Of a stretch of DNA of 64,000 nucleotides, positions 1 through 64,000 are shown piece by piece. The notes under the pieces were generated by a model. It had not been told where the DNA came from. It saw only the letters and a list, made by a program, of their open reading frames with translations, and made no database searches. Source of the stretch: a virus. Both the position numbers and the translations under genes were made by a program. The stretch spans positions 32,001 through 96,000 of IMG/VR virus record IMGVR_UViG_3300020048_000042; one strand, 5' to 3'. Position 1 is the stretch's first letter. Each line of letters starts with the position of its first letter.

Positions 1-16
1 AGATGCAAAAGATTAT

Positions 17-2323
17 ATGGAAGCGATGGACTTGCTTTACAATCCAGAGTACTACAAACAAACAGTTGGTAGAATTCAGGATGGTAGATTTAAGTATGAG
101 CTTTTAGAATTTGTAGACAACATACAAGATCGTATCAGAAGCACAATTATGTTTACTGTATCTAATTCTGATTCAGATGACATGTTTGAAAGAATGGAGC
201 TTATTGCAAAGTTATACGAGCAGTTAAATACTGCAATAACAGAAAGCGAATCTTACAAAAATTTAGTTCTTCTTGGTATTGATGAAACATTAGGATTGGA
301 TCATGCAAAGTTTGCAGAGGAAAATGCTAAAAAGTTAAATGAAGTTCTTCAAGAAAAGATTGCAGAAATTGTAGATACATATGCTCCTTCAGCAATGTCT
401 GATGATTTAAGTGATGAAGATTACGCACAGTTCCAGAAAACAACTAAGATTTCTGGAATCAACATGAACATAATTGCAAGAAAGGTTCAATCAGAAAGAG
501 CATTGAGCACAAGACAAGCAGAAGCATATCAAGCAAACAAAGATGCTATTGATGTTCTTGTAAATAGACTCAATGATGCATTGGAAGGTTCTGAGAAATC
601 TGTTATGCAGGATATGTCATTGTATGGTGTTGCAAGAGAAAAACTGATTGAAACTGGTGAGTTTACTGAAGATGACTTGAAAGCAATGACTGATAAGCAA
701 GTTCTTGATTTAGCATTAAGTAGAGGTCTTATTGATCCTGCAGAAGCATTGAAGAACGCAAATGGTTATGAGGAAATTTCAGACGATGTTTGGAACAACT
801 TTATTGCAAATCAAGAAGTTGAAGAAGGTGTTCTTGAAAATATTGCATCACGTGATTATCAAGGCATTGCACTTACAGAAAGAGAAAAAAGTATCCTTGA
901 CGCTAGAGCAAGTGAAATTGCTGACATTCAGGATAGAATAGAAAGAGAAGAAGCTGAAGCTAATCCAGTAGTAGATGAACCTGTAGAGGAAGTTGAACCA
1001 CAAGAACTAGAACAAGCAACAGATACTGATGAAACAACTACTGATAATGTAGGTGGAACAGTATCTAATGCACAAGCTGGAGAAGAAGCATTACTTGCGT
1101 CCATTGCACAAATGAATGGGGGTAGTACTACAGATGATTCTTTTGAAGTCAAAGGTTCTGAAGACGAAGGATTTGATGTTACATCCAAAGATGGTATTAA
1201 CGTAAACTCTGAGAAGATTGAAAGTGAAGATGAAGCATTTAATTTAGCAGACAATCTTAACAATGGTCGTAGTAACATTGATTGGGCTAGAGAATTTCTT
1301 GGTGATTTGTCAACAGATGAAGAGGGTACTTTAAAAGTTGATAGAATGGTCAACTCAGGTAAGAGATCTTTAACTGCTTACAATAAAAAGAATGGCACTG
1401 ATATCAAAACTCTTGAGGATTACTATAAGATCATTGATGGTAAAATGACATTGGATATGATTAAGGAATCAATCCTTACAAACACACCTTTAGCAAAAAT
1501 AAAAGCACAACGCAAGAAACAAGCACGTGTAGATTCAAAAGAAGAGGATTTGTTTGATAGTACAGCATCGCCATTTGTTGGTGGACCTGCATTACCATTA
1601 CAATCAATACAAGATTTGTTTGATAGACTTGAAAGTATGTCTGCACAAACACCAGCAGTTGACGTAGTTTTAAAGTTGAATGTAGAATCTACTACAAAAA
1701 ATGGTAACGAGAGACTTATCAGTGATGATACATCTATAAAAATGGGTGATGAATCTCAAGAACTTAGTAAGTTAAAACGATATGGTAAGACTAATTACTA
1801 TATCAACAATGGAGTACTTGGTGTAATCATTGAGGGCAAAGATTTATTTGGAAGAGATGGTGGTTCTACAAAAGTAAATGTTAAAGTTCCAGAAGGTTTT
1901 GATGAAACTGTTTTTGCAAAACTTGTAGCAAAAATTAAATACCCTAAGTCTACTACACCTGCAGAAACAGAAAGAGTATTAAATGAAATTAGAGATGCAA
2001 TTCAAAAATCAATTACTCCAACTACTACAAATACTAAAACTGATGTAGAAGCTAGAAGAAAATACAGTATTGAAGAATTAGGTGTTACTGTAGGCGATGA
2101 TGGAAAAATAGCAGGACTATATATTTCTAATGAGCTAAATGATGATGGCACAGTTAGAACTATAAGAATAACAGGTCCATCTGTGCAAGCAGTTACAGAC
2201 AGACTGAATGCAAAATATAATGCAGAAAATTCAGAAAAAATTGGTAAATTTGTTAGTGAGGAAGAGGTGTCTGAAGACACAGTTCTTGATCAACTTAGAA
2301 AAATAAATTCTTGTTTTAAATAA
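17..2323 (+). CDS. Large acidic virion/ejection (cargo) protein, C-terminal part; reading frame is open to the left window edge
   Basis: 768-aa ORF with no in-frame stop back to position 2; acidic helical composition; first of a tandem of giant ORFs containing a virion RNAP; ends NSCFK. Confidence 0.6.
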   Translation: MEAMDLLYNPEYYKQTVGRIQDGRFKYELLEFVDNIQDRIRSTIMFTVSNSDSDDMFERMELIAKLYEQLNTAITESESYKNLVLLGIDETLGLDHAKFAEENAKKLNEVLQEKIAEIVDTYAPSAMSDDLSDEDYAQFQKTTKISGINMNIIARKVQSERALSTRQAEAYQANKDAIDVLVNRLNDALEGSEKSVMQDMSLYGVAREKLIETGEFTEDDLKAMTDKQVLDLALSRGLIDPAEALKNANGYEEISDDVWNNFIANQEVEEGVLENIASRDYQGIALTEREKSILDARASEIADIQDRIEREEAEANPVVDEPVEEVEPQELEQATDTDETTTDNVGGTVSNAQAGEEALLASIAQMNGGSTTDDSFEVKGSEDEGFDVTSKDGINVNSEKIESEDEAFNLADNLNNGRSNIDWAREFLGDLSTDEEGTLKVDRMVNSGKRSLTAYNKKNGTDIKTLEDYYKIIDGKMTLDMIKESILTNTPLAKIKAQRKKQARVDSKEEDLFDSTASPFVGGPALPLQSIQDLFDRLESMSAQTPAVDVVLKLNVESTTKNGNERLISDDTSIKMGDESQELSKLKRYGKTNYYINNGVLGVIIEGKDLFGRDGGSTKVNVKVPEGFDETVFAKLVAKIKYPKSTTPAETERVLNEIRDAIQKSITPTTTNTKTDVEARRKYSIEELGVTVGDDGKIAGLYISNELNDDGTVRTIRITGPSVQAVTDRLNAKYNAENSEKIGKFVSEEEVSEDTVLDQLRKINSCFK

Positions 2324-2334
2324 ACTCTTGAAAA

Positions 2335-5300
2335 ATGGGATGTACAATAGCTACTGAACAATATATACCTGTAGTAGAAAACCTTATTAAGTTAAATTCA
2401 GAAGTATATAAAAACTTTGATAACGCTGCAAAATTTATATTACAGTCAGACTTAACAGGTGAACAGAAAAAATTAGCGTTACACAATATGGCCCATATTT
2501 ATAATGGGCTTTCTGGTTTAGATGCTACTGTCTATAATTTGGGTAAAGGTATTGACATAATTAAAGGTGTGAACTTGATTGATGATACAAAAGCGTACAT
2601 TAAGTTTTCATCAGATTTGTTTGGTGTAAAAGAACCATTACCTCCAACAAGTACAGGAATTGATAAGAGTATTGAGGCTCTGACAAAACTGTCTTTGATT
2701 ACAGTTACAGATTTAACAAATGTATCTGGACCTTTGTCATTGATCAAACAGTATTTCAATACTCAAGTGTTTGACACATTAGAAGAAAGAGACTTTACAA
2801 TAGAATCTTTTAGAGCAATACTACGTGATGTAATATCCAACATGAGTAAAGCTGATGAGGGTTACAAACAGGTTTTATACAATACCATAGAGGATGTCTT
2901 TAGTACGCTAGAGAAAAAGTCTGAATACATTGATATTAATACAGTAGTTGATCTTGCAAATTTAGATACAGTCTTATTGACTTTGGATAATGGATCAATG
3001 GTTGAAGGTGTGCTTTATGATGATGGTACAATTGATGTTGTAAATGCAGATGGTACATTAGAGCCAATGGAAGCATCAAGAATTGTTTCTCAAAAAAGAG
3101 CAAGACCAGCTGACTCTTCATATTCAAATGATGGTAAGCAAGTATTCAATGAAGATTTCTTTTTATCAGGTTTAGTAATTGATTCTGTAAATCCAGAAGA
3201 ACGCGTTGAGTTGATAGAGGCATTGAGAAAAATGAGTGTGCCATCTGCTGGTATAAAAATATCTGCAGTTAAGCTAAGTAATGTTGGTGACATTCGTGTA
3301 CAACGAATGAAAGAAGTAGCATTTCAAGATACAAGTTTAGCACCTCTTTCAAGAAGAGATCACGAAACTTTTGAAAACAGTACGCAAGTTGCGTATTTGG
3401 AATCTACACCAAATGGAAAAGTTCTTACTGTATCTCGCCCAAAAGCGAGTGAGCAAGAATTTGCTTTGGTAGGTGAGATACTTGCAACTGGTCAGAAGTT
3501 TTACATATACTCTATGGAGAACTTTGCTTTTGTATCAAGTGATAACACAACAGAACTTTTAGATTTATCAAATCCAGGACACCTTGCAATGTTGCAAGAA
3601 ATGTCTGTGAAGTCAACAACTAATAGCATAAGCCCATTAGAGAATTCTGATATGGCTTCAATTGTAGCTTCTCAGAAACTTTATGAGAGGTTTAAAGAAA
3701 GAGTCTTAGCAAAAGTAGGATCTGCATTTGACGCGAATACTTCAGTAGATGTAACAGATGAGTTTGTACAGTTGTATGATTTTTCAACACAGCGTGGCTC
3801 ATCTCCTGTCTACAAGCTTTTAAATGAAGCCGTGGAATCTAACCCTCAGTTTAGCAAAATAGTTACTGTGGTGGACGTAAATGCATCAAATGAAATAGTA
3901 AACGAAGAAACTCGCAAGTTGCCTTTCTACTTTTACAAAGAAATCAATTACAAAACAAAAACAATTCAATACAGACCTGTATCATTCTTAAAAGGAAATC
4001 AAAGAATCAAAGTTGAATTACCTGATGGAACAGTAAGAATAATCACTGAACAATCATATGTTAATGAAGTTCTTAATCTTCCTGAACAGATTACTGAGAT
4101 GTTTAAGGATGAGGATGCAAGATTGGTTGGCCTGATGAATAACAATGAGTCTCTTGCTAAAGTTGCAAAGACTATGCACTTTGTTGTAAAGTTTCCAAGT
4201 GAAGGAGGAATTTCATATGCATCTGCAAGAAGAAATGATCAACTTGAGTTTGGTGAATTCTTTGCAAAATACATTGTAAGTTTATCTGAGGTATTATTAA
4301 GTCCACAAAAGACAACAGCTCTTCGTAACTTTAGAAAGTTGCAATATGACTTTATGCCTTCTGCTATTTCAGGCAAAGGAATGATTTTAAGTTATGAGTT
4401 TGCAACTGCTCGTGCAGCTGAAGGATACCAATTACAGTTAGAAGTAAGACCATATTCTCAGAACTCTGATAGATATGGCAGTGCTATAACAAACGAAACA
4501 AAACGTTTCTTTAATTTCAAGATTGATGAGGGTATGATAAATGGCCTTGCTAAATCATTGAAAGGTGAGGGAAGTTTATTGAAAGAAGTAGTTGCTGAAA
4601 ATCCAAGCTTAGCAGGATATGACTTGAACAAATCAGATGACTTACTTAATTTTTACACTGATGTTTACGCTATGTCTGAATCAGGTATGGCAACAGACAG
4701 CATTAAGAAATTAGTTTCTGAAATCAGTAAAGCTCAACAAAATTTTACACAAGCAGTTATTGACTCAGTTATAAAACCTTTACAGGAAAACAAAGAAGGT
4801 GTTTACACTGACTTTATGGAACTTGCAAAAGAAGATTTTAACTTTACAAATGGTGTAAATCTTGAGGCAATGTTTTCTACAGGACGCGAGGATGGTAAAA
4901 AATCATTACGTGTTGTGTCACCTTTGGTAGTAGGAACACCAAATGACAACAGATCAACATACAATAGTTCAATGAAAAACTTGAGCATATTAGAATCTGG
5001 ATCACGTAAGTCATTTAAACTGGTATCTAAGTCTCCAATTAATGTAGCACCAAGTGATCAAGCTTCTGATAACATGGACCACACTGCAGCTCAAAAGGCT
5101 ATTGTAGATGATGTAGCAGAAACAGAAAACCAACCAGTTGCTATCACACCAATTGATACAAATGATACGCCTTTGAATTTAAAAGAAGAAGGAGATGTGT
5201 CTGATCAAGCAGAAGAAGACGATGATATTATTGACATTGAACCTTTCTCAATTGCATCTGGTGAAATTCAACCTGCAACAAACGATGAAATACTAAGTGA

Positions 5301-8300
5301 AGCAGAATGGTTAGCAGAAATGCTTCCTCAATTTGGTTTAGATAGAACAACATTAAAAGATGTTATTAACCTTTCAAAGATTGATGGTGCAGTCTTGGGT
5401 ATGTTCAAAGACAAAATGATTTACTTGAATGAGGCACTTCCATCTAAGGGTACTGTATTTCATGAAGCATTTCATGGTGTATTTAGATATTTACTTACAC
5501 AGAAAGAAAGAGACGCATTAATTGCAGAAGTAGTAAACAATCCAACACATGCTTCCAAGTTTGAAGCTGATGCTGTTTATGAATTTGCAAGAGTTCGTAA
5601 CATAACAACAACAAACTTTGATACACTGATTCAGTTAATTGCTGAAGAGGTTCTTGCTGATGGATTCCAAAGCTATATGGCCAAGGCAAAACCTGCAGCT
5701 CCAAAAACAGCAATGCAAAGATTCTTTGACATGCTAAAAAGGTTGTTGGCACTTTTCATAAAAAACAGAAGTGAAATTGAAAACACATACGACAAAGTAA
5801 AAAGTGGGTATTACAAGACAGCTACAATCCAATCAAATATGTTTGATGGGCAAGTTGCTTATGAAGTAATTCCTGGCCTTATCAAATACTATTCAAATGA
5901 AGAAGGTGCAACATTGCGTGCACAGTCTACACTAAACCCATCTGAGCAAGTTCAACTTGTGAATATGGTTGTTGGTGTTATTTTTCAAGACAAAGCTCAG
6001 TCTGATAATTTTGATACTAAATTTCAACGTGCAGTAGATAAAGTTCTTGAAGAAGTTTACAGCATGGAGAAACTTGTAAATCAAAATCCAGCTATGAAAG
6101 ATGCAATCATTGCCAAGTATGGTCCAATGATTTCTTCATTTAGATTTGTGTTGGGTGCAAGAATGAAAGGGTTATCTGTAATGGATATCAATCTTTCTGG
6201 TGATGCAAAAAATGATAACAAGCAATCCCCAAATACTATCAATCTAATCAATGATGAAAAGATTGATAATACAATGGGTCAGCACTCATTTGATGTATTG
6301 CGTAAAATTGTAAAAGAGAAGTTTGATAAAACAAATTCTGTAAAAATTGCTCAGGAACAAGATGAGTTTACAATTATTGATGACGAAGTTGTTGCTACAT
6401 TCACTGGTGAAAATGCCAATGTGGTTAATGATGACGAAGCGCAATCAGCTCGTGAAGAGTTAGAGAACAACGACTTTGAGGCAGGTTTTGGTGAACAAAA
6501 CAGAATGGATTCATACGTATCTCAGATCAGAAGATTTCTGTCTACAATTCGCAATGATCAATTTGATGCTGACTTAAATATCAATTTGCCACGCATGGTT
6601 GATGGAGATTATATCTTTCCAACAATGCTTAAGATTACTGCAGGTTTAGCTCCACAAAACATCATTGATGCAATTGGAGTAATGGGTAAGCAGATGATTA
6701 AAGATGGCTTTACACAATCAGGTAAAGACTTAAGTGCTATTGCTGATGCTATTAATGTATTGACAAAAGCTGATCCTGAAGGAAATCCACAATCTAATAG
6801 ACAACTACGACAATTGTTAATTGAAGTGTTGCATGGTGTTGAGTTAAACTACACAATGTTTAATGTAACAACGCCAAAGCAAGTTTCCATTAAAGAAACA
6901 ACTAACATGAGTGAGTTGATGGATTCTAAAGCTGTTACATTTAGATTATATGACAAAGTTGTAGACGCTGATATTACAAAGAAACGTAATGACATTGTTG
7001 CAAATTTCTTAAAGAAACATTCGTCCAGTGCAAACGATGCAGCATTTAAAGAAGCAGTAAATGTGTTAATTAACTTTCCAAAAGAATGGTTCTCACAACC
7101 TGATTTGCTTTCAGGATTACGTGGTCAAACAATAATGGCCATGGAATTCACAACTAAAATTCACAAAGCTTTAGAAACAATTGGTATGAATATACCAAAG
7201 TCTCTTGTTGAGTTATCAATTTTAGGAATGAACAAAGCAGAAAACAATATTGAGTTGGCTGTTGATGTTGAGATGCAAAAGTTTTATGACGTAAATGAGA
7301 ACTTTGTTAAACAAGCTCAATATCTTGAGAAGGATTTCTTCAGAAGTTTGTCTTACATTTTAACTAATGCATATGTTGATGGCAAACCAAATGTAAGGTT
7401 AAAAACTATAATGGATGATCAGAATTCAAAAGATGCGCAAATTAATCGCTTCATGGTAATTCTTAAAAAGGCATCAACATACATTGTAAAATATGATCCA
7501 ACTGATATTCCTAGTGTTATTAAAAATGCTGAAGGAAAGTCAATATATCGTTTTGCTAAGTACAATCCTTTAGTGCTATTGACAGAGCGTTTAAATACAA
7601 TGACACTTGAAGAAGCTTTGTCAAATGATCCATACTTTACAAATTCATTAAAGAACTTTATTTCTGACAATGCAGTCCTTGGACCATTGTTAAATAATGA
7701 AACAGGAACTGACGTAGAAAAGATACAGTTGTTCTTGGATAATTTTACAATGTCAATGTTTGGTGGTGTACAACAAAGAATTGGTGATATTGCAAAACAA
7801 GGTCAAACTTTTAAATCAATAGATGAAAGATCTTTGTACATGTTGCAGTTGTTATCATTTATGAATATGAAAAGTGTTCGTGACAAAAATGGTAATGAAA
7901 TTACTACATACATGAGACCATTCCACCAGTTGGAAGCAACACAAACAAATTTTCTTGTATCTGCAATGTATACACCATTTGTTTCTAAATCAAATGTTAC
8001 TGTTAAAAATCAATTGGGTCATGCATTATATAAAGATGATTATTGGAAAATTGTAGAAGACCTAGAGGCTGTTGTAAAACAAGAATACAAACGTATTGCA
8101 AGAGAATGGAATCGTCGTTTAGAGCTTAAGGCTAACTATGAAAGTGGTGTAAGTAATCAGTTAAACAATAACTATAATGCTATTCTTAATGATGATAACA
8201 AAACTGCAAATGTTGATGCAGATAATCTAAGAGCTTACAAGTTTAACATACTAAGTGATTTCTTCCAAAATGAAAACAACACTAGTCTTGCGAATGATTT

Positions 8301-11300
8301 AGTAGAACTTGCAAAATCACAACAAGATTTTGATTCTGCTGATCTTTCTAACTTGCGTAATAAGTTAAATGAGTTTGCAAAAGAACAGTTTCAAATGTAC
8401 ATGGAAACTTTGGAACGCATTCAACTTATCCAAAAGTTACCAATACCTGAAGGTCAAAAAGCATATGACCCACGTCCTGGTGTTGAAAAAGTTGAAACAT
8501 ACTTTGAAGCATCAATGTTGCCAGAAAAAATTAAACTTGATTTTAATAGCACAAGTTTGACTGAAATGTATCCACAACCACAAGGTGTTAATACAAAAAC
8601 AACAAATCCATTGATGCCAGTTGAGTCTTTGTTATATGACAAGTTCATGAACAACTGGAGAAATGCATTACATTTCAATCAGTTGATGGATGGTGATATG
8701 GCAATGAACGTTAAAAATCCACAGGATTATGTAAAACGTTTAAAGAAAGTTGTTGCTACTGGTTCCAATATGAAAAATGGAACTCACAACGTTGCTTACA
8801 TGAACACAATTACAGCATTTGTACATGACATGTATCCACAGTATGGCCCTTACTATAAGCGTGAAGAAATCATTAGTGACTTCATGATTGAGTCTGAAGC
8901 ATTACGCGATGAGTTACTAGAAGGTTATGACAAAGCTGTTGACGGTACTGTAGAAGCAATTCTGGATACAACTGTTAAGTGGGGTGACATGATACGTGAG
9001 GTTTTTGATGGTCAAAGTATATCATCATTAATGCACCAAATGGACATGCATGATACTCTTGGAAGACTTGATGATCGTGGTTTACACATTCTTGTTGCTA
9101 AACATTATAGAGCATTGACAGAAGATGAGACTAGATATCTTGAGTCAATGAAGATTGTAAACAATGCTAAGAAAACAGTAACCGCAGCTCGCAACATTTA
9201 TCATAAAGATTCTGAATCTTATATTGATAGAGGTGACGTTAGTGTTTTAAACATTGAGAAGACAGAAGATGAAACAATTGATGTTGCAACAGAACGTGTG
9301 TTTAATGAACTACATGGTTTGTATTTGTCAGTTTATGATTTAAGAAAAGATCGTGAAGAAGCAGCAACAATGCCTGATGCTGCAAATCAAGTAGCAATGA
9401 TTAATAGTGCTATTGGTAGTATTTATGTAAAGATTCATAATTATTATACACCACTTCCTCACAGACAGATGATGCATGATATTTTGAATTCTATGGAGAT
9501 GCATCAAGTAGATCAGTTGATGGATACGACAGCTTCAAAAAATGCTACACTTTTACCTATTGATGTTTACAGTGCTGATAGAAAAGATGGATACATTAAC
9601 TTTGGTCTTGCAACACTTGCTGTTCCAAACTCTGCTAAATACTTACAGGTTGAAACAAGTGGTGTAAAAGAAAAAGCAAAACACTCAGTACAATCTAAAT
9701 TATTATTACCTGCAGATATTTCAGAAAAAGAATTTACAAAAATCATTGAAGTAGAAAATGAAAGAACTGGCAAGCAAGCAACTGAATCAGAGATGCGTGC
9801 AATGTTAGATGTAAAAAATGCATTGAATGACTATCAATTATCACTTAGCAAGTCTACAAAAGCACGTTTGACATACTTCAAAAATGTTTTGAGAAAAGGT
9901 AGTGACTTTGAGTTGGGTAAAATCTTTACAATGATTCGCGAAAGCTTGCAGCAACAAAATGCACCAATGAATATTTTGGACATGTTTGCAGTTAAGCCAG
10001 ATGGTAAACCAGTCTTTAGTCCTAACTTAAGTTTGATAAGAAACACTTTGGAATATTACATGATTGCACAATACAGCAAGAATGTGACAGATGAAAAAGT
10101 CGCAGGATTTAAAAACTTTCATGAGAGTGCTTTTGGGTATGAAGTGATGGTAGATTTGGAAACTGGTAAGATAGTAACCACACAAGAGATTGCAGAAAAT
10201 CCTGATACGTTTAAAGATAAAGCACGTTTTAAATCACGCCCTTTGTCTACTACAGTTGAAATACAAGCTGATGGAAGCAAACTATATTTTGTAGAATGCA
10301 TTCTTCCAAAACCATATTTTGAGAACGTTCAACAAGAGCAATTTTACATGGACAACCTTACAAAAATGTTTGGTGTTCGTATCCCTACAGAGGATAAACG
10401 ATCTATGATAGCATTAAAAGTTGTTGATTTTACAGATTCTTCTAAATTAAACAACATTATTGTACCACACTTTGTACACATGCTTGCAGGATCTGACTTT
10501 GATATTGATTCATTGTTTGGTCGTATGATGTCTTACTACAAAAATGGTAAAGGAAACTATTCATTATATGGTGACTACAGTCAATATGATGATATGGAAA
10601 AAGGTGAGTTCATTGAGTTCTTACATTTTATGTCTAAGAATGATGACTTTGGTCCTTTAATTAAAGCACGTAAAAAACAACTCATTGATGATGGAACAAT
10701 TTCTATTCCAAGTGAAGGTGTGTTGTTTGATGTGTTAACTGGTCTAGGGTATACAATAGATGAATTAGGAGAGTTCTTTGACCAAAAAGTTCTTAAGTCA
10801 AAATACAAAGATCAAAAAGAATTTACAAGTTACATGTTTGATTTAACTACTGAATCAAAAGAACTATATGTTAATGCTAAAGAAATTGCTGATCAAAATC
10901 CTGAGAACAGAGAGTTAGCTAACACACGAAATTCTTATGGTAAAGAGCATGCTGACTTAAAAGCAATTCGTCAAACATCTGTTGCAGAACAAAAAGCAAT
11001 CAAAGAAAAGCTTCGTATTATTGATTCAGCATTTGAGTATCAAGCAATGGTGGATGTAATGTCTCAGTATGGATTACCAAGTAATCTTTCTGAATTTATA
11101 TCAAAACCACAATATTCTGAAATGGTTTCTAAGAAGTATGAAAATGCAAACTTAGATGCAAGTCTTAGAATCATTGGTAATGAAGCAGTCTTTAAGTACT
11201 TGTACATTAACCAGCGTGCTTCTGCAAATCAATTCTTAGAAATCTTGTCTAAGTTTGGAATTGATATGAAGACCATTACACAAAAGGCCAATCTATTTAC

Positions 11301-14300
11301 ACCAACAAATATGGTGGCATCTAAGATTGAAAACAACATGAACAAAGATGGTATTGGTCGTACAGCTGTTATGAATAAGTTTTTAGCACTTGCAAGTCAA
11401 TATGAATTGATTCTTGATGAGGAAGCTGTTGTGTGGAACTTTCAAGATCTAAATGGTAAATTTGTAAACAAGGATACGTTTGGTCAACTTAATGAGAAAG
11501 ACCAACGTGTTATATCAATTATTGGTAATATTCTTGGAGTGTTTGCAGATGCTGCTAAAGATCCAATTCCTGCAGCGTTGCAGATGAATGAAGTCAATGC
11601 AAGTACAACACTTGCAATGATTGGTATTGGTTTAGATCCAGAATTTGCAGTAGCGTTTAACTTCTTACCTGAAGTACGTAAAGCTGCACTCGCTGTACAA
11701 CAATCACAGTTTGCAATTTCTGAGGGACTTGACCAAGATTACAAATTCTACAATTCAGCAATCACTACTCAAATAGAAGACTTAGTAACTAAAGATCCTG
11801 ATACTCTTACAAGATTAAAAGTTCTTGGTATTGTAACTCCAAAGTCATGGCCTGGTCGTATAGTTCTTGATTCAAGCAAAGTTAAAATTGGATTTGAGCC
11901 TAAAGGGTTGAGCATCTATGCTTTAAAGAATGACTTGTTAACACCATCTGCAATTGGATTTGAAATGCGTGATGCAATGACAGACGTTCCTCTTAGTGAA
12001 AACGAAATGAAAGTTGTGTTGTTGTCACTGTATGCTAAACAAGCTCAGCAAACTTGGTCAATGAACAGAGTAGCATCTATGACAAATTTGTTCAAAAGAC
12101 TTAATCCAAGTTTGGTTGCATTTGACAAGATGCGTGACAACATCCAGGAAATAAGAGAAAATAAACTATTTGATGAGGCATCTGTTAATAGGCTATTTAA
12201 AGGTGATCAAGTATGGAATGTACTTGAAGATACATTGAATGACGCAAATGATCAGTTCTCTAAAATATTCTTGGAACGTACACTGTTCTTTAAACCAATT
12301 ACTTCAAGTTTTAAGAGATACTTTGAGGATCCAAAAACTATTGCAAATACTTTAACTAGCTTTTTAGCCATCAACAAGTTTAAAATGACATTCCCTAACT
12401 CACGTTCTAGTAAGAACGCTTACATGCAGGGAATCATTGATCAAGACAACGCTGCAATCTTGCAAACATTTACTCCTGAGTATTGGTTTACAAATGACTT
12501 ATACACTCAGATAGAGAAAATGCGTGAGAAGTATCCAGAAAATGACTTCTTGAAACTTTTAAGACCAGATGAGTCTGATAATACTGCAACTGTAATATAC
12601 AATAGTAAACCTTATCCTGGAATCAAAGAGCGATTTGTAAAGTTAATTAGTAAAGCAAAAATCAAAGGTGATTATGCAAACAAAATTGCTGATGATGTTA
12701 CGTTCTTGTATAATCAAGGTACAGTAGATGAAAAACTATTTGTCAAAAAATTGTTTTATCATGAGCTGGCACGTACTGGATTACAATATGCTGAAGGATC
12801 TTTCATTTCATATATGCCTGCAGAACTTAAAGTACCAATTTCAAATTATATTGAAGAGTTTATTAATGGTCTTGATGCTGTAGCAAAAAGTTCTAATTTT
12901 GAAGAAGACTTTATCAATTTTATGAAAGACTATATTGGTAAAGATTCTCAAGTTGATATTTACAAATTCTTTGATGAGATGTTTTCTCAGCTTGCGTTTG
13001 CAGCATCTTCAGAAAATAACAATAGAAAAATTCCAAAGTTTATTGATAGAGATGATACTGCAAGTATGTCATTTAAGATTAACTCAAAAGAGCCTCAATA
13101 TACGAAAGCAATTGTTAAAGCATTTGTACCTGACAATGCTACTATGGATAGAAAAACATTGCCTGATGCCAAAGCAAAAGCTATTGGACATGTATATACA
13201 GCATTTGGATATCAGACTCCTGTAAGAGCAGATCTTGATAAGATTGGTAAAGTAAACATTATTGATCTTGCAGGTAGTGAGTTTACTCTTGATTTATCAA
13301 GTGGGACTGGTGAAGAAAACAAAGCAAACATAATCTTAGGATCTATGCTTGGAATACGTCGCGATCCTTCTGAGCCAGACTCTACAGATTTTGTATTCCC
13401 TGCAATTGTCAGAATTGGTAATAACACTTTTGTTTTACAAGGTGTTGATACTGGTGCAGAAACATCAAAAAGTATTGGTACTAATTTAGTTGAAGCTATT
13501 GTAGGAAAAGGAGTATTTACTTCTATAGGATCAGTTGCACGATACACAGCAATACCATCACAGTACTCTTCAAAATCATTAAGTCCTATTGGATTTACTA
13601 CAGAAGATGCAGAAACTTATAATAGATATGTCACTAAGAAGGAAGGAATTGTTCTTAATGCTGAGGTTGTTGACGACAATGCTAAAGCACAAATTGAAAA
13701 CCCTAAGAAAGTAGTAAGTGGTAATGAGTTAATTGGACTATCAGCATCTGAAAGATTTACTAGAAAATCAGTTGAACAAGATTCTGAGTACTTGTATTTG
13801 TTTACTGATAATGCACAAAGAACATCTGGTACAGGGAAAGTTAATGCTGACGGCTGGTATGCACAAAAATATGGTGCAACTAAAAAGTATCCAGGAAAAA
13901 CACAAGCTGTTGCAAGAGGTCTTGACAATGCATATCCAATAACAACAATGGTTGATGACAAAAGAACTCAGTGGTCTGATGTACAATTTGATACTTACAA
14001 AGCAATCATTGATGATGAGATAGAAACAATTAAGAAAGCTGCTACAAACTATAAAGGAATTAAGTTTGGTGCAGAAATGCCATTTGGACAAGGTGCAATT
14101 TCTAATATGAAAGATAGTGCTCCTAAAACTTGGGCGTATCTTAACACAAAACTTGCAGAACTTGGTATTGATAATACAGGAACTACACCTATAGCTGGTG
14201 CTAAACCACAGAGTGACTCTGCAAGTACGAATCAAATTAATGCAGGTGAAGATTTATTGAATGGGCTTATGAATCAAGGTACAGATAACACAAGTGAAGT

Positions 14301-14748
14301 TTCAGAAGACCAAATAGAAGCTGGTGAGGATTTCTTAAAAGCATTTATGGCTGGACAACTTGGTGAAACTAACGCAGTGGTTCCTAAAATTCAGGCAGGA
14401 CGATTTGTAACTTATAAAGGTACATCTTACATAGTCACACAACAAAATGCAAATGGTACTTGGCAAATATACAATCCATTACTGGAAGGTGCAGCTGCTA
14501 AGATATCAGTTTCAGAAGCAAATCTAAAAGCAAATGAGACACTTGCAAAAATTGTGGAGTATAATGGTGCTGAATATATTGTGACACCTAAGAATACTAT
14601 CATATCTTTGACGTCAAATAAAAAGATGAATTGGGATGAAAACAATGGTGATAGAAAAGCAGTTCTTGCATTAGCAAGACAGAACAAAACAATCATCAAA
14701 CCAAACAACAGACCAAGCATTGATCCAACAGATGAAAACAACTGTTAA
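2335..14748 (+). CDS. Giant virion-packaged RNA polymerase polyprotein (crAss/phi14:2 gp66-like two-barrel RNAP) with N-proximal zincin-like domain and C-terminal accessory domains
   Basis: 4137 aa; catalytic motif GSDFDIDSL (DFDID at 10495-10509) preceded by GVRIP (10378-10386); DYVKRLKK and FDGQS motifs; HEAFH...EE zincin motif at 5461-5475. Confidence 0.85.
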   Translation: MGCTIATEQYIPVVENLIKLNSEVYKNFDNAAKFILQSDLTGEQKKLALHNMAHIYNGLSGLDATVYNLGKGIDIIKGVNLIDDTKAYIKFSSDLFGVKEPLPPTSTGIDKSIEALTKLSLITVTDLTNVSGPLSLIKQYFNTQVFDTLEERDFTIESFRAILRDVISNMSKADEGYKQVLYNTIEDVFSTLEKKSEYIDINTVVDLANLDTVLLTLDNGSMVEGVLYDDGTIDVVNADGTLEPMEASRIVSQKRARPADSSYSNDGKQVFNEDFFLSGLVIDSVNPEERVELIEALRKMSVPSAGIKISAVKLSNVGDIRVQRMKEVAFQDTSLAPLSRRDHETFENSTQVAYLESTPNGKVLTVSRPKASEQEFALVGEILATGQKFYIYSMENFAFVSSDNTTELLDLSNPGHLAMLQEMSVKSTTNSISPLENSDMASIVASQKLYERFKERVLAKVGSAFDANTSVDVTDEFVQLYDFSTQRGSSPVYKLLNEAVESNPQFSKIVTVVDVNASNEIVNEETRKLPFYFYKEINYKTKTIQYRPVSFLKGNQRIKVELPDGTVRIITEQSYVNEVLNLPEQITEMFKDEDARLVGLMNNNESLAKVAKTMHFVVKFPSEGGISYASARRNDQLEFGEFFAKYIVSLSEVLLSPQKTTALRNFRKLQYDFMPSAISGKGMILSYEFATARAAEGYQLQLEVRPYSQNSDRYGSAITNETKRFFNFKIDEGMINGLAKSLKGEGSLLKEVVAENPSLAGYDLNKSDDLLNFYTDVYAMSESGMATDSIKKLVSEISKAQQNFTQAVIDSVIKPLQENKEGVYTDFMELAKEDFNFTNGVNLEAMFSTGREDGKKSLRVVSPLVVGTPNDNRSTYNSSMKNLSILESGSRKSFKLVSKSPINVAPSDQASDNMDHTAAQKAIVDDVAETENQPVAITPIDTNDTPLNLKEEGDVSDQAEEDDDIIDIEPFSIASGEIQPATNDEILSEAEWLAEMLPQFGLDRTTLKDVINLSKIDGAVLGMFKDKMIYLNEALPSKGTVFHEAFHGVFRYLLTQKERDALIAEVVNNPTHASKFEADAVYEFARVRNITTTNFDTLIQLIAEEVLADGFQSYMAKAKPAAPKTAMQRFFDMLKRLLALFIKNRSEIENTYDKVKSGYYKTATIQSNMFDGQVAYEVIPGLIKYYSNEEGATLRAQSTLNPSEQVQLVNMVVGVIFQDKAQSDNFDTKFQRAVDKVLEEVYSMEKLVNQNPAMKDAIIAKYGPMISSFRFVLGARMKGLSVMDINLSGDAKNDNKQSPNTINLINDEKIDNTMGQHSFDVLRKIVKEKFDKTNSVKIAQEQDEFTIIDDEVVATFTGENANVVNDDEAQSAREELENNDFEAGFGEQNRMDSYVSQIRRFLSTIRNDQFDADLNINLPRMVDGDYIFPTMLKITAGLAPQNIIDAIGVMGKQMIKDGFTQSGKDLSAIADAINVLTKADPEGNPQSNRQLRQLLIEVLHGVELNYTMFNVTTPKQVSIKETTNMSELMDSKAVTFRLYDKVVDADITKKRNDIVANFLKKHSSSANDAAFKEAVNVLINFPKEWFSQPDLLSGLRGQTIMAMEFTTKIHKALETIGMNIPKSLVELSILGMNKAENNIELAVDVEMQKFYDVNENFVKQAQYLEKDFFRSLSYILTNAYVDGKPNVRLKTIMDDQNSKDAQINRFMVILKKASTYIVKYDPTDIPSVIKNAEGKSIYRFAKYNPLVLLTERLNTMTLEEALSNDPYFTNSLKNFISDNAVLGPLLNNETGTDVEKIQLFLDNFTMSMFGGVQQRIGDIAKQGQTFKSIDERSLYMLQLLSFMNMKSVRDKNGNEITTYMRPFHQLEATQTNFLVSAMYTPFVSKSNVTVKNQLGHALYKDDYWKIVEDLEAVVKQEYKRIAREWNRRLELKANYESGVSNQLNNNYNAILNDDNKTANVDADNLRAYKFNILSDFFQNENNTSLANDLVELAKSQQDFDSADLSNLRNKLNEFAKEQFQMYMETLERIQLIQKLPIPEGQKAYDPRPGVEKVETYFEASMLPEKIKLDFNSTSLTEMYPQPQGVNTKTTNPLMPVESLLYDKFMNNWRNALHFNQLMDGDMAMNVKNPQDYVKRLKKVVATGSNMKNGTHNVAYMNTITAFVHDMYPQYGPYYKREEIISDFMIESEALRDELLEGYDKAVDGTVEAILDTTVKWGDMIREVFDGQSISSLMHQMDMHDTLGRLDDRGLHILVAKHYRALTEDETRYLESMKIVNNAKKTVTAARNIYHKDSESYIDRGDVSVLNIEKTEDETIDVATERVFNELHGLYLSVYDLRKDREEAATMPDAANQVAMINSAIGSIYVKIHNYYTPLPHRQMMHDILNSMEMHQVDQLMDTTASKNATLLPIDVYSADRKDGYINFGLATLAVPNSAKYLQVETSGVKEKAKHSVQSKLLLPADISEKEFTKIIEVENERTGKQATESEMRAMLDVKNALNDYQLSLSKSTKARLTYFKNVLRKGSDFELGKIFTMIRESLQQQNAPMNILDMFAVKPDGKPVFSPNLSLIRNTLEYYMIAQYSKNVTDEKVAGFKNFHESAFGYEVMVDLETGKIVTTQEIAENPDTFKDKARFKSRPLSTTVEIQADGSKLYFVECILPKPYFENVQQEQFYMDNLTKMFGVRIPTEDKRSMIALKVVDFTDSSKLNNIIVPHFVHMLAGSDFDIDSLFGRMMSYYKNGKGNYSLYGDYSQYDDMEKGEFIEFLHFMSKNDDFGPLIKARKKQLIDDGTISIPSEGVLFDVLTGLGYTIDELGEFFDQKVLKSKYKDQKEFTSYMFDLTTESKELYVNAKEIADQNPENRELANTRNSYGKEHADLKAIRQTSVAEQKAIKEKLRIIDSAFEYQAMVDVMSQYGLPSNLSEFISKPQYSEMVSKKYENANLDASLRIIGNEAVFKYLYINQRASANQFLEILSKFGIDMKTITQKANLFTPTNMVASKIENNMNKDGIGRTAVMNKFLALASQYELILDEEAVVWNFQDLNGKFVNKDTFGQLNEKDQRVISIIGNILGVFADAAKDPIPAALQMNEVNASTTLAMIGIGLDPEFAVAFNFLPEVRKAALAVQQSQFAISEGLDQDYKFYNSAITTQIEDLVTKDPDTLTRLKVLGIVTPKSWPGRIVLDSSKVKIGFEPKGLSIYALKNDLLTPSAIGFEMRDAMTDVPLSENEMKVVLLSLYAKQAQQTWSMNRVASMTNLFKRLNPSLVAFDKMRDNIQEIRENKLFDEASVNRLFKGDQVWNVLEDTLNDANDQFSKIFLERTLFFKPITSSFKRYFEDPKTIANTLTSFLAINKFKMTFPNSRSSKNAYMQGIIDQDNAAILQTFTPEYWFTNDLYTQIEKMREKYPENDFLKLLRPDESDNTATVIYNSKPYPGIKERFVKLISKAKIKGDYANKIADDVTFLYNQGTVDEKLFVKKLFYHELARTGLQYAEGSFISYMPAELKVPISNYIEEFINGLDAVAKSSNFEEDFINFMKDYIGKDSQVDIYKFFDEMFSQLAFAASSENNNRKIPKFIDRDDTASMSFKINSKEPQYTKAIVKAFVPDNATMDRKTLPDAKAKAIGHVYTAFGYQTPVRADLDKIGKVNIIDLAGSEFTLDLSSGTGEENKANIILGSMLGIRRDPSEPDSTDFVFPAIVRIGNNTFVLQGVDTGAETSKSIGTNLVEAIVGKGVFTSIGSVARYTAIPSQYSSKSLSPIGFTTEDAETYNRYVTKKEGIVLNAEVVDDNAKAQIENPKKVVSGNELIGLSASERFTRKSVEQDSEYLYLFTDNAQRTSGTGKVNADGWYAQKYGATKKYPGKTQAVARGLDNAYPITTMVDDKRTQWSDVQFDTYKAIIDDEIETIKKAATNYKGIKFGAEMPFGQGAISNMKDSAPKTWAYLNTKLAELGIDNTGTTPIAGAKPQSDSASTNQINAGEDLLNGLMNQGTDNTSEVSEDQIEAGEDFLKAFMAGQLGETNAVVPKIQAGRFVTYKGTSYIVTQQNANGTWQIYNPLLEGAAAKISVSEANLKANETLAKIVEYNGAEYIVTPKNTIISLTSNKKMNWDENNGDRKAVLALARQNKTIIKPNNRPSIDPTDENNC

Positions 14749-14750
14749 TT

Positions 14751-15332
14751 ATGAAATGTAGAACTGACATAAAAAAGGCAATAGTCAAAAAAGCTATTGC
14801 TCAAAGTGAAACAAAGAACATTACAAGACTTTCTGAGTCTATCTTGTTTGTAAGTAACACTGCGTTTCCTAGTGGTAAAGCACAAGCATTTAGAGTTGCT
14901 GAAAGTGTTGTAAACAAAACCAATAAAGATTTCAATGGCCTTGTAGCTCATCGTAGAGAAATGACAACAGGACAAGAAATAGTTTTTAATCCAAGTCCTG
15001 AGCTAGTCACAATTTATTACAATGAGTATCTCAAAAGTTTTACTGAAAAGGAAGCTATAGCTATACAACGTGAGGATGCAGAACGTGCTGGTATTGAGTA
15101 TAGTGACGATTATCTTTTTGATAGTCCAGGTTCTGAGAACCCATTGTACAATATGTATGAAGATATGGCCAACTTGGAGTTAACTCCTGAAGTTATTGAG
15201 TATCTTTATAGCGACAGTAGTCAGCGAATGAGCATGATAAAATTTGCTCAGTCAGCTACAGACCTTATCTCAAATTTGAGAGGGTTGAATTATACAAATG
15301 ATGATATACTTGACAAAATAAAGTGTTTATAA
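14751..15332 (+). CDS. Small virion cargo-associated protein
   Basis: 193-aa ORF tightly packed between two giant ORFs (2-nt and 1-nt gaps); starts MKC, ends KCL. Confidence 0.55.
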   Translation: MKCRTDIKKAIVKKAIAQSETKNITRLSESILFVSNTAFPSGKAQAFRVAESVVNKTNKDFNGLVAHRREMTTGQEIVFNPSPELVTIYYNEYLKSFTEKEAIAIQREDAERAGIEYSDDYLFDSPGSENPLYNMYEDMANLELTPEVIEYLYSDSSQRMSMIKFAQSATDLISNLRGLNYTNDDILDKIKCL

Positions 15333-15333
15333 G

Positions 15334-18300
15334 ATGAGTGCATGTCCAAATCCAAATGACCAAGCCTGGAAAGACTTGGTGATAGCCTTTAATAGTGAAG
15401 CAGACGCAATGACTGCTTTTGTGCGTAATAACAATCAAGTACCAACAGTTGAGGAAGCAATGCAGATCCTGAAAGATTTAAGAATTCAGGATAAAGATGA
15501 ACAACTTTCTCTTGCATCTGATCAGTTTAAACTTTCACGTGCCGTTCAACAAAGAACAATGCTTGAGACTATGAAGTTTAGATCAAACAAAAATCAGAAG
15601 GTTACTATACAAAAGCTTATTGATATGAACCAATCATATCAAGACTTTTTAAATGACAACATTAAAGCTGCGCAAGAAGGCAATCCTGTAGAGCAAACGC
15701 TTAGTGTATCAAAGTTCATTGGTTCTTCTGAGTTTAAGGGTGATCCTAAAGAGTATGAGGCATTCAAGTTGTTTGGAACATTCATGCATGAGATTTTAGA
15801 ACTTGGTCAAGTTGAAGCTCTGAGACAAGATAAAACAATTGCACAAATTTACAATAGTGACTTCTTTGACAAAGTTTATGATGCGTATATGGCAAAACAT
15901 CCATTTGAAATTGAACGTTTGACAAAAGATGAAATGTATGAAATGGCATTAGGTCTTGTAGCAAATATCAATACTAAAAATGCAAGTGGTTATGTCATTC
16001 TTCCTGAAGTTACTGTTGTTGGTACATCAAAATCTGGTAGTAAGGTCATTGGACGTTTGGACATCTTAATGATTGACGCTGCAGGTAAAGTGCACATCTA
16101 TGACTTTAAAACTAAAAAGGTAAAATACCTTGTTGAGAGAAACGCGATTACAGGTGAAGAAGAAGTTAATGTTGACAAGGCCTTATATGGTCTTGCAATA
16201 AAAGAATTTCCAATTGGAAACAAGCCAGGTACTGCAGAGAAATTCAGGGAACTTCCTGTTAGAACTACATACGATACCTGGATGCTCCAACTTGATGTAT
16301 ACGAAAATATTTTAAAGCAAAATGATATCCCAGTTGCAAACAAAACCATTGCTGCACTGATGTATCAAATTGATGATGATAACAAAACTTATAAAGGACA
16401 AGTACTACATGTATTTGAAGATCAGGATTACTATGATCAAGCGCGTAGTGTTAAACTAAATACTGATGGTGTTTGGTTTAATGATGTAGATGCTACTTCT
16501 GATATTACGTTTGCGTTTAAAAGAGCAGTAAACATTGAGTTACCAATTGGTGAAGAAACTGAAGAGGAAATTAGATCAAAAAGCCCTGAAGAGTTATTTG
16601 ATATTAACCCTTCTGACAAGAACATGGAAGACTTTGTTAAGGTACTTGATGGTGTTATATCAGGCCAAATCACAAAAATCTATGAAGAAATTGATGACTT
16701 AACTAAAAAACCAAATCGTGATAAGCAATATGAAGATTTGCTTAAAGCACGTAGAGATACTCTTAACAATTTCAAAAAAATAATTGAGAAATTAAAAGGT
16801 TCAAATCCTTCAGTTCTTTTGAACTCAACAAACTTCTTTAATGCATTGAACACAATGGACAATGACTTGAAGACTATGTTTGAAATATCAAGACTTGCAT
16901 TAGAGGCTTACAAAACTTCTGCTAATCCATTAGACAACTTGCGTAATCTTGATAAAGTACGTGAAGCATTTAATAAAAGTGTTGTTCTTACACAGGTACT
17001 TGACGTGATGGATCAGATTGTTAATGAGGCAGCGATGTCTGAAGGCAGTACTATTACATCAGACAGTCCTGTGAGAAAGAAGTTGTCAGAACTTAATGCA
17101 TATGCTAATATGATACAGTCTAATTTTAAAGAGATTGGTATGGCAAATGCAATTGAGAACATAATGTCTGTTGGTGAAAAGGTATTCTCTGCAGTAAGTG
17201 AGCAACAAAAGGCTGCCATATTACCTGCACTTGAGAAAGCTAAGGCAGAATTAGAAGCACTAAAAACAAATCCTAAACTTGGATTGTACAGTAAGATAAA
17301 ATTTGCAACGTTTTCTTTGATGAACAAGAATTTCAAAGAGAAACTTAAAGAAGCAATGGGGCCTGAAGGAGATATTGTTATGTCTCGTATTGCAAAACTA
17401 GAGCGTGACATTATACGATTTGAAGGTTTAATGAAGGGTTATGATTTCTCAGAAGATGCAATCATGCAATACATTAATGGTATGACAGATCCTGGTTCTG
17501 CATTTTATCCTGGGATGCCAAATGCATTAGAGTCTGATACAATTCTTTCTGGATGGATGATGGATAAGGCTATTGCCTCTGCATCAAACTCTGACCTTGT
17601 GATATCATCATTTACAACAATGCTAAAAGACTTTAAGGCTCAGGCAGAGTATAATGTAATGACAGATGAGAAGTTGAAAAACTTTGATAGGTTACGTGAA
17701 AAGCTTTTGAATTCTGGATTTAGTCTTGAGTCATTAAACAAAGCAGTCTCTGAATGGAGAAAGGTTGTGTACTATGACAAAGAGAAAAAAGAAATGGTTG
17801 AAAAACGTGTTCTTACAATAGTAAAACCTTTTAGTGAAGAATACGAAAACACCTATAAAGGATTTAGCATTAGACTTAAAGAGTTAAATAGAGAAGTGTA
17901 TGATGTACGTTCTGTATATAACGAGAAGTTTGATACTCCTGAAAAGGATTCTGCGGAAGCAGACTTGTTAGCAAAAATTGCTGAGAGAGATCAACACAAT
18001 GACACATACATTGCATGGTTGTTAGAGAATGCTAATCTGCCATACACTGATGAGTTTTACAACTTACAGTTGATGTTGCCTCAAGAAATTCGTGATGCTC
18101 TTCAAAAGATTTATTTAGAGCAAGAAGTAATTTTACATAACGTAGGAAAAGGTAATGAGGTCTTGCTTGAGGAAGCAGATTTTGATAGACTTAAAGAACT
18201 TGACGCAGAAGCAAAACGTTTACGTATTTCTGCAGCAGATCAAAATGAAGACTATGCAACATACATTGAGAAGTTTAATGAGTTGTATGAGTATGATACC

Positions 18301-21300
18301 AATGACAACTACTTCAAAGCAATGGAGAATAATGCATTAGTGCGATTCTCTGATGATAAAGAACGTTTAGATAAATGGTATGCAGACAATACTGTAACCA
18401 GACCTACATCTGATTGGTATAATCAGTTAAATGAGTTGTATGAAAGACGTTCAGAAATCTATGAATCAGATCCACAGATAAAAGAGTTGATTGATAAGAA
18501 GTCACGCATCATGGCTCCTTACAAAAACTCAGGACGTTTTAATCCAAAGTATTTAACTGAAGAGGAAATTGCTGAGTTAGATGGTATTGAGGCAGAAATT
18601 GAAGATATCATTGAGGGTAAGAAAGCAGATAAAACAGTTTTGTCAAAAGAAGAACGACAAGCAGCTGCTGAAATAACTGCAGAGATTAAGAAACTTGTGT
18701 CTTTCCAGCTAAACCCTATTTACATCCAGGACTTTGAGTCAAGATATAGGATATTGAAAACAGCATTAAACGAAATGAATAATGCTCAAACAAAATTGAC
18801 TATTGCAAGAACCAAAGGTGACAAGACAGAAGTAGAAGAAGCAGAAAACGATGTGATTTTTGCAGTAAAAAGATTTGGTGAAGTTGAAAGCGATTTCAAA
18901 ACATACTATGAAAAATACCACTATAGTAAATACCAAACTATAAGAACAGGGTATGACCTTAAAACATACAAGGTTCCAAAAACATTCAACTTTGAAAGAC
19001 TTCCTGCAGCTACTGTTGCAGATAAGTATATGGAAACAGTTCCAAATCCAAAGTACTATAAGGTAAAAAGATTACGTGTTGGTAACTGGACACTTGATGA
19101 TCAGAAATTATCTAATGCTGATATAGAATTACTTCAAGAAGATCCTGACAAAGTTCGTGAGCTACATGTATCAGGTAGGTTAACTACTAAACCTGGGGCT
19201 TACAATCCAAACTTTATCAAAGGGCCTGATGGTATTCCATTACCAAAAGAGTTAAAACTTTCTGATGAAGGTCATTATCTGTTGGATCCTGCAATGGCTG
19301 CAACAAAAAATATCAATGATCAATACATGAAGATACTTAACAATCCTCAGTTGTTTGAGTTTTACAATGCAATGACTGATATGTTCTTTGACTTACAACA
19401 AAAAATTGAAGGACGTAAGATTGGATATCAAGTACCAGGATTTGCTGCATCAATGGGAGAAAGTATTGCAAATGAAGGATTCAAAGCTGGATTTGCAAAA
19501 CAATACAACTCCTTTATAGATAAGCACCTTAAAGCAGAAAGTAGTCAGCAAGATCAAGGTGAAAACTTGTATGGTGATATTGGTACAAAAATCAGAATGC
19601 GTTTCTCAAATCAACTAGGAGAAAACATTCAGTCAAGTGATACGATTGGTTCAGTAATGAAATGGGCTACTGAAGCACATATGAATATAGCAATGCAGGA
19701 AGCTGCACCAAAATCTAAAGCTTTTATTGAGTTCATGAAACTTAAGAAAGAAGAACTTGCAAAAGATGTACTCAAGGGTGATGTCTTTATTACTGATGAA
19801 GTTACAGGTGCTCGTGTAAAGGTAGATTTAAAACAAAAGCTTGCAGAGATTAACAACTTGATTAACATACTTGAATTTGAAAATGACAAGTTCTTATATG
19901 GTATTACTGAAAGAGAGAAGAACAGAAAGACTGCTAAGATAGTTAATGGCTTCTTTAAGTATACCAGCTTTATCAGAATTGGGTTTGATGTTGTCAATCA
20001 AGTAAAAAACTACACTTCAGGTAACGTCCAGGCGTTTTTGGCTGCTGGTGGAAACGATAGTGATCACTATGGTAAAAAAGATTGGTTGTTTGCTAAAGGA
20101 AAAGTATATGGTTACACTGGATTCTTGTCAAACTATTTTAAAGACTGGGGTCGTATTACAGATTTAACTGAGAGTACTATGTTATACAGGATGATGAATC
20201 CTGCACAAAAAGATATTCTTAAGTACTTTGAAGATGTATCTGGTGGTAGAAAACGTCGTATGACTGAGAAAGCTTTAGCTGTAGGAGAACTTGGATACCT
20301 TTTGCAAGATAAAGGTGATACAGAAATTGCAGTAACAGTAATGTATGCTGTAATGAACAATTATAAGTTTGAGCAAATTGATAGTATTGATCCAACAACT
20401 GGTGAAAAGATTTTTAAGCGTGATGCTAAAGGTAATCCTATAATGGTAGCAGCTCATGACGCATACGTAAAAGATGCAAATGGAAACCTTGTTATCAGAA
20501 AAGATGTCAACTACACCAAGCAAGATGAGAAACGCATACGTAACATCATCTATTCTGAAATGCGTCGTGCTCAAGGTAACTACGCAGGAGCAGATCAAAC
20601 AGAGATTGAAAGTAACACTATGGGTAAGATGCTATTCTTCTTTAGAAAGTTCTTGGTCCCACAGTTCTTAAACAGATTTGGTTACTTAAGACCAAACTGG
20701 GAAGCATCAGAAGTAGCTCTTGGATACTGGCGTGCCTTTGCAAGATCAATGAAATACTTTGGGGTAGGAAATACAATGAAAGAATTCCTCATTGGTTCAG
20801 AAACCATGAAGAAAATGGGTATGTCTGGTGGTATTAAAACGTATGTCATCAAAGACCCTAAGACAGGTAAGGTAATACGTTCTGAGAACATTGGTGACTT
20901 CTATGCAAAAAGAGTACAACACGCCAGACGTGACGCAATTGCCATGTTATTGTTGACTATCTTGAGTATGATGCTTTTATCATATGTAAAACGTAGAGAC
21001 GATGACGATGAAGAGCTTGGTATTCTTGAAGGTAACGCTATTCGTGTAATATGGGGTACTAAAGGTGAAACTGTTTCAATGTTCCCAGTTGGACAAGGTT
21101 CAAATGAGTATGTGAAAAACTTTACAACAGCTATTCCATTCTTACGTGAGGCACAAGCATCCATTAAGTTGTTGAATCATGGTTTCAAATATGCTGTTGC
21201 TATGTCAATGAATGGTGGTGAAGAGCCTGATCCAGATTATGACAGCGAACTTTACCAAGCAATGTGGAAAGATGCATTCTACTCAAGAAAATCTGGAGCT

Positions 21301-21417
21301 TATGAAAAGGGTGATGCTAAGATAGTTAAGGATATTGTAGACTTAACAGGTATCAAAAACTTCAGAGATATCTTTGATCCTAGTAATAGAATTGATATTC
21401 TTAAACGTAACCAATAA
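15334..21417 (+). CDS. Giant ejection protein with N-terminal PD-(D/E)XK nuclease domain and C-terminal membrane-spanning region
   Basis: 2027 aa; GTFMHEILE...E...GRLDILMID...IYDFKT...QLDVY nuclease motifs in the first ~330 aa; hydrophobic AIAMLLLTILSMMLLSYV near the C-terminus; long helical coiled regions. Confidence 0.75.
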   Translation: MSACPNPNDQAWKDLVIAFNSEADAMTAFVRNNNQVPTVEEAMQILKDLRIQDKDEQLSLASDQFKLSRAVQQRTMLETMKFRSNKNQKVTIQKLIDMNQSYQDFLNDNIKAAQEGNPVEQTLSVSKFIGSSEFKGDPKEYEAFKLFGTFMHEILELGQVEALRQDKTIAQIYNSDFFDKVYDAYMAKHPFEIERLTKDEMYEMALGLVANINTKNASGYVILPEVTVVGTSKSGSKVIGRLDILMIDAAGKVHIYDFKTKKVKYLVERNAITGEEEVNVDKALYGLAIKEFPIGNKPGTAEKFRELPVRTTYDTWMLQLDVYENILKQNDIPVANKTIAALMYQIDDDNKTYKGQVLHVFEDQDYYDQARSVKLNTDGVWFNDVDATSDITFAFKRAVNIELPIGEETEEEIRSKSPEELFDINPSDKNMEDFVKVLDGVISGQITKIYEEIDDLTKKPNRDKQYEDLLKARRDTLNNFKKIIEKLKGSNPSVLLNSTNFFNALNTMDNDLKTMFEISRLALEAYKTSANPLDNLRNLDKVREAFNKSVVLTQVLDVMDQIVNEAAMSEGSTITSDSPVRKKLSELNAYANMIQSNFKEIGMANAIENIMSVGEKVFSAVSEQQKAAILPALEKAKAELEALKTNPKLGLYSKIKFATFSLMNKNFKEKLKEAMGPEGDIVMSRIAKLERDIIRFEGLMKGYDFSEDAIMQYINGMTDPGSAFYPGMPNALESDTILSGWMMDKAIASASNSDLVISSFTTMLKDFKAQAEYNVMTDEKLKNFDRLREKLLNSGFSLESLNKAVSEWRKVVYYDKEKKEMVEKRVLTIVKPFSEEYENTYKGFSIRLKELNREVYDVRSVYNEKFDTPEKDSAEADLLAKIAERDQHNDTYIAWLLENANLPYTDEFYNLQLMLPQEIRDALQKIYLEQEVILHNVGKGNEVLLEEADFDRLKELDAEAKRLRISAADQNEDYATYIEKFNELYEYDTNDNYFKAMENNALVRFSDDKERLDKWYADNTVTRPTSDWYNQLNELYERRSEIYESDPQIKELIDKKSRIMAPYKNSGRFNPKYLTEEEIAELDGIEAEIEDIIEGKKADKTVLSKEERQAAAEITAEIKKLVSFQLNPIYIQDFESRYRILKTALNEMNNAQTKLTIARTKGDKTEVEEAENDVIFAVKRFGEVESDFKTYYEKYHYSKYQTIRTGYDLKTYKVPKTFNFERLPAATVADKYMETVPNPKYYKVKRLRVGNWTLDDQKLSNADIELLQEDPDKVRELHVSGRLTTKPGAYNPNFIKGPDGIPLPKELKLSDEGHYLLDPAMAATKNINDQYMKILNNPQLFEFYNAMTDMFFDLQQKIEGRKIGYQVPGFAASMGESIANEGFKAGFAKQYNSFIDKHLKAESSQQDQGENLYGDIGTKIRMRFSNQLGENIQSSDTIGSVMKWATEAHMNIAMQEAAPKSKAFIEFMKLKKEELAKDVLKGDVFITDEVTGARVKVDLKQKLAEINNLINILEFENDKFLYGITEREKNRKTAKIVNGFFKYTSFIRIGFDVVNQVKNYTSGNVQAFLAAGGNDSDHYGKKDWLFAKGKVYGYTGFLSNYFKDWGRITDLTESTMLYRMMNPAQKDILKYFEDVSGGRKRRMTEKALAVGELGYLLQDKGDTEIAVTVMYAVMNNYKFEQIDSIDPTTGEKIFKRDAKGNPIMVAAHDAYVKDANGNLVIRKDVNYTKQDEKRIRNIIYSEMRRAQGNYAGADQTEIESNTMGKMLFFFRKFLVPQFLNRFGYLRPNWEASEVALGYWRAFARSMKYFGVGNTMKEFLIGSETMKKMGMSGGIKTYVIKDPKTGKVIRSENIGDFYAKRVQHARRDAIAMLLLTILSMMLLSYVKRRDDDDEELGILEGNAIRVIWGTKGETVSMFPVGQGSNEYVKNFTTAIPFLREAQASIKLLNHGFKYAVAMSMNGGEEPDPDYDSELYQAMWKDAFYSRKSGAYEKGDAKIVKDIVDLTGIKNFRDIFDPSNRIDILKRNQ

Positions 21418-21435
21418 ACTTTAAATTTTTTTTAC

Positions 21436-21450
21436 TATATTATAGTGAGG
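21436..21450 (+). promoter_or_regulatory. Candidate phage late promoter motif TATATTATAGTGAGG
   Basis: 14/15 identical to 30893-30907; both lie 20-30 nt upstream of the first gene of a + strand late module. Confidence 0.5.
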
Positions 21451-21478
21451 TGTAACTGATAATCAAAAAAAGAAAAAT

Positions 21479-22051
21479 ATGAATCCAATTTATAGAATTT
21501 ATAGAAGTAACAATTATGTGTACATCTATGACGTAGATAACAATAAATTATATCAAGAACATAGTTTTAGAGTTCTTGTAAAAAAAGATACACTTAATGG
21601 TGATCTATATAACATTTCATTTTTAAGACCTGAAACAACTCCAGGTGCATTTTACACAGTAACTTGGCAACAATTGCGTGACGTTACTAATACACCATTT
21701 GCATCAGCAGCTGCTTGGGAAACATGGTATCAAGACAACACAGGTGATATTGGTTTAGGATCAGGTTTTGCAACAGAAGCTACTCTCCAACAAGTAGAGA
21801 TAAATACTTCTGGAGTATCACGTACACCACAACTTAGTAGAGTTTCTGGTTCAGCTGGTACTGTACCTTTAGGTAAATTTTCTATGTCTTTTGCAAGTGT
21901 AGGAACTGCTAACGCAACGGTTGGAGGAATAATACTTAAGCCAGGTGAAACAATTAATTTTGATGCAGGTGCTTTAAACAACACATTAACTGCTGTAGCA
22001 TATGATACTACCATTGCAGGAGCAGAGTTAATAATTATTACTATAGCATAA
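21479..22051 (+). CDS. Putative tail/structural protein
   Basis: 190 aa, beta-rich Thr/Gly/Ala composition, first gene of the tail module. Confidence 0.5.
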   Translation: MNPIYRIYRSNNYVYIYDVDNNKLYQEHSFRVLVKKDTLNGDLYNISFLRPETTPGAFYTVTWQQLRDVTNTPFASAAAWETWYQDNTGDIGLGSGFATEATLQQVEINTSGVSRTPQLSRVSGSAGTVPLGKFSMSFASVGTANATVGGIILKPGETINFDAGALNNTLTAVAYDTTIAGAELIIITIA

Positions 22052-23307
22052 TGAGTACAATAATCTCTCCTGGATTAGTAAGACTGCAGGATACTGTAGG
22101 TACTACAATGCTCACTGATGCGTTTGGTAGAGAAAGAATTTCTCAACCATTTACATTAGGAGATTATAAACACGTCTATGGTTTAAATATAAACTTTATA
22201 GATAAATTAACAAATGGTGGGACTATAACTTTTAATCCTAACCAATCATCAGCTTTATTATCTACTACATCAAATGTAACTAGTAGTGCTGTACACCAGA
22301 CAAAAGTTTATCATAATTATATCCCTGGAAAAAGTCAATTAATATTTTCAACTTTTTGCTTTAAAGCAGCTGTTACTAATGTAACTAAAAGAACGGGATA
22401 CTATGATGACAAGGATGGTATTTATTTTGAACAAAATGGTGCAGGGATATTAAGTTTTTGTGTTAGAACAAATACAAGCGGTACTCCAAGTGATGCTTCT
22501 AAAGTGTCACAAGCAAATTGGAACGTAGATAAATGTAATGGCACAGGTGCTTCAGGTTATAATTTAGATGTAACAAAAACACAATTTTTCTTTACAGATT
22601 TTACTTGGTTAGGATTAGGAAGAGTTAGATGTGGATTCTTAGTAGATGGTAAATACATTATTGCTCACGAATTCAAGACCTCTAATACTATTTCTGTTCC
22701 TTATATGGCTAGTCCTAATTTACCAATAAGATGTGAAATATTTAATACTGGAGTAACTACTGGTGGATCATTTAATCAAATATGTTCTACTGTAATGTCA
22801 GAAGCTGGAGATTCAGATGCAGGACAAGATTGGTCAGCATTGAATACTACATTAAGGTCTGTTGCAGCAGGGGCTACTTTACCAATAATTGCTATTAGAT
22901 TAACTAGTACTTTTCAAAGTTATCTAAATAGATTACTTGTAAGATTGCAAGAATTTAGTTTATATTCAGTAAAAGAACCTCTTGTATATAAAGTAATAAA
23001 ACTACCTAACATATCATTCTTAACTGGAGCAACATGGACACCTGTAGACTCCAGATCAGGCATTGAAGTAAGTGTAGATGCAACTAGTTATACAAACGGA
23101 TTAGTATTTGCTACTGGGTACGTATCGTCAGCTGTAGGAAACAGAGGAGCTGTAAATGCAGATCCTAGTGCATCAAATGCAAGACAAAATTATATTTCAC
23201 AAAATTATGACTCTACAGATTCAGAAATTTATATTATTGCAGTAACTAATATAGGTACAACAACAACAACTGCTGGAGCATCATTACAATGGCGAGAGAT
23301 TTACTAA
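22051..23307 (+). CDS. Putative tail/baseplate structural protein (DAFGR-motif family, lectin-like beta fold)
   Basis: 418 aa; TDAFGRERISQPFTL and FTWLGLGRVRCGF motifs recognisable from a widespread phage virion family; overlaps upstream stop (TAATG). Confidence 0.55.
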   Translation: MSTIISPGLVRLQDTVGTTMLTDAFGRERISQPFTLGDYKHVYGLNINFIDKLTNGGTITFNPNQSSALLSTTSNVTSSAVHQTKVYHNYIPGKSQLIFSTFCFKAAVTNVTKRTGYYDDKDGIYFEQNGAGILSFCVRTNTSGTPSDASKVSQANWNVDKCNGTGASGYNLDVTKTQFFFTDFTWLGLGRVRCGFLVDGKYIIAHEFKTSNTISVPYMASPNLPIRCEIFNTGVTTGGSFNQICSTVMSEAGDSDAGQDWSALNTTLRSVAAGATLPIIAIRLTSTFQSYLNRLLVRLQEFSLYSVKEPLVYKVIKLPNISFLTGATWTPVDSRSGIEVSVDATSYTNGLVFATGYVSSAVGNRGAVNADPSASNARQNYISQNYDSTDSEIYIIAVTNIGTTTTTAGASLQWREIY

Positions 23308-23320
23308 ATAAAATATACTA

Positions 23321-24529
23321 ATGAGTACATTTATACAAATATCATCAGGAGGAGGATCAGGAGTTTTTGGAATATCAAATTCATCTGGAAAATACACTTA
23401 TTATGCCACATTAACCTTAGCTATGGCAGCTGCAACAAGTGGTCAAACAATAGAAATGTTTGCTGATGTTGTTGAAACTGGAGCTGTTATACTTACTTTA
23501 AAAGATGGTGTAAATATTAATGGTAATGGTCATACATACATACTTAATAATAGTGGTTTATTGAATGCCTTTCTCACACCAACAACTGCTGGAGTAAAAA
23601 TTAGTATTTTAAATTTTCATGGTATAAGAACTGGAAGTACTGGAACAGTATATGATAATAGTTTCATAGCTTCATTTACTGCTCCAAGTGGTTTAATAAA
23701 TTGTGCAGGTTCTACATTTACAAATTTAGGAAGTGGTTGTGCAATAATGTCAGCATCTGGAATTGAATTTATAAATGCAACAGCAACAGCAAATACAGAT
23801 TTTGGTTCATTAGGTGCGTTTGGTAGTATTTCAGTATTTACAAATTGTAGAGCATATAGTACAACTGGATTTGCAATTAGATTACATACTGGTGGTTCTA
23901 TTGCAAATAATTGCTATGGTTTTTCTAACTCAGGCGTTGGTGTATATGGTGGATATTACGCAACAATAAGTAATTGTACAGGTGTATCAGTTTCTGGAAC
24001 AGGAATTGAAAATTTTGGAGATACAAGTAACTCAACTGGAAGATCAGTTTCTGGGAATGGCTATGTACAAAATGGTTATGGAATAGGCATGAATTGTACT
24101 GGTATTTCTGTAAGTGGTGCTGGAATATTAAATTATGTTTCTATGGCAAATTCTACAGGTCTTAGTTCATCTTCTTATGGAATAAGAATGGGTTATGGTG
24201 TAACTTATAACTCAACTGCTAAAAGCATAAGTGGACCTGCAATGTGGAATACTAATGGCAATCCTCAACTTTATAATGTAATTGCAATAAGTGAGTGGAA
24301 CAATGTCGCTGCTTATGGTCTGCGTGGAAATGGAGGAATGTTTCCAAATGCTTTAATAAATTGTACTTTTATTTTAGCAAATGCATCTGCTCCATATTTA
24401 TTTAATGATGGTGTAGCACAGGCAATTTCACTAAAAGGAAATACATATAAAGGTGGTGCTGTTTTTAATGCAAATTTAACTCAAGCAATTACTGCAACAC
24501 AAGACAATCAAGGAAACATTTATTTATAA
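23321..24529 (+). CDS. Parallel beta-helix (pectin-lyase-like) tail spike / receptor-binding protein
   Basis: 402 aa with ~22-aa repeats such as NCTGVSVSGTGI, NSTGRSVSGNGY and NCTGISVSGAGI; N-terminal YYATLTLAMAAATSGQTI typical of beta-helix caps. Confidence 0.65.
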   Translation: MSTFIQISSGGGSGVFGISNSSGKYTYYATLTLAMAAATSGQTIEMFADVVETGAVILTLKDGVNINGNGHTYILNNSGLLNAFLTPTTAGVKISILNFHGIRTGSTGTVYDNSFIASFTAPSGLINCAGSTFTNLGSGCAIMSASGIEFINATATANTDFGSLGAFGSISVFTNCRAYSTTGFAIRLHTGGSIANNCYGFSNSGVGVYGGYYATISNCTGVSVSGTGIENFGDTSNSTGRSVSGNGYVQNGYGIGMNCTGISVSGAGILNYVSMANSTGLSSSSYGIRMGYGVTYNSTAKSISGPAMWNTNGNPQLYNVIAISEWNNVAAYGLRGNGGMFPNALINCTFILANASAPYLFNDGVAQAISLKGNTYKGGAVFNANLTQAITATQDNQGNIYL

Positions 24530-24533
24530 AAAT

Positions 24534-24830
24534 ATGGAATCAGTTACAAAGATTGACATCATAGGCTCACAAATCTACGCTTATGATGAATTGGAAAACA
24601 AGAAAGAAATTTATCCTTTGATACCAGAGTATAATTTCTTTATGACAGCATTTTCAGATACACAAGAGTTGTTATCTGTAAACATCTACAACCCAATCCC
24701 AAGAGTAATGAAGTTTTATGGAATTGAAAATTCTGTTCCTAAATCATTCACAGAACTTGAGTATATAGATATGACTGTAGAACAGAAAGCAGATTTTGAT
24801 GCATTTGTAGAACTTATTAAATTAAAATAA
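24534..24830 (+). CDS. Hypothetical protein, possible tail fibre chaperone
   Basis: 98-aa acidic ORF directly after the beta-helix gene. Confidence 0.4.
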   Translation: MESVTKIDIIGSQIYAYDELENKKEIYPLIPEYNFFMTAFSDTQELLSVNIYNPIPRVMKFYGIENSVPKSFTELEYIDMTVEQKADFDAFVELIKLK

Positions 24831-24831
24831 A

Positions 24832-25284
24832 ATGGCAGTAGTAGCAGCAATTGGAGCACCAGCAGGCGCAATAAACTATACACAAATAACAGACACAAGT
24901 GCAGATTTTGCATCAGTTGCTAACTCTACTTATTTTTACAATAAGGCTGATAAGCTAGTTAGATTTAAGGACTCTTCAGGTACAGTATTAGAGATATTTG
25001 CAGCTGGTGGTGGAGGTGGAAGCATTCTTAAACTTACGGCTCAAACCTTAACTGCGGCAAGTTGGAGCTTATCTAGTGGATATTATGTTTATAATTTTAG
25101 TAACGCAAATATAAATGCAAATACACGAGTTGATTTTACTCCAGATAATGCTAGTTATAATGAAGTAACTACATGTGGAATGACAACTCAAGTTGATGTA
25201 TCTGCAGGAGTTTGTAGATTTTATTCTATATTTCCTCCACAATCAAATATAACAGGTGAAATAACAATATTCCCAACACTATAG
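24832..25284 (+). CDS. Putative tail fibre adaptor protein
   Basis: 150 aa, two small beta domains joined by a GGGGGS linker, within the tail module. Confidence 0.45.
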   Translation: MAVVAAIGAPAGAINYTQITDTSADFASVANSTYFYNKADKLVRFKDSSGTVLEIFAAGGGGGSILKLTAQTLTAASWSLSSGYYVYNFSNANINANTRVDFTPDNASYNEVTTCGMTTQVDVSAGVCRFYSIFPPQSNITGEITIFPTL

Positions 25285-25286
25285 TC

Positions 25287-27482
25287 ATGGCAGTAAATTT
25301 ACCAGTACAAAATTTTTTTAGAAGACTAACTGGTCCAAATTCATGGGTAAGACCTACTGATTGGCCAGTAATTACTGATACAATTAATGAAGTTCAATTC
25401 TTAACGTCAGATTTAGGAGATTCAAATTTGTCATTAAGAACAAACTTTTCAAGAACATCAGGATCTCAAAACATGGTAATTGATTGGGGTGATGGAACAA
25501 CTACTACTATTTCTGCTATAGGAGCTACTACAACTGACAAAACATATACGTCAGGAACAGGAACTCCATGCTCACTTGGTTATACTACATTTAAGATAAG
25601 AGTTTATTTTACAGGAACAGGAGTATCAGTTATATCTCAATGTCAGCCAACAGCTTTGTTAATTTCAGGTAATACGTTTAGTGCTCAGGAATGCTCAGTA
25701 TTGGAGGCTTATTATGGAAATGGTACAATCCCAACTGCACCTCCATCATTTGAAAGTGTTGCTGGAAATTCATCTTCAGTAAGTGATTTCAATAATCTGA
25801 CTTATGTTAAATTCCCAGAAGTCTGTACTTGGAACTCTGGTATAAATTTTAATTCTTGTTATAATTTAGTTGTGTTAATTATGCCTATATCTTTAGGAAT
25901 TTATAACAACAGTCTTAGTTCTTCATTTACAAATTGTCGTAGTTTACTAGAAGTAAATTTTCCTGCAAGTATGACAGGAATAAGTCAATTAAACAGCACA
26001 TTTCAAAATTGCAATAATTTAAGAAAAGTTACATTTCCTACGTCAATGAATAGTGTTGGAGATATGCAAAACTGTTTTAACTCTTGTAAAAGTTTATTGA
26101 ATGTTACTGTACCTTCTATAAACAATTGCAGTTCAATGATTCAAGTATTTTTTAATTGTCCTGCTTTAGAATGGGTTAAATTTATAAGTCTTCCTACTTC
26201 TGCAAATGTCAATTTTCAAAGTCTTTTTTCAAGTTGTTTAAATCTACAAAATGTTTATTTTCCTGCATCAGTAAACCCTACTAGTATTTTTTCTTGCTTT
26301 GCTGCTTTTCAATCTTGTTTTGCATTAAAAAGCATAGTATTTCCATCAAATATGAATGTAAGTACTTTTGGTAATTGCTTTACTAGTTGCTCATCAATAG
26401 TATCAATTATATTACCAATAAATACACCTGCATTAACAAGTATGTCTTCTACTTTTGGATCATGCACTAATTTGACTTCAATAACATTACCTACTGTAGG
26501 TGGCTTAGGAATTAATTTTGATAGCACTTTTGCATCGTGTAGTAAGTTGCATACTATAAATATTCCAGCTGGTTATACTTTTACTACTTTAGCATCAGCA
26601 TTTCAGAGTTGCAGTAACTTAACAAATTTAAACTGGACTCCTGGTGTACAAAATTCTTTAACAACATTATCAAGTGCTTTTTCAAGTTGTTCATTATTAA
26701 CGTCAGTTACCATGCCATCTAGCATGACAATTTTAGCTACTTTAACAAATGCTTTTGCTAATTGTAGTATGTTAAAGACAATTGCATTTCCTGCATCATT
26801 GAATGCTGTAACTGCAGCTAACGCATTATTTGCAAGTTGTAACAATTTGACTTCAGTTACTATGCCTACATCAATGAGTTTAAATGTTAACTTCGCAGGT
26901 GCATTTTCAGGATGTACTTCTATAACGTCTATTACGTTGCCAAATATAGTATCATCAACTTTTTTTAATTTTTCACAAACTTTTAACGCTTGCAATTCTT
27001 TAAAAACTGTAGTATTACCAGGATCTGCTCAACTAAGCCTTGTAACGTCAATAGACACTATGTTTCAAAACTGCTCTAATTTAGTTACAATAACAAATTT
27101 TGATAAAATTGGATCATTAACAGCTACACCTTTAATTAATGGTAGTAATATGATTCGCAATAGATTCACATCTATTTCATTTGTAGGTCCATATTCTATA
27201 CTTTTACTTAATGGATCACCAATAACTACAGGAAGAACAGATGTTCAATCTGTAAGATTACTGAACACATCAGCAGGGCAATGGACAGGAGGTTCTCCTC
27301 AAATTAACGTTTCTTATACTAATATGTCTACTGCAAACCTAGTACAATTGTTTAATGATATGGCTGCACAAGGAGCAGTTGTATCTAAGACAATAAATAT
27401 TACAGGAGCGGTAGGAGCGGCAGGATTAACTGCTTCAAACAGATTGATAATTACATCTCAGGGATGGACAATAACAGGATAA
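25287..27482 (+). CDS. BspA-type leucine-rich-repeat tail/receptor-binding protein
   Basis: 731 aa; well over a dozen ~23-25-aa repeats of the form xFxxCxxLxxIxLPxxxxx (e.g. FQNCNNLRKVTFP, FGSCTNLTSITLP); N-terminal WVRPTDWP and IDWGDG motifs. Confidence 0.8.
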   Translation: MAVNLPVQNFFRRLTGPNSWVRPTDWPVITDTINEVQFLTSDLGDSNLSLRTNFSRTSGSQNMVIDWGDGTTTTISAIGATTTDKTYTSGTGTPCSLGYTTFKIRVYFTGTGVSVISQCQPTALLISGNTFSAQECSVLEAYYGNGTIPTAPPSFESVAGNSSSVSDFNNLTYVKFPEVCTWNSGINFNSCYNLVVLIMPISLGIYNNSLSSSFTNCRSLLEVNFPASMTGISQLNSTFQNCNNLRKVTFPTSMNSVGDMQNCFNSCKSLLNVTVPSINNCSSMIQVFFNCPALEWVKFISLPTSANVNFQSLFSSCLNLQNVYFPASVNPTSIFSCFAAFQSCFALKSIVFPSNMNVSTFGNCFTSCSSIVSIILPINTPALTSMSSTFGSCTNLTSITLPTVGGLGINFDSTFASCSKLHTINIPAGYTFTTLASAFQSCSNLTNLNWTPGVQNSLTTLSSAFSSCSLLTSVTMPSSMTILATLTNAFANCSMLKTIAFPASLNAVTAANALFASCNNLTSVTMPTSMSLNVNFAGAFSGCTSITSITLPNIVSSTFFNFSQTFNACNSLKTVVLPGSAQLSLVTSIDTMFQNCSNLVTITNFDKIGSLTATPLINGSNMIRNRFTSISFVGPYSILLLNGSPITTGRTDVQSVRLLNTSAGQWTGGSPQINVSYTNMSTANLVQLFNDMAAQGAVVSKTINITGAVGAAGLTASNRLIITSQGWTITG

Positions 27483-27484
27483 TC

Positions 27485-27649
27485 ATGGAAGATACAGCAG
27501 GATTTTACAAATTAAATGAGATAGGTGAGTGGGAATTTGCCCCAAATTTTGTGTATGCACCAACATATACATTATTAAAAGAAGATAAAGATACCTATAC
27601 ATATCCTGTAGATGGATGGACATGGTATGATGTAGCACCTCAAGCATAA
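27485..27649 (+). CDS. Small tail-associated protein (likely start MEDTAGFYK)
   Basis: In-frame ATG at 27485 lies just after the LRR gene stop; aromatic-rich YTYPVDGWTWY motif. Confidence 0.5.
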   Translation: MEDTAGFYKLNEIGEWEFAPNFVYAPTYTLLKEDKDTYTYPVDGWTWYDVAPQA

Positions 27650-27655
27650 ATAAAA

Positions 27656-27681
27656 AAAGGGGAGTGTTAATTCTCCCCTTT
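27656..27681. terminator. Bidirectional intrinsic terminator between convergent late (+) and - strand genes
   Basis: AAAGGGGAG-8nt-CTCCCCTTT perfect 9-bp stem with an upstream A-tract. Confidence 0.75.
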
Positions 27682-27945
27682 GTGTAAGTTGTCATAGATC
27701 TCTTTCTCAGAAGTACTAAGATCATTATAGTGATACACTGGCTCGTGTAACATTTCATCTTCAGTTTCATAATATGCTTCAGACTTGTGGCCTAACTTAT
27801 TCCAATTCTTTTGCGCAATATATGATGCAAAATTCTTGGTTAGGTATCCTAAGCTTATTCCTGTAACTTGATGAATGTCATTTAGTGCGTATCCTTTTTT
27901 AAGTAGCTTTAAAACTTCTAGTTCATTTCCATTAGTTTTACTCAT
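27667..27945 (-). CDS. Small helix-turn-helix protein
   Basis: 92 aa; LKLLKKGYALNDIHQVTGISLGYL is HTH-like. Confidence 0.45.
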   Translation of the reverse strand: MSKTNGNELEVLKLLKKGYALNDIHQVTGISLGYLTKNFASYIAQKNWNKLGHKSEAYYETEDEMLHEPVYHYNDLSTSEKEIYDNLHKGEN

Positions 27946-28553
27946 GGTCCAAAATAATGATAACCTTCTGCATTTGTATCATGGTCATTGCCTTCTACAA
28001 TATTCCAACACATAGTACCAAGACCAGAGACAGTTTGTTTATTCTTGTCATCTTTCTTAATAAAGTATTTGGAACTTTGCATGTAGGTATATTCACCTGA
28101 TTCTCTATATGCATCAGTGTATTGTTCTGTTGCTTGATGAACAAGCTCCCAGGTGTACTCAGGATACTCACTAAAGAACCAAACAAATCTGTCATAAAGT
28201 TCTTTAGGATTTGTCCTAAATGCAATGGTTGAATCAGGACGTCTCCCTTTTGGAAACATCTCGTTAAATTTGACAATGTGTTCCTCCCATTCTTCAAAAG
28301 GAACTTTCTTTTTTGCTACTGCTACCTTGCTTAAAATCTTCTCAGCATTTCTCACAACACCACTACCAGTAGTTGTAATTGTATAAACGCCATCACCATC
28401 ATCTTTTAGGTATCCTGCAAGAGTAAGTCTGTATTGCTCACTCCTGATGTTTACATAATTTGTATGATAGTATTTATTAAAGGTAGCATGAAGCACGTAA
28501 TAGCCATTAGGGCTAACATTATGTTTAGCCAGATAATCAAAAAACTCTTTCAT
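27942..28553 (-). CDS. Putative replication initiator/organizer-like protein (winged-helix N-terminus)
   Basis: 203 aa; resembles conserved crAss-like proteins with F.E.FP.G and YMQ.S.YFI.K motifs; function inferred. Confidence 0.4.
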   Translation of the reverse strand: MKEFFDYLAKHNVSPNGYYVLHATFNKYYHTNYVNIRSEQYRLTLAGYLKDDGDGVYTITTTGSGVVRNAEKILSKVAVAKKKVPFEEWEEHIVKFNEMFPKGRRPDSTIAFRTNPKELYDRFVWFFSEYPEYTWELVHQATEQYTDAYRESGEYTYMQSSKYFIKKDDKNKQTVSGLGTMCWNIVEGNDHDTNAEGYHYFGP

Positions 28554-28556
28554 GCT

Positions 28557-28808
28557 TTAGTTTAAAATTGTTTCGTATTTCTTTTCTTTTGCTTCTTCAG
28601 CGACACCATCTAGTGGTATAAATCTATCAGCTCTGTATCCAACCCAAGGTAAACCATATTGAGTTTTTCCTTCGTTTTGAACAGCATGGATAAAATAGAC
28701 AACTTGATCAAAATTATTTACAAACTTTGATATTACGTCATAAACTTGACCTTCTTTTACATCAGCTCCAGGCGGTAGCTTTTCTGCGTTAATACACAAT
28801 ACTCTCAT
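28557..28808 (-). CDS. Hypothetical protein (SH3-like small beta domain)
   Basis: 83-aa ORF with A-rich leader, in operon after the RNR. Confidence 0.45.
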   Translation of the reverse strand: MRVLCINAEKLPPGADVKEGQVYDVISKFVNNFDQVVYFIHAVQNEGKTQYGLPWVGYRADRFIPLDGVAEEAKEKKYETILN

Positions 28809-28821
28809 GGTTACAAAAATA

Positions 28822-28846
28822 AAGGGCTGCTTTTTACACAGCCCTT
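28822..28846 (-). terminator. Stem-loop terminator downstream of nrdJ
   Basis: AAGGGCTG-9nt-CAGCCCTT 8-bp stem followed on - strand by a T-rich run. Confidence 0.6.
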
Positions 28847-28851
28847 ATTGT

Positions 28852-30759
28852 TTATCTTACAGGACAAGCTCCTCCTTCACAGTCTGCAATATCCATATCT
28901 TCTAAATTGATAGTTTCATCAAAAGCTGATATGGTAATAACATCCTTAGAAAGTTTGTGGAACATTTCTTCAGTAATTTCTTCCAATGGTGCTTGGTCAA
29001 AACCATGCTCATTATGAAGTAAGAAAGATACTGATTTTACATTAAAGTAGTTAGCTGCTAACCACTCTTTGATTTCATTAAGTTCAGTTTTACGATAGTA
29101 AATTGTAACTGAAACTGCATTGTCAGACCATTCTGTTTGAAGACGTTTGATTACATTCAACTGATCAACAGCTGTCATGTCATTTGCCAATAGTGTTCCT
29201 TTTGGAAACTTGCATGGAAAAGACACAATAATTGTACTGTGATCTTCAGTGCTATCAAAGTTTCTTTGGTATTCTATAGGGTATCCATTCTTTCTACACA
29301 CATTCACAATAGGGCTGTCAGAAGCCATACGAATTCTGCGAATGTAATATTGAGAGTATGCTGGATGTGCACCTGATGTAACACCTGCTAACAAACTAAG
29401 AGTCCCTGATGGCTTAACAGTTGTAAGTTTTATTGATGGATTGAATCCTTTTGCTTTACTGTATTCAGTATCATAACTTCTTAGGTAATTGTAACAGTCT
29501 GAAAGCCAAGTTCTTTGTTCTTCTGTTGCCTGTAAGTATCCTGTAACGCCAATTCCCATTCTCATGTTCTTGTGTACAATCTCTTCAGTTTCCTTCACTG
29601 AACATTTGATAGCTAATGAATGCTTATTAATTCTGTAAAGAAGAGTAGCGACTTTCAATAGCTCTTTGTAAGAGTCAATGTTTGGAAGATAGATTTCAGC
29701 AAGACAGCATGTCTCAAAGTTTGCAAGCGATTGTTCAGCACAAGGATTAAAGCCCATTACTTCAGGATCAGGATACTCTATTTCACCTGTTCTACCCATA
29801 CGTCTTGATGCTTCAAGGTTAATTAAACCATAAGGTTCACCATTACCCTTGTATCCTTCCCAAAATTCTTCTGGTAACTTTGATATGTCATCACATATAA
29901 CAGAGTTATTACTCATTGCACGCCAGTTAGGAATTCCTCCAAGGTCCCAACGTTTTGCACGTAGAAACTCAAAGTCATCATAATCACCAAGTGCAATCTG
30001 TGCTGAACGTCTAACGTTACCTGCAACTACAATACGTCCAATGATGTTCATGATGTCAAGACAATCAATTGATCTTACTCTTTTGCCAGCTCTAGCATTT
30101 AGTATAGTATTGATTTCTTCAATTCCCCATACTAAATCTTGTGGACCTGACGCTGTACCACCAAAACCTTTGATGGGAGAACCTTTTGATCTTATAAGAT
30201 GACATGCATAAGTAAATCCTTCACCTGTAATGAAAGATGCTTCAAGAACGCGACGCATAAGTTCAACCCATCCTTCTCTTGAATCAGGTACAATGAAATC
30301 AGCATCATTTACATCTTTGCGTTCAATCTTTACTTTCTTTAATACTTTTGGAATTTGGTACACATGTTCACGTTGAATGTTAAAACCTACACCAGAACCT
30401 AGCATAAGCATTTCAAATGCCCAAGTAAATGGTCTGATAGGTTGATCACAAACAACAAAGGCACAGTTCTGCAATGATGGAAGTCCTAATCTGTCAACAG
30501 TTTTTGTACCTAACTGCCACAAGAATCTTCCTGCTACTGTACCTTTTAAATTTGTCATTGTGTAACGAAGTGCTTCTTCATCTTCAGAAGTAAAGCCAAC
30601 GTTTAATTGAGTTCTACAAGACTCAATCACTCTTTCAATAGTTTCATGCCACTCTTCAGTTTTCCCATTTTTAGTAGGTCTAGAGTAGGTTCTTTTATAG
30701 GTAACGTAACCTACAGGCCCCCAAGGAATAATGGTGGGGGTAACATTTGTTTCTGTCAT
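28852..30759 (-). CDS. nrdJ: Class II (adenosylcobalamin-dependent) ribonucleotide reductase
   Basis: 635 aa; AGRFLWQLG, LQNCAF, GNVRRSA, NPCAEQ, TTVKPSGT and C-terminal CEGGACP motifs. Confidence 0.93.
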   Translation of the reverse strand: MTETNVTPTIIPWGPVGYVTYKRTYSRPTKNGKTEEWHETIERVIESCRTQLNVGFTSEDEEALRYTMTNLKGTVAGRFLWQLGTKTVDRLGLPSLQNCAFVVCDQPIRPFTWAFEMLMLGSGVGFNIQREHVYQIPKVLKKVKIERKDVNDADFIVPDSREGWVELMRRVLEASFITGEGFTYACHLIRSKGSPIKGFGGTASGPQDLVWGIEEINTILNARAGKRVRSIDCLDIMNIIGRIVVAGNVRRSAQIALGDYDDFEFLRAKRWDLGGIPNWRAMSNNSVICDDISKLPEEFWEGYKGNGEPYGLINLEASRRMGRTGEIEYPDPEVMGFNPCAEQSLANFETCCLAEIYLPNIDSYKELLKVATLLYRINKHSLAIKCSVKETEEIVHKNMRMGIGVTGYLQATEEQRTWLSDCYNYLRSYDTEYSKAKGFNPSIKLTTVKPSGTLSLLAGVTSGAHPAYSQYYIRRIRMASDSPIVNVCRKNGYPIEYQRNFDSTEDHSTIIVSFPCKFPKGTLLANDMTAVDQLNVIKRLQTEWSDNAVSVTIYYRKTELNEIKEWLAANYFNVKSVSFLLHNEHGFDQAPLEEITEEMFHKLSKDVITISAFDETINLEDMDIADCEGGACPVR

Positions 30760-30892
30760 AATTTAAAAATTGAGGATTAATATTTTTTTTGTGAAGGGCA
30801 ACAAATATCGTAATTTTTCATTTGTGTTGCACTATGGAATAAAACTTTTTTCACTTTATTTCAAAAGTTAAATATAATTCAGATATTTGTGG

Positions 30893-30907
30893 TATATTAT
30901 ATTGAGG
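30893..30907 (+). promoter_or_regulatory. Candidate phage late promoter motif TATATTATATTGAGG
   Basis: Near-identical to 21436-21450; upstream of the lysis module. Confidence 0.5.
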
Positions 30908-30926
30908 ACAGTGGAGTACAAACTAA

Positions 30927-31439
30927 TTGAACATGAAGAAATTATTTGTACTCATTATTTTATTAGTGCTTACAAGCACATCTTGCGATCTTGCAAAGCG
31001 TTTCCAAAAACGCATTGATAAGTATTGCCCACTTTGTCCTACAAAAGATTCTACAGTAACAGTAATTGAGTATAGAGACAGCTTGATAAAAGTACCAGGT
31101 GATACTACAACAATTATAGACAGTCTGTACTGCGACTCATTAGGCAATGTTCTCTCAATAAGATTGTCAGAAAAAGAAGGTGAAATCACTAATCTAATTA
31201 ACAAACTCAAGAACAACAAACTCACAACGACAGCCATTGTCAAGACACAATATGTGAATGTTCCAGGAGTAACAATAGTAAAAACACGCGACATTATAAA
31301 AACACTTCCTGCAAAACAGGTTAAGTATGTTCCATGGTGGATCAATTTCTTAGCTGTTCTTGGAGGAATTACTTTTGTTTTTATACTATTTTATATTATA
31401 TACAAATTAACTCTTGGAAAATGGACACAACGTTTTTAA
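30927..31439 (+). CDS. Lipoprotein with C-terminal transmembrane helix; unimolecular-spanin-like
   Basis: MKKLFVLIILLVLTSTS-C lipoprotein signal; C-terminal WWINFLAVLGGITFVFILFYII TM; first gene of the lysis cassette. Confidence 0.6.
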   Translation: MNMKKLFVLIILLVLTSTSCDLAKRFQKRIDKYCPLCPTKDSTVTVIEYRDSLIKVPGDTTTIIDSLYCDSLGNVLSIRLSEKEGEITNLINKLKNNKLTTTAIVKTQYVNVPGVTIVKTRDIIKTLPAKQVKYVPWWINFLAVLGGITFVFILFYIIYKLTLGKWTQRF

Positions 31440-31720
31440 CTATTTCTATTTTTGTGGCCAGTACAGTTTTAACAGTACTTGGATTCTTTCTCAGAACAGT
31501 CTATCTGGATGCACGAAAAGACATTGAACTCCTTATGGAAAATGATCACAAACGAACAGAAGAAATTGGCAAGCTTAAAGGAAAAATTGATCTTGTACAA
31601 GTTGAAAACCAATTAAAGTATCAAGCGATACAAGAGTTGACACAGCTAGAGATAAAAAATCTAGCTAAAAATGTTGCAGATTTGTCTACTGCAGTAAAAG
31701 AGTTAATAATGAACAGATAA
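31421..31720 (+). CDS. Holin/antiholin-like membrane protein (likely start MDTTFLT)
   Basis: N-terminal TM (FLTISIFVASTVLTVLGFFL) followed by a coiled coil; directly upstream of the endolysin. Confidence 0.5.
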   Translation: MDTTFLTISIFVASTVLTVLGFFLRTVYLDARKDIELLMENDHKRTEEIGKLKGKIDLVQVENQLKYQAIQELTQLEIKNLAKNVADLSTAVKELIMNR

Positions 31721-31724
31721 TTAT

Positions 31725-32411
31725 ATGAGCACACTTGACTTATCAAAAATCAAACAGGTTCCATTAAAAGAATCTCAGTACTTAAAAGAAGAAGTAAAGA
31801 AACTACAGATTGTGTTACATCACACTGCTGGTAATTCTTCTGCACCTGCAACAATTAAGATGTGGGACGCTGACGACAGAGGTCGTATAGCAACATGTAT
31901 TGTAATTTCTGGTAAGGGTCTTTCAAAAGGCACGTTTGATGGTGAAATTTGTCAAGCATTTTCATCTAAGCATTGGGCTTATCATTTAGGCCTTAAACAA
32001 GATGTCTTTAGATCACTTGGTGTTCCTTATCGCTCACTTGATCCATTGTGTGTTGCAATTGAAATCTGCAACTGGGGACCATTGACAAACAAGAATGGCA
32101 AATACTTTAACTATGTAAATAGAGAAGTACCTGTTGATCAAGTTTGTGAGTTGTCTGTTCCATACAAAGGTCACAAATACTATCACGCATATACAGATGC
32201 ACAAATTGAATCAGTACGTCAATTATTGATATACTGGAACAAAGTGCATGGCATTCCACTTGACTATAATGAAAAAGACATGTGGAATATTTCTGCAAAT
32301 GCTCTTAAAGCTGTGCCAGGAGTATACACTCATAATTCTTACAGAAAAGATAAGAGTGATATTTCTCCACAACCAAAAATGATTGCAATGTTAAAATCCC
32401 TAAAATCATAA
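31725..32411 (+). CDS. Endolysin, N-acetylmuramoyl-L-alanine amidase (Amidase_2 type)
   Basis: IVLHHTAG, AIEICNWG, YT.AQIES and THNSYRKDKSD Zn-amidase motifs. Confidence 0.88.
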   Translation: MSTLDLSKIKQVPLKESQYLKEEVKKLQIVLHHTAGNSSAPATIKMWDADDRGRIATCIVISGKGLSKGTFDGEICQAFSSKHWAYHLGLKQDVFRSLGVPYRSLDPLCVAIEICNWGPLTNKNGKYFNYVNREVPVDQVCELSVPYKGHKYYHAYTDAQIESVRQLLIYWNKVHGIPLDYNEKDMWNISANALKAVPGVYTHNSYRKDKSDISPQPKMIAMLKSLKS

Positions 32412-32413
32412 CC

Positions 32414-32599
32414 ATGAACAAATTACAAATCTTAGGTGTCGCAAGACACATTCTAACATTTCTAGGAGGTATTCTAGTTGTTAAAGGAGCTATTGATGAG
32501 TCAACAGTAAACGAAATTGTTGGTTCTTTAATCACACTAGCTGGTCTTATCTGGTCAGTTACTGATAAAAAACCAAAGAAAGATGGCAGCGAAGGGTAA
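32414..32599 (+). CDS. Small two-TM holin
   Basis: 61 aa; RHILTFLGGILVVKG and EIVGSLITLAGLIWSV helices, basic C-terminus, next to the amidase. Confidence 0.7.
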   Translation: MNKLQILGVARHILTFLGGILVVKGAIDESTVNEIVGSLITLAGLIWSVTDKKPKKDGSEG

Positions 32600-32726
32600 C
32601 TCTACAGCAGCCAAATTAGTGAAGAGACAAGAAGTATCTAGACCTGGAGTTCACGCTAAAACGAAAACATCCAGATCTAAAACTTCAAAAAATTATCGCA
32701 AGTGCTACAAAGGGCAAGGGCGATAA
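32583..32726 (+). CDS. Small very basic protein MAAKGNS...KNYRKCYKGQGR (47 aa; not in ORF track)
   Basis: Translated by hand; ATG overlaps the holin end; Lys/Arg-rich with no Asp and one Glu; KxYxGQGR terminus. Confidence 0.65.
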   Translation: MAAKGNSTAAKLVKRQEVSRPGVHAKTKTSRSKTSKNYRKCYKGQGR

Positions 32727-32778
32727 AAGATGCAACTATGCTTCGTGTTTAGTTGGTTTTTCTTCTTCTGTTCAAGAG

Positions 32779-32806
32779 TCCCTCACGAAAGTGGGGGATT
32801 TTTTAT
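32779..32806. terminator. GAAA-tetraloop hairpin terminator ending the lysis operon
   Basis: TCCCTCAC-GAAA-GTGGGG stem followed by a T-run, between convergent genes. Confidence 0.65.
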
Positions 32807-33510
32807 TTCAACCTATACACTTTACAAAACTTTGCAACTTCTTTAACAAGGTCATATAGTGAACCTTTATTACTGATTGTATAATCAAACTTGTAATCGT
32901 CAAGCGACGTCTCAGAAGCATGAGTACCTGTGTCCATACCTCTATCAATTCTAACTACAATACCACCAAGCTTTTTAATTGCGTCTGCCTCATTCTGAAA
33001 CCTGACATCTGTAATTAACCATTTGCTTGATGCAGGATCAAAGTCAGAAAAGAGAGCATTGACCCATACATTCTCATGCAAGTTATTACGCAGTCCTTCA
33101 GTGCCAAGCTTTTGAAGAAACTCTCTCACAGACATCAAGTTGTTAAACTTGACATCTGCAAAAGGTGGAATGGCATTTAAAGGATTGTCTCTGACAGTTC
33201 CCCACTCTTCTCCAAGAAGACTTTTTTTAAATTCTTGACTTTCAAAGTTGACTTTTGGAATTCCAGTAAGGATTTCTGCAATCTGCTTTAACTTGTCAGC
33301 GTACTTTTTGACTTCCCAGTGCTTATCGCGCATCTCAAATGTTGCCATTACACGTGAGTCACTAACTACTCGTGCAACTTGTTCTTCATTTAGGTGACTT
33401 ACTGCTTGCATTAATTGAATAATACCACCAACAGTGTCTTTGCCTGATCCAATCTTGCCAGAGATTCCAATGATCTGTGTTTTTAACAAGGTTTCTTTTC
33501 CTTTTCCCAT
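32803..33510 (-). CDS. Deoxynucleoside monophosphate kinase
   Basis: IIGISGKIGSGKDT P-loop, REFLQKLGTE and ITDVRFQNE motifs of T4 gp1-like kinases. Confidence 0.85.
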   Translation of the reverse strand: MGKGKETLLKTQIIGISGKIGSGKDTVGGIIQLMQAVSHLNEEQVARVVSDSRVMATFEMRDKHWEVKKYADKLKQIAEILTGIPKVNFESQEFKKSLLGEEWGTVRDNPLNAIPPFADVKFNNLMSVREFLQKLGTEGLRNNLHENVWVNALFSDFDPASSKWLITDVRFQNEADAIKKLGGIVVRIDRGMDTGTHASETSLDDYKFDYTISNKGSLYDLVKEVAKFCKVYRLK

Positions 33511-33701
33511 TCTTTTTTACGTTTTTCTAGTGTATCTAATCCAATAGAGATATTGTATCTCAGTTTTAGATAGCGTTGTAATAACTCTAACTTGTTGATG
33601 TTTGTTTTTCTTATCATAACTATACAATAAGAAGCTTTAATGATGTCAAAAATCATAACGTGAGGTTTAAAAAGGATTATCCACTTCATCTGCATATTCA
33701 A
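33483..33701 (-). CDS. Hypothetical protein (start may be downstream at MIFDII)
   Basis: 72-aa ORF bridging two genes. Confidence 0.4.
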   Translation of the reverse strand: MNMQMKWIILFKPHVMIFDIIKASYCIVMIRKTNINKLELLQRYLKLRYNISIGLDTLEKRKKEWEKEKKPC

Positions 33702-34452
33702 TTGCTTCTACAGCAATAACTTCATGTTCTAAATCAAGTATGTTTGAGAATACTTCATGCACTTTTGTCTGATGATCCATCCAATCAGATGGGTGTGCAT
33801 CTTTTAGTGACAATGTAATGTGATTATACAAAGCCCATGCAGAGTCTGTATCAACTTTATAGTCAAATGTAGGCTTGTCTAACTCTTTTCGTACAGTGTT
33901 CAACTGCATTGTGTTTAAGATGTCTTTCTTAAAGAACAACTCACCAATAATATCATGTTGTACTGTACTAGATAATAGGATTCCTTTCATTTCGTTTTTG
34001 TGTTCTACCAATGACTTCCAATATTCATCTGCGTCATTGATAAAGTCTGAGATTTTACCCTCAGCTAAGATGTCAGCAGCTCCTTTGTGAACTCTTTTGT
34101 AAGCTCCAAATTTGCTGTTATTAAGCATCATACCATTCATACAAACTTTTACTAAGCCTCCTAGATTAAATCTGAAGGCAAACTGTTTGTTGTATGAGTT
34201 GGTAAAGTTTGCTGCAAGTTCAATATCTGGATCTGACTTGTAGTTCATTCTCAATGTACCAAGAGCAACTTGGCCATCGTTTGAACATCTGTAGTCTTCA
34301 CCTGTGATAATAAACCCAGCATTTGTAATCTCACTTCTCACACGATTGATGACACTTGCATGTGATATTGGTGTATATGTTTCTGTTTTTTCTGGCAATG
34401 CTGTAGATAACATTTTACTATACGCGTTCATGCCATTTAATGTTCTTTTCAT
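33667..34452 (-). CDS. DUF932-like protein
   Basis: T.TYTPISH and NSYNKQFAFRFNLGGLVKVCMNGM (NS.D/N...C.NG signature). Confidence 0.65.
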   Translation of the reverse strand: MKRTLNGMNAYSKMLSTALPEKTETYTPISHASVINRVRSEITNAGFIITGEDYRCSNDGQVALGTLRMNYKSDPDIELAANFTNSYNKQFAFRFNLGGLVKVCMNGMMLNNSKFGAYKRVHKGAADILAEGKISDFINDADEYWKSLVEHKNEMKGILLSSTVQHDIIGELFFKKDILNTMQLNTVRKELDKPTFDYKVDTDSAWALYNHITLSLKDAHPSDWMDHQTKVHEVFSNILDLEHEVIAVEAIEYADEVDNPF

Positions 34453-36434
34453 AACTCTAATTTTAATTGTTGAAATGCATTTGAGGGTATTACTTCAGCT
34501 TTTGATTCTATCTTCTTGATCTCATCATAGATCTTATCAAGATAATATTTCTCATTGATCTCATATTCATCCCAAGGTTTCATTTCTACCTTGTTAAATA
34601 TGCTTTGAAGCATTGGACCACTCTCTAATTGTATCTGTCGTCCATCTGGATGACATTTAATCAACTTTGTTCCTTTTTTGGATACAAAGTACCTGACAAG
34701 TTTTTGAAGCTTTCTCTCAAAGAATTCTCCCTTGTCTACGCCACGCTCTACAAAATACCAATTACCTTTAATTTTGGCACCTGCGCAATAGTCAAAGATA
34801 TCCCTGTTACTTTTTAAGTAATCTGCAGGATCAATTCCATTAACAAAGTACTGATACCATGCTTTTGGAACTATCAAATTGGATTTGTTTTTATGTAGTG
34901 GAAGTTCATCATACTCAAAACGTCCTTTACATTTGGTCTTGCCATCTTTGTAAATAGCAATGTAATTATTTACATCACCAATTATCATCTTTTTATATTC
35001 AACTGATTCTAGTTGAAGCTGTGTCATCTCTTCCCATTCTTTACAAATTGCAAAGAACAGTTCTTCGTCTTTCTCATCTATATCAAATTCAAGACCGTCT
35101 GTATTTTGCATCAAAGGTTGTGCGTTAGGAATTCTTGTGGAAATCATCTCATACAACATTGATAATAACAATTGGCCATTGACTGTAATTCTGAACGTCA
35201 GCTCTGGATCATATAGAAAAGAGTATTTACTCTTACTTAGGCCATATGTTGAGTTCAGTACAATCTTAAATAGATAGTTTAATGGATCAGACTTTGGATA
35301 CTTTTTACGTTCTTCAAAGAACCATTCGTACAACTCACAAAAATCATGTTTGTTGATCTGTGCAGGAGACCACTTGTTTCTGATAGCAAGGTTTGGATAG
35401 TAACTTGTAACATCAACACTTAGTATTTTTCTTCCTGCAGCTGGTTCATAGATTCCAGGCTTTGCACAACCATGAATACCACCTAAAGCATAATCAGTCA
35501 CAACACCTTTGTGTACCATTCTATGCTTTGGCCCTTTCTTCTTAAGATCTTCTTCTGAACCATCCAGAATTACTGTATCTACAACTAAGTTTTTAAACCA
35601 GTTGTGTACAGCATTAAACTCAGGAGTTTCAAACTTAACGTAAGGTAATATGACATCACGTATTGTTACATTGCTGCGATAAGTTCGCAGTTCTTTAATG
35701 ACACGTTTGTCAATACCCAGTTTCTCAGAAAGAAAGTGAAGAAATATCTCCTTGGAAATCTTTGGTTCACTAGCTGAAAACAAATTGACATTGTAAGTTT
35801 CACTTAATTTTGCACGCAAATTGATCTGTGATGCCATTGTTTTATTACCTTTTGCGTCCTTCATGTTGAAGATTGCTTTGGTAGACCTGACATCATTAAT
35901 ACAATACTTTACAACTAAATCTAAAGTGTCTACATCATTTACTCTTTCATAGTGCGGATGTGGCATTTCTTCCACGTTATCCCAATTCATACTGAACTGA
36001 GTCCACTTTAAAGAGGTTCTTTTGGCATTACTGTCCCAGTGGTTGAGTTTATAAATGTCAACACAACGTATAGTCATCTTGAATTCTGGGTAATCCAGAA
36101 ACTCACCACGGTCAGATTTGCCAATAACATATTGTGCATACTCATAAATTCTCTCAGCTAGATACTCACCATCATGTGATGGATCAAGAAACTCTTTCTT
36201 GTTTGCAAGTATAAACTCAGTAATTTGAGCATCAAACGCAATGTTATTGTAACCTAAATGCCAATCTTTTGCTTCTTTGCTTTCAATGAGAAACTTTACA
36301 AATGCTTTAATATCATTCTTATGTTTTCCAACAACAAAGATTTTCAGTGCAGTACCATTATAAGATTCAAACACAGCCACAAAACAGTTGACAATGGTTT
36401 CGTAGTCCATTACCCAGAATTCGCGACTCCTCAT
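34449..36434 (-). CDS. polB: Family B DNA polymerase with 3'-5' exonuclease
   Basis: ExoI MDYET, ExoII YNNIAFD, motif A DVTSYYP, motif B KIVLNSTYG, motif C NTDG. Confidence 0.92.
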   Translation of the reverse strand: MRSREFWVMDYETIVNCFVAVFESYNGTALKIFVVGKHKNDIKAFVKFLIESKEAKDWHLGYNNIAFDAQITEFILANKKEFLDPSHDGEYLAERIYEYAQYVIGKSDRGEFLDYPEFKMTIRCVDIYKLNHWDSNAKRTSLKWTQFSMNWDNVEEMPHPHYERVNDVDTLDLVVKYCINDVRSTKAIFNMKDAKGNKTMASQINLRAKLSETYNVNLFSASEPKISKEIFLHFLSEKLGIDKRVIKELRTYRSNVTIRDVILPYVKFETPEFNAVHNWFKNLVVDTVILDGSEEDLKKKGPKHRMVHKGVVTDYALGGIHGCAKPGIYEPAAGRKILSVDVTSYYPNLAIRNKWSPAQINKHDFCELYEWFFEERKKYPKSDPLNYLFKIVLNSTYGLSKSKYSFLYDPELTFRITVNGQLLLSMLYEMISTRIPNAQPLMQNTDGLEFDIDEKDEELFFAICKEWEEMTQLQLESVEYKKMIIGDVNNYIAIYKDGKTKCKGRFEYDELPLHKNKSNLIVPKAWYQYFVNGIDPADYLKSNRDIFDYCAGAKIKGNWYFVERGVDKGEFFERKLQKLVRYFVSKKGTKLIKCHPDGRQIQLESGPMLQSIFNKVEMKPWDEYEINEKYYLDKIYDEIKKIESKAEVIPSNAFQQLKLEL

Positions 36435-36435
36435 T

Positions 36436-36852
36436 CTACTTCTTTTTTGCAGTTGCTACTGCTTTTTTACCTTCTTCAGTAATTCCTAACTCAAATGCTT
36501 CATGAAGCGTATTGCTAAATACTTGTGCAGTTTCATTAACAGCAAACAAGTTTACAAAAGCAACAATGTCATTGATGTCTTCAATGTAATACTCATAGTA
36601 TGAGTTCATGATAACACGTTGTTCTTGCCATCCTTGTTCTCCATTAGCACGCTTTGTAGGAATAATATCACCGCGATCATTAAGACGTGGCATCATCATT
36701 GGTTTTTCTTTGCTATCTTTTGATACAACAGCCAATACTTTTTGCTCTGGATCAAAGATTACTTCGTTAAAAGGACAATCAATTGTTGTTGGCAACATGC
36801 GAAATGTTTGTTTCTCATTCCACTTTGTTGCATAAATCATCATGTTTTTCAT
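36436..36852 (-). CDS. Hypothetical protein
   Basis: 138-aa ORF in the replication operon, 1-nt gap to polB. Confidence 0.5.
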   Translation of the reverse strand: MKNMMIYATKWNEKQTFRMLPTTIDCPFNEVIFDPEQKVLAVVSKDSKEKPMMMPRLNDRGDIIPTKRANGEQGWQEQRVIMNSYYEYYIEDINDIVAFVNLFAVNETAQVFSNTLHEAFELGITEEGKKAVATAKKK

Positions 36853-36873
36853 GTTATGTAAATTAAAAAGTTA

Positions 36874-37404
36874 CTAATTAAGTTTCAATGTTTCTTTTTC
36901 CACATTGAATTTGTCACAAAGTTCTCCAACTTCTTGGAGTGCTACAACTTCTACCTCAAGTATCTCAGCGTATTGCTTGAAGTACTTTTTAGGAAAGATG
37001 TAAGATTCAACATATACCCATTCAGCAGTATGAATACCATAATAATCTGAAAGGTGTCTTTTAGCATTTTTTGAAAACTGAGAATACTTTCCAGTTAAAA
37101 ATGTGTCATAGTCAAAAGCAACAGGGTTCATATCAAAGATATAAGCTATTCTATTGCCATCAAGTGGAACAATATAGTCCAACATTGAGTGTGTCATAAG
37201 TTTGTTTTTCTCAAAGTCTTCCCATTTGGAAGAGTCTTCTTTCTCATACACACATACAAGTTTTCTTTCAGAATTTGGAAATTCCTCTGGCCAATGCAAA
37301 TATACCTGCACTGGCCGTGGATCTTTTGTTCTTTTAAAACCTAACAGTGGATACAAAAAGGTGTAAGACTTTTGAAAGTAAGTTCTATACAGGTCTTTTA
37401 TCAT
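36874..37404 (-). CDS. Hypothetical protein
   Basis: 176-aa ORF with ATGA overlap with the upstream nuclease. Confidence 0.5.
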   Translation of the reverse strand: MIKDLYRTYFQKSYTFLYPLLGFKRTKDPRPVQVYLHWPEEFPNSERKLVCVYEKEDSSKWEDFEKNKLMTHSMLDYIVPLDGNRIAYIFDMNPVAFDYDTFLTGKYSQFSKNAKRHLSDYYGIHTAEWVYVESYIFPKKYFKQYAEILEVEVVALQEVGELCDKFNVEKETLKLN

Positions 37405-38477
37405 ATCTCTAATTCATTGTTGTTACTAATAAAACAATAAGGAAGCTCAAAATTTCTTTCATTGAAGTGGAAAGATGCTTCCTCAAGTAACTTGTCAGTT
37501 TTTTCTGTCCATTTAGACATTGTTTCATCACTAATCTTGATAGGCGCAATTTGCATGAAAGGGTCAGCCACAAGAAATCTAAATACAATAGAATAATCTT
37601 TGTATTTTTCTTGACTTGTGTAGACATGTTCAACAAGTTTCTTATACATTGCAGCTTGTATCCAGTAATTGAAATACTCAATACTGTCTGTGAACTGTGT
37701 AATTGTTTTACTTGTTTTCTTCAAGTCATTTACTCTGATTTCTTTTTTGGAATGGTCTATCACTAAGTTATCAATGATACCACGTAACCCAAATGGATAA
37801 GTGTCAGCAAACTTTACAAGAACAATCTCGTTGAATTTCTCAACAGGCGAGAATGAATCTGCAAAGAACCCCATTACATCCATCACTGTAGATGTTGAAG
37901 TTATTTTTTCTACAACTGCTTTACAAAAAGTGTAGGTATCGTCATCAATGACAGTGCGTCCTTCAGATTTTTTCATGTACTCCCAGTACTCGTCATGCTT
38001 TGAGTTAACCATCTTCTCAATTCTTTGTCCATCTGTTTTTAAGGACTGGTACAAGTTGATGTCTTTTAGTACATCAAGGATTGCTTCAGAAAAATCTTCA
38101 AGATTTTCTCTTTCGTCACCATGAGCCTTAAGCTCTTTGTAATGATTGAACACTGTGTGTAAAACAGAGCGTGGGTTATCGCTTGGCAAATCATTAACAC
38201 TAATCACAAAATTGTCATCAAATGTTTCTGGATTTAATAGCAAGCAGTGTATCAATGATCCTTCAATCATATTTTTGTCATAACTATCTTCTTTTTGTCC
38301 TAGAACATAGTGCTTGTAAAAAGCAGATGGACTAAACGTTAGTTTGTTCAATCCAGAATAAGACATTAAAAAGTCTTTGTCAAAAAATTCTTGCTCCTTC
38401 TGTAGTTTTTCAGAACGAGTAACATCAGCTACAAATTTTCCCATAATAATAGTTTTGTTTTTGTTATTCCATATCAC
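37401..38477 (-). CDS. PD-(D/E)XK exonuclease (RecB/Cas4-like fold); likely start 38444
   Basis: SYSGL, GSLIHCLL, LRGIIDNL, DLKKT and YWIQAAMY motifs. Confidence 0.8.
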   Translation of the reverse strand: MIWNNKNKTIIMGKFVADVTRSEKLQKEQEFFDKDFLMSYSGLNKLTFSPSAFYKHYVLGQKEDSYDKNMIEGSLIHCLLLNPETFDDNFVISVNDLPSDNPRSVLHTVFNHYKELKAHGDERENLEDFSEAILDVLKDINLYQSLKTDGQRIEKMVNSKHDEYWEYMKKSEGRTVIDDDTYTFCKAVVEKITSTSTVMDVMGFFADSFSPVEKFNEIVLVKFADTYPFGLRGIIDNLVIDHSKKEIRVNDLKKTSKTITQFTDSIEYFNYWIQAAMYKKLVEHVYTSQEKYKDYSIVFRFLVADPFMQIAPIKISDETMSKWTEKTDKLLEEASFHFNERNFELPYCFISNNNELEI

Positions 38478-38955
38478 TTGGATAGTACTTACCTAGAATG
38501 TTACCATTGTAACTGTTGGCTGTTAGTACATCATTCTTAATTTGATGTGCAATCTCACAATAGCCCAGGTATTTTTTAGAGTAACATACTTCCAAGATCC
38601 ATCTGTCATAATAGGATGGATCAGTCATTGCTATTTCCTCAAGCAATTCTTTACATGATCCATGGTATGACAACCAAGTTGATTCTTTTACAACGCGTTT
38701 AAACGTTTTTCTTGTCTTTGTCTCTGTTTTTTCTCTTACAGAAATCTTTGTTTTTCGCTCACTATAGAGACTTTTCTTTCCAATGTAGAATCTTCCAGTC
38801 TTTTTGTTTGTGATAACGTACACAAATCCAACTGCATCTTCATGATTTGGTAGATCTTGAATACAAGAGACTTCTTTTACTAACCCTGATGGGGTTGTTA
38901 ATTTCCAATTGTTCATAAAATTGAGGCTTTCTACAAATTTACAGTTTTTTGTCAA
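38464..38955 (-). CDS. GIY-YIG-family endonuclease
   Basis: GFVYVITNKKTGRFYIGKK and Y.GS...L motifs; conserved Glu helix; YNGNI tail. Confidence 0.7.
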   Translation of the reverse strand: MTKNCKFVESLNFMNNWKLTTPSGLVKEVSCIQDLPNHEDAVGFVYVITNKKTGRFYIGKKSLYSERKTKISVREKTETKTRKTFKRVVKESTWLSYHGSCKELLEEIAMTDPSYYDRWILEVCYSKKYLGYCEIAHQIKNDVLTANSYNGNILGKYYPSDME

Positions 38956-39940
38956 TGTATTTATCTATTGCAGCTTGTAATTTTGGATAAAAATCATGCA
39001 ATGCTACGTCCTTACCATGAACTTTAATGATATCGCTGATATCTTTTTCTCGTGGAAGGTAGATAAATGGTAGCCCATAAGTTTCTTGATAATACTTCAT
39101 AGAAGCAATGCCTGCAGTGTCGCTATCCATACAGACAACAACATGCTTATACTTCTTTTTGTACATTTCAATCTCTTCTTTTCTGAGCTTTGCACTTTCG
39201 CTTGATGGTGCAACACAGTCTATGGTCAAACCAAGACTTTTTATAGACATGATATCTTTTAAAGATGACGCAATTACTAGTGTTTTATGCTTTTGTAATT
39301 GATCAGAACCTTGTAGATATTTACCAAGTGTCAAGAACTTTTGTGTTTTACTTTTAGGATTATAAACCTTGTAAATAGAACCATCTGAATAGTATCCATA
39401 ACAAGATTGACTTTCATAATCATAACTCTTTATTACCTGACCTGTATCTAAGTCAACTTGCATTAACGTATAAGATGCTAATGGTAATACGTTATATGAC
39501 TGAAGAAGACTGCTTCCTATATTGTATTGTAACCAAAACTTAGCGTCACCATTTGTCCATGGTCTGACAACTTCGTTTTGTACAATCCACTTTAAACTTA
39601 CAGATTGTACTGTAACCTTTTGATACTCTCCATCTTTGCAGAAAGTATAATAGTCATTTACTATTTTAACACAAGCATCTTTAAAATTTAGTTTAAAAAG
39701 TGCTTGTACAAGTGCAACACCTCCTCCAAATCTTCCTGATGAGTGACATTTGAAAACATATTTATTTTCATACTTGTCAACATAGAGAAACATGGATGGT
39801 GTTTTGTCATTCTCATTGAATATACTATTGATTCTAACAAGTTGACCTGTAAGAGTTTCTGGTAGATTCAAGTAGTATTTAAAAAGCCATGTGTCTGGCA
39901 CAGCTTCTATTCCTTTTACGTATTGTCTACTTGAAAACAT
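38939..39940 (-). CDS. dnaG: DNA primase (TOPRIM)
   Basis: N-terminal FKCHSSG zinc-binding-like domain, SSLKD, TOPRIM DSD.AG and KDISD motifs; located in the replisome operon. Confidence 0.75.
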   Translation of the reverse strand: MFSSRQYVKGIEAVPDTWLFKYYLNLPETLTGQLVRINSIFNENDKTPSMFLYVDKYENKYVFKCHSSGRFGGGVALVQALFKLNFKDACVKIVNDYYTFCKDGEYQKVTVQSVSLKWIVQNEVVRPWTNGDAKFWLQYNIGSSLLQSYNVLPLASYTLMQVDLDTGQVIKSYDYESQSCYGYYSDGSIYKVYNPKSKTQKFLTLGKYLQGSDQLQKHKTLVIASSLKDIMSIKSLGLTIDCVAPSSESAKLRKEEIEMYKKKYKHVVVCMDSDTAGIASMKYYQETYGLPFIYLPREKDISDIIKVHGKDVALHDFYPKLQAAIDKYIDKKL

Positions 39941-39960
39941 AATACAAAACTATAAAAAAA

Positions 39961-39996
39961 AGAAAGGGTGAGTCAAATACCCACCCCATTCTTTTA
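39961..39996 (-). terminator. Possible terminator downstream of SSB
   Basis: GGGTGAGT-5nt-ACCCACCC imperfect stem flanked by A/T tracts. Confidence 0.45.
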
Positions 39997-40013
39997 TTCA
40001 ACACTCTAAATGA

Positions 40014-40790
40014 TTATCCAAATGGCAACTCTAGATCATCATTATTTTCTCCTGGTACAGGAAAATCGTCTGCCAGGCTATCTGTCATTGGTGCAGCTTT
40101 TGGCTCAAAGCTTTGAACTGGAACAGAGTCTTCTTTAGTCTCTGGAGTCTCTTCAACTTTTGCACGTACAATGTGTTCAGCCTCATTAAATTCAATAAAG
40201 TTTAATGGCTTTCTGTCATCATCTTCCATTGTTGAAAAAGGATAAAGGTTCTTACGAGGCTGTGCTTTTGGAAAGAACAATCTGTAATTTGGATTACTGT
40301 AACCCTCATTGAAATATTCTTTACCTGCAATAGTAAAGTAACCCCACAATTCTGGATCAATAAGATACTTGCGTACCTCTTGGATGTATTCCTCAATTGT
40401 GTCAGCTTCAACACCTTTCTCATTCATCTTTGCAAGAACACCCATTTGTTTTGCTACATTGTTAATCCAGTTGTACATTTGAGTATCTCTCTGAATTACT
40501 TTACCCTCATAGGTATATGTACTAAAAGGCCAGTCGCCAGATTTTACATTACCAATTTGACCTCTGTAGTTACCCAAACTTGGGTTGTTTTTATCAACAG
40601 CTAGACCTTCAAACTCATCACCTCTGTCAACACCTTCCACTTTCAATACAATGTGGTATGCCTCTTTATTGTAAGCAGGCATGTCAAGTGCTACATCAAT
40701 TACTCTACAGTAATGTGTACCTGGGTTGATGATTTTTGAAGTTCCATTTCCACTTCCACTTTTTTCTTTAAAATCGCTAGACTTAAACAT
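40014..40790 (-). CDS. Single-stranded DNA-binding protein (putative)
   Basis: OB-like N-terminus (PGTHYCRVIDV) and acidic tail ending DDLELPFG; lies between a recombinase-like ATPase and primase. Confidence 0.6.
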   Translation of the reverse strand: MFKSSDFKEKSGSGNGTSKIINPGTHYCRVIDVALDMPAYNKEAYHIVLKVEGVDRGDEFEGLAVDKNNPSLGNYRGQIGNVKSGDWPFSTYTYEGKVIQRDTQMYNWINNVAKQMGVLAKMNEKGVEADTIEEYIQEVRKYLIDPELWGYFTIAGKEYFNEGYSNPNYRLFFPKAQPRKNLYPFSTMEDDDRKPLNFIEFNEAEHIVRAKVEETPETKEDSVPVQSFEPKAAPMTDSLADDFPVPGENNDDLELPFG

Positions 40791-40808
40791 ACTTTTTGTT
40801 TTTTAAAA

Positions 40809-41579
40809 TTAATCAATATAAATTTTGTCCCAGTGTGTGATGATACTACCATCCTCTGCTGGCTCAGAGATAACAACTTCTTGATTTCTCAAGTGTTCTG
40901 GACGTGCCCCGCACGCAATTTCGTCAGTTGTCATAAAGCTCAAGATGTTCTTTTTACCTTTTCTGTAAATGTAACCAATAGCATCTGAGTTAGATGTTGT
41001 GATACGTTTCAGTTTACCTGTCAAATCCAAATCAAGCGAGTTAAACTCTGCTCCATTTTTCTCCAACAAAGTATCCTTGATGTGTCCAACAAAAATAACA
41101 TGAGGTGCTAATGTCTTTACGTAGTTAAGAACTTTCTCAAACGCTTGACGTAACCATGGATAACCTGCACCATTTGGCATATTTAAAATACTACCATACT
41201 GTGCTTTTCCTTCAGTGAACCACTTCTTACCCATTAAGCTTTTAGAATATAATTCTTCAGCATAAGGAACACAAAGAGACTCAAGTGCAGTAATTGTATC
41301 AAGTGCAATATACTTATAAGGCTTTCCTGCCTCAATAATCATATTACCAATTGTTACAATGTCAGCTACATTTCTAGCTTTAAGCTTTAATGCATCTACG
41401 TAGTCACTACCTTCTTCCAAGTCAATGATAAGACAATTATCTAACTGTGCAAGAAGAGTTGTTTTTCCAACTTTTGGTTTACTAAAAATAACCATGTTTT
41501 TTGGACTCTTAACTTCAGCTTTTACTTTTTTTGTAGGTAGTACAAACCCACCTTTTACTTCTGGTTTTTCTGCTGCCAT
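40809..41579 (-). CDS. AAA_24 / Sak4-like ATPase (single-strand annealing recombinase)
   Basis: SKPKVGKTT Walker A, IIDLEEGS, LDTIT, FVGH and DAIGY motifs. Confidence 0.8.
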   Translation of the reverse strand: MAAEKPEVKGGFVLPTKKVKAEVKSPKNMVIFSKPKVGKTTLLAQLDNCLIIDLEEGSDYVDALKLKARNVADIVTIGNMIIEAGKPYKYIALDTITALESLCVPYAEELYSKSLMGKKWFTEGKAQYGSILNMPNGAGYPWLRQAFEKVLNYVKTLAPHVIFVGHIKDTLLEKNGAEFNSLDLDLTGKLKRITTSNSDAIGYIYRKGKKNILSFMTTDEIACGARPEHLRNQEVVISEPAEDGSIITHWDKIYID

Positions 41580-42181
41580 GCTATTGTTTGTTTAATTAAG
41601 TCGTTTAACCAGGCTTTGTTTGAAAGAGGTACGTTGTTATGCATGCAATATTTGTCACGCATAGTCATACCACTCAAGTGGCAATCCTCTTTCTCAGAAA
41701 ACATACCATTGAAGTCTTCTTCATCTGATGCAATTTCTTTTGGAAATAATTCAGGTACAGCTACAATTTCAGCATATGCTGCAGTGCTTGGTGTAGAATT
41801 TACAAGTTCCAAGTCAGAAATCTTGATAGCATAAGTTGGTGTTTCCAAAGCTGTTGAGACTTCTACATACTTTGCAGGATTCAACTTCCAATTATCATTA
41901 CTTACTAGTCTGTACAAAACTCTGTTCTTACGATCATAGTGTTCTTGATCCCAATCAAACATCTCAACATAAAAATCTTTACCTGATGATAATTCATTAG
42001 GCCAGAATCTTACGCATTCTAATCTTTCCTCTCCAAACTCTTTGCCCATGTAGCATAATTTGGCACCAAACTTTGGACTGGAGATGCCCATTGTTTTAAA
42101 TAGTGGTAGCCAAAAAGGAAGATACTCTGCTGAGATCTCTCTGATGTGCTTCTTGGACTCTGTTGCTTTAAAGCTACTCAT
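41555..42181 (-). CDS. Hypothetical protein
   Basis: 208-aa ORF in the replication operon. Confidence 0.5.
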   Translation of the reverse strand: MSSFKATESKKHIREISAEYLPFWLPLFKTMGISSPKFGAKLCYMGKEFGEERLECVRFWPNELSSGKDFYVEMFDWDQEHYDRKNRVLYRLVSNDNWKLNPAKYVEVSTALETPTYAIKISDLELVNSTPSTAAYAEIVAVPELFPKEIASDEEDFNGMFSEKEDCHLSGMTMRDKYCMHNNVPLSNKAWLNDLIKQTIAWQQKNQK

Positions 42182-42203
42182 AGTCTAAATTTTAATTAAT
42201 TTG

Positions 42204-43226
42204 TTACTTTTTTGAAAATGGTTCTTTCAACGGTTCATCTGCTTCTTCAACAGACATCTTTGCATAATCAGCTCTATACCATTGAATGCTGGTCTCTCCA
42301 AATCTATTTTTGAGAACATGCATCGCTAGTAAATACTTGTCAGAGGGAGTAATAATGTACTTCTGAGGCCCATACCTGGTTATGTTATACTTGGCTGGCC
42401 TATTGTACGCAATCATTACGTCCGCGCATTGTAAGAGATAGTCACTACCAAACACATCAGCCTCAGTTGGAAAGTTATCCAACTTACCTGGCTTTTGACG
42501 TTCAGCATTGTCAATGTCTCTATTTAACTGAGTCAAAATGATAAAAGTAACTGGGTACTTGTTCTTCATTTCAGTTAACATTGTTGCTAGATTTTGCAGA
42601 GTTATCTGCTTGTTGTTTTCTGATGCCGCTTGTTTCACCAAGAGCGTATGGTCAAGTGTCACGACCATTGGTTTTTTGAACTCACTGTAAAAACTTCTAA
42701 TGGTATCAGCCATCTGACCTACGTTCATTGATCTATCAATTACGTATTCATTTCTACCACCTTGAGCTTTTACATAGCGTTCAAGTTTTTCATAATCCCC
42801 CTTAGATAAAGGAGGCATGCCGTCATCTTCTGCAGATTGCAGGTATCTAATGTTAAGATTGTTGGACGCAGATAATTCTCTGACACCCATATTTCTTCCT
42901 AACATCTCAAATTGAAAATGTAAGACCATAAATTCTTGGTCTTTATTTAGTTCTTGCAATGATCTTGCGAGCGTTGCAGCAACTAAAGTTTTACCAACAC
43001 CTGGTCTAGCAGCAAGAACATACAAAGATTGCCACTCAATTCCATTTAACCCAATAGTGTTAAATCCTTCCCAAGAAGTTTTGAGTGACTTTATCTGTCG
43101 TCTTGCTCTTTTTGCTACATATTCAAGGCTTTCTTCTAAAATCTCACTGTACTTTCTCCAAGGTTTTGGAGCAGAAGATGGTACAGGAGATACTGATAAG
43201 ACAGTCTCTGATGGTGCTTTGTACAT
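42204..43226 (-). CDS. dnaB: DnaB-like replicative helicase
   Basis: AARPGVGKT, FQFEM, LDH, LTQLNR, GSD...D and KNRFG SF4 motifs. Confidence 0.88.
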   Translation of the reverse strand: MYKAPSETVLSVSPVPSSAPKPWRKYSEILEESLEYVAKRARRQIKSLKTSWEGFNTIGLNGIEWQSLYVLAARPGVGKTLVAATLARSLQELNKDQEFMVLHFQFEMLGRNMGVRELSASNNLNIRYLQSAEDDGMPPLSKGDYEKLERYVKAQGGRNEYVIDRSMNVGQMADTIRSFYSEFKKPMVVTLDHTLLVKQAASENNKQITLQNLATMLTEMKNKYPVTFIILTQLNRDIDNAERQKPGKLDNFPTEADVFGSDYLLQCADVMIAYNRPAKYNITRYGPQKYIITPSDKYLLAMHVLKNRFGETSIQWYRADYAKMSVEEADEPLKEPFSKK

Positions 43227-43249
43227 ACTCTAATAAAATATTTGATGAG

Positions 43250-43257
43250 CAAATATA
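43250..43257 (-). promoter_or_regulatory. Bacteroidota-type -7 promoter element TATATTTG upstream of dnaB
   Basis: Matches the TAnnTTTG consensus in an intergenic gap 24 nt before the ATG. Confidence 0.55.
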
Positions 43258-43273
43258 GTCAAAAAAAATCACA

Positions 43274-44026
43274 TCACCAAAGAATTTTGGTGGTTCCTTT
43301 CTTTTCTAACTGGTTGTTTACTTCATTGAAAACATTGTTACAATCCCATTCTTTTTCTTTTGCGTAAGCAGCAGATGCAGGATGACTTGCTCTCAATATA
43401 ATCTGGTCATCATTTAGTGATTCCTCTAGTTCTTGAGCTTTTTTACCAAGAAACACCCATATATAAGGTTGATTGTTTTCTTTGGATCGTGCATTGAGCA
43501 TATCAATGAGGTAATTTGTAAATGGTTCCCAAATGCTAAAGTGTTTTCCAATCTTTCCAACTTCAGTTGTTAGAGTTGTATTCAGCATAAGAACACCTTG
43601 GCGACTCCATTCTACAAGATCTGGATTCAAATCTTTAACATCAACCTTGTTGTTATAAACTGTTTTTGCAATAGCATTATGCATGTAGCGCAATGATGCT
43701 TCTTTCTTTCCTGTGTTTCCACAACTAAAAGAAATACCATCAGCTACTCCTAACTGTGGATATGGATCTTGTCCAACCACAATTACTTTTAACTTGTCAA
43801 GTGGACATTCTGTAAATGCCCTAAACACCATGCGTAATGGTGGTGTAAATCGTTTGTCATCTTCTACAAGGTCTTCTAATGTTCTAATGATTTTTACAAA
43901 ATCTTCAGATACTAAAAAACCTTTAAGTAGATTGTGCCATCCATCTTCAGAATCTAAAGGTTTAAGCATTTTGTACATTTTGTTTGCGACCTCTTCAGGG
44001 TCTAACTTGTTGATTGAACTTTGCAT
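43274..44026 (-). CDS. ung: Uracil-DNA glycosylase (family 1)
   Basis: VGQDPYP, GISFS, GVLMLN, VFLG and SHPAS motifs. Confidence 0.93.
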   Translation of the reverse strand: MQSSINKLDPEEVANKMYKMLKPLDSEDGWHNLLKGFLVSEDFVKIIRTLEDLVEDDKRFTPPLRMVFRAFTECPLDKLKVIVVGQDPYPQLGVADGISFSCGNTGKKEASLRYMHNAIAKTVYNNKVDVKDLNPDLVEWSRQGVLMLNTTLTTEVGKIGKHFSIWEPFTNYLIDMLNARSKENNQPYIWVFLGKKAQELEESLNDDQIILRASHPASAAYAKEKEWDCNNVFNEVNNQLEKKGTTKILW

Positions 44027-44036
44027 AAATTTTTGT

Positions 44037-44044
44037 TACCTTTG
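44037..44044 (+). promoter_or_regulatory. Bacteroidota-type -7 element TACCTTTG for the lone + strand gene
   Basis: Consensus match 23 nt upstream of ATG 44067. Confidence 0.5.
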
Positions 44045-44066
44045 AAAAAAATTAAAAACATACATC

Positions 44067-44432
44067 ATGTCAGACGAAGTAGTAAAATCTTACTTACCAT
44101 CTGGTGCAGAGGATCAAATGATTGATATCATCAAAGAAGACGCAATTTGCGACATCAAGATGAGCACTGGTTATTACAAAAGAATTCAACAAGCGATTGG
44201 ATTTATTATTGAAAATAAATCTGTTCCTGTAATTCAAAATGCTCACAAATGCATTGCTGAAAAAAAAGTTACTGAACCATGGGTTTACCATTATGAAACT
44301 CTTTTGATTCTTTGTAAAGAATTTGAAAAAGATGCACGTGCAAATGGGCATATTGAACAAATGACAATTGCTGAAGCACGCGAAGCGATGTTAAAAGCTG
44401 AAGAAAAAGCTGCATCTGAAGAATCTAACTAA
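44067..44432 (+). CDS. Hypothetical protein on the opposite strand
   Basis: 121-aa helical ORF filling a gap between - strand genes, with its own promoter-like element. Confidence 0.55.
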   Translation: MSDEVVKSYLPSGAEDQMIDIIKEDAICDIKMSTGYYKRIQQAIGFIIENKSVPVIQNAHKCIAEKKVTEPWVYHYETLLILCKEFEKDARANGHIEQMTIAEAREAMLKAEEKAASEESN

Positions 44433-44821
44433 TAAAGGTAGATACCTAAGTCATGTCCAAGTGCAATACATTCTTCTATTGCGTTGGACATTTCTTGTTT
44501 AGTGCAGATACTAAAGCTTTTAAATGATGCTGGAGTTGTTTCTGAGGCTGGTATATGTAAACCTGTTCTCTCCTTAATCAACAACTTAATTTCTTGAGTT
44601 GTATGACCAGTTGAATTTGATATTTCTCTGATAAGTGCATGCACTTTTGCTAGTTGCCCAGCTGTCTTGTCATCTCCATTGATAGCTGTGATATAAGCTT
44701 CAATTTCTTGGCCCTTTTTAGCCCCTGTAGCAAACAGTTTTAGTTTACCTGCATCTTCTTTAGACGCAGGCACTAAAGTTCCATCTGCAGCAATTATAAT
44801 TTTAATTACTACGTTATGCAT
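44429..44821 (-). CDS. NinB/YbcN-like recombination protein (putative)
   Basis: QLAKVHALIREIS...TGHT..EIK..IK and SF...TK.EMS..IE pattern. Confidence 0.45.
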   Translation of the reverse strand: MHNVVIKIIIAADGTLVPASKEDAGKLKLFATGAKKGQEIEAYITAINGDDKTAGQLAKVHALIREISNSTGHTTQEIKLLIKERTGLHIPASETTPASFKSFSICTKQEMSNAIEECIALGHDLGIYLY

Positions 44822-45920
44822 ATGTCATTGGATCTGTGTAAACAATTTTCTCTGGATCTATATCTTTCAATGCTTCAGATACCCAATCCATATCTACAGT
44901 GTCAGCATAAGCAAGTATGTGAATAGTTGCTTTTTCTTTTGGGTTTAGTCTTAATAGACGCCCTATACGCTGACTGCTTTGTCTTTCATTGCTATATGAG
45001 TGCAATATAATTCCTGACTTTAAGTTTGGAATATTCACACCTTCATTTAGTTGTTGGACACAAGCAAGTTTTGTAATGTTTCCTGATTTGAACTGATATA
45101 AATTCTCTTCACTGTCTGGATTCTTACTGTGGTAACTATTCTCACAAACCCAGTCTGCTTGCTCAGTAGTATTACAAAACACAATGCATTTGTCATGAAT
45201 CATATTCATTAATTCTTTTGCATATCGTTCCTTTGTAGGAAATGACATCAAAGCTTTCATGCGTAAGATTCTTTTCATTTGCAAATCTTTAGGACTCATC
45301 AGTCTTGACAACTGACTTGTCCAATATGCATATGCTTGCGTTTCACTGTTCATAAAGAAACCACCATCGCGTTTTTTAACACGCATAGTTTTTTCATTGT
45401 TTAGTGGCAAAACATGCACAATAATCTTATAGTCATTTAAGATTTCATCTCCAACAGCATCATTTGTGATGTAGGAATACACCATTGGACAGAAATTATT
45501 GACCATACGACCTTTCTCAGAAGTTTTATAACGTGGAGGCGTACCTGTAAGTCCTAAAATTCTTCCTGTATAAGTTGCAAGCCAATAGTCATGACTAAAT
45601 TTTAGACTGTGACACTCATCAAGAATAACAGCATCATAGTCTTTTGTTGCTTTTGCAAGCGATCTATAAGTTGTAAACTCAATATGTGGTAACAAATGTG
45701 AAAGACCATGCTTTACAGCTTCGTCTTTCCAACTTTCGTACACAGATACTTTAGGAGCAACTACTAGATACTTTTTAAACATGCAACTTACATGAATATT
45801 ATCAAGGTATTTTAATCCTATAAGTGTTTTACCAACACCCATTGAGATACCTAGACCAGCTTTACGCTTCCCCTCTATCGCTTTTAAAGCTTCTTCTTGG
45901 ATTATTTCGCGGTTTTTCAT
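44814..45920 (-). CDS. Superfamily 2 helicase
   Basis: MGVGKT, DECH, GLTGTP, LNEGVNIP and QRIGRLLR motifs. Confidence 0.88.
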   Translation of the reverse strand: MKNREIIQEEALKAIEGKRKAGLGISMGVGKTLIGLKYLDNIHVSCMFKKYLVVAPKVSVYESWKDEAVKHGLSHLLPHIEFTTYRSLAKATKDYDAVILDECHSLKFSHDYWLATYTGRILGLTGTPPRYKTSEKGRMVNNFCPMVYSYITNDAVGDEILNDYKIIVHVLPLNNEKTMRVKKRDGGFFMNSETQAYAYWTSQLSRLMSPKDLQMKRILRMKALMSFPTKERYAKELMNMIHDKCIVFCNTTEQADWVCENSYHSKNPDSEENLYQFKSGNITKLACVQQLNEGVNIPNLKSGIILHSYSNERQSSQRIGRLLRLNPKEKATIHILAYADTVDMDWVSEALKDIDPEKIVYTDPMTYA

Positions 45921-46161
45921 ACTTGTTATCTCTTTTTGGAGCTACTTTATAAAACTGAGTGTTTGTGTTTTCATCTTTTCTAAAACCTTTTTCCAATAAT
46001 GGTTTTGTTTTATCCACCCAGTACACATGAAGTAGTACTCTGTTAAATAATCTTACAATTGCATTAGGTCTTTTTGTAGACCATAATAATAATCCTTTCT
46101 CATCAAATGCATCTTTTTTAGATGTCGCACCAATGATAAAATAGCCAATAAACTTTTTCAT
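45862..46161 (-). CDS. Hypothetical protein
   Basis: 99-aa ORF abutting the HNH gene. Confidence 0.4.
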   Translation of the reverse strand: MKKFIGYFIIGATSKKDAFDEKGLLLWSTKRPNAIVRLFNRVLLHVYWVDKTKPLLEKGFRKDENTNTQFYKVAPKRDNKYEKPRNNPRRSFKSDRGEA

Positions 46162-46578
46162 TTAAACTGATTTTGTTTGTGATAAACTCATTTCTCTTGC
46201 CTCTTTGGGATGTGTTTCAACCCACATGTGACAAGCCATGCACAAAGGTATCCATGTAGTTTTGTCTAAGTAATAAAGTCCTCTACCTTTTGTGTGGTGA
46301 ACTGTTAGTTCTTGTTTGTATACATTTAAACACCCTGGTAATTTTGCTCTGCATGTAGCATTTTCTGGAAGTTCTAAAAACTCCTTACGCATCTTGCTGT
46401 ATAGTACATCAAGAATATCTTTTTTGTCAGATTTTGGTTTGATTGGTCTTTTATTTGAAGGAGATTTAGTGACCTCTTTGGAATACCAGCAGTCTTTGCA
46501 GTATTTATTTCCTTCATGATTCTTCCATATAACCTTATCAAGGTTACAACTTGCGCATTTCTTTAGTTTAACTTGCAT
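46162..46578 (-). CDS. HNH-type nuclease with Zn-binding Cys pairs
   Basis: CASC...CKDC, then C....PGC, TVHH..GR and LCMACH. Confidence 0.7.
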   Translation of the reverse strand: MQVKLKKCASCNLDKVIWKNHEGNKYCKDCWYSKEVTKSPSNKRPIKPKSDKKDILDVLYSKMRKEFLELPENATCRAKLPGCLNVYKQELTVHHTKGRGLYYLDKTTWIPLCMACHMWVETHPKEAREMSLSQTKSV

Positions 46579-46600
46579 AATTTAATTTTAGCAAGCTTTC

Positions 46601-46879
46601 TTAAACTTCTATGTTGTCAATGTCAATAAAATCACTGTCAGTTAGTTTTTCAATAATAGAAATGTCAGTCAGATCTTCTGTTGTGTCTTCATACTCAAAG
46701 TCATCATCATCACTAACATTTGATGCAGGACCATAATACAAAACGCTTATAGCAAAAGGGTCTTCAACTTGTTGACTCCAATTTACTGACTCTAACCCAT
46801 TCAGCTCTTCATCTGACATTCTTAAATATTGCTCTACTGACAACTCAATACACTTTCCATTCTTAAGTTGGAATAACAT
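46601..46879 (-). CDS. Acidic hypothetical protein (likely start MLFQLKNGK)
   Basis: Acidic ORF; TATATTTG at 46937-46944 lies upstream of the corrected start. Confidence 0.5.
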   Translation of the reverse strand: MLFQLKNGKCIELSVEQYLRMSDEELNGLESVNWSQQVEDPFAISVLYYGPASNVSDDDDFEYEDTTEDLTDISIIEKLTDSDFIDIDNIEV

Positions 46880-46936
46880 GTGCCTAGTGTTAAAATAAAG
46901 CACTAATTTAAAAACAAAAAAGTAAGAAAACTTTAG

Positions 46937-46944
46937 CAAATATA
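46937..46944 (-). promoter_or_regulatory. Bacteroidota-type -7 element TATATTTG
   Basis: Consensus match in an AT-rich intergenic gap. Confidence 0.5.
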
Positions 46945-46979
46945 AGAAAAAAAAATATATTTTGTAATATATAGCTATG

Positions 46980-47372
46980 TTAAAACTGAGCAGTGTTATA
47001 GAAGTTTTTTACAAAGTCTTTTATGCTCATTTTGACATTATCAACACCACTTCCAAAACTACTTATGGCAATTGATTGCTTTACAGTATCAATGGTGATT
47101 AACAAATTTGTGTCAACATAAAGTTGTGTTCCAATACCAAATCCTGTATCTGAATCCCAAGAATCTAATGGTATCATTCTGCAGAAAAGAAGTCTTGTTA
47201 AATAGTCAGGATCATCCCATCTTTTGTTTAATGATAACGTATTGTGAACTGTTGATACTAAGGACTTTGCAGTTTTGCTTGTGTACAAATATACTCTTCC
47301 AAAAGGACTAATTACTTCTATTTGTGCACTGTTAAGGTTGATATCTTCCATTGAAGTTACGTTTATGTACAA
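46980..47372 (-). CDS. Hypothetical protein (VYLYT...RWDDPDYL family)
   Basis: 130 aa; motif RWDDPDYLTR.LF..M recalled from other phage proteins. Confidence 0.5.
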   Translation of the reverse strand: MYINVTSMEDINLNSAQIEVISPFGRVYLYTSKTAKSLVSTVHNTLSLNKRWDDPDYLTRLLFCRMIPLDSWDSDTGFGIGTQLYVDTNLLITIDTVKQSIAISSFGSGVDNVKMSIKDFVKNFYNTAQF

Positions 47373-47504
47373 AAAAACAACATTCTATCCATGTAAATTG
47401 AATAGTCAACTTGTACTTGTAAGGATATATAAGTGGCATCTTTTCAAAGAAGATACCAAATCCAAACTTTCTAAAGTAAAATACTATTTTTGAATAAAAA
47501 TGTT

Positions 47505-47936
47505 TCATTTTCCTGTACTACCAAAACCACCCTCTCCTCTTTCAGTAGATGATAGTTCTTGCACTTCTATAATGTTAACTTTTGGAAGCTCTATGATCAC
47601 AAGCTGACCAATTCTATCACCAACTTCATACACATCACCATTTTCAAGATATCTAAACTTAAACATGATTTCTCCTCTGTAACCTGAGTCAATTACACCA
47701 ACAGAATTTGATAAATTCAATGTTGTTTTGCTTATTGAACTTCTTGGAAATATTAGACCAACATGACCTTCAGGAATCTCAAATGCTAAACCTGTTCCAT
47801 ATGTCACCATTGTGTTGTCTTTATTCCAATCTTCACTAATAGCTACTAAGTCTAATCCTGCATCACCTGGCTTTGCATATTGAGGGATAACTGCTTCATC
47901 TTGAAGCTTTTTGATTTTAAGTTCTATACTTTTCAT
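47505..47936 (-). CDS. dut: Trimeric dUTPase
   Basis: AGLDL, RSS, GVIDSGYRGE, RIGQL and RGEGGFGSTG motifs. Confidence 0.95.
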   Translation of the reverse strand: MKSIELKIKKLQDEAVIPQYAKPGDAGLDLVAISEDWNKDNTMVTYGTGLAFEIPEGHVGLIFPRSSISKTTLNLSNSVGVIDSGYRGEIMFKFRYLENGDVYEVGDRIGQLVIIELPKVNIIEVQELSSTERGEGGFGSTGK

Positions 47937-47940
47937 AAAA

Positions 47941-47948
47941 CAAATTTA
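47941..47948 (-). promoter_or_regulatory. -7-like element TAAATTTG upstream of dut
   Basis: TAnnTTTG match, but very close to the ATG. Confidence 0.35.
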
Positions 47949-48055
47949 AAAAATTTAATTAATTGTGTCAACTTTTGACGCAATAACATTATATTTGTAC
48001 AAGCAATGTTTCTGATTTTGCTTGTTCATAATGAAATATTTGATGGTTACACATT

Positions 48056-48081
48056 AAAGGGGGACGTTAAAATCCCCCTTT
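48056..48081. terminator. Bidirectional intrinsic terminator
   Basis: AAAGGGGGA-8nt-TCCCCCTTT 9-bp stem followed by a T-run. Confidence 0.75.
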
Positions 48082-48087
48082 TTTGTT

Positions 48088-48354
48088 TTAGTCAAATATG
48101 TAAGACACTGTGTTGTGAAATGGATCAAACTCCATTTGATTTGTCTTGTAGTAAACTCCTTCATTGAGTATTACTTTTGCATGCTCATCATGTGTGATGA
48201 CTGCTCCTTTTGTACCAACCTCTAGTTTAATCTGTTGTCCATCTTCTGAGAGCTTTTTATACTCAAAGATAGCCATTGATTTCATAATGTGCTTTTGTGG
48301 TTCTCCTCCTGGAGTAAGCTGCAACGTTGATGTTCTTTCCATTGTTTCTGTCAT
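48088..48354 (-). CDS. Small His-containing beta protein (HxEH family); likely start MTETMER
   Basis: GE..KH...ITHDEH..V.L..GVY...Q.EFDP motif; ATGA overlap with the upstream gene. Confidence 0.6.
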   Translation of the reverse strand: MTETMERTSTLQLTPGGEPQKHIMKSMAIFEYKKLSEDGQQIKLEVGTKGAVITHDEHAKVILNEGVYYKTNQMEFDPFHNTVSYIFD

Positions 48355-49067
48355 GATGCTGAAATTAAAAGTGATTTGTACTGTGATGCGTCCAAATGAT
48401 ATGGTGTGCATTCTTTGCTATCTGGTGATGCTTTTGCAATAATTACGTCTCCTTGTCTGTGAATATACGAAGGATTTGTGATGTTGAGTTGCACAGTCCA
48501 TGCAATTGCTTCTAAAGCATCTCCTTTTTCACCAATGTATTTTGGTACATAAATCCAATACTCACGTCCTGTAGTACTGCACCAACATCTTACTGCATAT
48601 ACAGTAGCGTTTTCTTGACGCCAAGAAGACGATTCTTCAGGAAAAAGTTTAGAACCTTGTATCTTGTAAAGTTCATACATATCTGTGATAGGCGTAGACA
48701 TTATATTGTCTTTCTCGTCCCAAGATATTCCTTGCTTATCAAGAATTGTCTTGTGAATAAGTTCTGGTTCAAGTTCTGAGAACATTTCAGCAACACCAAT
48801 TGCTTTAAAATACAATCTGCGTATCTCAACATTCTTAAGTGCAAATGCTTCTGTAGCAGTAATGTCTTCAATACTGTCCCACATTTGAAGCATGTAATCA
48901 CCTAATTCATCCATTTGCTCATGTTTGGCAGGAGCAATTATTGCACTATGAAATTCAGGAAAGGACTTGTATGTCTTTTTCCAAATCTTTAATGCACTGT
49001 CATGGTCAACTTTCATACCTTCAACAAGGAATGCTAAGTCTTTTGGTTCAATACTAATTGTTTTCAT
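48351..49067 (-). CDS. DUF6745-like protein
   Basis: I...E....KNVEIRR....IG and V.CWCSTTGREYWI.VP...A.EAIAWT motifs. Confidence 0.6.
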   Translation of the reverse strand: MKTISIEPKDLAFLVEGMKVDHDSALKIWKKTYKSFPEFHSAIIAPAKHEQMDELGDYMLQMWDSIEDITATEAFALKNVEIRRLYFKAIGVAEMFSELEPELIHKTILDKQGISWDEKDNIMSTPITDMYELYKIQGSKLFPEESSSWRQENATVYAVRCWCSTTGREYWIYVPKYIGEKGDALEAIAWTVQLNITNPSYIHRQGDVIIAKASPDSKECTPYHLDASQYKSLLISAS

Positions 49068-49737
49068 CTTCCAACATTTCTAAAAGGTTAATATGCATTG
49101 ATTTTTCTTCTACTAAATAGCCATAATACTCAAGCTCTTTAATTTTGAAAATGTAATCTTGATTTGCTTCATCTATTTCTGCGTTGTCTTTTTGAAAAAC
49201 AACATGTTGCCATCCACCATTGATATCTTCTTTTATTGCAGCTTCAAGTTTTGCAACAGATTCATTTGCTATACCTTCTTCAAGAGATTCTAAATATGTA
49301 ACCAACTCATTGCTGATAATACCATTTCTTGTGGTAACACCAATAGAAACACTACCACCATCTAAAATGTTGTCATACTCTACTTCAAGAGTGTCAAAAT
49401 AGAATCTTTTTGGAACTCTAATTTCAATATAATCCTTTTCAGATAATGGCAATGTATTGTGTTCATCTTCAGAGTAGCTATCAATACCTACAAATTCCTT
49501 TGTTTCTGGATCATATATTGCTTCTCCATTAGCTGAAAACTCTCCTGCCCATGAACCATAGTCTAATTGTTCATACATTTGGTCTATTAACCATGTAGCT
49601 TCATCACAAGAAACCTGTGAACCATCTACTTCTAAGTATACCCAGCCAGAGTCTCCTCCACCTTCCCATCTTAGAACTACCTCGCATTCTTGTGCAACTT
49701 GTGCGTCACACCAATCAATTACTTTTTGAATATTCAT
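49054..49737 (-). CDS. DUF6878-like acidic protein
   Basis: V..RWEGGGDSG N-terminal motif, G.W...GE. Confidence 0.55.
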   Translation of the reverse strand: MNIQKVIDWCDAQVAQECEVVLRWEGGGDSGWVYLEVDGSQVSCDEATWLIDQMYEQLDYGSWAGEFSANGEAIYDPETKEFVGIDSYSEDEHNTLPLSEKDYIEIRVPKRFYFDTLEVEYDNILDGGSVSIGVTTRNGIISNELVTYLESLEEGIANESVAKLEAAIKEDINGGWQHVVFQKDNAEIDEANQDYIFKIKELEYYGYLVEEKSMHINLLEMLEDENN

Positions 49738-49740
49738 GTC

Positions 49741-50127
49741 TTACTTTTTTGATGTTACATAATCTGATTTGTCTTTTGCGATATCTTGAAGAACTTTTCT
49801 TCCTTCGCCTGGTTTGTACATCCAACCAGTCATTGTCATGTTGTCAAGGTAATCCTTGATTGTAGGAATCCTTCCTAGGTCTTCCATACAATGTTGTTCG
49901 CCAATTGCTCTTACAGGTACTTTTTTACCATCAGAGTTTACAATGTATACACCAAACTCTTTCTCACACCAAAAGATACCTTCTGAGTGATGGCGTAATG
50001 CTCTATGACGCATATCTGGATAATGCATCTTTGTTTCGTCAAACCAATTGTGAATTGGTAAATAATCTTCTTCAACACCTCCCCATTTTTTAACAGAGGA
50101 AATGCTATGATGCAGTGGATGACTCAT
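49741..50127 (-). CDS. DUF6915-like His-rich protein
   Basis: MSHPLHHS.SSVKKWGG..EDY..IH.WFD, RHRALRHHSEGIF and EQHC.EDLGRIPT motifs. Confidence 0.7.
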   Translation of the reverse strand: MSHPLHHSISSVKKWGGVEEDYLPIHNWFDETKMHYPDMRHRALRHHSEGIFWCEKEFGVYIVNSDGKKVPVRAIGEQHCMEDLGRIPTIKDYLDNMTMTGWMYKPGEGRKVLQDIAKDKSDYVTSKK

Positions 50128-50746
50128 GATTTTCTTTTAAAGTGTAATCTAAATCTTCAAGTGTATATTTGTTCTCAAAGTGTTCTTTAAGAATCTTCTC
50201 ACCTGCTTCTTGAGAAAGTTGTTCTCCATCATACCAGAATTCTATCTCTTGGTATGGCACTTTTGTCTTAAACAAAGTCGTGTAAGAATGCCTTACTTTA
50301 TAGTCATTTGATTTTACAAAACAAAACAAAGGAACGCGATCATTGTCCATTGTTGTATTGACAAGCATTAACGTTTTGTTTTCAAGTCTTTCGTACAACT
50401 TGTCTAAATCTGTTTTTGAAGTGTATCTGCCATATGCCATGTAAGGGCACGCTTGTAAAGAATACTCACCACAACTTTTGTGTACTGGTAAGTCTGCAAT
50501 TGCACCTCTCTTATGAAATACAGATGCAGGACCACCAATGAACCAACTATCATCTTTTAATTCTGTACCACAAACTGAACAACACTTTGCATAAACACAA
50601 AATGCTACCTTGTTATGATCATTGATTTTGAAATGATGAGTCTCACCTTCTTTTAAAACAATAAAGGGGACATATAGCCCCCTTTTATCTTTGTCACAAT
50701 TTTCTTCAATTACTTTTGGTACAGGTATCTCTTTGAAATGCTTCAT
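50105..50746 (-). CDS. Cys/His-rich hypothetical protein
   Basis: D.RGL.VP, CSVCG, FIGGP and H..C..Y....CPY motifs. Confidence 0.55.
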   Translation of the reverse strand: MKHFKEIPVPKVIEENCDKDKRGLYVPFIVLKEGETHHFKINDHNKVAFCVYAKCCSVCGTELKDDSWFIGGPASVFHKRGAIADLPVHKSCGEYSLQACPYMAYGRYTSKTDLDKLYERLENKTLMLVNTTMDNDRVPLFCFVKSNDYKVRHSYTTLFKTKVPYQEIEFWYDGEQLSQEAGEKILKEHFENKYTLEDLDYTLKENHESSTAS

Positions 50747-50751
50747 ATCTG

Positions 50752-51009
50752 TTATAGAATTGATTTGTTTTTTCTAGAGTTCATTGCCTCTACGAATTCA
50801 TCAACTTTAAAAGCTGAATAAGGCATAACCATGCCATTGCGATTGTAGTACTCAATTCGTTCTATCTTATGCGCTAAAGCTTGCTCTAAGGGCATATAAT
50901 CTGAACGCCAATAATCTTTGTTGCGTACTTTTCTCCAGTCATCAAAACTAAAGTCAATAGTCAAATTTGCAAGAGTATCCTTTAAACGCTTACTCTGATA
51001 CGTTTCCAT
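50752..51009 (-). CDS. Hypothetical protein
   Basis: 85-aa ORF in a tightly packed small-gene array. Confidence 0.5.
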   Translation of the reverse strand: METYQSKRLKDTLANLTIDFSFDDWRKVRNKDYWRSDYMPLEQALAHKIERIEYYNRNGMVMPYSAFKVDEFVEAMNSRKNKSIL

Positions 51010-51316
51010 CTGATGATGGTTCTTCTATCACGGTTTCTTCTACCACAGACTCTTCTGGTTGTGCAAGTTTTAAATCTTTGATAGCAAACTCAATTGCCAT
51101 GTAAACAAGCTTTGCAACTGCACTCCATTTAGCAAATGATTTGTGTGAAAATCTACCAGAAAATACAAAACCACTCATTCTGTCCCCAGGTATAACTTCA
51201 AAACTATTAGCAGCTTCATCAACTTTCAATAAAACTGTTGCTGTTTCTACTTTACCCTCTGTTGTGGTATATTCTTCTGTGAACTTATAAGTTCTACTTG
51301 ATGTTTCAATGTTCAT
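50990..51316 (-). CDS. Hypothetical protein
   Basis: 108-aa ORF overlapping its neighbours. Confidence 0.5.
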   Translation of the reverse strand: MNIETSSRTYKFTEEYTTTEGKVETATVLLKVDEAANSFEVIPGDRMSGFVFSGRFSHKSFAKWSAVAKLVYMAIEFAIKDLKLAQPEESVVEETVIEEPSSDGNVSE

Positions 51317-51539
51317 CTTCTTCGTTTTGTTCTATGTTAAACTGATCACCTATTCTACGCAATGTATTGGCAAGGTGTTTAGCCAGGTTTCTGAGAGATT
51401 CAATCTCTAATGTGCTCAACCACTCATCTTGTTTAGTAGTTGGGCAATCTTCAAAGCATGTTGGTTCACGCTTATCTTCGTCGTCAAACTTGTGAAATAT
51501 GTAGACACCACTTAAGCCTCTACGATTTACTTTTTCCAT
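51306..51539 (-). CDS. Hypothetical protein
   Basis: 77 aa; RR.LSGVY...PTCFEDC motif. Confidence 0.5.
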   Translation of the reverse strand: MEKVNRRGLSGVYIFHKFDDEDKREPTCFEDCPTTKQDEWLSTLEIESLRNLAKHLANTLRRIGDQFNIEQNEEDEH

Positions 51540-51819
51540 GCAGGTGATCTAAAAGGTTTTCTTTAATAATATCTTCAGCAATTTCTAATGCTGGTGGCTG
51601 TTGCTCAATCCAAATGATCTCAGTAACTTCTACCATATCATTTTCTAAATCACTTTCAACAGCTACTGTGAAATCAAAATCTCTTAGCTGTGCTTCGTCA
51701 TCAGTTTCTGAAACATCAGAACTGTAAGTACCAGAGTAAAACTCAATTCTACCAAAAGGTTTTTGCTCAATTTTAAATCTTCCCATAATGTGTAAATAAA
51801 AAAGCACTTGCCTAGACAA
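51520..51819 (-). CDS. Acidic hypothetical protein (start may be MGRFKIE)
   Basis: 99-aa ORF. Confidence 0.45.
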   Translation of the reverse strand: MSRQVLFYLHIMGRFKIEQKPFGRIEFYSGTYSSDVSETDDEAQLRDFDFTVAVESDLENDMVEVTEIIWIEQQPPALEIAEDIIKENLLDHLHGKSKS

Positions 51820-51847
51820 ATGCTTTAGTTAATAGTAATCAAAACTC

Positions 51848-52039
51848 TTAGTTCTTTTTAAGGTTTGGATTTTTTTGAAAATTAATGTAAGACTGAGCAC
51901 CACGCAGTGTTTCGTAACACACTCTTGTTGGTGATTTCTTTGACATAACATACTCCCACTTTGTAAAAAAGAACAATACTGTTTTTTTATACTGTACGCA
52001 GTAGTACCCTGTTTGCTCATGAACAATTCTGTACTCCAT
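51848..52039 (-). CDS. Hypothetical protein
   Basis: 63 aa; TATATTTG at 52080-52087 upstream. Confidence 0.5.
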   Translation of the reverse strand: MEYRIVHEQTGYYCVQYKKTVLFFFTKWEYVMSKKSPTRVCYETLRGAQSYINFQKNPNLKKN

Positions 52040-52079
52040 AATTTAAACTTTTAAAGGTTACACTTAAACAATTTTGTGA

Positions 52080-52087
52080 CAAATATA
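52080..52087 (-). promoter_or_regulatory. Bacteroidota-type -7 element TATATTTG
   Basis: Consensus match in an intergenic gap. Confidence 0.5.
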
Positions 52088-52097
52088 CTAAATTGTT

Positions 52098-52400
52098 TTA
52101 TATAACTGTTTTGCGTTTACACTTTGGAGAGCATCCTAAGTTGATAGAAAAACTAAAGTCTCTTTTCTCATACTCTTTCAGCTTTAAAGTTTTGTCATTC
52201 AGGTACTTATCTAAGATTTCATCAAACTTTTCTTGTTCCATTTCATGTTCAAGAAACTTGATATCTTTTCTACCTTCTGAGTTAACTTCTGCCTCTTCAT
52301 AAAGTTTATCAAAATCTGCAGGTGGATCACACGCTGCATACATTTCTCTGTAGCAATCAAAAGCTGCTTTTGTCAATTGCTCTAATCTTTTTTTACCCAT
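52098..52400 (-). CDS. Hypothetical protein
   Basis: 100-aa ORF ending in the LG.SP motif. Confidence 0.5.
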   Translation of the reverse strand: MGKKRLEQLTKAAFDCYREMYAACDPPADFDKLYEEAEVNSEGRKDIKFLEHEMEQEKFDEILDKYLNDKTLKLKEYEKRDFSFSINLGCSPKCKRKTVI

Positions 52401-52402
52401 GA

Positions 52403-52639
52403 TTAAAGTGGTGTTGATTTTAATGTCTCAAAAATTGCTTGCACTTCTGCAACAGCTTCTTCCTCATCTTCAATCTCATTCACTTTAAAAGCCATTACAC
52501 CAAACATACACATCATTCCTGCAAGAAACCCTTTGCGCATTTCAGTGTACTGAAGGTCATCTTTAGGCATTGCACCTAGACCAATCGTTTCCATGAAGGT
52601 ATCAAACTCTTCATCTGGATTTAATAGTTTACTACTCAT
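52403..52639 (-). CDS. Hypothetical protein
   Basis: 78 aa; QYTEMRKGFLAG motif. Confidence 0.5.
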   Translation of the reverse strand: MSSKLLNPDEEFDTFMETIGLGAMPKDDLQYTEMRKGFLAGMMCMFGVMAFKVNEIEDEEEAVAEVQAIFETLKSTPL

Positions 52640-52687
52640 ACTTTTTCTGTTTTTAATTGTTCTTCATCTAAATAATATAAATCTGTT

Positions 52688-52948
52688 TTAAATGTTTTTT
52701 TTAAAACTCACTTTTATAAAATACTTTAAGGCATCCCAAAAAGATTTAGGAAAATAAATATTGTATAAGTAAATGGTTCTAGGAGCTACAATAAACCCTT
52801 TCTTTAGTTTTTGTGCATCTACGTGATGGTTATCTTTATAAATCCAACATAACCAATACTTTTTACTTTTTAATATTATTCTACCTTGTATAGGATACTT
52901 TTGAGCATCTTCTCTTTTTACACCTCTATAGTCATAAAATGTTCTCAT
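52688..52948 (-). CDS. Basic hypothetical protein
   Basis: 86-aa ORF. Confidence 0.45.
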   Translation of the reverse strand: MRTFYDYRGVKREDAQKYPIQGRIILKSKKYWLCWIYKDNHHVDAQKLKKGFIVAPRTIYLYNIYFPKSFWDALKYFIKVSFKKNI

Positions 52949-52971
52949 ACTTCTGTTATTAGTCTTTTGTT

Positions 52972-53367
52972 TTAATATGATTTACCTGTTTCTTTTTCAT
53001 ACTTCATTTGCCATTCAGATGCCTTTGCTAAATCAAAATGATGATTATAAAAATCTGTTGCCAGTAATAAAAGTGTTGAATCATACATTTCTTTTGTCAC
53101 ATACATTTTAGTCCAAATAGCTTCTATCTTTTCTAAACTTTTTCTAACATCATGACCTTCACTAATCCATTTTTCATATATGCCATAATTACCATGAAAA
53201 TCTACAGGAAAAGTCATGATGAATGCATAAGGATCTTTATTATAATTAGTGTTTTCTTTTACAAAAATTGGTACTTCTTCAAGAGGTTTTTGCCAACCTA
53301 ATTCTGTCATTATGAGATCAGTCTTAGGTGTATCATATACTTTTTGTATAAATGCATTTTCTTCCAT
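52972..53367 (-). CDS. Hypothetical protein
   Basis: 131-aa ORF with TAATG coupling. Confidence 0.5.
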   Translation of the reverse strand: MEENAFIQKVYDTPKTDLIMTELGWQKPLEEVPIFVKENTNYNKDPYAFIMTFPVDFHGNYGIYEKWISEGHDVRKSLEKIEAIWTKMYVTKEMYDSTLLLLATDFYNHHFDLAKASEWQMKYEKETGKSY

Positions 53368-53576
53368 TAGTCTTCTATTTTAGCATTATACAATTCTTCA
53401 TGATATTCTTTCCACATTTCTGTAGGTACTCTATAGTACTCAGGATCATTTGGAATACTAACTTCACCTGAATCATAATAATTAAATGCAGGATGATAAT
53501 CAGGATTTTCTTTAAACCAAAGAGCAGATGCTTTTTTAATTTTAGAATACCATTCTTCTTTTCTTTCTTGTGTCAT
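53367..53576 (-). CDS. Hypothetical protein ending KIED
   Basis: 69-aa ORF with TGATG/TAATG coupling. Confidence 0.5.
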   Translation of the reverse strand: MTQERKEEWYSKIKKASALWFKENPDYHPAFNYYDSGEVSIPNDPEYYRVPTEMWKEYHEELYNAKIED

Positions 53577-53965
53577 CAGTCTTCAATTTTAGGTAACTCA
53601 TTATCTTCTGCAACCATGTGAATAGCAAACCAAATTTGTTCCATTGTGGCTTCATTTGTCAAAGCTTTTTCTAGCACGTCTTGTGCGTCACTGTCGTCAC
53701 AAATATAACGACTTTTTACGTCATCATTGTGCCATAGATTGTCTACAAAATAACCTGCATCGCGCAGTACTTGTTTTGCATGTTCAACCTTGTAATCATT
53801 TTGAAGCTCACCATTTTCAAATTGTGGCTCAAGGTACTGAAGAAGATACTTTGCGTAAGCAGTAAGCATTTGCTCACCTTGAAACTCAAAAGATTCTTGT
53901 CCAGTACCTTTAGTCAAAGTATACAGTGCTTTAAGCTCCTCATACAATTCTTTTGTAAAGTTCAT
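53576..53965 (-). CDS. Hypothetical protein ending KIED, possibly two fused mini-domains
   Basis: 129-aa ORF with A-rich leader. Confidence 0.5.
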   Translation of the reverse strand: MNFTKELYEELKALYTLTKGTGQESFEFQGEQMLTAYAKYLLQYLEPQFENGELQNDYKVEHAKQVLRDAGYFVDNLWHNDDVKSRYICDDSDAQDVLEKALTNEATMEQIWFAIHMVAEDNELPKIED

Positions 53966-54433
53966 TTTTTCTTTTATTGGTTAATAATGTTTTTTCTAGT
54001 CTTTCCCAGTGTCTTCTAACCTATTCTTAGTAGTCAACCTGTAGCACGGTTTTTAGTTACTCTCTGTTTTAGCACCCTCCTATGTAGGGTCAAGCTGAGA
54101 ACTCATTCGCGTTGTAGCAGGTTTTAAATCTACTCTTATACAGTCCTTTCTCAAGAGACCAACACGTTCAACATTACTGCTGATATATTATTTATACTCC
54201 TCAATGTTTTGGAGACCAATCTATTCTTGGTAGTCAACAGCGTTTAAGACCCTTGTTCTGAAATGATGACGTGTTTACAGTAACCATAGTAATGTAAACA
54301 AAAATGTTTACAAACAACTACAGCGTGATGTATTAATCCTCAAGTACTCGCCCTTGTTCTTTGTCTGATATTCTTTAGTGTTTTAATTATAATTATTGTA
54401 TATTCTTGTTGTAAGCTCACTTAAATATAACGT
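53966..54433. other. Longest non-coding region; repeat- and hairpin-rich, candidate ncRNA or regulatory/origin region
   Basis: No credible ORF; 18-nt repeat at 54021 and 54221, 10-nt repeat at 54250 and 54351, TGTTTACA/TGTAAACA triad. Confidence 0.5.
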
Positions 54434-55468
54434 ATGCCAAATTCAACAAACAAACGTGGTCGTCCAGCTTTACCTACAACTGAAATTATAAAAGAATACT
54501 TGTCAAAATTTCCAAATGCTCCAAGCAAAACTTTATCTGTAAAGATTTACAAAGAAAACTCAAAATACTTTACAAGTATTGACAAGGTTTATGATTTAGT
54601 AAGGTATTATAGAGGCCAAGCTGGTGCTTCTAAACGAAAAGCTCTTTCTCAAAAAACATATTTACAACCATTAAAAACTCATGTTATGACTAACTATGAA
54701 ACAATGCCTCCATCTCTTACAGAGAAGCGAGGAACATTTACATTTCCAACTGCTTGTAAAAAGCTTGGTGTTATTGGTGATATACACTTACCATATCACG
54801 ATGAAGATGCTGTTGAAACAGCGTGTGATAAAATGGAAGCTGAAAATATTGATAGTTTACTTATCAATGGTGATTTATTAGATTTCTATCAGTTATCATT
54901 TCATGAAAAGGATCCTAGAAAGGTTCATTTTAAAGAAGAGATTGAAGCTGGTAGACAGTTTCTTGCGTATTTAAGATCAAGATTCCCTGGAATTCCAATA
55001 TATTACATACCTGGAAACCATGAAAACAGATTTGAAAGATACCTTAGAATTAAGGCATCAGAACTACTTGACGTAGATGAATTTAGATTAGATGTGCTTT
55101 TGCGTGTTGCAGAAAGCAGAGTAGAATACATCCCTTTTAGAACCAAACTAGTCTTTGGAGACTTCCTTATAGAACATGGTGATAAGATTCCTGGAGCAGG
55201 CGGTGTTGTACCTGCAAGAACTGCAATTATGAGATTGAAGACAAATTGTATCATCAATCACTTTCATAAAACATCTCAAAGTTCTCAGAGAGTATATGGT
55301 GCAGGTGAAAGTGTAAGCATTAGAGGTTACAGTTTAGGCTGTCTTTGTGAATTAGCTCCTGATTACATGGAGATTAATGAGTGGAACCATGGTTTTGCAA
55401 TAATGACAAAACTTGACAACATGGTGTCTGTCAGTAACTATAAAATTGAAAATAACACTGTACTATAA
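54434..55468 (+). CDS. Calcineurin-like metallophosphoesterase with basic N-terminal helical domain
   Basis: GDIH, NGDLLD, GNHE, HGD and NHFH metal-binding motifs. Confidence 0.85.
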   Translation: MPNSTNKRGRPALPTTEIIKEYLSKFPNAPSKTLSVKIYKENSKYFTSIDKVYDLVRYYRGQAGASKRKALSQKTYLQPLKTHVMTNYETMPPSLTEKRGTFTFPTACKKLGVIGDIHLPYHDEDAVETACDKMEAENIDSLLINGDLLDFYQLSFHEKDPRKVHFKEEIEAGRQFLAYLRSRFPGIPIYYIPGNHENRFERYLRIKASELLDVDEFRLDVLLRVAESRVEYIPFRTKLVFGDFLIEHGDKIPGAGGVVPARTAIMRLKTNCIINHFHKTSQSSQRVYGAGESVSIRGYSLGCLCELAPDYMEINEWNHGFAIMTKLDNMVSVSNYKIENNTVL

Positions 55469-55767
55469 TGTTTTTACCAGTAAAGTTTTCTGACAAAGAT
55501 GGTAAGTCTTACTTTGAGCATATAAACATAGCTCATATTACGCGACTTTCTTTTGTCAATATTATGAATCCTGATGCAGGAACCAAAATCCATTTAAGAA
55601 CTGGAGAGGTATTAGTCACTCCAGTTCCTATGGATATTTTTCAAGGTGATGTTGAAGATTGTTTTAAATCGTCTACTGCTTTACTGATATACAGTGTAGT
55701 TGCTGAAAAGGCAAAGTACTTTATGCACGACGATGAAGACGCTCAAAATTCAGAATCAACTGAATAA
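55468..55767 (+). CDS. Hypothetical protein (YlzI/flagellar-FlbD-like small beta domain, tentative)
   Basis: HINIAHITRL...GTKIHL..GEVLV pattern; TAATG-coupled to the phosphoesterase. Confidence 0.45.
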   Translation: MFLPVKFSDKDGKSYFEHINIAHITRLSFVNIMNPDAGTKIHLRTGEVLVTPVPMDIFQGDVEDCFKSSTALLIYSVVAEKAKYFMHDDEDAQNSESTE

Positions 55768-55978
55768 CGTCTTCTTTATTTTCAAGTACTATTGAAGGCC
55801 AGTCCCAGTTGTGTACTTGCCATTTGTTGTCAATTATTGTATCACTATCATTTGAGATAAGTGATAATCCTTCTGTTATATCAAGATTATAATAGTGATA
55901 GTCAAAACCATTGTCTGAGTCTTTACTTAAAATCTCAACTTTTGTAAATCCTAGTTCAATCAGTTCTTGTTCTGTCAT
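55721..55978 (-). CDS. Hypothetical protein
   Basis: MTEQELIELGF start, 85 aa. Confidence 0.5.
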   Translation of the reverse strand: MTEQELIELGFTKVEILSKDSDNGFDYHYYNLDITEGLSLISNDSDTIIDNKWQVHNWDWPSIVLENKEDVIQLILNFERLHRRA

Positions 55979-56120
55979 AATATAGGTCTTTTGTAATTTG
56001 TCTTGCTAAATGCTTAGAACATTTGTACTTAATAATAATGTAAGTTTCAATTGTGCTTGAAGGCATTTCATCAAGATTCTTGTTTTCAGATCTTAATTCT
56101 TGAATGATCTGTTTTCTCAT
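55956..56120 (-). CDS. 54-aa hypothetical protein MRKQIIQELRS... (not in ORF track)
   Basis: Hand translation; fills the gap between annotated genes. Confidence 0.5.
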   Translation of the reverse strand: MRKQIIQELRSENKNLDEMPSSTIETYIIIKYKCSKHLARQITKDLYYDRTRTD

Positions 56121-56180
56121 TATCTTACTCATTAGTCTATGTTTTTATAGACAATAGCAATTACAATAATGAAAATTATG

Positions 56181-56585
56181 TCAAGTAATTTCTTCATTTG
56201 CTTTAAGTTTTTTTTGATCAAAACGATATAATATCTCCTTTTTTATGAGTGCTATGTGCCAGTCTGCTCCACCATAGTCAAGTATAGCTTCTAAGTAATC
56301 ATCATCCATATCGCATATCGCAATCCACGATAATGGCTTATCTCCATTTGGTCCTCTTGATCCTCTAGTAGCATATTCTCTTACAAGTTCAAAGTCATCA
56401 TCATCATATACTGCAAAGATTTTGATTTTACTCATGTTCTTTGCACCATATCTAAGATAAGCTGTTCCCCCATCAACCATTGCTTCATTAGGACATGAAC
56501 AAATTTTGTAATCATGTCTATGATAACTTACAATTGTCTCATTGCACTCTTGGCAAGTGACAGAATTATACACTAGCTGTTTCAT
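56181..56585 (-). CDS. DUF7695-like Zn-binding protein
   Basis: N.V.C..C...I.S.HRHDY..C.C....VDGG..YLR motif. Confidence 0.65.
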   Translation of the reverse strand: MKQLVYNSVTCQECNETIVSYHRHDYKICSCPNEAMVDGGTAYLRYGAKNMSKIKIFAVYDDDDFELVREYATRGSRGPNGDKPLSWIAICDMDDDYLEAILDYGGADWHIALIKKEILYRFDQKKLKANEEIT

Positions 56586-56587
56586 AA

Positions 56588-56893
56588 TTAAGGTTTTTCT
56601 TTTGGATAGTCACCATTCCACCACTCGTAATCTGAATTCTGAGTTCTAAAAAGAACATAATCCACATCATCATTGGTAATTTCTTCAAGAATCTCAAGTA
56701 CAGGTGTTGTTAACCACCAGTCATCTCTTGAATAACTTCTTCCAGTAAGTGATCCTACAAGCATTGAGCACCCTATTGTTGGTCTATGACTTACAATCTC
56801 CTTAAGAGTTCTGTCTTCATTCCAAGCAATTGCTTCACTGCGAGGACCACTGTCACCCATTGAGTCTGATACTCTACGTAAATGAAATGCCAT
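56588..56893 (-). CDS. Hypothetical protein (likely start MAFHLRR)
   Basis: Contains W.TT.V.EI and F.T.NS.Y motifs. Confidence 0.5.
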   Translation of the reverse strand: MAFHLRRVSDSMGDSGPRSEAIAWNEDRTLKEIVSHRPTIGCSMLVGSLTGRSYSRDDWWLTTPVLEILEEITNDDVDYVLFRTQNSDYEWWNGDYPKEKP

Positions 56894-57095
56894 AATATTA
56901 ACGTTTGTTTTTGCCATTCCAGGCGTTACCAATTGATATCATTCCTAGTGCAACAAAAAATGTTGTCCAAGGATAATCATAAATTGCTTCTAAAAACTCT
57001 CTCATACCTTGTCTTTTACAACTGGTACACAATCTTCTGGACCAGTACAACTACCGTCGCAGACACAAACATAATCAAATCTTTTGTTCATAGCT

Positions 57096-57250
57096 TTAAG
57101 TTTTATTTTTCCATTCTTTCCAGACATCAAAGTCTTTCAGTTTTTCCATTTGTTCTTCCATCCATTTAGCACCTGCTATCCAGTTATCTGTTTTGCATAA
57201 ATTAGGGTCTGCAAGATTAGCAGCAGCTTCTTCAAGTGTTTCTTCTTCCA
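57096..57250 (-). CDS. Small hypothetical protein (start MEEETLEEAA)
   Basis: ATG sits 1 nt after a junction repeat; WIAGAKW motif. Confidence 0.5.
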
Positions 57251-57252
57251 TC

Positions 57253-57390
57253 TTATTCTGATTTAAATGTTTTACACATTGATTCAAAGCTATTGTTGTA
57301 GACAAATCTTCTCATCTTAGGAGTCATTGCCATAAATGTTGCCCAGCATCTTTTTCTTAACCAATCAGGTAACTGTTTACTGTACTTCAT
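57253..57390 (-). CDS. 45-aa hypothetical protein MKYSKQLPDW...TFKSE (not in ORF track)
   Basis: Hand translation; bounded by two junction repeats. Confidence 0.5.
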   Translation of the reverse strand: MKYSKQLPDWLRKRCWATFMAMTPKMRRFVYNNSFESMCKTFKSE

Positions 57391-57391
57391 T

Positions 57392-57826
57392 TTATTCTGA
57401 TTTAAATGTTATAGCTTGTTTTACCACTTTACCTAACATTGGCTTAACTATATTATACACCTTGTAAGATTCTTCTTCAGCCCAAGTAATAATTTCTTCT
57501 TCTTTATTTTCTGCTTCATAACTATGTTTCCATAAAGAATGATGCATCATCTCATGCATAATTAGTCCAAAAGTTTTTACTGGATCAGTACATCTAGAAA
57601 GATTAATGAATATAAATCTATCATCATTTTCAAGATACTCACCTGAAGCTTTAGGAATAAAATTACTCCATCCAGCTATATAAGCACTATCTTTTGTATT
57701 GGCATGTGCATCACATTCTGCGTAAGATAACCCATGCATGTTATCTACATTGAAATAATCAAATATATCACAAGGATTATAACTCAACAAGAGCATGTAT
57801 CCATTTCTAAAAATTGTAATCATCAT
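57392..57826 (-). CDS. Small zincin-like (HExxH) protein
   Basis: IMHEMMH...EEE motif; ends TFKSE. Confidence 0.6.
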   Translation of the reverse strand: MMITIFRNGYMLLLSYNPCDIFDYFNVDNMHGLSYAECDAHANTKDSAYIAGWSNFIPKASGEYLENDDRFIFINLSRCTDPVKTFGLIMHEMMHHSLWKHSYEAENKEEEIITWAEEESYKVYNIVKPMLGKVVKQAITFKSE

Positions 57827-57844
57827 CTTATTCTAATTTAAGTG

Positions 57845-57964
57845 TTATTTACTTACAGGCTGAGGTGTACACACATGCCCATCACTCCATTTAATACCTG
57901 GAGGTGGTGTTGTTTCTGGTGAGCTATACTTAGTACCGCATTCACTACATACAAAATTATTCAT
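57845..57964 (-). CDS. 39-aa Zn-ribbon peptide MNNFVCSECG...WSDGHVC (not in ORF track)
   Basis: Hand translation; CxxC and HxC pairs. Confidence 0.55.
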   Translation of the reverse strand: MNNFVCSECGTKYSSPETTPPPGIKWSDGHVCTPQPVSK

Positions 57965-57965
57965 A

Positions 57966-58100
57966 TCACTTCTTTTTTTTGTCTGACGTTTTAAACTTCT
58001 CTGCACACTTGTTACAGAACCATACTACAATTTGCTGCATTTCAGAAACATCTTTTTCTACCTTACAATAATAGCAAATTCTTTTTGTTATTTTCTCCAT
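57966..58100 (-). CDS. Small Zn-finger protein (start MEKITKRICYYC)
   Basis: CYYC...CNKC; ATG sits 1 nt after a junction repeat. Confidence 0.55.
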   Translation of the reverse strand: MEKITKRICYYCKVEKDVSEMQQIVVWFCNKCAEKFKTSDKKKK

Positions 58101-58101
58101 T

Positions 58102-58317
58102 TTACTCTGATTTAGTTGATGTGTTGTACAAGTGTTCCAAGTACGCTTTTTTCTTTTCATTTGGTTCTTTAGACCAATCCTCAACTTTCTTCTGAGAATA
58201 CTCTGTGCGAGTCTGTTTGACAACTACTTTTGGTATCTTATTTGTGACTTTAAAAGTAAAGTAGCAAACTGTTAAAATAACAATTACTACTGCAAAAATG
58301 TAGTTTAATCTTTTCAT
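58102..58317 (-). CDS. Small membrane-anchored protein
   Basis: N-terminal TM YIFAVVIVILTVCYF; ends TKSE. Confidence 0.55.
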   Translation of the reverse strand: MKRLNYIFAVVIVILTVCYFTFKVTNKIPKVVVKQTRTEYSQKKVEDWSKEPNEKKKAYLEHLYNTSTKSE

Positions 58318-58320
58318 ACA

Positions 58321-58497
58321 CTAATTGTTAGTTTCTTCTGTTTTGTTATAGTTCTCTATCTTAACTACCTTATATCTATGACCATTCACTAAGGACTTGT
58401 AGTGCTTATTAGCGCAAATGATGCACATTGATATTGTTTTCTTTGGGCTTTTGAATGTAACTTTTACGTTACTTTTACCCCAACATTTACAGTTCAT
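58321..58497 (-). CDS. 58-aa Cys-containing protein MNCKCWGK... (not in ORF track)
   Basis: Hand translation; CxC and CxxC; overlaps the upstream stop. Confidence 0.45.
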   Translation of the reverse strand: MNCKCWGKSNVKVTFKSPKKTISMCIICANKHYKSLVNGHRYKVVKIENYNKTEETNN

Positions 58498-59054
58498 AAT
58501 CCTTTACGAATGTTCCTGTACTTTTTGCCATTTTGTAACTCATCAATACTCAAAGGTTGATAGCCAATTAAATGTGCATCAACATTATAGTACTTGTCAA
58601 GAGTTGGTTTAGGTTCACTGCCTTCATCCAGGTACTTATTATTCACAACAACTTCCTCAAGTCTATTTACATGGTGAATGTGAGCATGGATATTTCCACG
58701 ATAAAACTGTACCTCATTTGGGTGTATAGGTACATGTGTAATTATAAAACCTTTATAATCTACAGCACCTGCAACACCATCAACGTACATCATTAACTGT
58801 TTAACGTTCTGATGCTTGTCATGATTACCTAGTACTACAATCTTTCTTCCATTAAGTAGATCTAATTTGTAGTAATCATTTGGCTTTTCCATTGTGACAT
58901 CTCCAACAATGTAAGTTGTGTCTCGCTTACTGACAACCTTGTTCCACTCTGCAATAAGATGAGCGTCATGCTCTTCAGCATTATCCCATTTTCTATACTT
59001 TCCAATATTGGTATGTCCAAAGTGTAGACACCCAATGAATCTTACAATACTCAT
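58494..59054 (-). CDS. Calcineurin-like phosphoesterase (phage type)
   Basis: GCLHFGH, GDV, GNHD, THVP and HAHIH motifs. Confidence 0.82.
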   Translation of the reverse strand: MSIVRFIGCLHFGHTNIGKYRKWDNAEEHDAHLIAEWNKVVSKRDTTYIVGDVTMEKPNDYYKLDLLNGRKIVVLGNHDKHQNVKQLMMYVDGVAGAVDYKGFIITHVPIHPNEVQFYRGNIHAHIHHVNRLEEVVVNNKYLDEGSEPKPTLDKYYNVDAHLIGYQPLSIDELQNGKKYRNIRKGL

Positions 59055-59076
59055 TGTATCTATTTTAAAAAATTAG

Positions 59077-59186
59077 TAGTCATGACAGGATTCAAACCTG
59101 TGACCTGAACCTGATGTATTGCATGCCATGGTAGGCTATCCTTTACATTTTCAGAGGTTCCGCTCTATCAGCTGAGCTACATGACT
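59077..59186 (-). tRNA. tRNA-like gene with expanded anticodon arm; reads as tRNA-Phe(GAA) if a 35-nt insert (59114-59148) is removed
   Basis: Acceptor AGTCATG/CATGACT plus discriminator A; D arm GCTC-AGCTGATA-GAGC; anticodon stem GAACCT/AGGTTC; variable AGGTC; T arm ACAGG-TTTGAAT-CCTGT; no encoded CCA. Confidence 0.75.
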
Positions 59187-59345
59187 TGAGGTTGAGAACC
59201 TCTGTGTTGTGAAAACATCATCCCCGTTATCACACGACCTTCATATCTCACATGAACAACACATTTGAAGGTTATTTCACTGCAACCTACAAGCGTTCCC
59301 TAACATCAGAGACCAATCTCACAAGTTTTAAATGGATGTGAGACC
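59187..59345 (-). ncRNA. Structured leader / candidate ncRNA upstream of the tRNA-like gene
   Basis: Perfect stems at 59317-23/59337-43 (7 bp), 59237-43/59266-72 (7 bp) and 59188-93/59197-202 (6 bp); no ORF. Confidence 0.45.
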
Positions 59346-59348
59346 ATA

Positions 59349-59918
59349 TTATCTAATCTTGGCCATCATTGCCTTAAGCTCTGCAGCTGTCTTGACGTTG
59401 ATGACTGTTAACCTGTTGACAGGTTTTGTAAATGACAAAGGTACTGTTGATACCATGTAATGCATGTTATGTTCAATATAAATCTCTTCTGGAGTAAAAC
59501 CAAATACTGCATCTCCATTAGTTCCATATGAACCATCTTCTGCAGGACTAGGTAATATAGCAGAACCTGCTGAATAATCACCATTAGGATCATCTACTAA
59601 TTGATCAGTATTAGTAAGCTGAGAATTTACAGAAGAAATCTTATTTACTTGATAGTAACCAATTGGATCTGAAACACCTTCTACAAATACATACATGTAA
59701 AAGGAAATTGTTCTATCATTCTGCAGCTTGAATCTCTTGATGAGATTATCACGCTCTAATGACCATGAAATCTTTGGAGCTGGTTGAATTGCGTTCAAAT
59801 CTCTCTGATTGATTTCTGTTCTTGCTTGCTCATCTAATGCAGATGTGTTGTCTGCTTTAGTACGACCACATGATGTTACTACAAACATCAATAATAAAAT
59901 TGCTAATAATTGTTTCAT
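59349..59918 (-). CDS. Lipoprotein of unknown function
   Basis: MKQLLAILLLMFVVTS-C signal; conserved-looking SLER.NL..R and P.P.EDGSYG.N motifs. Confidence 0.7.
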   Translation of the reverse strand: MKQLLAILLLMFVVTSCGRTKADNTSALDEQARTEINQRDLNAIQPAPKISWSLERDNLIKRFKLQNDRTISFYMYVFVEGVSDPIGYYQVNKISSVNSQLTNTDQLVDDPNGDYSAGSAILPSPAEDGSYGTNGDAVFGFTPEEIYIEHNMHYMVSTVPLSFTKPVNRLTVINVKTAAELKAMMAKIR

Positions 59919-59923
59919 GTTTT

Positions 59924-60316
59924 TTAATTGTTACAGTTAAACTCCTGATTACTTAATTGATATGGTAGACTACTAGACTTCCATAAGCTACGTCCCCACA
60001 TCTTTGATTTGGCATTGTACTCTTCAATCCATCTGTTGAGATTTGTTCTCAATGTAAGGATTCTTTGTGCTTTACTGAATTGCTCAAACATTACGTCTGT
60101 TTCAGGCACATCTTTCATGTTGCAGATATCAGTATTCAGTTTGCTACAAGTGTTGTAGATTTCCTGGAACTCTTCATAGTTCTGCACTGCTGTGTCAATA
60201 CGAGTTGCTTCACGCATTTTGTGAACTATAAATCCACCAATTGACAATACTATGGATAAACCTATTACCCAATAGATGATTCTTTTTAAGAATCTTAAAT
60301 CTTCTTTATCACTCAT
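59924..60316 (-). CDS. Single-TM protein with periplasmic helical domain
   Basis: TM IIYWVIGLSIVLSIGGFIV; C-terminal YNAKSKMWGR..WK...LP motif. Confidence 0.65.
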   Translation of the reverse strand: MSDKEDLRFLKRIIYWVIGLSIVLSIGGFIVHKMREATRIDTAVQNYEEFQEIYNTCSKLNTDICNMKDVPETDVMFEQFSKAQRILTLRTNLNRWIEEYNAKSKMWGRSLWKSSSLPYQLSNQEFNCNN

Positions 60317-60340
60317 TTGTTTAAACTTTAAAAATTTAAC

Positions 60341-60814
60341 TTATTGCGCAAGCATATACGTAAATGCTGCAGAACTACTTGTCATCTTAAACTCATGGGT
60401 TTCTTCCCCACAAGCTTCATCGTTTACTCTTATTTTTAAAAGAGAACTTGCCTTAAAATCATCAACAAAACTAGCATTGCTTATCATATCTGTGATTATG
60501 AATACAGTTTTGTGACTTTCACTGGTTAATCCTGTAAATGTGTATTTCTTGTAGACATTATTCACTAAGAATGCCATCTCCACAATTGGTTCCACATCAC
60601 ATGTGTATGTACCACTAACGTATAAAGCAATTTCACCTTCTACGTTTTCCAATTTTACAAAGACATTATTTTTCCTGTAAGTGGATGCACTGACGTCGCA
60701 ATACGCAATTCTGTATGCATTATCAAGCCCATTGTCTACTGTCTTATAAATCCATTGGCTATAAGACATAAATGCTGTCATTAGCATTGTTGTTACTAAG
60801 AATAACTGTTTCAT
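60341..60814 (-). CDS. Secreted protein with Bacteroidota-style signal peptide
   Basis: MKQLFLVTTMLMTAFMSYS-QW (cleavage before Q). Confidence 0.6.
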   Translation of the reverse strand: MKQLFLVTTMLMTAFMSYSQWIYKTVDNGLDNAYRIAYCDVSASTYRKNNVFVKLENVEGEIALYVSGTYTCDVEPIVEMAFLVNNVYKKYTFTGLTSESHKTVFIITDMISNASFVDDFKASSLLKIRVNDEACGEETHEFKMTSSSAAFTYMLAQ

Positions 60815-61425
60815 TTTTTTCTTCTTTTTGGTAATTTAACAGGTGGCTCAACAAATGGACTTACATCAGTTTCTGAAGTAAAAAGTCCTTCTTCAAGATG
60901 AGAATTGATATGATTTTCAAGAGACTCACCAATGTTTTTTAAGTAATTGATCATCATCATCCTTTGATCTGCTTTTATAGATATTTCTGACTTTAAGTCT
61001 TCAACTTTGTTTTCATCTATAACATCCAGTTCATTTTCAAACTTTAAACCTGCCTGTAAACTACTGATAATTAATTCATGACTTACTTGTTGCGTATGTA
61101 AAGTAACAATGCCATCTACAACATTACACTCACTAATCTTTATCTCTGTTGAAGGAGTGTACTCCACATGACCAATTAAAGATTCTATGTCAGGCATAGT
61201 GAGTCTTGTAGTGTCAAGCAGAGCTTTAAGCTTAGTAACACGATGTGTTACCTGATCACTTAACTCAGTATTACCAACGTTTTTGGTAATGTGAAAGGTC
61301 TTACGATTGTACAACTTAAAGAACAAAACCAAAAAACGACTAAGTTCAAAAGGATTTTCTTCAGTTTTTTCTTTTATGTCCTTTGCATAATAAAGGTCAT
61401 CTAGTGTATTTAATTCCATATGCAT
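60811..61425 (-). CDS. Hypothetical protein
   Basis: 204-aa ORF with ATGA overlap. Confidence 0.5.
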   Translation of the reverse strand: MHMELNTLDDLYYAKDIKEKTEENPFELSRFLVLFFKLYNRKTFHITKNVGNTELSDQVTHRVTKLKALLDTTRLTMPDIESLIGHVEYTPSTEIKISECNVVDGIVTLHTQQVSHELIISSLQAGLKFENELDVIDENKVEDLKSEISIKADQRMMMINYLKNIGESLENHINSHLEEGLFTSETDVSPFVEPPVKLPKRRKK

Positions 61426-61435
61426 AAAAATAATA

Positions 61436-61467
61436 TAAACCCCAGAAGTTTAAACTCCCAGGGTTTA
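61436..61467 (-). terminator. Possible terminator after the vWA gene
   Basis: TAAACCC...GGGTTTA inverted repeat. Confidence 0.4.
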
Positions 61468-61470
61468 AAG

Positions 61471-63333
61471 TTACAACATTACACGCTCTTTTACAAGTTT
61501 GTCAATCTTCCGCGACATGTACCCTACCATTTCACGTGGTAAATCTTTGATGTTTGTCATCTTAATAAAGTGATCAAACATTTGAGAAGAAGGTACAGAC
61601 TCTTCAATTGCAATCTGTATAATTTGGAAACCAAGATTTTGAGCCTTGCTTACCTTAGCACGTGTGTCATTAATTGCAGATTGACCACCATAGTCATATG
61701 CAGCAGGTTGACCATCAGACAAAACAAACAACAAACCTACGTCTTCTGTCTGTTTTCTGATACGCTTAGCAGTTGCAAGAATCGCGTCACCATCACGGTT
61801 GTTAGATCTTGCTGAAACTGTACCTAAAGCATGAGGTTCTGCGTGAAACTTAGGCTCACGATAGATTCTGATTTGAGTAGTACCATATCCACTTTCGTCT
61901 GCTGTATGACCATATATGTACAATTGCACATCACGCATACCTTTGAAGACTTCGTTGATAAAGATAGCAGCTTCACGTGCTTTCTGAATTTTACTTCCAC
62001 ACATTGAACCAGACTCATCAATAAGAACACCTACACAGATCTTATCAGTTTTTACTTGACCATAACGCTCATACACAGTTGGTACTCTTTGAACTGCCTC
62101 AGCAATCTTATTAGTATCCAATCTACCTGAACGCATAGACTTCATAGCAAACTGATAGTCCTTGCTTTTTCGTGCAAACAATTTCTGTAACACTGCAGCT
62201 TTGGTTGTGTCAATATTCTTCACACAACGTTGATAAGATGCTTTGTCAGAGTTAGCTTTGATAAAATTAACAGTTCCATCGCTTGCAGAACCTTCAGATT
62301 CATAGTCTATGTGCTTTCTAGCCATTGGCTCTTCTGTCATGTCTTCAACAAAATCCTCAAATGCTGCCATTTCAGCTTCATCACCTTCATCTGCATCGTC
62401 TTTACCAAAAGAGTCTTCCATTAAGTCTTTTGCAAAGTCATTGACTTCACTTTTACTCATGCCTGGCGCACCTGAACCAGGTGATTTTGATTCGTCTTCT
62501 CCTTCTCCACCATCGTCATCATCTTCACCACCTTCGCCACCACCAGGTGGTTCTTCTTCTTCTTCTACATACTTGTAGACAATGTTTGCAAGACTTGTAG
62601 CCATTGACATACAATCGTCACTTGTACCAGGTATACCACCATGCTTCTTAAGAAGTCTTTCAATCTGCTTAAGTGGTGCAGCGAACTCTTCAAGTTCTTC
62701 TTCAGTCACATTTGCAGGATATCTCAACATTCTTGTCAGAAGGTCTAGAAGTCTTTTTTGTGGCTTTTCATGCTCACCTAAAGGCTCATAGTTTTTATCA
62801 TACAAATGGTCTTTGTATTTCTGCACAAATTTCAAGTAACCAGGTAATCTGTTTGAAAGCTTTTTGTCAATACGCTCAGTATTCAAGACACTAAACATGT
62901 AGTCTTTCAAAGAGAAGTGTTTTCTTGAAGTATCTCTGCAGGTGATAGATTTACCATATTCGCTTGTAGTCTGCATTGATGCAAGTGCAGCGTTTTGTAT
63001 AGCAGCACCATAAAATGCATCAAGAATATCAGGATCTGGTTCACGATACTTACCTTCCTCATCCTTTAACATATGAACAGGAATCTGCAACTGAGTGTTT
63101 TTCTTTGGGTCTCCTGCCTTGTATTCAAAGGTTTTTGGAACTCCAATCACTCTAAACATAGAGCCAATCATCTTTGCAGATACTTGTAAACTGTCTGTGG
63201 ACTTTGTAAAGAAAGAAGAGTAATTACTTCTTCCACTATCCCAGTTAAAGAATCTGTTAGTGTTGTCCTTGTAAGTGTAGGATTCTTCTTGTCTTCTGCC
63301 AAACCAATCTTTGGCGTAGTTATTTTTGCTCAT
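61471..63333 (-). CDS. von Willebrand factor A (MIDAS) protein, CobT/NorD-like partner of a MoxR ATPase
   Basis: LIDESGSM, YGHT, NRDG.AI and VLSDGQP motifs; acidic Gly-rich linker. Confidence 0.88.
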   Translation of the reverse strand: MSKNNYAKDWFGRRQEESYTYKDNTNRFFNWDSGRSNYSSFFTKSTDSLQVSAKMIGSMFRVIGVPKTFEYKAGDPKKNTQLQIPVHMLKDEEGKYREPDPDILDAFYGAAIQNAALASMQTTSEYGKSITCRDTSRKHFSLKDYMFSVLNTERIDKKLSNRLPGYLKFVQKYKDHLYDKNYEPLGEHEKPQKRLLDLLTRMLRYPANVTEEELEEFAAPLKQIERLLKKHGGIPGTSDDCMSMATSLANIVYKYVEEEEEPPGGGEGGEDDDDGGEGEDESKSPGSGAPGMSKSEVNDFAKDLMEDSFGKDDADEGDEAEMAAFEDFVEDMTEEPMARKHIDYESEGSASDGTVNFIKANSDKASYQRCVKNIDTTKAAVLQKLFARKSKDYQFAMKSMRSGRLDTNKIAEAVQRVPTVYERYGQVKTDKICVGVLIDESGSMCGSKIQKAREAAIFINEVFKGMRDVQLYIYGHTADESGYGTTQIRIYREPKFHAEPHALGTVSARSNNRDGDAILATAKRIRKQTEDVGLLFVLSDGQPAAYDYGGQSAINDTRAKVSKAQNLGFQIIQIAIEESVPSSQMFDHFIKMTNIKDLPREMVGYMSRKIDKLVKERVML

Positions 63334-63366
63334 AAAATTGAGTTAATGATTAATACTAATAGAAAA

Positions 63367-63394
63367 GAGAGAGTATCACAGATGACACTCTCTC
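63367..63394. terminator. Stem-loop between the AAA+ and vWA genes
   Basis: GAGAGAGT-12nt-ACTCTCTC perfect 8-bp stem. Confidence 0.5.
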
Positions 63395-63427
63395 AGTATT
63401 CTACATTGCTGATCCTACTACAGCATG

Positions 63428-64000
63428 CTAAAACGCAGATACAATAGAAAGTACCTTGCTACGCTCAGACACGCCAATACCATCTTCAAATAGAGGCATA
63501 ATAGTAGACAACAATGCTTTGTCTACATCAAACCCATCAGCAACTAAGCTAGCTGCTTGAAGTGTGTGACGAACTGAAATCGCAGAAGATAATTCCTGCT
63601 CTTTGTACTGCTTACGTATTTCATTGGAAACACGCACAATTGCAGTTGCAGCTTTTTCCTCAACACCTGTACGAAGCATGATGATTTTAATCTCATCTTC
63701 TTGTTGAGGATAGTCAAGCTCAATAGGAAAGAAACGGTCAAGCAATGCTCTATCTATTGCCTGTGTACCAGAGTACTCAGAACCAATATTAGCAGTTGCA
63801 AAGAACACAGTGTTTTCATTCACTTGAACAGTTCTTTCACCTTCATCGCAAGCGATATCAACAGGCAAATAACGTCTTTTGTCCAAACATGGAAATAAAA
63901 TGTTATTTGCTGCAAGTGGTGAACGATTAAGCTCATCTAACAACACAATTCCTCCAGACTTGATATGTCCTACAAAAGGAGCATAATCAAACGCTGAATG
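63428..64000 (-). CDS. MoxR-family (CbbQ/NorQ/CobS-like) AAA+ ATPase, C-terminal part; continues beyond the window
   Basis: Frame open to position 64000 (HSAFDYAPFVGHIKSGGIVLLDELNR); Walker B LLDELNR, ATAN, DRALLDRF and SVR lid motif. Confidence 0.9.
   Translation of the reverse strand, partial: HSAFDYAPFVGHIKSGGIVLLDELNRSPLAANNILFPCLDKRRYLPVDIACDEGERTVQVNENTVFFATANIGSEYSGTQAIDRALLDRFFPIELDYPQQEDEIKIIMLRTGVEEKAATAIVRVSNEIRKQYKEQELSSAISVRHTLQAASLVADGFDVDKALLSTIMPLFEDGIGVSERSKVLSIVSAF

Follow-up and report, generated by a model that had tools for sequence, protein, structure and literature searches.

Paired cysteines at the facing ends of cargo proteins suggest an end-to-end linkage in crAss-like phages

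Four cargo proteins encoded by consecutive genes (A, B, C and D) of a viral genome carry their few Cys residues almost exclusively at the termini that face a neighbour in the series, which suggests an end-to-end connection between the four proteins, probably through disulfides. The genes lie in a 64,000-nucleotide stretch of DNA, hereafter the window (positions 32,001 to 96,000 of IMG/VR record IMGVR_UViG_3300020048_000042). By homology, A–D is the RNA-polymerase cargo module of a distant crAss-like phage; we infer its packaging in the virion and its injection from homology and from its position beside structural genes (phrog_1645). Sequence comparisons support the view that the terminal Cys are conserved at the protein level and match each cargo protein's C-terminus to the N-terminus of its successor. 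The initial annotation of the window knew of no description of such a mechanism, which was not quite right because a single bond of this kind has been published for cyanophage A4; a multi-link terminal-Cys rule in Crassvirales was not found in the literature searched.

Cysteine content and homology of the four cargo proteins

The near-absence of Cys from the module, originally counted by hand, was borne out, and proved more marked than first described, by a script count of 7 Cys in the 8179 aa of A+B+C+D, whereas 118 would be expected because the rest of the phage proteome, on which the expectation was based, consists of 1.45% Cys (Poisson P = 3e-41). The protein sizes first reported (768+, 4137, 193 and 2027 aa, about 7100 residues in total) were right for the last three proteins only; A was read as 768+ aa because the window edge cuts its gene, which encodes 1822 aa (genome positions 28855-34323) and of which the 3' part occupies positions 1-2323 of the window. 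All four genes are on the plus strand and are separated by 1-11 nt. The sole Cys of A is Cys1820 (codon TGT, 2312-2314), close to the end …INSCFK, and the N-terminus of A, MAAEDL, where the chain would begin, has none. B (2335-14748, 4137 aa) combines a gp47-like region (residues 979-1138) with a two-barrel virion RNA polymerase and contains three Cys: Cys3 in the start MGC… (TGT, 2341-2343), Cys4137 as the final residue of …DENNC (TGT, 14743-14745) and the internal Cys2655. C (14751-15332, 193 aa) has only Cys3 (TGT, 14757-14759) and Cys192 (TGT, 15324-15326), and D (15334-21417, 2027 aa), a gp49/g065-like protein and the final chain member, has only Cys4 in MSACPNPN (TGT, 15343-15345) and ends in …ILKRNQ, with no C-terminal Cys, as had been noted. 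Six of the seven Cys fall within 30 junction-facing residues at the three junctions (chance 1.7e-14). The earlier reading that only neighbour-facing termini carry them was accurate, and so were its spans from Cys codon to Cys codon (2312-2343, 14743-14759 and 15324-15345). The proteins flanking A-D (882 aa upstream and 190 aa downstream) contain zero Cys.

The seventh Cys was correctly placed inside the polymerase protein (VECIL; Cys2655 of B, codon TGC, 10297-10299). It lies 63 residues ahead of the catalytic motif AGSDFDID (10486-10509, B residues 2718-2725), and its position is occupied by Ala in relatives L012, L014 and L017 and by Val in L021 and L022; it is therefore not conserved.

Four genes encode the module here, as opposed to two or three in other lineages. 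Residues 126-1077 of A correspond by homology to the first ~900 aa of fused polymerase proteins of 4300-4900 aa found elsewhere. B is a giant protein with a two-barrel polymerase bearing the DFDxD motif, of which D322, F323, D324 and D326 are invariant (alignment A1); it matches crAss RNAPs in tblastn and blastp (25-28% identity, lowest E 2e-13), residues 2517-2871 corresponding to their catalytic region, while residues 979-1138 match crAss001 gp47 2094-2265 (E 1e-8). D matches phi14:2 g065 (1734-1895 to 1169-1319, E 7e-4) and crAss002 gp33 (1694-1784 to 3913-4006, E 1e-5), and M1, C4, N6 and N8 of D are invariant (alignment A3). These matches to the gp47/g067- and gp49/g065-type giants that flank the polymerase are weak but colinear. 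A zincin-like protease domain of the gp49/g065 type was not found in D by the Pfam and PHROGs searches, neither of which returned a match.

The initial annotation took C for a linker, which did not hold up: over its last ~65 aa it aligns with the ends of ORFs in loci L015-L020 in which C is fused to B, and Y153, C192 and L193 are invariant. Judging from these alignments, C represents the C-terminal domain of the polymerase-bearing protein, split off as a gene of its own, and not a dedicated linker family.

Terminal cysteines in other crassviruses

As proposed at the outset, homologous crAss-like clusters were compared, and the terminal Cys proved to be conserved both in cultured phages and in IMG/VR loci. 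The g067-g066-g065 proteins of phi14:2 and gp47-gp50-gp49 of crAss001, all found in virions by mass spectrometry, are homologous to the present module and follow the same terminal-Cys rule, with two junctions, placed at other sites, as against three here; g066 is the protein of PDB 6VR4. No mention of their terminal Cys was found in the literature searched. The phi14:2 cargo contains 4 Cys in 5398 aa, every one at facing termini: g067 has only Cys1797 (its final residue), g066 only Cys3 and Cys2179, and g065 only Cys3. In crAss001, gp47 has only Cys2339 and gp49 only Cys5, and gp50 has Cys5, Cys1334 and Cys2404, the last followed by 8 residues instead of the usual 0-4. Although the gp47 gene is encoded on the other strand and 11.5 kb separate its 3' end from the gp50 start, the C-terminal Cys is kept; on this evidence genomic adjacency is not required, and protein order along the putative chain is what is conserved. 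In the p-crAssphage type, crAss002 and cr8_1, the ends …FSCM, …FVCS and …ITCK are followed by MSC… or MANNC… starts. Internal Cys are tolerated in the gut lineages, whose fused polymerase has 4-17 of them. It should be underlined that the gp45-like protein of Intestiviridae has an additional C-terminal Cys (…QSCR in the p-crAssphage type, Cys550 of 557 in crAss002 gp30) to which the next protein offers no matching N-terminal Cys; not all terminal Cys therefore fit a simple chain.

A survey of 80 IMG/VR loci gave 97 dereplicated junctions, with Cys on both sides in 71, on neither side in 21 and on one side only in 5 (Fisher P = 5e-16, a value that overstates independence since the loci share ancestry). 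All five mixed junctions arise because ORFs of 164-211 aa are inserted between the giant genes, and two seeming exceptions to the rule were resolved by GTG start codons. At the 71 doubly marked junctions the C-terminal Cys is followed by 0-4 residues and the N-terminal Cys stands at position 3-6. The 83 complete giant ORFs (250,257 aa) hold 91 Cys in their terminal 6+6 residues and 149 (0.06%) elsewhere, and 44 of them have no internal Cys. Relatives of A end in …RCFS, …ACFK, …NCFS or …SCFK, and relatives of B begin with MAC, MAKC or MKQC. A Cys at the N-terminus of the first protein or at the C-terminus of the last was never found in this genome, phi14:2 or the surveyed loci.

Wherever the genes are split, the rule is kept in every relative checked. 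The split sites occur at several differing places relative to the DFDID motif, with a Cys pair at each. Where B and C form one ORF (relatives L015-L020), the B/C site is free of Cys and only the end …K[IL]KCL, which is the end of C, is kept. Single-chain proteins with A-like and B-like regions (L081, L032, L028 and others) have one Cys, which is C-terminal, and a 4520-aa protein in L083 has a single Cys. Across the compared sequences the Cys pairs thus track protein ends, not homologous positions, demonstrating their coupling to the split sites. In some crAss-like phages the three cargo proteins form one polyprotein (preprint 10.1101/2020.03.07.982082). Such fused forms of the polymerase module have the same domains in the same order as here on one peptide chain; their parts are joined by peptide bonds, whereas here the products are separate (A, the gp47-like part with the RNAP, the 193-aa C-terminal domain, and D), with a Cys pair at each break.

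How the facing ends may be joined

The closest known likeness is the pre-ejectosome of cyanophage A4 (Anabaena phage A-4L), in which cryo-EM revealed a disulfide between gp27 Cys1715 and gp26 Cys5 inside the capsid (PNAS 2025, PMC12002296). Our check of the sequences found these two residues to be the sole Cys of gp27 (1717 aa, …NPCQF) and gp26 (1114 aa, MSKHC…), neighbouring giant ejection proteins whose Cys signature is that of every junction here: a Cys near the upstream C-terminus and one at downstream position 3-6 occur at 3/3 junctions, in partners almost without other Cys (1 internal Cys in 8179 aa). In A4 a single bond joins two proteins, neither of them an RNA polymerase, and the authors treat the bond as a stabilising detail, not a rule, whereas here there are three junctions and four proteins, and the pairs follow gene fission and fusion throughout the order. 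In blastp, A4 gp26-gp29 had no similarity to A-D or to the crAss references (all E > 0.3), which indicates that the likeness is functional or convergent and not one of family membership. A head-to-tail disulfide inside a capsid is chemically plausible. In addition, crAss001 virions contain structural disulfides and their cargo, which is not visible in the cryo-EM maps, has to unfold in part to exit via the tail (PMC10172136).

We consider it fairly probable that head-to-tail disulfides join A–D into a linear, polyprotein-like chain inside the virion. The C-terminal Cys of one protein would bond with the residue-3 or residue-4 Cys of its successor, and A–B–C–D would thereby form a single unbranched chain, ~8200 residues long, that acts like the polyprotein encoded as one piece by some relatives. 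The joint would be nearly as thin as a peptide bond because it lies 0-4 residues from the chain end, and purging all other Cys, as in other ejected phage proteins, would prevent wrong or looping disulfides. Several points speak against this reading: virion assembly occurs in the reducing cytoplasm, and the habitat of gut crassviruses is anoxic; the 8 residues after the last Cys of crAss001 gp50, the unmatched Cys of the gp45-like proteins and the internal Cys of the gut polymerases also count against it. The bonds would presumably form after particle assembly and oxidation. Packing could then proceed at a fixed 1:1 stoichiometry, and the chain could be drawn out through the narrow tail in partly unfolded form, giving ordered ejection; once in the host cytoplasm, the parts would be set free by reduction. 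Of the chaining originally put forward, the C-terminal to N-terminal pairing is conserved at the protein level and the disulfide is plausible, but the supposed reliance on genomic neighbours has to be dropped.

The terminal peptides might instead be docking motifs in which the Cys packs or hydrogen-bonds, so that the ends join without a bond. Candidate motifs do exist (C-terminal …[IL]K[KR]C[ILY] and N-terminal M-x-x-C-[PYH]-N-x-N), the neighbours of the Cys are conserved too (C192 with L193 in C; C4 with N6 and N8 in D), and in A4 the C-terminal helix of gp27 enters a cleft of gp26, a contact that the disulfide only 'further stabilises' (PMC12002296). However, the Cys alone is common to all junction types, with flanks as different as …ENNC, …FKC, …SFVCS and …CFK; a steric role needs no residue that is purged everywhere else in the same proteins, and the equivalent Cys pair in A4 is bonded. 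Docking by itself is accordingly unlikely in our judgement. Quite unlikely, too, is that each terminal Cys acts alone, for example by anchoring its protein to the portal or inner capsid, by forming a homodimer or by being modified, and that the pairing is a by-product. The lone Cys of the Intestiviridae gp45-like proteins would suit such roles, but they leave unaccounted for the near-perfect coupling across junctions, the Cys-free outer ends of the first and last proteins, and the joint appearance of both Cys upon a gene split, as at B/C in this clade compared with the fused relatives.

A metal ion held between the two thiols and further ligands was the alternative bridge of the initial annotation; thiolates are good metal ligands and the bridge would be equally reversible, but each terminus supplies one Cys, every junction class lacks a conserved His or a further Cys in the vicinity, a pair of thiolates is by itself a poor metal site, and the bridge seen in A4 is a disulfide and involves no metal, all of which renders this option very improbable. 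Least credible is a signal at the nucleotide level, with the Cys codons serving translational coupling, re-initiation or Cys-to-Cys ribosome hopping. The 1-11 nt spacing and the use of TGT at six of six junction codons in the window would agree with it; yet Cys pairs persist over gaps of 270-600 nt (L030, L037, L049 and L056), both codons are used (TGT 53 vs TGC 18), the stop/start spacing varies, and crAss001 gp47 and gp50, with Cys on both, are encoded on opposite strands, an arrangement that from the sequences effectively refutes such a signal.

Consequences for crassvirus ejection and annotation

Disulfide chaining may extend to Crassvirales as a whole, a proposal that we regard as evenly balanced: in such a 'split polyprotein', a disulfide would replace the lost peptide bond at every gene cut, giving one covalent, unbranched thread, 5000-8000 residues long, whose packing has a fixed stoichiometry and which leaves through the tail in set order and is dismantled by the reducing cytoplasm; the A4 bond would then count as a second, independent case. 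The ejection operon of Schitoviridae (N4 gp50 vRNAP, DEV gp71-gp73) likewise encodes giant injected proteins, including a virion RNA polymerase, under strong Cys suppression, which has been attributed to passage through the oxidising periplasm (PMC11445570). Those proteins have essentially no Cys, termini included, whereas Crassvirales have purged internal Cys and kept one per facing terminus; the present module, with 7 Cys instead of the expected 118, shares the low content but retains the six terminal residues.

The rule also aids annotation, as it pinpoints true start codons and marks the giant ORFs of the module. The polymerase starts in GenBank appear to lie too far upstream, by 21 codons in crAssphage ZA and by 32 in crAss002. 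Two surveyed loci use GTG starts.

Crassviruses pack and inject ~700 kDa of polymerase-associated protein, and a 2026 paper on phage N4 states that the crassvirus ejection proteins still need resolving (PMC13434306). A covalent head-to-tail chain, if true, would explain the fixed stoichiometry, the ordered exit and the purge of internal Cys.

Cysteine content and identity of the four cargo proteins

We located all Cys residues of the four consecutive cargo proteins (A, B, C and D) by script; the source record measures 122,312 bp and is about 97% complete. B (2335-14748, 4137 aa) contains Cys3, Cys2655 and, as its final residue, Cys4137; C (14751-15332, 193 aa) has Cys at positions 3 and 192, and the sole Cys of D (15334-21417, 2027 aa) is Cys4. 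A is truncated by the window, where it shows a single Cys three residues from its C-terminal end; its full-length version in the whole genome comprises 1822 aa, starts with MAAEDL and holds no further Cys. The neighbours of the block on either side (882 and 190 aa) have zero Cys. Together, A to D contain 7 Cys among 8179 residues, as against 118 expected at the 1.45% Cys of the remaining proteome (P = 3e-41), and six of the seven lie within the 30 residues facing a neighbour protein (P = 1.7e-14). These statistics rule out chance as the origin of the pattern. The ORF listing and the script count bear out the Cys numbers of the initial annotation, the recount giving one internal Cys among the 8179 residues, and the junctions, which had been placed at 2312-2343, 14743-14759 and 15324-15345, are exact, each spanning Cys codon to Cys codon. 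The internal Cys (VECIL) sits 63 residues N-terminal of the catalytic AGSDFDID, and several relatives have Ala or Val at this position.

With regard to the identity of the genes, B residues 2517-2871 align at about 25% identity with the catalytic part of virion RNA polymerases from crAss-like phages and include the DFDID motif, and B 979-1138 is similar to a C-terminal stretch of crAss001 gp47. In its C-terminal part, D is similar to phi14:2 g065 and to the gp49-like half found in fused polymerases. In other lineages, proteins of 4300-4900 aa begin with ~900 residues that match A 126-1077 and also hold a B-like region and the polymerase. Judged by these homologies, A to D are predicted to be the Crassvirales RNA-polymerase cargo module, here cut into four genes. 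The module proteins have been detected in virions of phi14:2 and crAss001 (PMC10172136; preprint 10.1101/2020.03.07.982082). PHROGs and Pfam searches of A, C and D gave no match, and the sole Pfam signal among the four proteins was a sub-threshold match of the C-terminal part of B to DUF7831 (residues 3806-3937, window 13750-14145; 26.8 bits, cut-off 27). PDB sequence searches with B and with the N-terminal profile of D returned nothing useful; the match of the polymerase core alignment to 6VR4 arises by construction, as the alignment includes phi14:2. D residues 1-700 had no tblastn match among GenBank phages.

A side observation concerns residues ~120-370 of D (window 15691-16443), just after the N-terminal Cys. 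The AlphaFold2 model of this region (pLDDT 77) gave Foldseek matches in the PDB that were almost all PD-(D/E)XK nucleases (Exo5, AddB, AdnAB, Cas4 SSO0001, RecE and MGME1). The top matches had probabilities of 0.9-1.0 and low TM-scores, since only part of the model matches, and a putative PD-(D/E)XK nuclease domain is for this reason a lead rather than a result. Nine relatives all keep D243 and D257-F-K259, and nothing was found for the region in Pfam or PHROGs.

Terminal cysteines in cultured phages and IMG/VR loci

The terminal Cys proved to be conserved in orthologous crAss-like cargo clusters, namely in close relatives, cultured phages and 80 IMG/VR loci. In close relatives (C 69-74% identical) every junction Cys is kept, that is, every terminal Cys where the C-terminus of one cargo protein faces the N-terminus of the next. 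Phage phi14:2 obeys this junction rule perfectly: g067 (1797 aa) has Cys1797, its last residue, as sole Cys, the polymerase g066 (2180 aa) has Cys3 and Cys2179 only, and g065 (1421 aa) has Cys3 only. In crAss001, gp47 has Cys2339 of 2341 residues and no other, gp50 has Cys5, Cys1334 and Cys2404, and gp49 has Cys5 only; the rule holds even though gp47 is encoded on the other strand and its 3' end is 11.5 kb away from the gp50 start. The gp47-like proteins of p-crAssphage-type phages, crAss002 and cr8_1 end in …FSCM, …FVCS or …ITCK, and MSC… or MANNC… opens their fused polymerases. In two GenBank records the N-terminal Cys appears only with the first ATG and not with an implausible upstream start: the annotated polymerase starts of CrAssphage ZA (L007:16146, an ATT) and crAss002 gp33 (L008:16119) apparently precede the true ones by 21 and 32 codons, and the first or an internal ATG gives MSCGNIKL… and MSCTPSNP…, which fits the N-terminal Cys of many IMG/VR relatives. 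Fused gp50+gp49 polymerases of Intestiviridae carry 4-17 internal Cys, and their old-junction region is not alignable with phi14:2 or crAss001. The gp45-like 'transmembrane' cargo proteins of this family (crAssphage ZA, L007:5252-7639, 795 aa; crAss002 gp30, L008:5424-7097, 557 aa), which have no counterpart in this genome, show one Cys close to the C-terminal end (…QSCR; Cys550 of 557) that is unpaired, as the next protein is without an N-terminal Cys; this Cys may mediate homodimer formation or bind a different partner.

The 80 IMG/VR loci were recovered with a catalytic-region profile, together with 10-kb flanks; once dereplicated by their terminal peptides, the junctions beside a giant ORF numbered 97. 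A junction was scored as paired when Cys occurred in the last 6 residues upstream and at position 3-6 downstream. Both sides carried Cys in 71 of the 97, and neither side did in 21, which are the outer borders of the module; the five mixed cases all come from 164-211-aa ORFs inserted between giant genes that carry the pair. The coupling of the two sides is strong (Fisher P = 5e-16), although shared ancestry of the loci means that this value overstates independence. Two apparent exceptions, L026 (14403) and L036 (15429), vanish with GTG starts (M-A-S-C and M-T-C), which overlap the region of the preceding gene's stop codon and are missed by ATG-only calling. In the 83 complete giant ORFs (250,257 aa), the terminal 6+6 residues hold 91 Cys and the remainder 149 (0.06%), and 44 of these ORFs are devoid of internal Cys.

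The survey also gave some observations beyond the junctions. The inserted ORFs (L026, L029 and L039), some of them Cys-rich, lie between cargo genes that keep the Cys pair and may be mobile genes. Gut-type fused polymerases (L044-L091, 4000-4800 aa) have 4-17 internal Cys and most environmental relatives (L024-L043) have 0-2; selection against internal Cys seems weaker in gut lineages, the terminal pair being kept in both. Short proteins with Cys at both ends also occur between giants in other lineages, namely phi14:2 (L011), L040, L046, L029, L036 and L013. They measure 204, 345, 384, 665 and 859 aa, and C cannot be aligned with some of them, which suggests a repeated origin of double-ended adaptors.

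Cysteine pairs and gene breaks

The position of the gene breaks differs between lineages. Splits on the N-terminal side are found about 600, 1360-1870, 2530 or 2640-2870 residues upstream of DFDID, or not at all, and those on the C-terminal side about 390, 820-930 or 960-1570 residues downstream, or not at all. Each split carries a Cys pair, and each unsplit end at the module border is without one. Where A-like and B-like regions belong to the same protein (L028, L032, L081 and others), its only Cys is C-terminal.

The clearest natural experiment on breaks and Cys pairs is the comparison of this genome with loci L015-L020 of the same clade (polymerase cores 41-49% identical), where B and C form a single ORF whose C-terminus reads …K[IL]KCL or …ITCL. 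Over its last ~65 residues the fused ORF aligns with the C-terminal end of protein C (Y153, C192 and L193 are invariant), and it has no Cys at the site where this genome reads …ENNC followed by MKC…. Two new Cys accompany the fission of B and C. The 193-aa protein had been proposed to be a linker; because the fused ORFs align with its end, it is instead the C-terminal domain of the polymerase protein, here detached. This origin was revealed only via the fused ORFs found through the polymerase: a word-indexed search for relatives of C gave only proteins of at least 68% identity, and a related-locus search gave four close loci.

A probable link between termini

A signal at the nucleotide level is made extremely improbable by the other-strand location of crAss001 gp47, junction gaps of 270-600 nt, and the use of both Cys codons at variable spacing. 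Translational bypass or coupling is out, given the same strand arrangement and the long gaps, as is intein or native-chemical-ligation chemistry, since Cys is never residue 1 and there is no intein domain. With cis nucleotide and translational explanations excluded, a protein-level link from the C-terminus of protein n to the N-terminus of n+1 remains the reading to which the sequences point.

An intermolecular disulfide is most likely the form of this link. In cyanopodophage A4, a disulfide between gp27 Cys1715 and gp26 Cys5 has been seen by cryo-EM inside the capsid (PMC12002296), and in the A4 record (KF356198) these two are the sole Cys of 1717- and 1114-aa proteins. The sequences of A4 and of the crAss module show no similarity. 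Moreover, crAss001 virions have structural disulfides and their cargo must partly unfold to pass the tail constrictions (PMC10172136), and in some crAss-like phages these parts are encoded together as a single polyprotein (preprint 10.1101/2020.03.07.982082). A bond 0-4 residues from the chain end would also leave the joined chain effectively linear, and the purge of other Cys would prevent loops. A metal shared between the two terminal thiols is improbable, as no conserved second ligand occurs near any junction. Two further explanations are a little less improbable: a non-covalent docking motif at the termini is unlikely, and the independent anchoring or modification of each terminal Cys is slightly more so.

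In the disulfide model, the C-terminal Cys of protein n would be joined to the N-terminal Cys of n+1; a timing of bond formation, the ordered ejection of the linked chain and the release of its parts by reduction may be envisaged as further steps. Some points speak against a simple chain. The cytoplasm is reducing at assembly, and the gut habitat of crassviruses is anoxic. The C-terminal Cys of crAss001 gp50 is followed by an 8-residue tail (Cys2404 of 2412), and there is also the unpaired Cys of the gp45-like proteins. No thioredoxin gene (PF00085) was found in this genome, so a phage-encoded oxidoreductase cannot be invoked. Complex prediction for C with D 1-500, from alignments of C and of D's N-terminal region, reached 0.30 and 0.19, short of the 0.32 mark, and is evidence neither way on binding; the AlphaFold2 model of C (mean pLDDT 63) was too weak for a fold search.

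The initial annotation knew of no description of such a mechanism. This stands for a multi-junction crAss rule, which was not found in the literature searched, but not for the single bond published for A4. Full-text literature searches gave no mention of crAss junction Cys, and terminal Cys are unmentioned in the crAss001 structure paper (PMC10172136), the phi14:2 polymerase preprint, the 2023 Crassvirales review and the 2026 N4 ejection paper (PMC13434306), the last of which describes crassvirus ejection proteins as unresolved. Cys suppression was already known from ejection proteins of N4-like phages (PMC11445570). In the literature covered, the sole published relative is the single A4 bond, to which this window adds a four-protein, three-junction version and a datable fission of B and C that created a new Cys pair.

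Follow-up and report, generated by a model that had tools for sequence, protein, structure and literature searches.

A conserved 35-nt hairpin interrupts a tRNA-Phe(GAA)-like gene of a freshwater crAss-like phage between positions 37 and 38

The window, the whole 64,000-nt stretch of DNA that was analysed, comprises bases 32001-96000 of a 122,312-bp IMG/VR record with an estimated completeness of 97%, and its GC content is 34%. Within a co-directional string of minus-strand genes, between two ORFs, lies a tRNA-Phe(GAA)-like gene that is interrupted in the anticodon loop by a short hairpin (Table 1). The gene is the sole Rfam match of the 64-kb window and the single tRNA match of the 122-kb phage genome. 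The downstream ORF encodes a metallophosphoesterase, and the protein encoded upstream matched neither Pfam nor PHROGs. A structured non-coding leader lies between that upstream ORF and the tRNA, and a small hairpin one base from the tRNA 5' end may be a processing or terminator element.

The genome is that of a freshwater crAss-like phage. Its major capsid protein belongs to the crAss type (Pfam Crass_capsid, E 4.3e-33), and its replication genes encode a family-A polymerase, a DnaB-type helicase, a primase, a Sak4-like protein and a ribonucleotide reductase. All relatives of the polymerase are from bacteriophages, and the runs in which the region occurs are of aquatic and mainly freshwater origin. 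Two giant ORFs in the window are probably candidates for the crAss-type block of virion RNA polymerase or tail genes (cf. PMC7886860). The hosts known for crAss-like phages belong to the Bacteroidota (PMC7886860), so that this gene has no archaeal or eukaryotic splicing context available to it.

Table 1 Features of the interrupted tRNA locus and of related loci. Positions are those of the window unless a contig is named.
Feature	Position	Strand	Evidence or remark
Interrupted tRNA-Phe(GAA)-like gene, 110 nt	59077..59186	-	Rfam RF00005, ARAGORN -i, cloverleaf MFE
5' exon: acceptor 5' strand, D arm, G26, GAACCU, loop CUGAAA (C32 U33 G34 A35 A36 A37)	59149..59186	-	
Insert: closed imperfect hairpin between A37 and C38, 35 nt	59114..59148	-	
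3' exon: C38, AGGUUC, variable loop AGGUC, T arm, acceptor 3' strand, A73	59077..59113	-	
Metallophosphoesterase, 186 aa, downstream gene	58494..59054	-	phrog_547 E 9e-38, weak Pfam Metallophos
Small hairpin GAGGUU-CUC-AACCUC	59188..59202	-	sequence
Structured leader, ~85 nt, non-coding	59262..59348	-	conservation, covariation
Upstream gene, 189-aa protein	59349..59918	-	95% identical in L002
Giant ORF, 4137 aa	2335-14748	+	
Giant ORF, 2027 aa	15334-21417	+	
ORF common only to carriers among six genomes	52688-52948		
ORF common only to carriers among six genomes	55721-55978		
Leader copy	L146:7596-7682		
Leader copy	L147:11756-11846		
Leader copy	L148:2567-2657		
Leader copy	L149		L149 = L002 contig
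Leader copy	L150		
tmRNA beside leader	L146:7683-8006	-	85 bits
Permuted tmRNA beside leader	L148:3075-3335	+	57 bits
tRNA-like gene, 137 nt	L002:2843-2979	+	RF00005 29.5 bits, CCA encoded
Cluster of at least 5 tRNA or tRNA-like genes	L053:12357-13875		also in L107 and L132
Ordinary tRNA-Arg(UCU) in L013-type slot, example from L314-L343	L319:7367-7441		acceptor like that of the interrupted gene

The RF00005 model matched the gene with 51.2 bits over model positions 1-71 (E 4.6e-08 for the whole 64-kb window, threshold 29). ARAGORN called no tRNA here at default settings and, when run with -i, called a tRNA-Phe(GAA) with a 35-nt intron, the excised piece being the insert of Table 1. The acceptor stem is AGUCAUG/CAUGACU, the D arm has the stem GCUC/GAGC and the loop AGCUGAUA, and the T arm has the stem ACAGG/CCUGU and the loop UUUGAAU, which carries U56. 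Nearly all of the tRNA core is present (U8, A14, G15/C48, G18/U55, G22/G46, G26/A44, U54/A58, G53/C61 and the discriminator A73), and CCA is not encoded. The GAA anticodon and A73 are constant across homologues, three of which have the D arm GCUCAGUUGGUAGAGC, a sequence typical of bacterial tRNA-Phe. The full 110-nt RNA was predicted to fold with a minimum free energy of -32.9 kcal/mol (z -2.3) into a cloverleaf in which the insert forms a hairpin.

As encoded, the gene does not have an uninterrupted anticodon loop of 7 nt above a 5-bp stem, and its loop region is 43 nt long. The preliminary description, made from the sequence, had reported a tRNA-Phe-like gene with four paired arms, an oversized anticodon loop and a 35-nt insert at 37/38; the Rfam tRNA match and the ARAGORN -i call of a tRNA-Phe confirm this, and the arms read from the sequence pair as described. 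Removal of the insert leaves a 7-nt loop, C-U-GAA-A-C, that has U33 and a purine at position 37 and sits on a perfect flanking stem; in a reading by hand, no other choice of exon ends placed U33 on the standard frame. The spliced stem had been described as the 5-bp AACCT/AGGTT, but this missed a pair: with G26 and the variable loop AGGUC placed as in the standard frame, the stem is GAACCU/AGGUUC, 6 bp, one above the canonical number. A spliced RNA would therefore measure 75 nt without CCA, compared to the usual 73. The spliced anticodon arm can alternatively be read as a 9-nt loop on a 5-bp stem.

The insert consists of an AUGUA/UACAU closing helix, AA/AA and G.G internal loops, a bulged A, a GCC/GGC helix and a 6-nt terminal loop, and the exact pairing of its ends noted previously recurs as the closing helix of the predicted fold. 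In the unspliced RNA, the foot of the hairpin is a 6x1 internal loop made up of the seven bases of the anticodon loop. In the minimum free energy structure G34 pairs with C38 and A35 with the last insert base, a U, while A36, A37 and the first insert A form a 3-nt bulge. This bulge sits 5' of a 4-bp helix, and the 3' junction of the insert lies within a continuous helix; because the strand opposite the bulge has none, the structure is not a bulge-helix-bulge. The earlier statement that no canonical bulge-helix-bulge could be built thus agrees with the fold, and the EndA family was not found in the genome. Kink-turn, loop E and T-loop motifs were also fitted to the hairpin by hand, and none fits.

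Archaeal and eukaryotic tRNA introns at 37/38 are removed by the EndA/Sen endonuclease together with RtcB or Trl1 (PMC4090602). The insert resembles them in its site, its similar length and its pairing with anticodon bases (G34:C38, A35:U); it differs in having no bulge-helix-bulge, a bacterial host and no EndA family in the phage. Group I introns also interrupt anticodon loops of bacterial and phage tRNAs, but are ~200 nt or longer and built on a P1-P9 core (PMC3984707). The insert shares with them the anticodon loop of a bacterial-type tRNA, yet has only 35 nt and no Intron_gpI match, and searches of the window with the Rfam ribozyme and intron families gave no match at the gathering threshold or at E<=1, in keeping with the earlier view that it is far too short for a group I intron. 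A minimal self-cleaving and self-ligating RNA, or a tRNA body that itself acts as the catalyst, would fit the fact that so small and irregular a hairpin is strictly conserved in sequence, as expected of a catalytic core. We consider such self-removal the least probable of all the explanations, and scarcely credible: no ribozyme family in Rfam matched, guanosine-binding or P1-like features cannot be built, and every self-splicing RNA known to us is longer than 35 nt.

Pattern scans recovered further copies of the interrupted gene, eight from viral contigs and two from metagenome contigs, and seven distinct sequences were obtained. In an alignment to the cloverleaf plus hairpin, 99% of cells pair. 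Three pairs of the acceptor stem have changed on both sides and still pair, a result that none of 500 shuffles reached. Among the seven distinct sequences 17 of the 110 columns vary, with 13 in the 75 exon columns, 4 in the 6 of the hairpin loop and none in the 29 of the hairpin stem, which, with its internal loops, is the most constrained part of the gene. The confinement of all 4 insert changes to the terminal loop has a chance of ~3e-4 by our own arithmetic, for a sample of few independent lineages. The 5' exon is unchanged from position 26 onward, and the anticodon arm and insert stem are together at least as conserved as the rest of the gene and far more so than the acceptor stem. Two additional changes were seen in metagenome contigs, each in a single contig of low depth: one in the loop, and one C-to-U by which a hairpin G:C pair becomes G:U.

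Some homologues depart from perfect pairing. A C.A mismatch occurs in the anticodon stem of two distinct sequences, which come from three contigs, and one of the two also has G19.A56. At 19:56 the seven sequences have A:U in four cases, G:U in two and G:A in one. The preliminary description had called the A19:U56 pair a compensated elbow and had read it as a sign of selection on the L-shape. The window does have this pair, yet G:U and G:A in other homologues weaken the argument drawn from it, and selection on the RNA is indicated by other signs instead. The compensatory acceptor pairs, the constant insert stem and the retention of the gene between phages at 49% polymerase identity indicate that the RNA, insert included, is under selection. 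The check proposed earlier, covariation versus random decay among homologues, came out in favour of the former, and the pattern of variation argues against neutral decay, for the few independent lineages sampled.

These observations bear directly on the notion of a dead tRNA gene that is decaying after the insertion of a 35-bp palindrome, for instance a REP- or MITE-like one. The insert is indeed an imperfect DNA palindrome, the gene is dispensable in that close relatives do not have it, and some copies have the elbow and anticodon-stem mismatches. Nevertheless, dead DNA is purged quickly from phage genomes, and a decaying gene would hardly show compensatory acceptor changes, keep its insert stem constant over seven distinct sequences or be common to phages whose polymerases are 49% identical. 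Nor was a second copy of the insert found in the phage genome, or any copy outside this tRNA in the viral and genome collections scanned. We regard a dead gene as highly improbable. The insert was also considered as a mobile DNA repeat or a mimic of a CRISPR repeat; one genome for each of 185,579 species gave just one match, by chance, in a Pseudomonadales MAG, where it lies inside other sequence with no tRNA nearby.

The distribution of the gene is patchy. It is the lone tRNA in four near-complete genomes, three of which are distant from the window phage (capsid 76-77% identity, polymerase 49%). Between the carrier groups the tRNA has ~90% nucleotide identity, and this conservation is limited to the 110 nt, the flanks and neighbours being different; in the distant carriers the gene lies ~8 kb off its syntenic place. 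The closest complete relative of the window phage (G018, capsid 93%) has no tRNA at all, and two other closer complete relatives (G019 and G023) have other tRNAs and not the interrupted gene. No DNA similarity to three closer complete genomes was found in the tRNA region. Because only the 110 nt are alike, the flanks differ and the location is shifted, these comparisons indicate that the interrupted gene is an accessory RNA gene, one that either moves or is retained as a bare unit in a hypervariable region. A pattern for an intron-less allele, made of the D stem and the anticodon stem and loop, returned just interrupted copies and chance metagenome matches; a T-arm pattern was too generic and chiefly returned tRNA-Arg.

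The position of the gene between two ORFs of a co-directional string, with a small hairpin just upstream, could suggest that its acceptor/T-arm half serves as a punctuation element, a signal for RNase P and RNase Z to cut between the flanking mRNAs, with the anticodon domain as a passenger. The related elements in L002 and L053, described below, keep the top half of the tRNA while their middles are degenerate, which would suit this explanation. However, a passenger should drift, and the anticodon arm and insert stem are far better conserved than the acceptor stem. The full set of D-arm and variable-loop tertiary bases is likewise retained, and movement as a bare 110-nt unit implies no tie to particular flanking genes. 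A punctuation role is accordingly improbable in our judgement.

Related phages place other tRNA genes in the same slot. Upstream of the metallophosphoesterase gene, where the flank was examined in the loci of 11 relatives, a tRNA or tRNA-like gene was present in three and none in the rest. The contents of this window-type slot are a tRNA-Arg with a tRNA-Leu (L009 and L011), the interrupted gene (window), the 137-nt tRNA-like gene (L002) or nothing. A second type of slot (L013-type) lies 2.63 kb upstream of a family of 86-aa ORFs; an ordinary tRNA-Arg(UCU) fills it in 13 loci, and the interrupted gene does so in 5. Its flanks are similar, and the two genes share a related acceptor, (A/G)GUCC.., and A73. 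This likeness of the acceptors suggests either replacement of one cassette by another or descent through a swap of the anticodon arm.

Other tRNA-like genes of these phages, which occupy this slot or neighbouring ones, are aberrant in the middle. The L002 gene, whose flanking proteins are 87-95% identical to those of the window, has intact acceptor and T arms and a disordered D/anticodon region. Four genes of the L053 cluster share the acceptor (A/G)GUCAGG/CCUGACU-A and stand beside one ordinary 74-nt tRNA; in these four the Rfam model skips the anticodon arm, where 30-42 nt are found instead of 17. One gene of the cluster lies behind a hairpin of the window's upstream type, and a further one is followed by the same 3' flank as the L013-type interrupted tRNA. 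Since the L002 and L053 genes lack a normal anticodon arm, decoding is not a given for this family of genes. In one freshwater metagenome contig (run X3), window positions 59123-59167 are joined to 59347-59426 through a variant junction, where 24 nt replace the leader together with the initial 19 nt of the tRNA. The 5' part of this contig, AGUCAGG-UA-ACUC-AAUGG, has an L053-type acceptor and a D loop with G18 G19, and a window-type anticodon arm and insert follow. This variant hints at modular exchange among these tRNA genes.

Small structured elements recur beside them. The GAGGUU-type hairpin also precedes the related tRNA-like gene in L053, L107 and L132, in the last as the compensatory variant GAGGA..UCCUC. 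Just upstream of several odd tRNA-like genes in L053, L148 and L150 we observed a different hairpin, CU(U/A)GGAAAGAC(A/U)AG, which may be a processing signal. The leader is ~95% identical in L002 despite the different tRNA cassette behind it, contains two covarying pairs and occurs in five other viral contigs beside tRNA, tRNA-like or tmRNA genes. It gave no match in Rfam and could be a promoter/leader or a small structured RNA of phage non-coding RNA clusters. In two of these contigs a phage-encoded tmRNA, permuted in one case, lies beside the leader.

The preliminary description had suggested searching the genome for an endonuclease and an RtcB or Rnl ligase, and this search was negative for each family. 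RtcB and RNA_ligase (Rnl2-type) were absent from all four near-complete carrier genomes, and RNA_lig_T4_1 (Rnl1-type) and tRNA_int_endo (EndA, PF01974) were absent from the window genome. Comparison of ~55 ORFs with Pfam or PHROGs gave proteins of replication and nucleotide metabolism, PD-(D/E)XK, MoxR/VWA and metallophosphoesterase proteins, and no RNA ligase, kinase or other RNA-repair enzyme. The nearest enzyme candidates are the metallophosphoesterase adjacent to the slot and the PD-(D/E)XK nucleases, neither with a specific link to the interrupted tRNA. RtcB was present in Bacteroides thetaiotaomicron, which was included as a control. Any removal of the insert would have to be carried out by host enzymes or by unrecognised core proteins of the phage. 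Two ORFs are common only to carrier genomes among the six compared (Table 1), and neither family was retained as a partner: the first is near the interrupted tRNA in only 5 of 50 loci, and the second occurs in complete genomes without it. One metatranscriptome run yielded a single contig (58691-58841), which lies inside the metallophosphoesterase gene and is uninformative on expression or splicing of the tRNA.

The closest precedent comes from the Lak megaphages, for which "enigmatic" highly conserved tRNA introns, tRNA-Phe(GAA) included, were described together with the statement that phage tRNA introns had not been reported previously (Devoto et al. 2019, PMC6784885). Those inserts measure 79-114 nt, contain an inner T-arm-like module, GGUUCGAnUCC, and have no Rfam hit (Table S6 of PMC6784885). 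Like the 35-nt insert, they belong to phages of Bacteroidota, lie in the anticodon loop next to the anticodon, match no Rfam family or ribozyme, are identical or almost so across distant samples, have tRNA-Phe(GAA) as a carrier and are removed by a mechanism that is unexplained. They differ in length and in their tRNA-like module, the insert described here being a plain hairpin with no T-loop, and in their carrier, a 540-kb megaphage as opposed to a 122-kb freshwater crAss-like phage. A further difference is that our pattern scans gave no intron-less allele of the interrupted tRNA-Phe. A short hairpin intron in a phage tRNA was not found described in the literature, and a large survey of crAss-like phages, which used tRNAscan in bacterial mode, reports just group I introns and inteins in protein genes. 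Since tRNA finders in bacterial mode miss the gene, surveys of crAss-like tRNAs run on such settings undercount genes of this kind.

We tentatively favour the reading in which the gene is an accessory phage tRNA-Phe(GAA) with a small intron that is removed by proteins. It is preferred because removal of the hairpin restores a textbook anticodon loop, the tRNA core is complete and the slot is shared with ordinary tRNAs. Both this reading and its main rival had been offered in the preliminary description, as an unknown splicing route that depends on proteins and as an unspliced tRNA mimic or decoy. The body keeps nearly all core bases, the three compensatory acceptor pairs and the constant insert stem are consistent with this reading, and the gene persists as the lone tRNA of four near-complete genomes, between phages at 49% polymerase identity. 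The occupation of the slot by a tRNA-Arg(UCU), or by a tRNA-Arg and a tRNA-Leu, in relatives points the same way, as do the Lak introns and the presence of RtcB in B. thetaiotaomicron. Against it, the ligase and endonuclease families had no match in the carrier genomes in which each was sought, the two carrier-shared ORFs failed the wider co-occurrence test, and we know of no bacterial or phage pathway for tRNA introns that are neither bulge-helix-bulge nor ribozyme. The 6-bp anticodon stem is non-canonical, and the C.A stem mismatch in two of seven sequences, the G19.A56 in one, the failure of the L002 and L053 genes to form a normal anticodon arm and the lack of any tRNA in the closest complete relative also count against splicing.

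According to this splicing model, the tRNA would be transcribed along with the neighbouring minus-strand genes, and its ends would be made by host RNase P, 3' trimming and the CCA-adding enzyme. The insert would fold as a closed hairpin with the future anticodon loop as the 6x1 internal loop at its foot, where a sequence-specific endoribonuclease would cut at A37|A and U|C38. Cleavage of this kind would explain why the stem and internal loops are constant while the terminal loop is free to vary. The halves would then be joined by a host RNA ligase, for which RtcB is the obvious candidate in Bacteroidota, to give a 75-nt tRNA-Phe with a 6-bp anticodon stem and the predicted junction ..CCUCUGAAA-CAGGUUC.. 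or ..CUGAAAA-AGGUUC... The product could supply Phe decoding during infection, possibly when the host tRNA-Phe is depleted or attacked. Accessory phage tRNAs are known to stand in for host tRNAs that defence nucleases have attacked (PMC10264068; PARIS/AriB, PMC12409363). Like those, the interrupted gene is a lone, patchily distributed tRNA of a variable region, and it swaps with tRNA-Arg(UCU) in its slot; however, they are uninterrupted and differ from the host tRNA by point changes in the anticodon loop, whereas the interrupted gene carries an insert, and a nuclease of its host directed at tRNA-Phe would be hypothetical.

The main rival, on account of the constant hairpin, the 6-bp stem, the stem and elbow mismatches and the aberrant relatives, is an unspliced tRNA-like molecule that never decodes. 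Its hairpin, perhaps together with exposed GAA/AAA bases, would bind or decoy a host factor, such as an anticodon nuclease, some other defence protein aimed at tRNAs or an enzyme of tRNA modification, and the tRNA body would provide RNase P/RNase Z processing, CCA addition and stability. The insert stem as the best-conserved part of the gene, the tolerance of anticodon-stem and elbow mismatches in some lineages, an extra base pair that is odd for a decoder and the failure to find splicing enzymes in the carrier genomes searched all speak for it. The accessory region around the gene, made of small ORFs, is also hypervariable and shares no DNA similarity even with close relatives, and such regions are the usual site of counter-defence genes; the tRNA-like genes of related phages, with intact acceptor, D and T arms and aberrant middles, fit as well. 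Defences that target tRNAs, and phage tRNA countermeasures to them, are documented (PMC10264068, PMC12409363), and the human protein SAMD9 is an anticodon nuclease specific for tRNA-Phe (PMC10246899).

An unspliced decoy nevertheless leaves the restored 7-nt Phe loop, with U33 and A37, and the full tertiary core without a direct reason. It has no known partner, it would occupy a slot otherwise filled by ordinary decoding tRNAs, and its hairpin was matched only by chance in the scan of one genome per species. Plant mitochondrial t-elements and the stable RNAs C and D of T4 are tRNA-shaped RNAs that need not decode. They resemble the L002 and L053 genes, in contrast to the window gene, which has a complete cloverleaf and its tightest constraint in the anticodon arm and insert. 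On balance we consider the unspliced decoy less likely than splicing, while still the rival to be taken most seriously.

The element is real, selected and unusual. In the textbook view, as we know it, bacteria and phages interrupt tRNA genes with self-splicing group I introns only, and to our knowledge conserved non-ribozyme inserts in phage tRNAs have been reported once, in the Lak phages in 2019, and have stayed unexplained since. The 35-nt plain hairpin is a much smaller example, with a stem under selection, from a different and abundant order of phages. It is possible, though we hold this with less confidence than splicing of the gene itself, that Bacteroidota or crAss-like phages own a protein-dependent form of tRNA splicing without a bulge-helix-bulge or a ribozyme, in which a hairpin of defined sequence at 37/38 is cut at its foot and the exons are resealed, probably by RtcB, with the 35-nt intron as a minimal natural substrate. 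The same machinery may also serve the longer Lak-type introns, or these may constitute another class. If the insert is spliced, the gene would offer a compact substrate for finding a bacterial pair of tRNA-splicing endonuclease and ligase; if it is not, the gene would be a natural tRNA scaffold that displays a functional hairpin, most likely in the conflict between phage and host.
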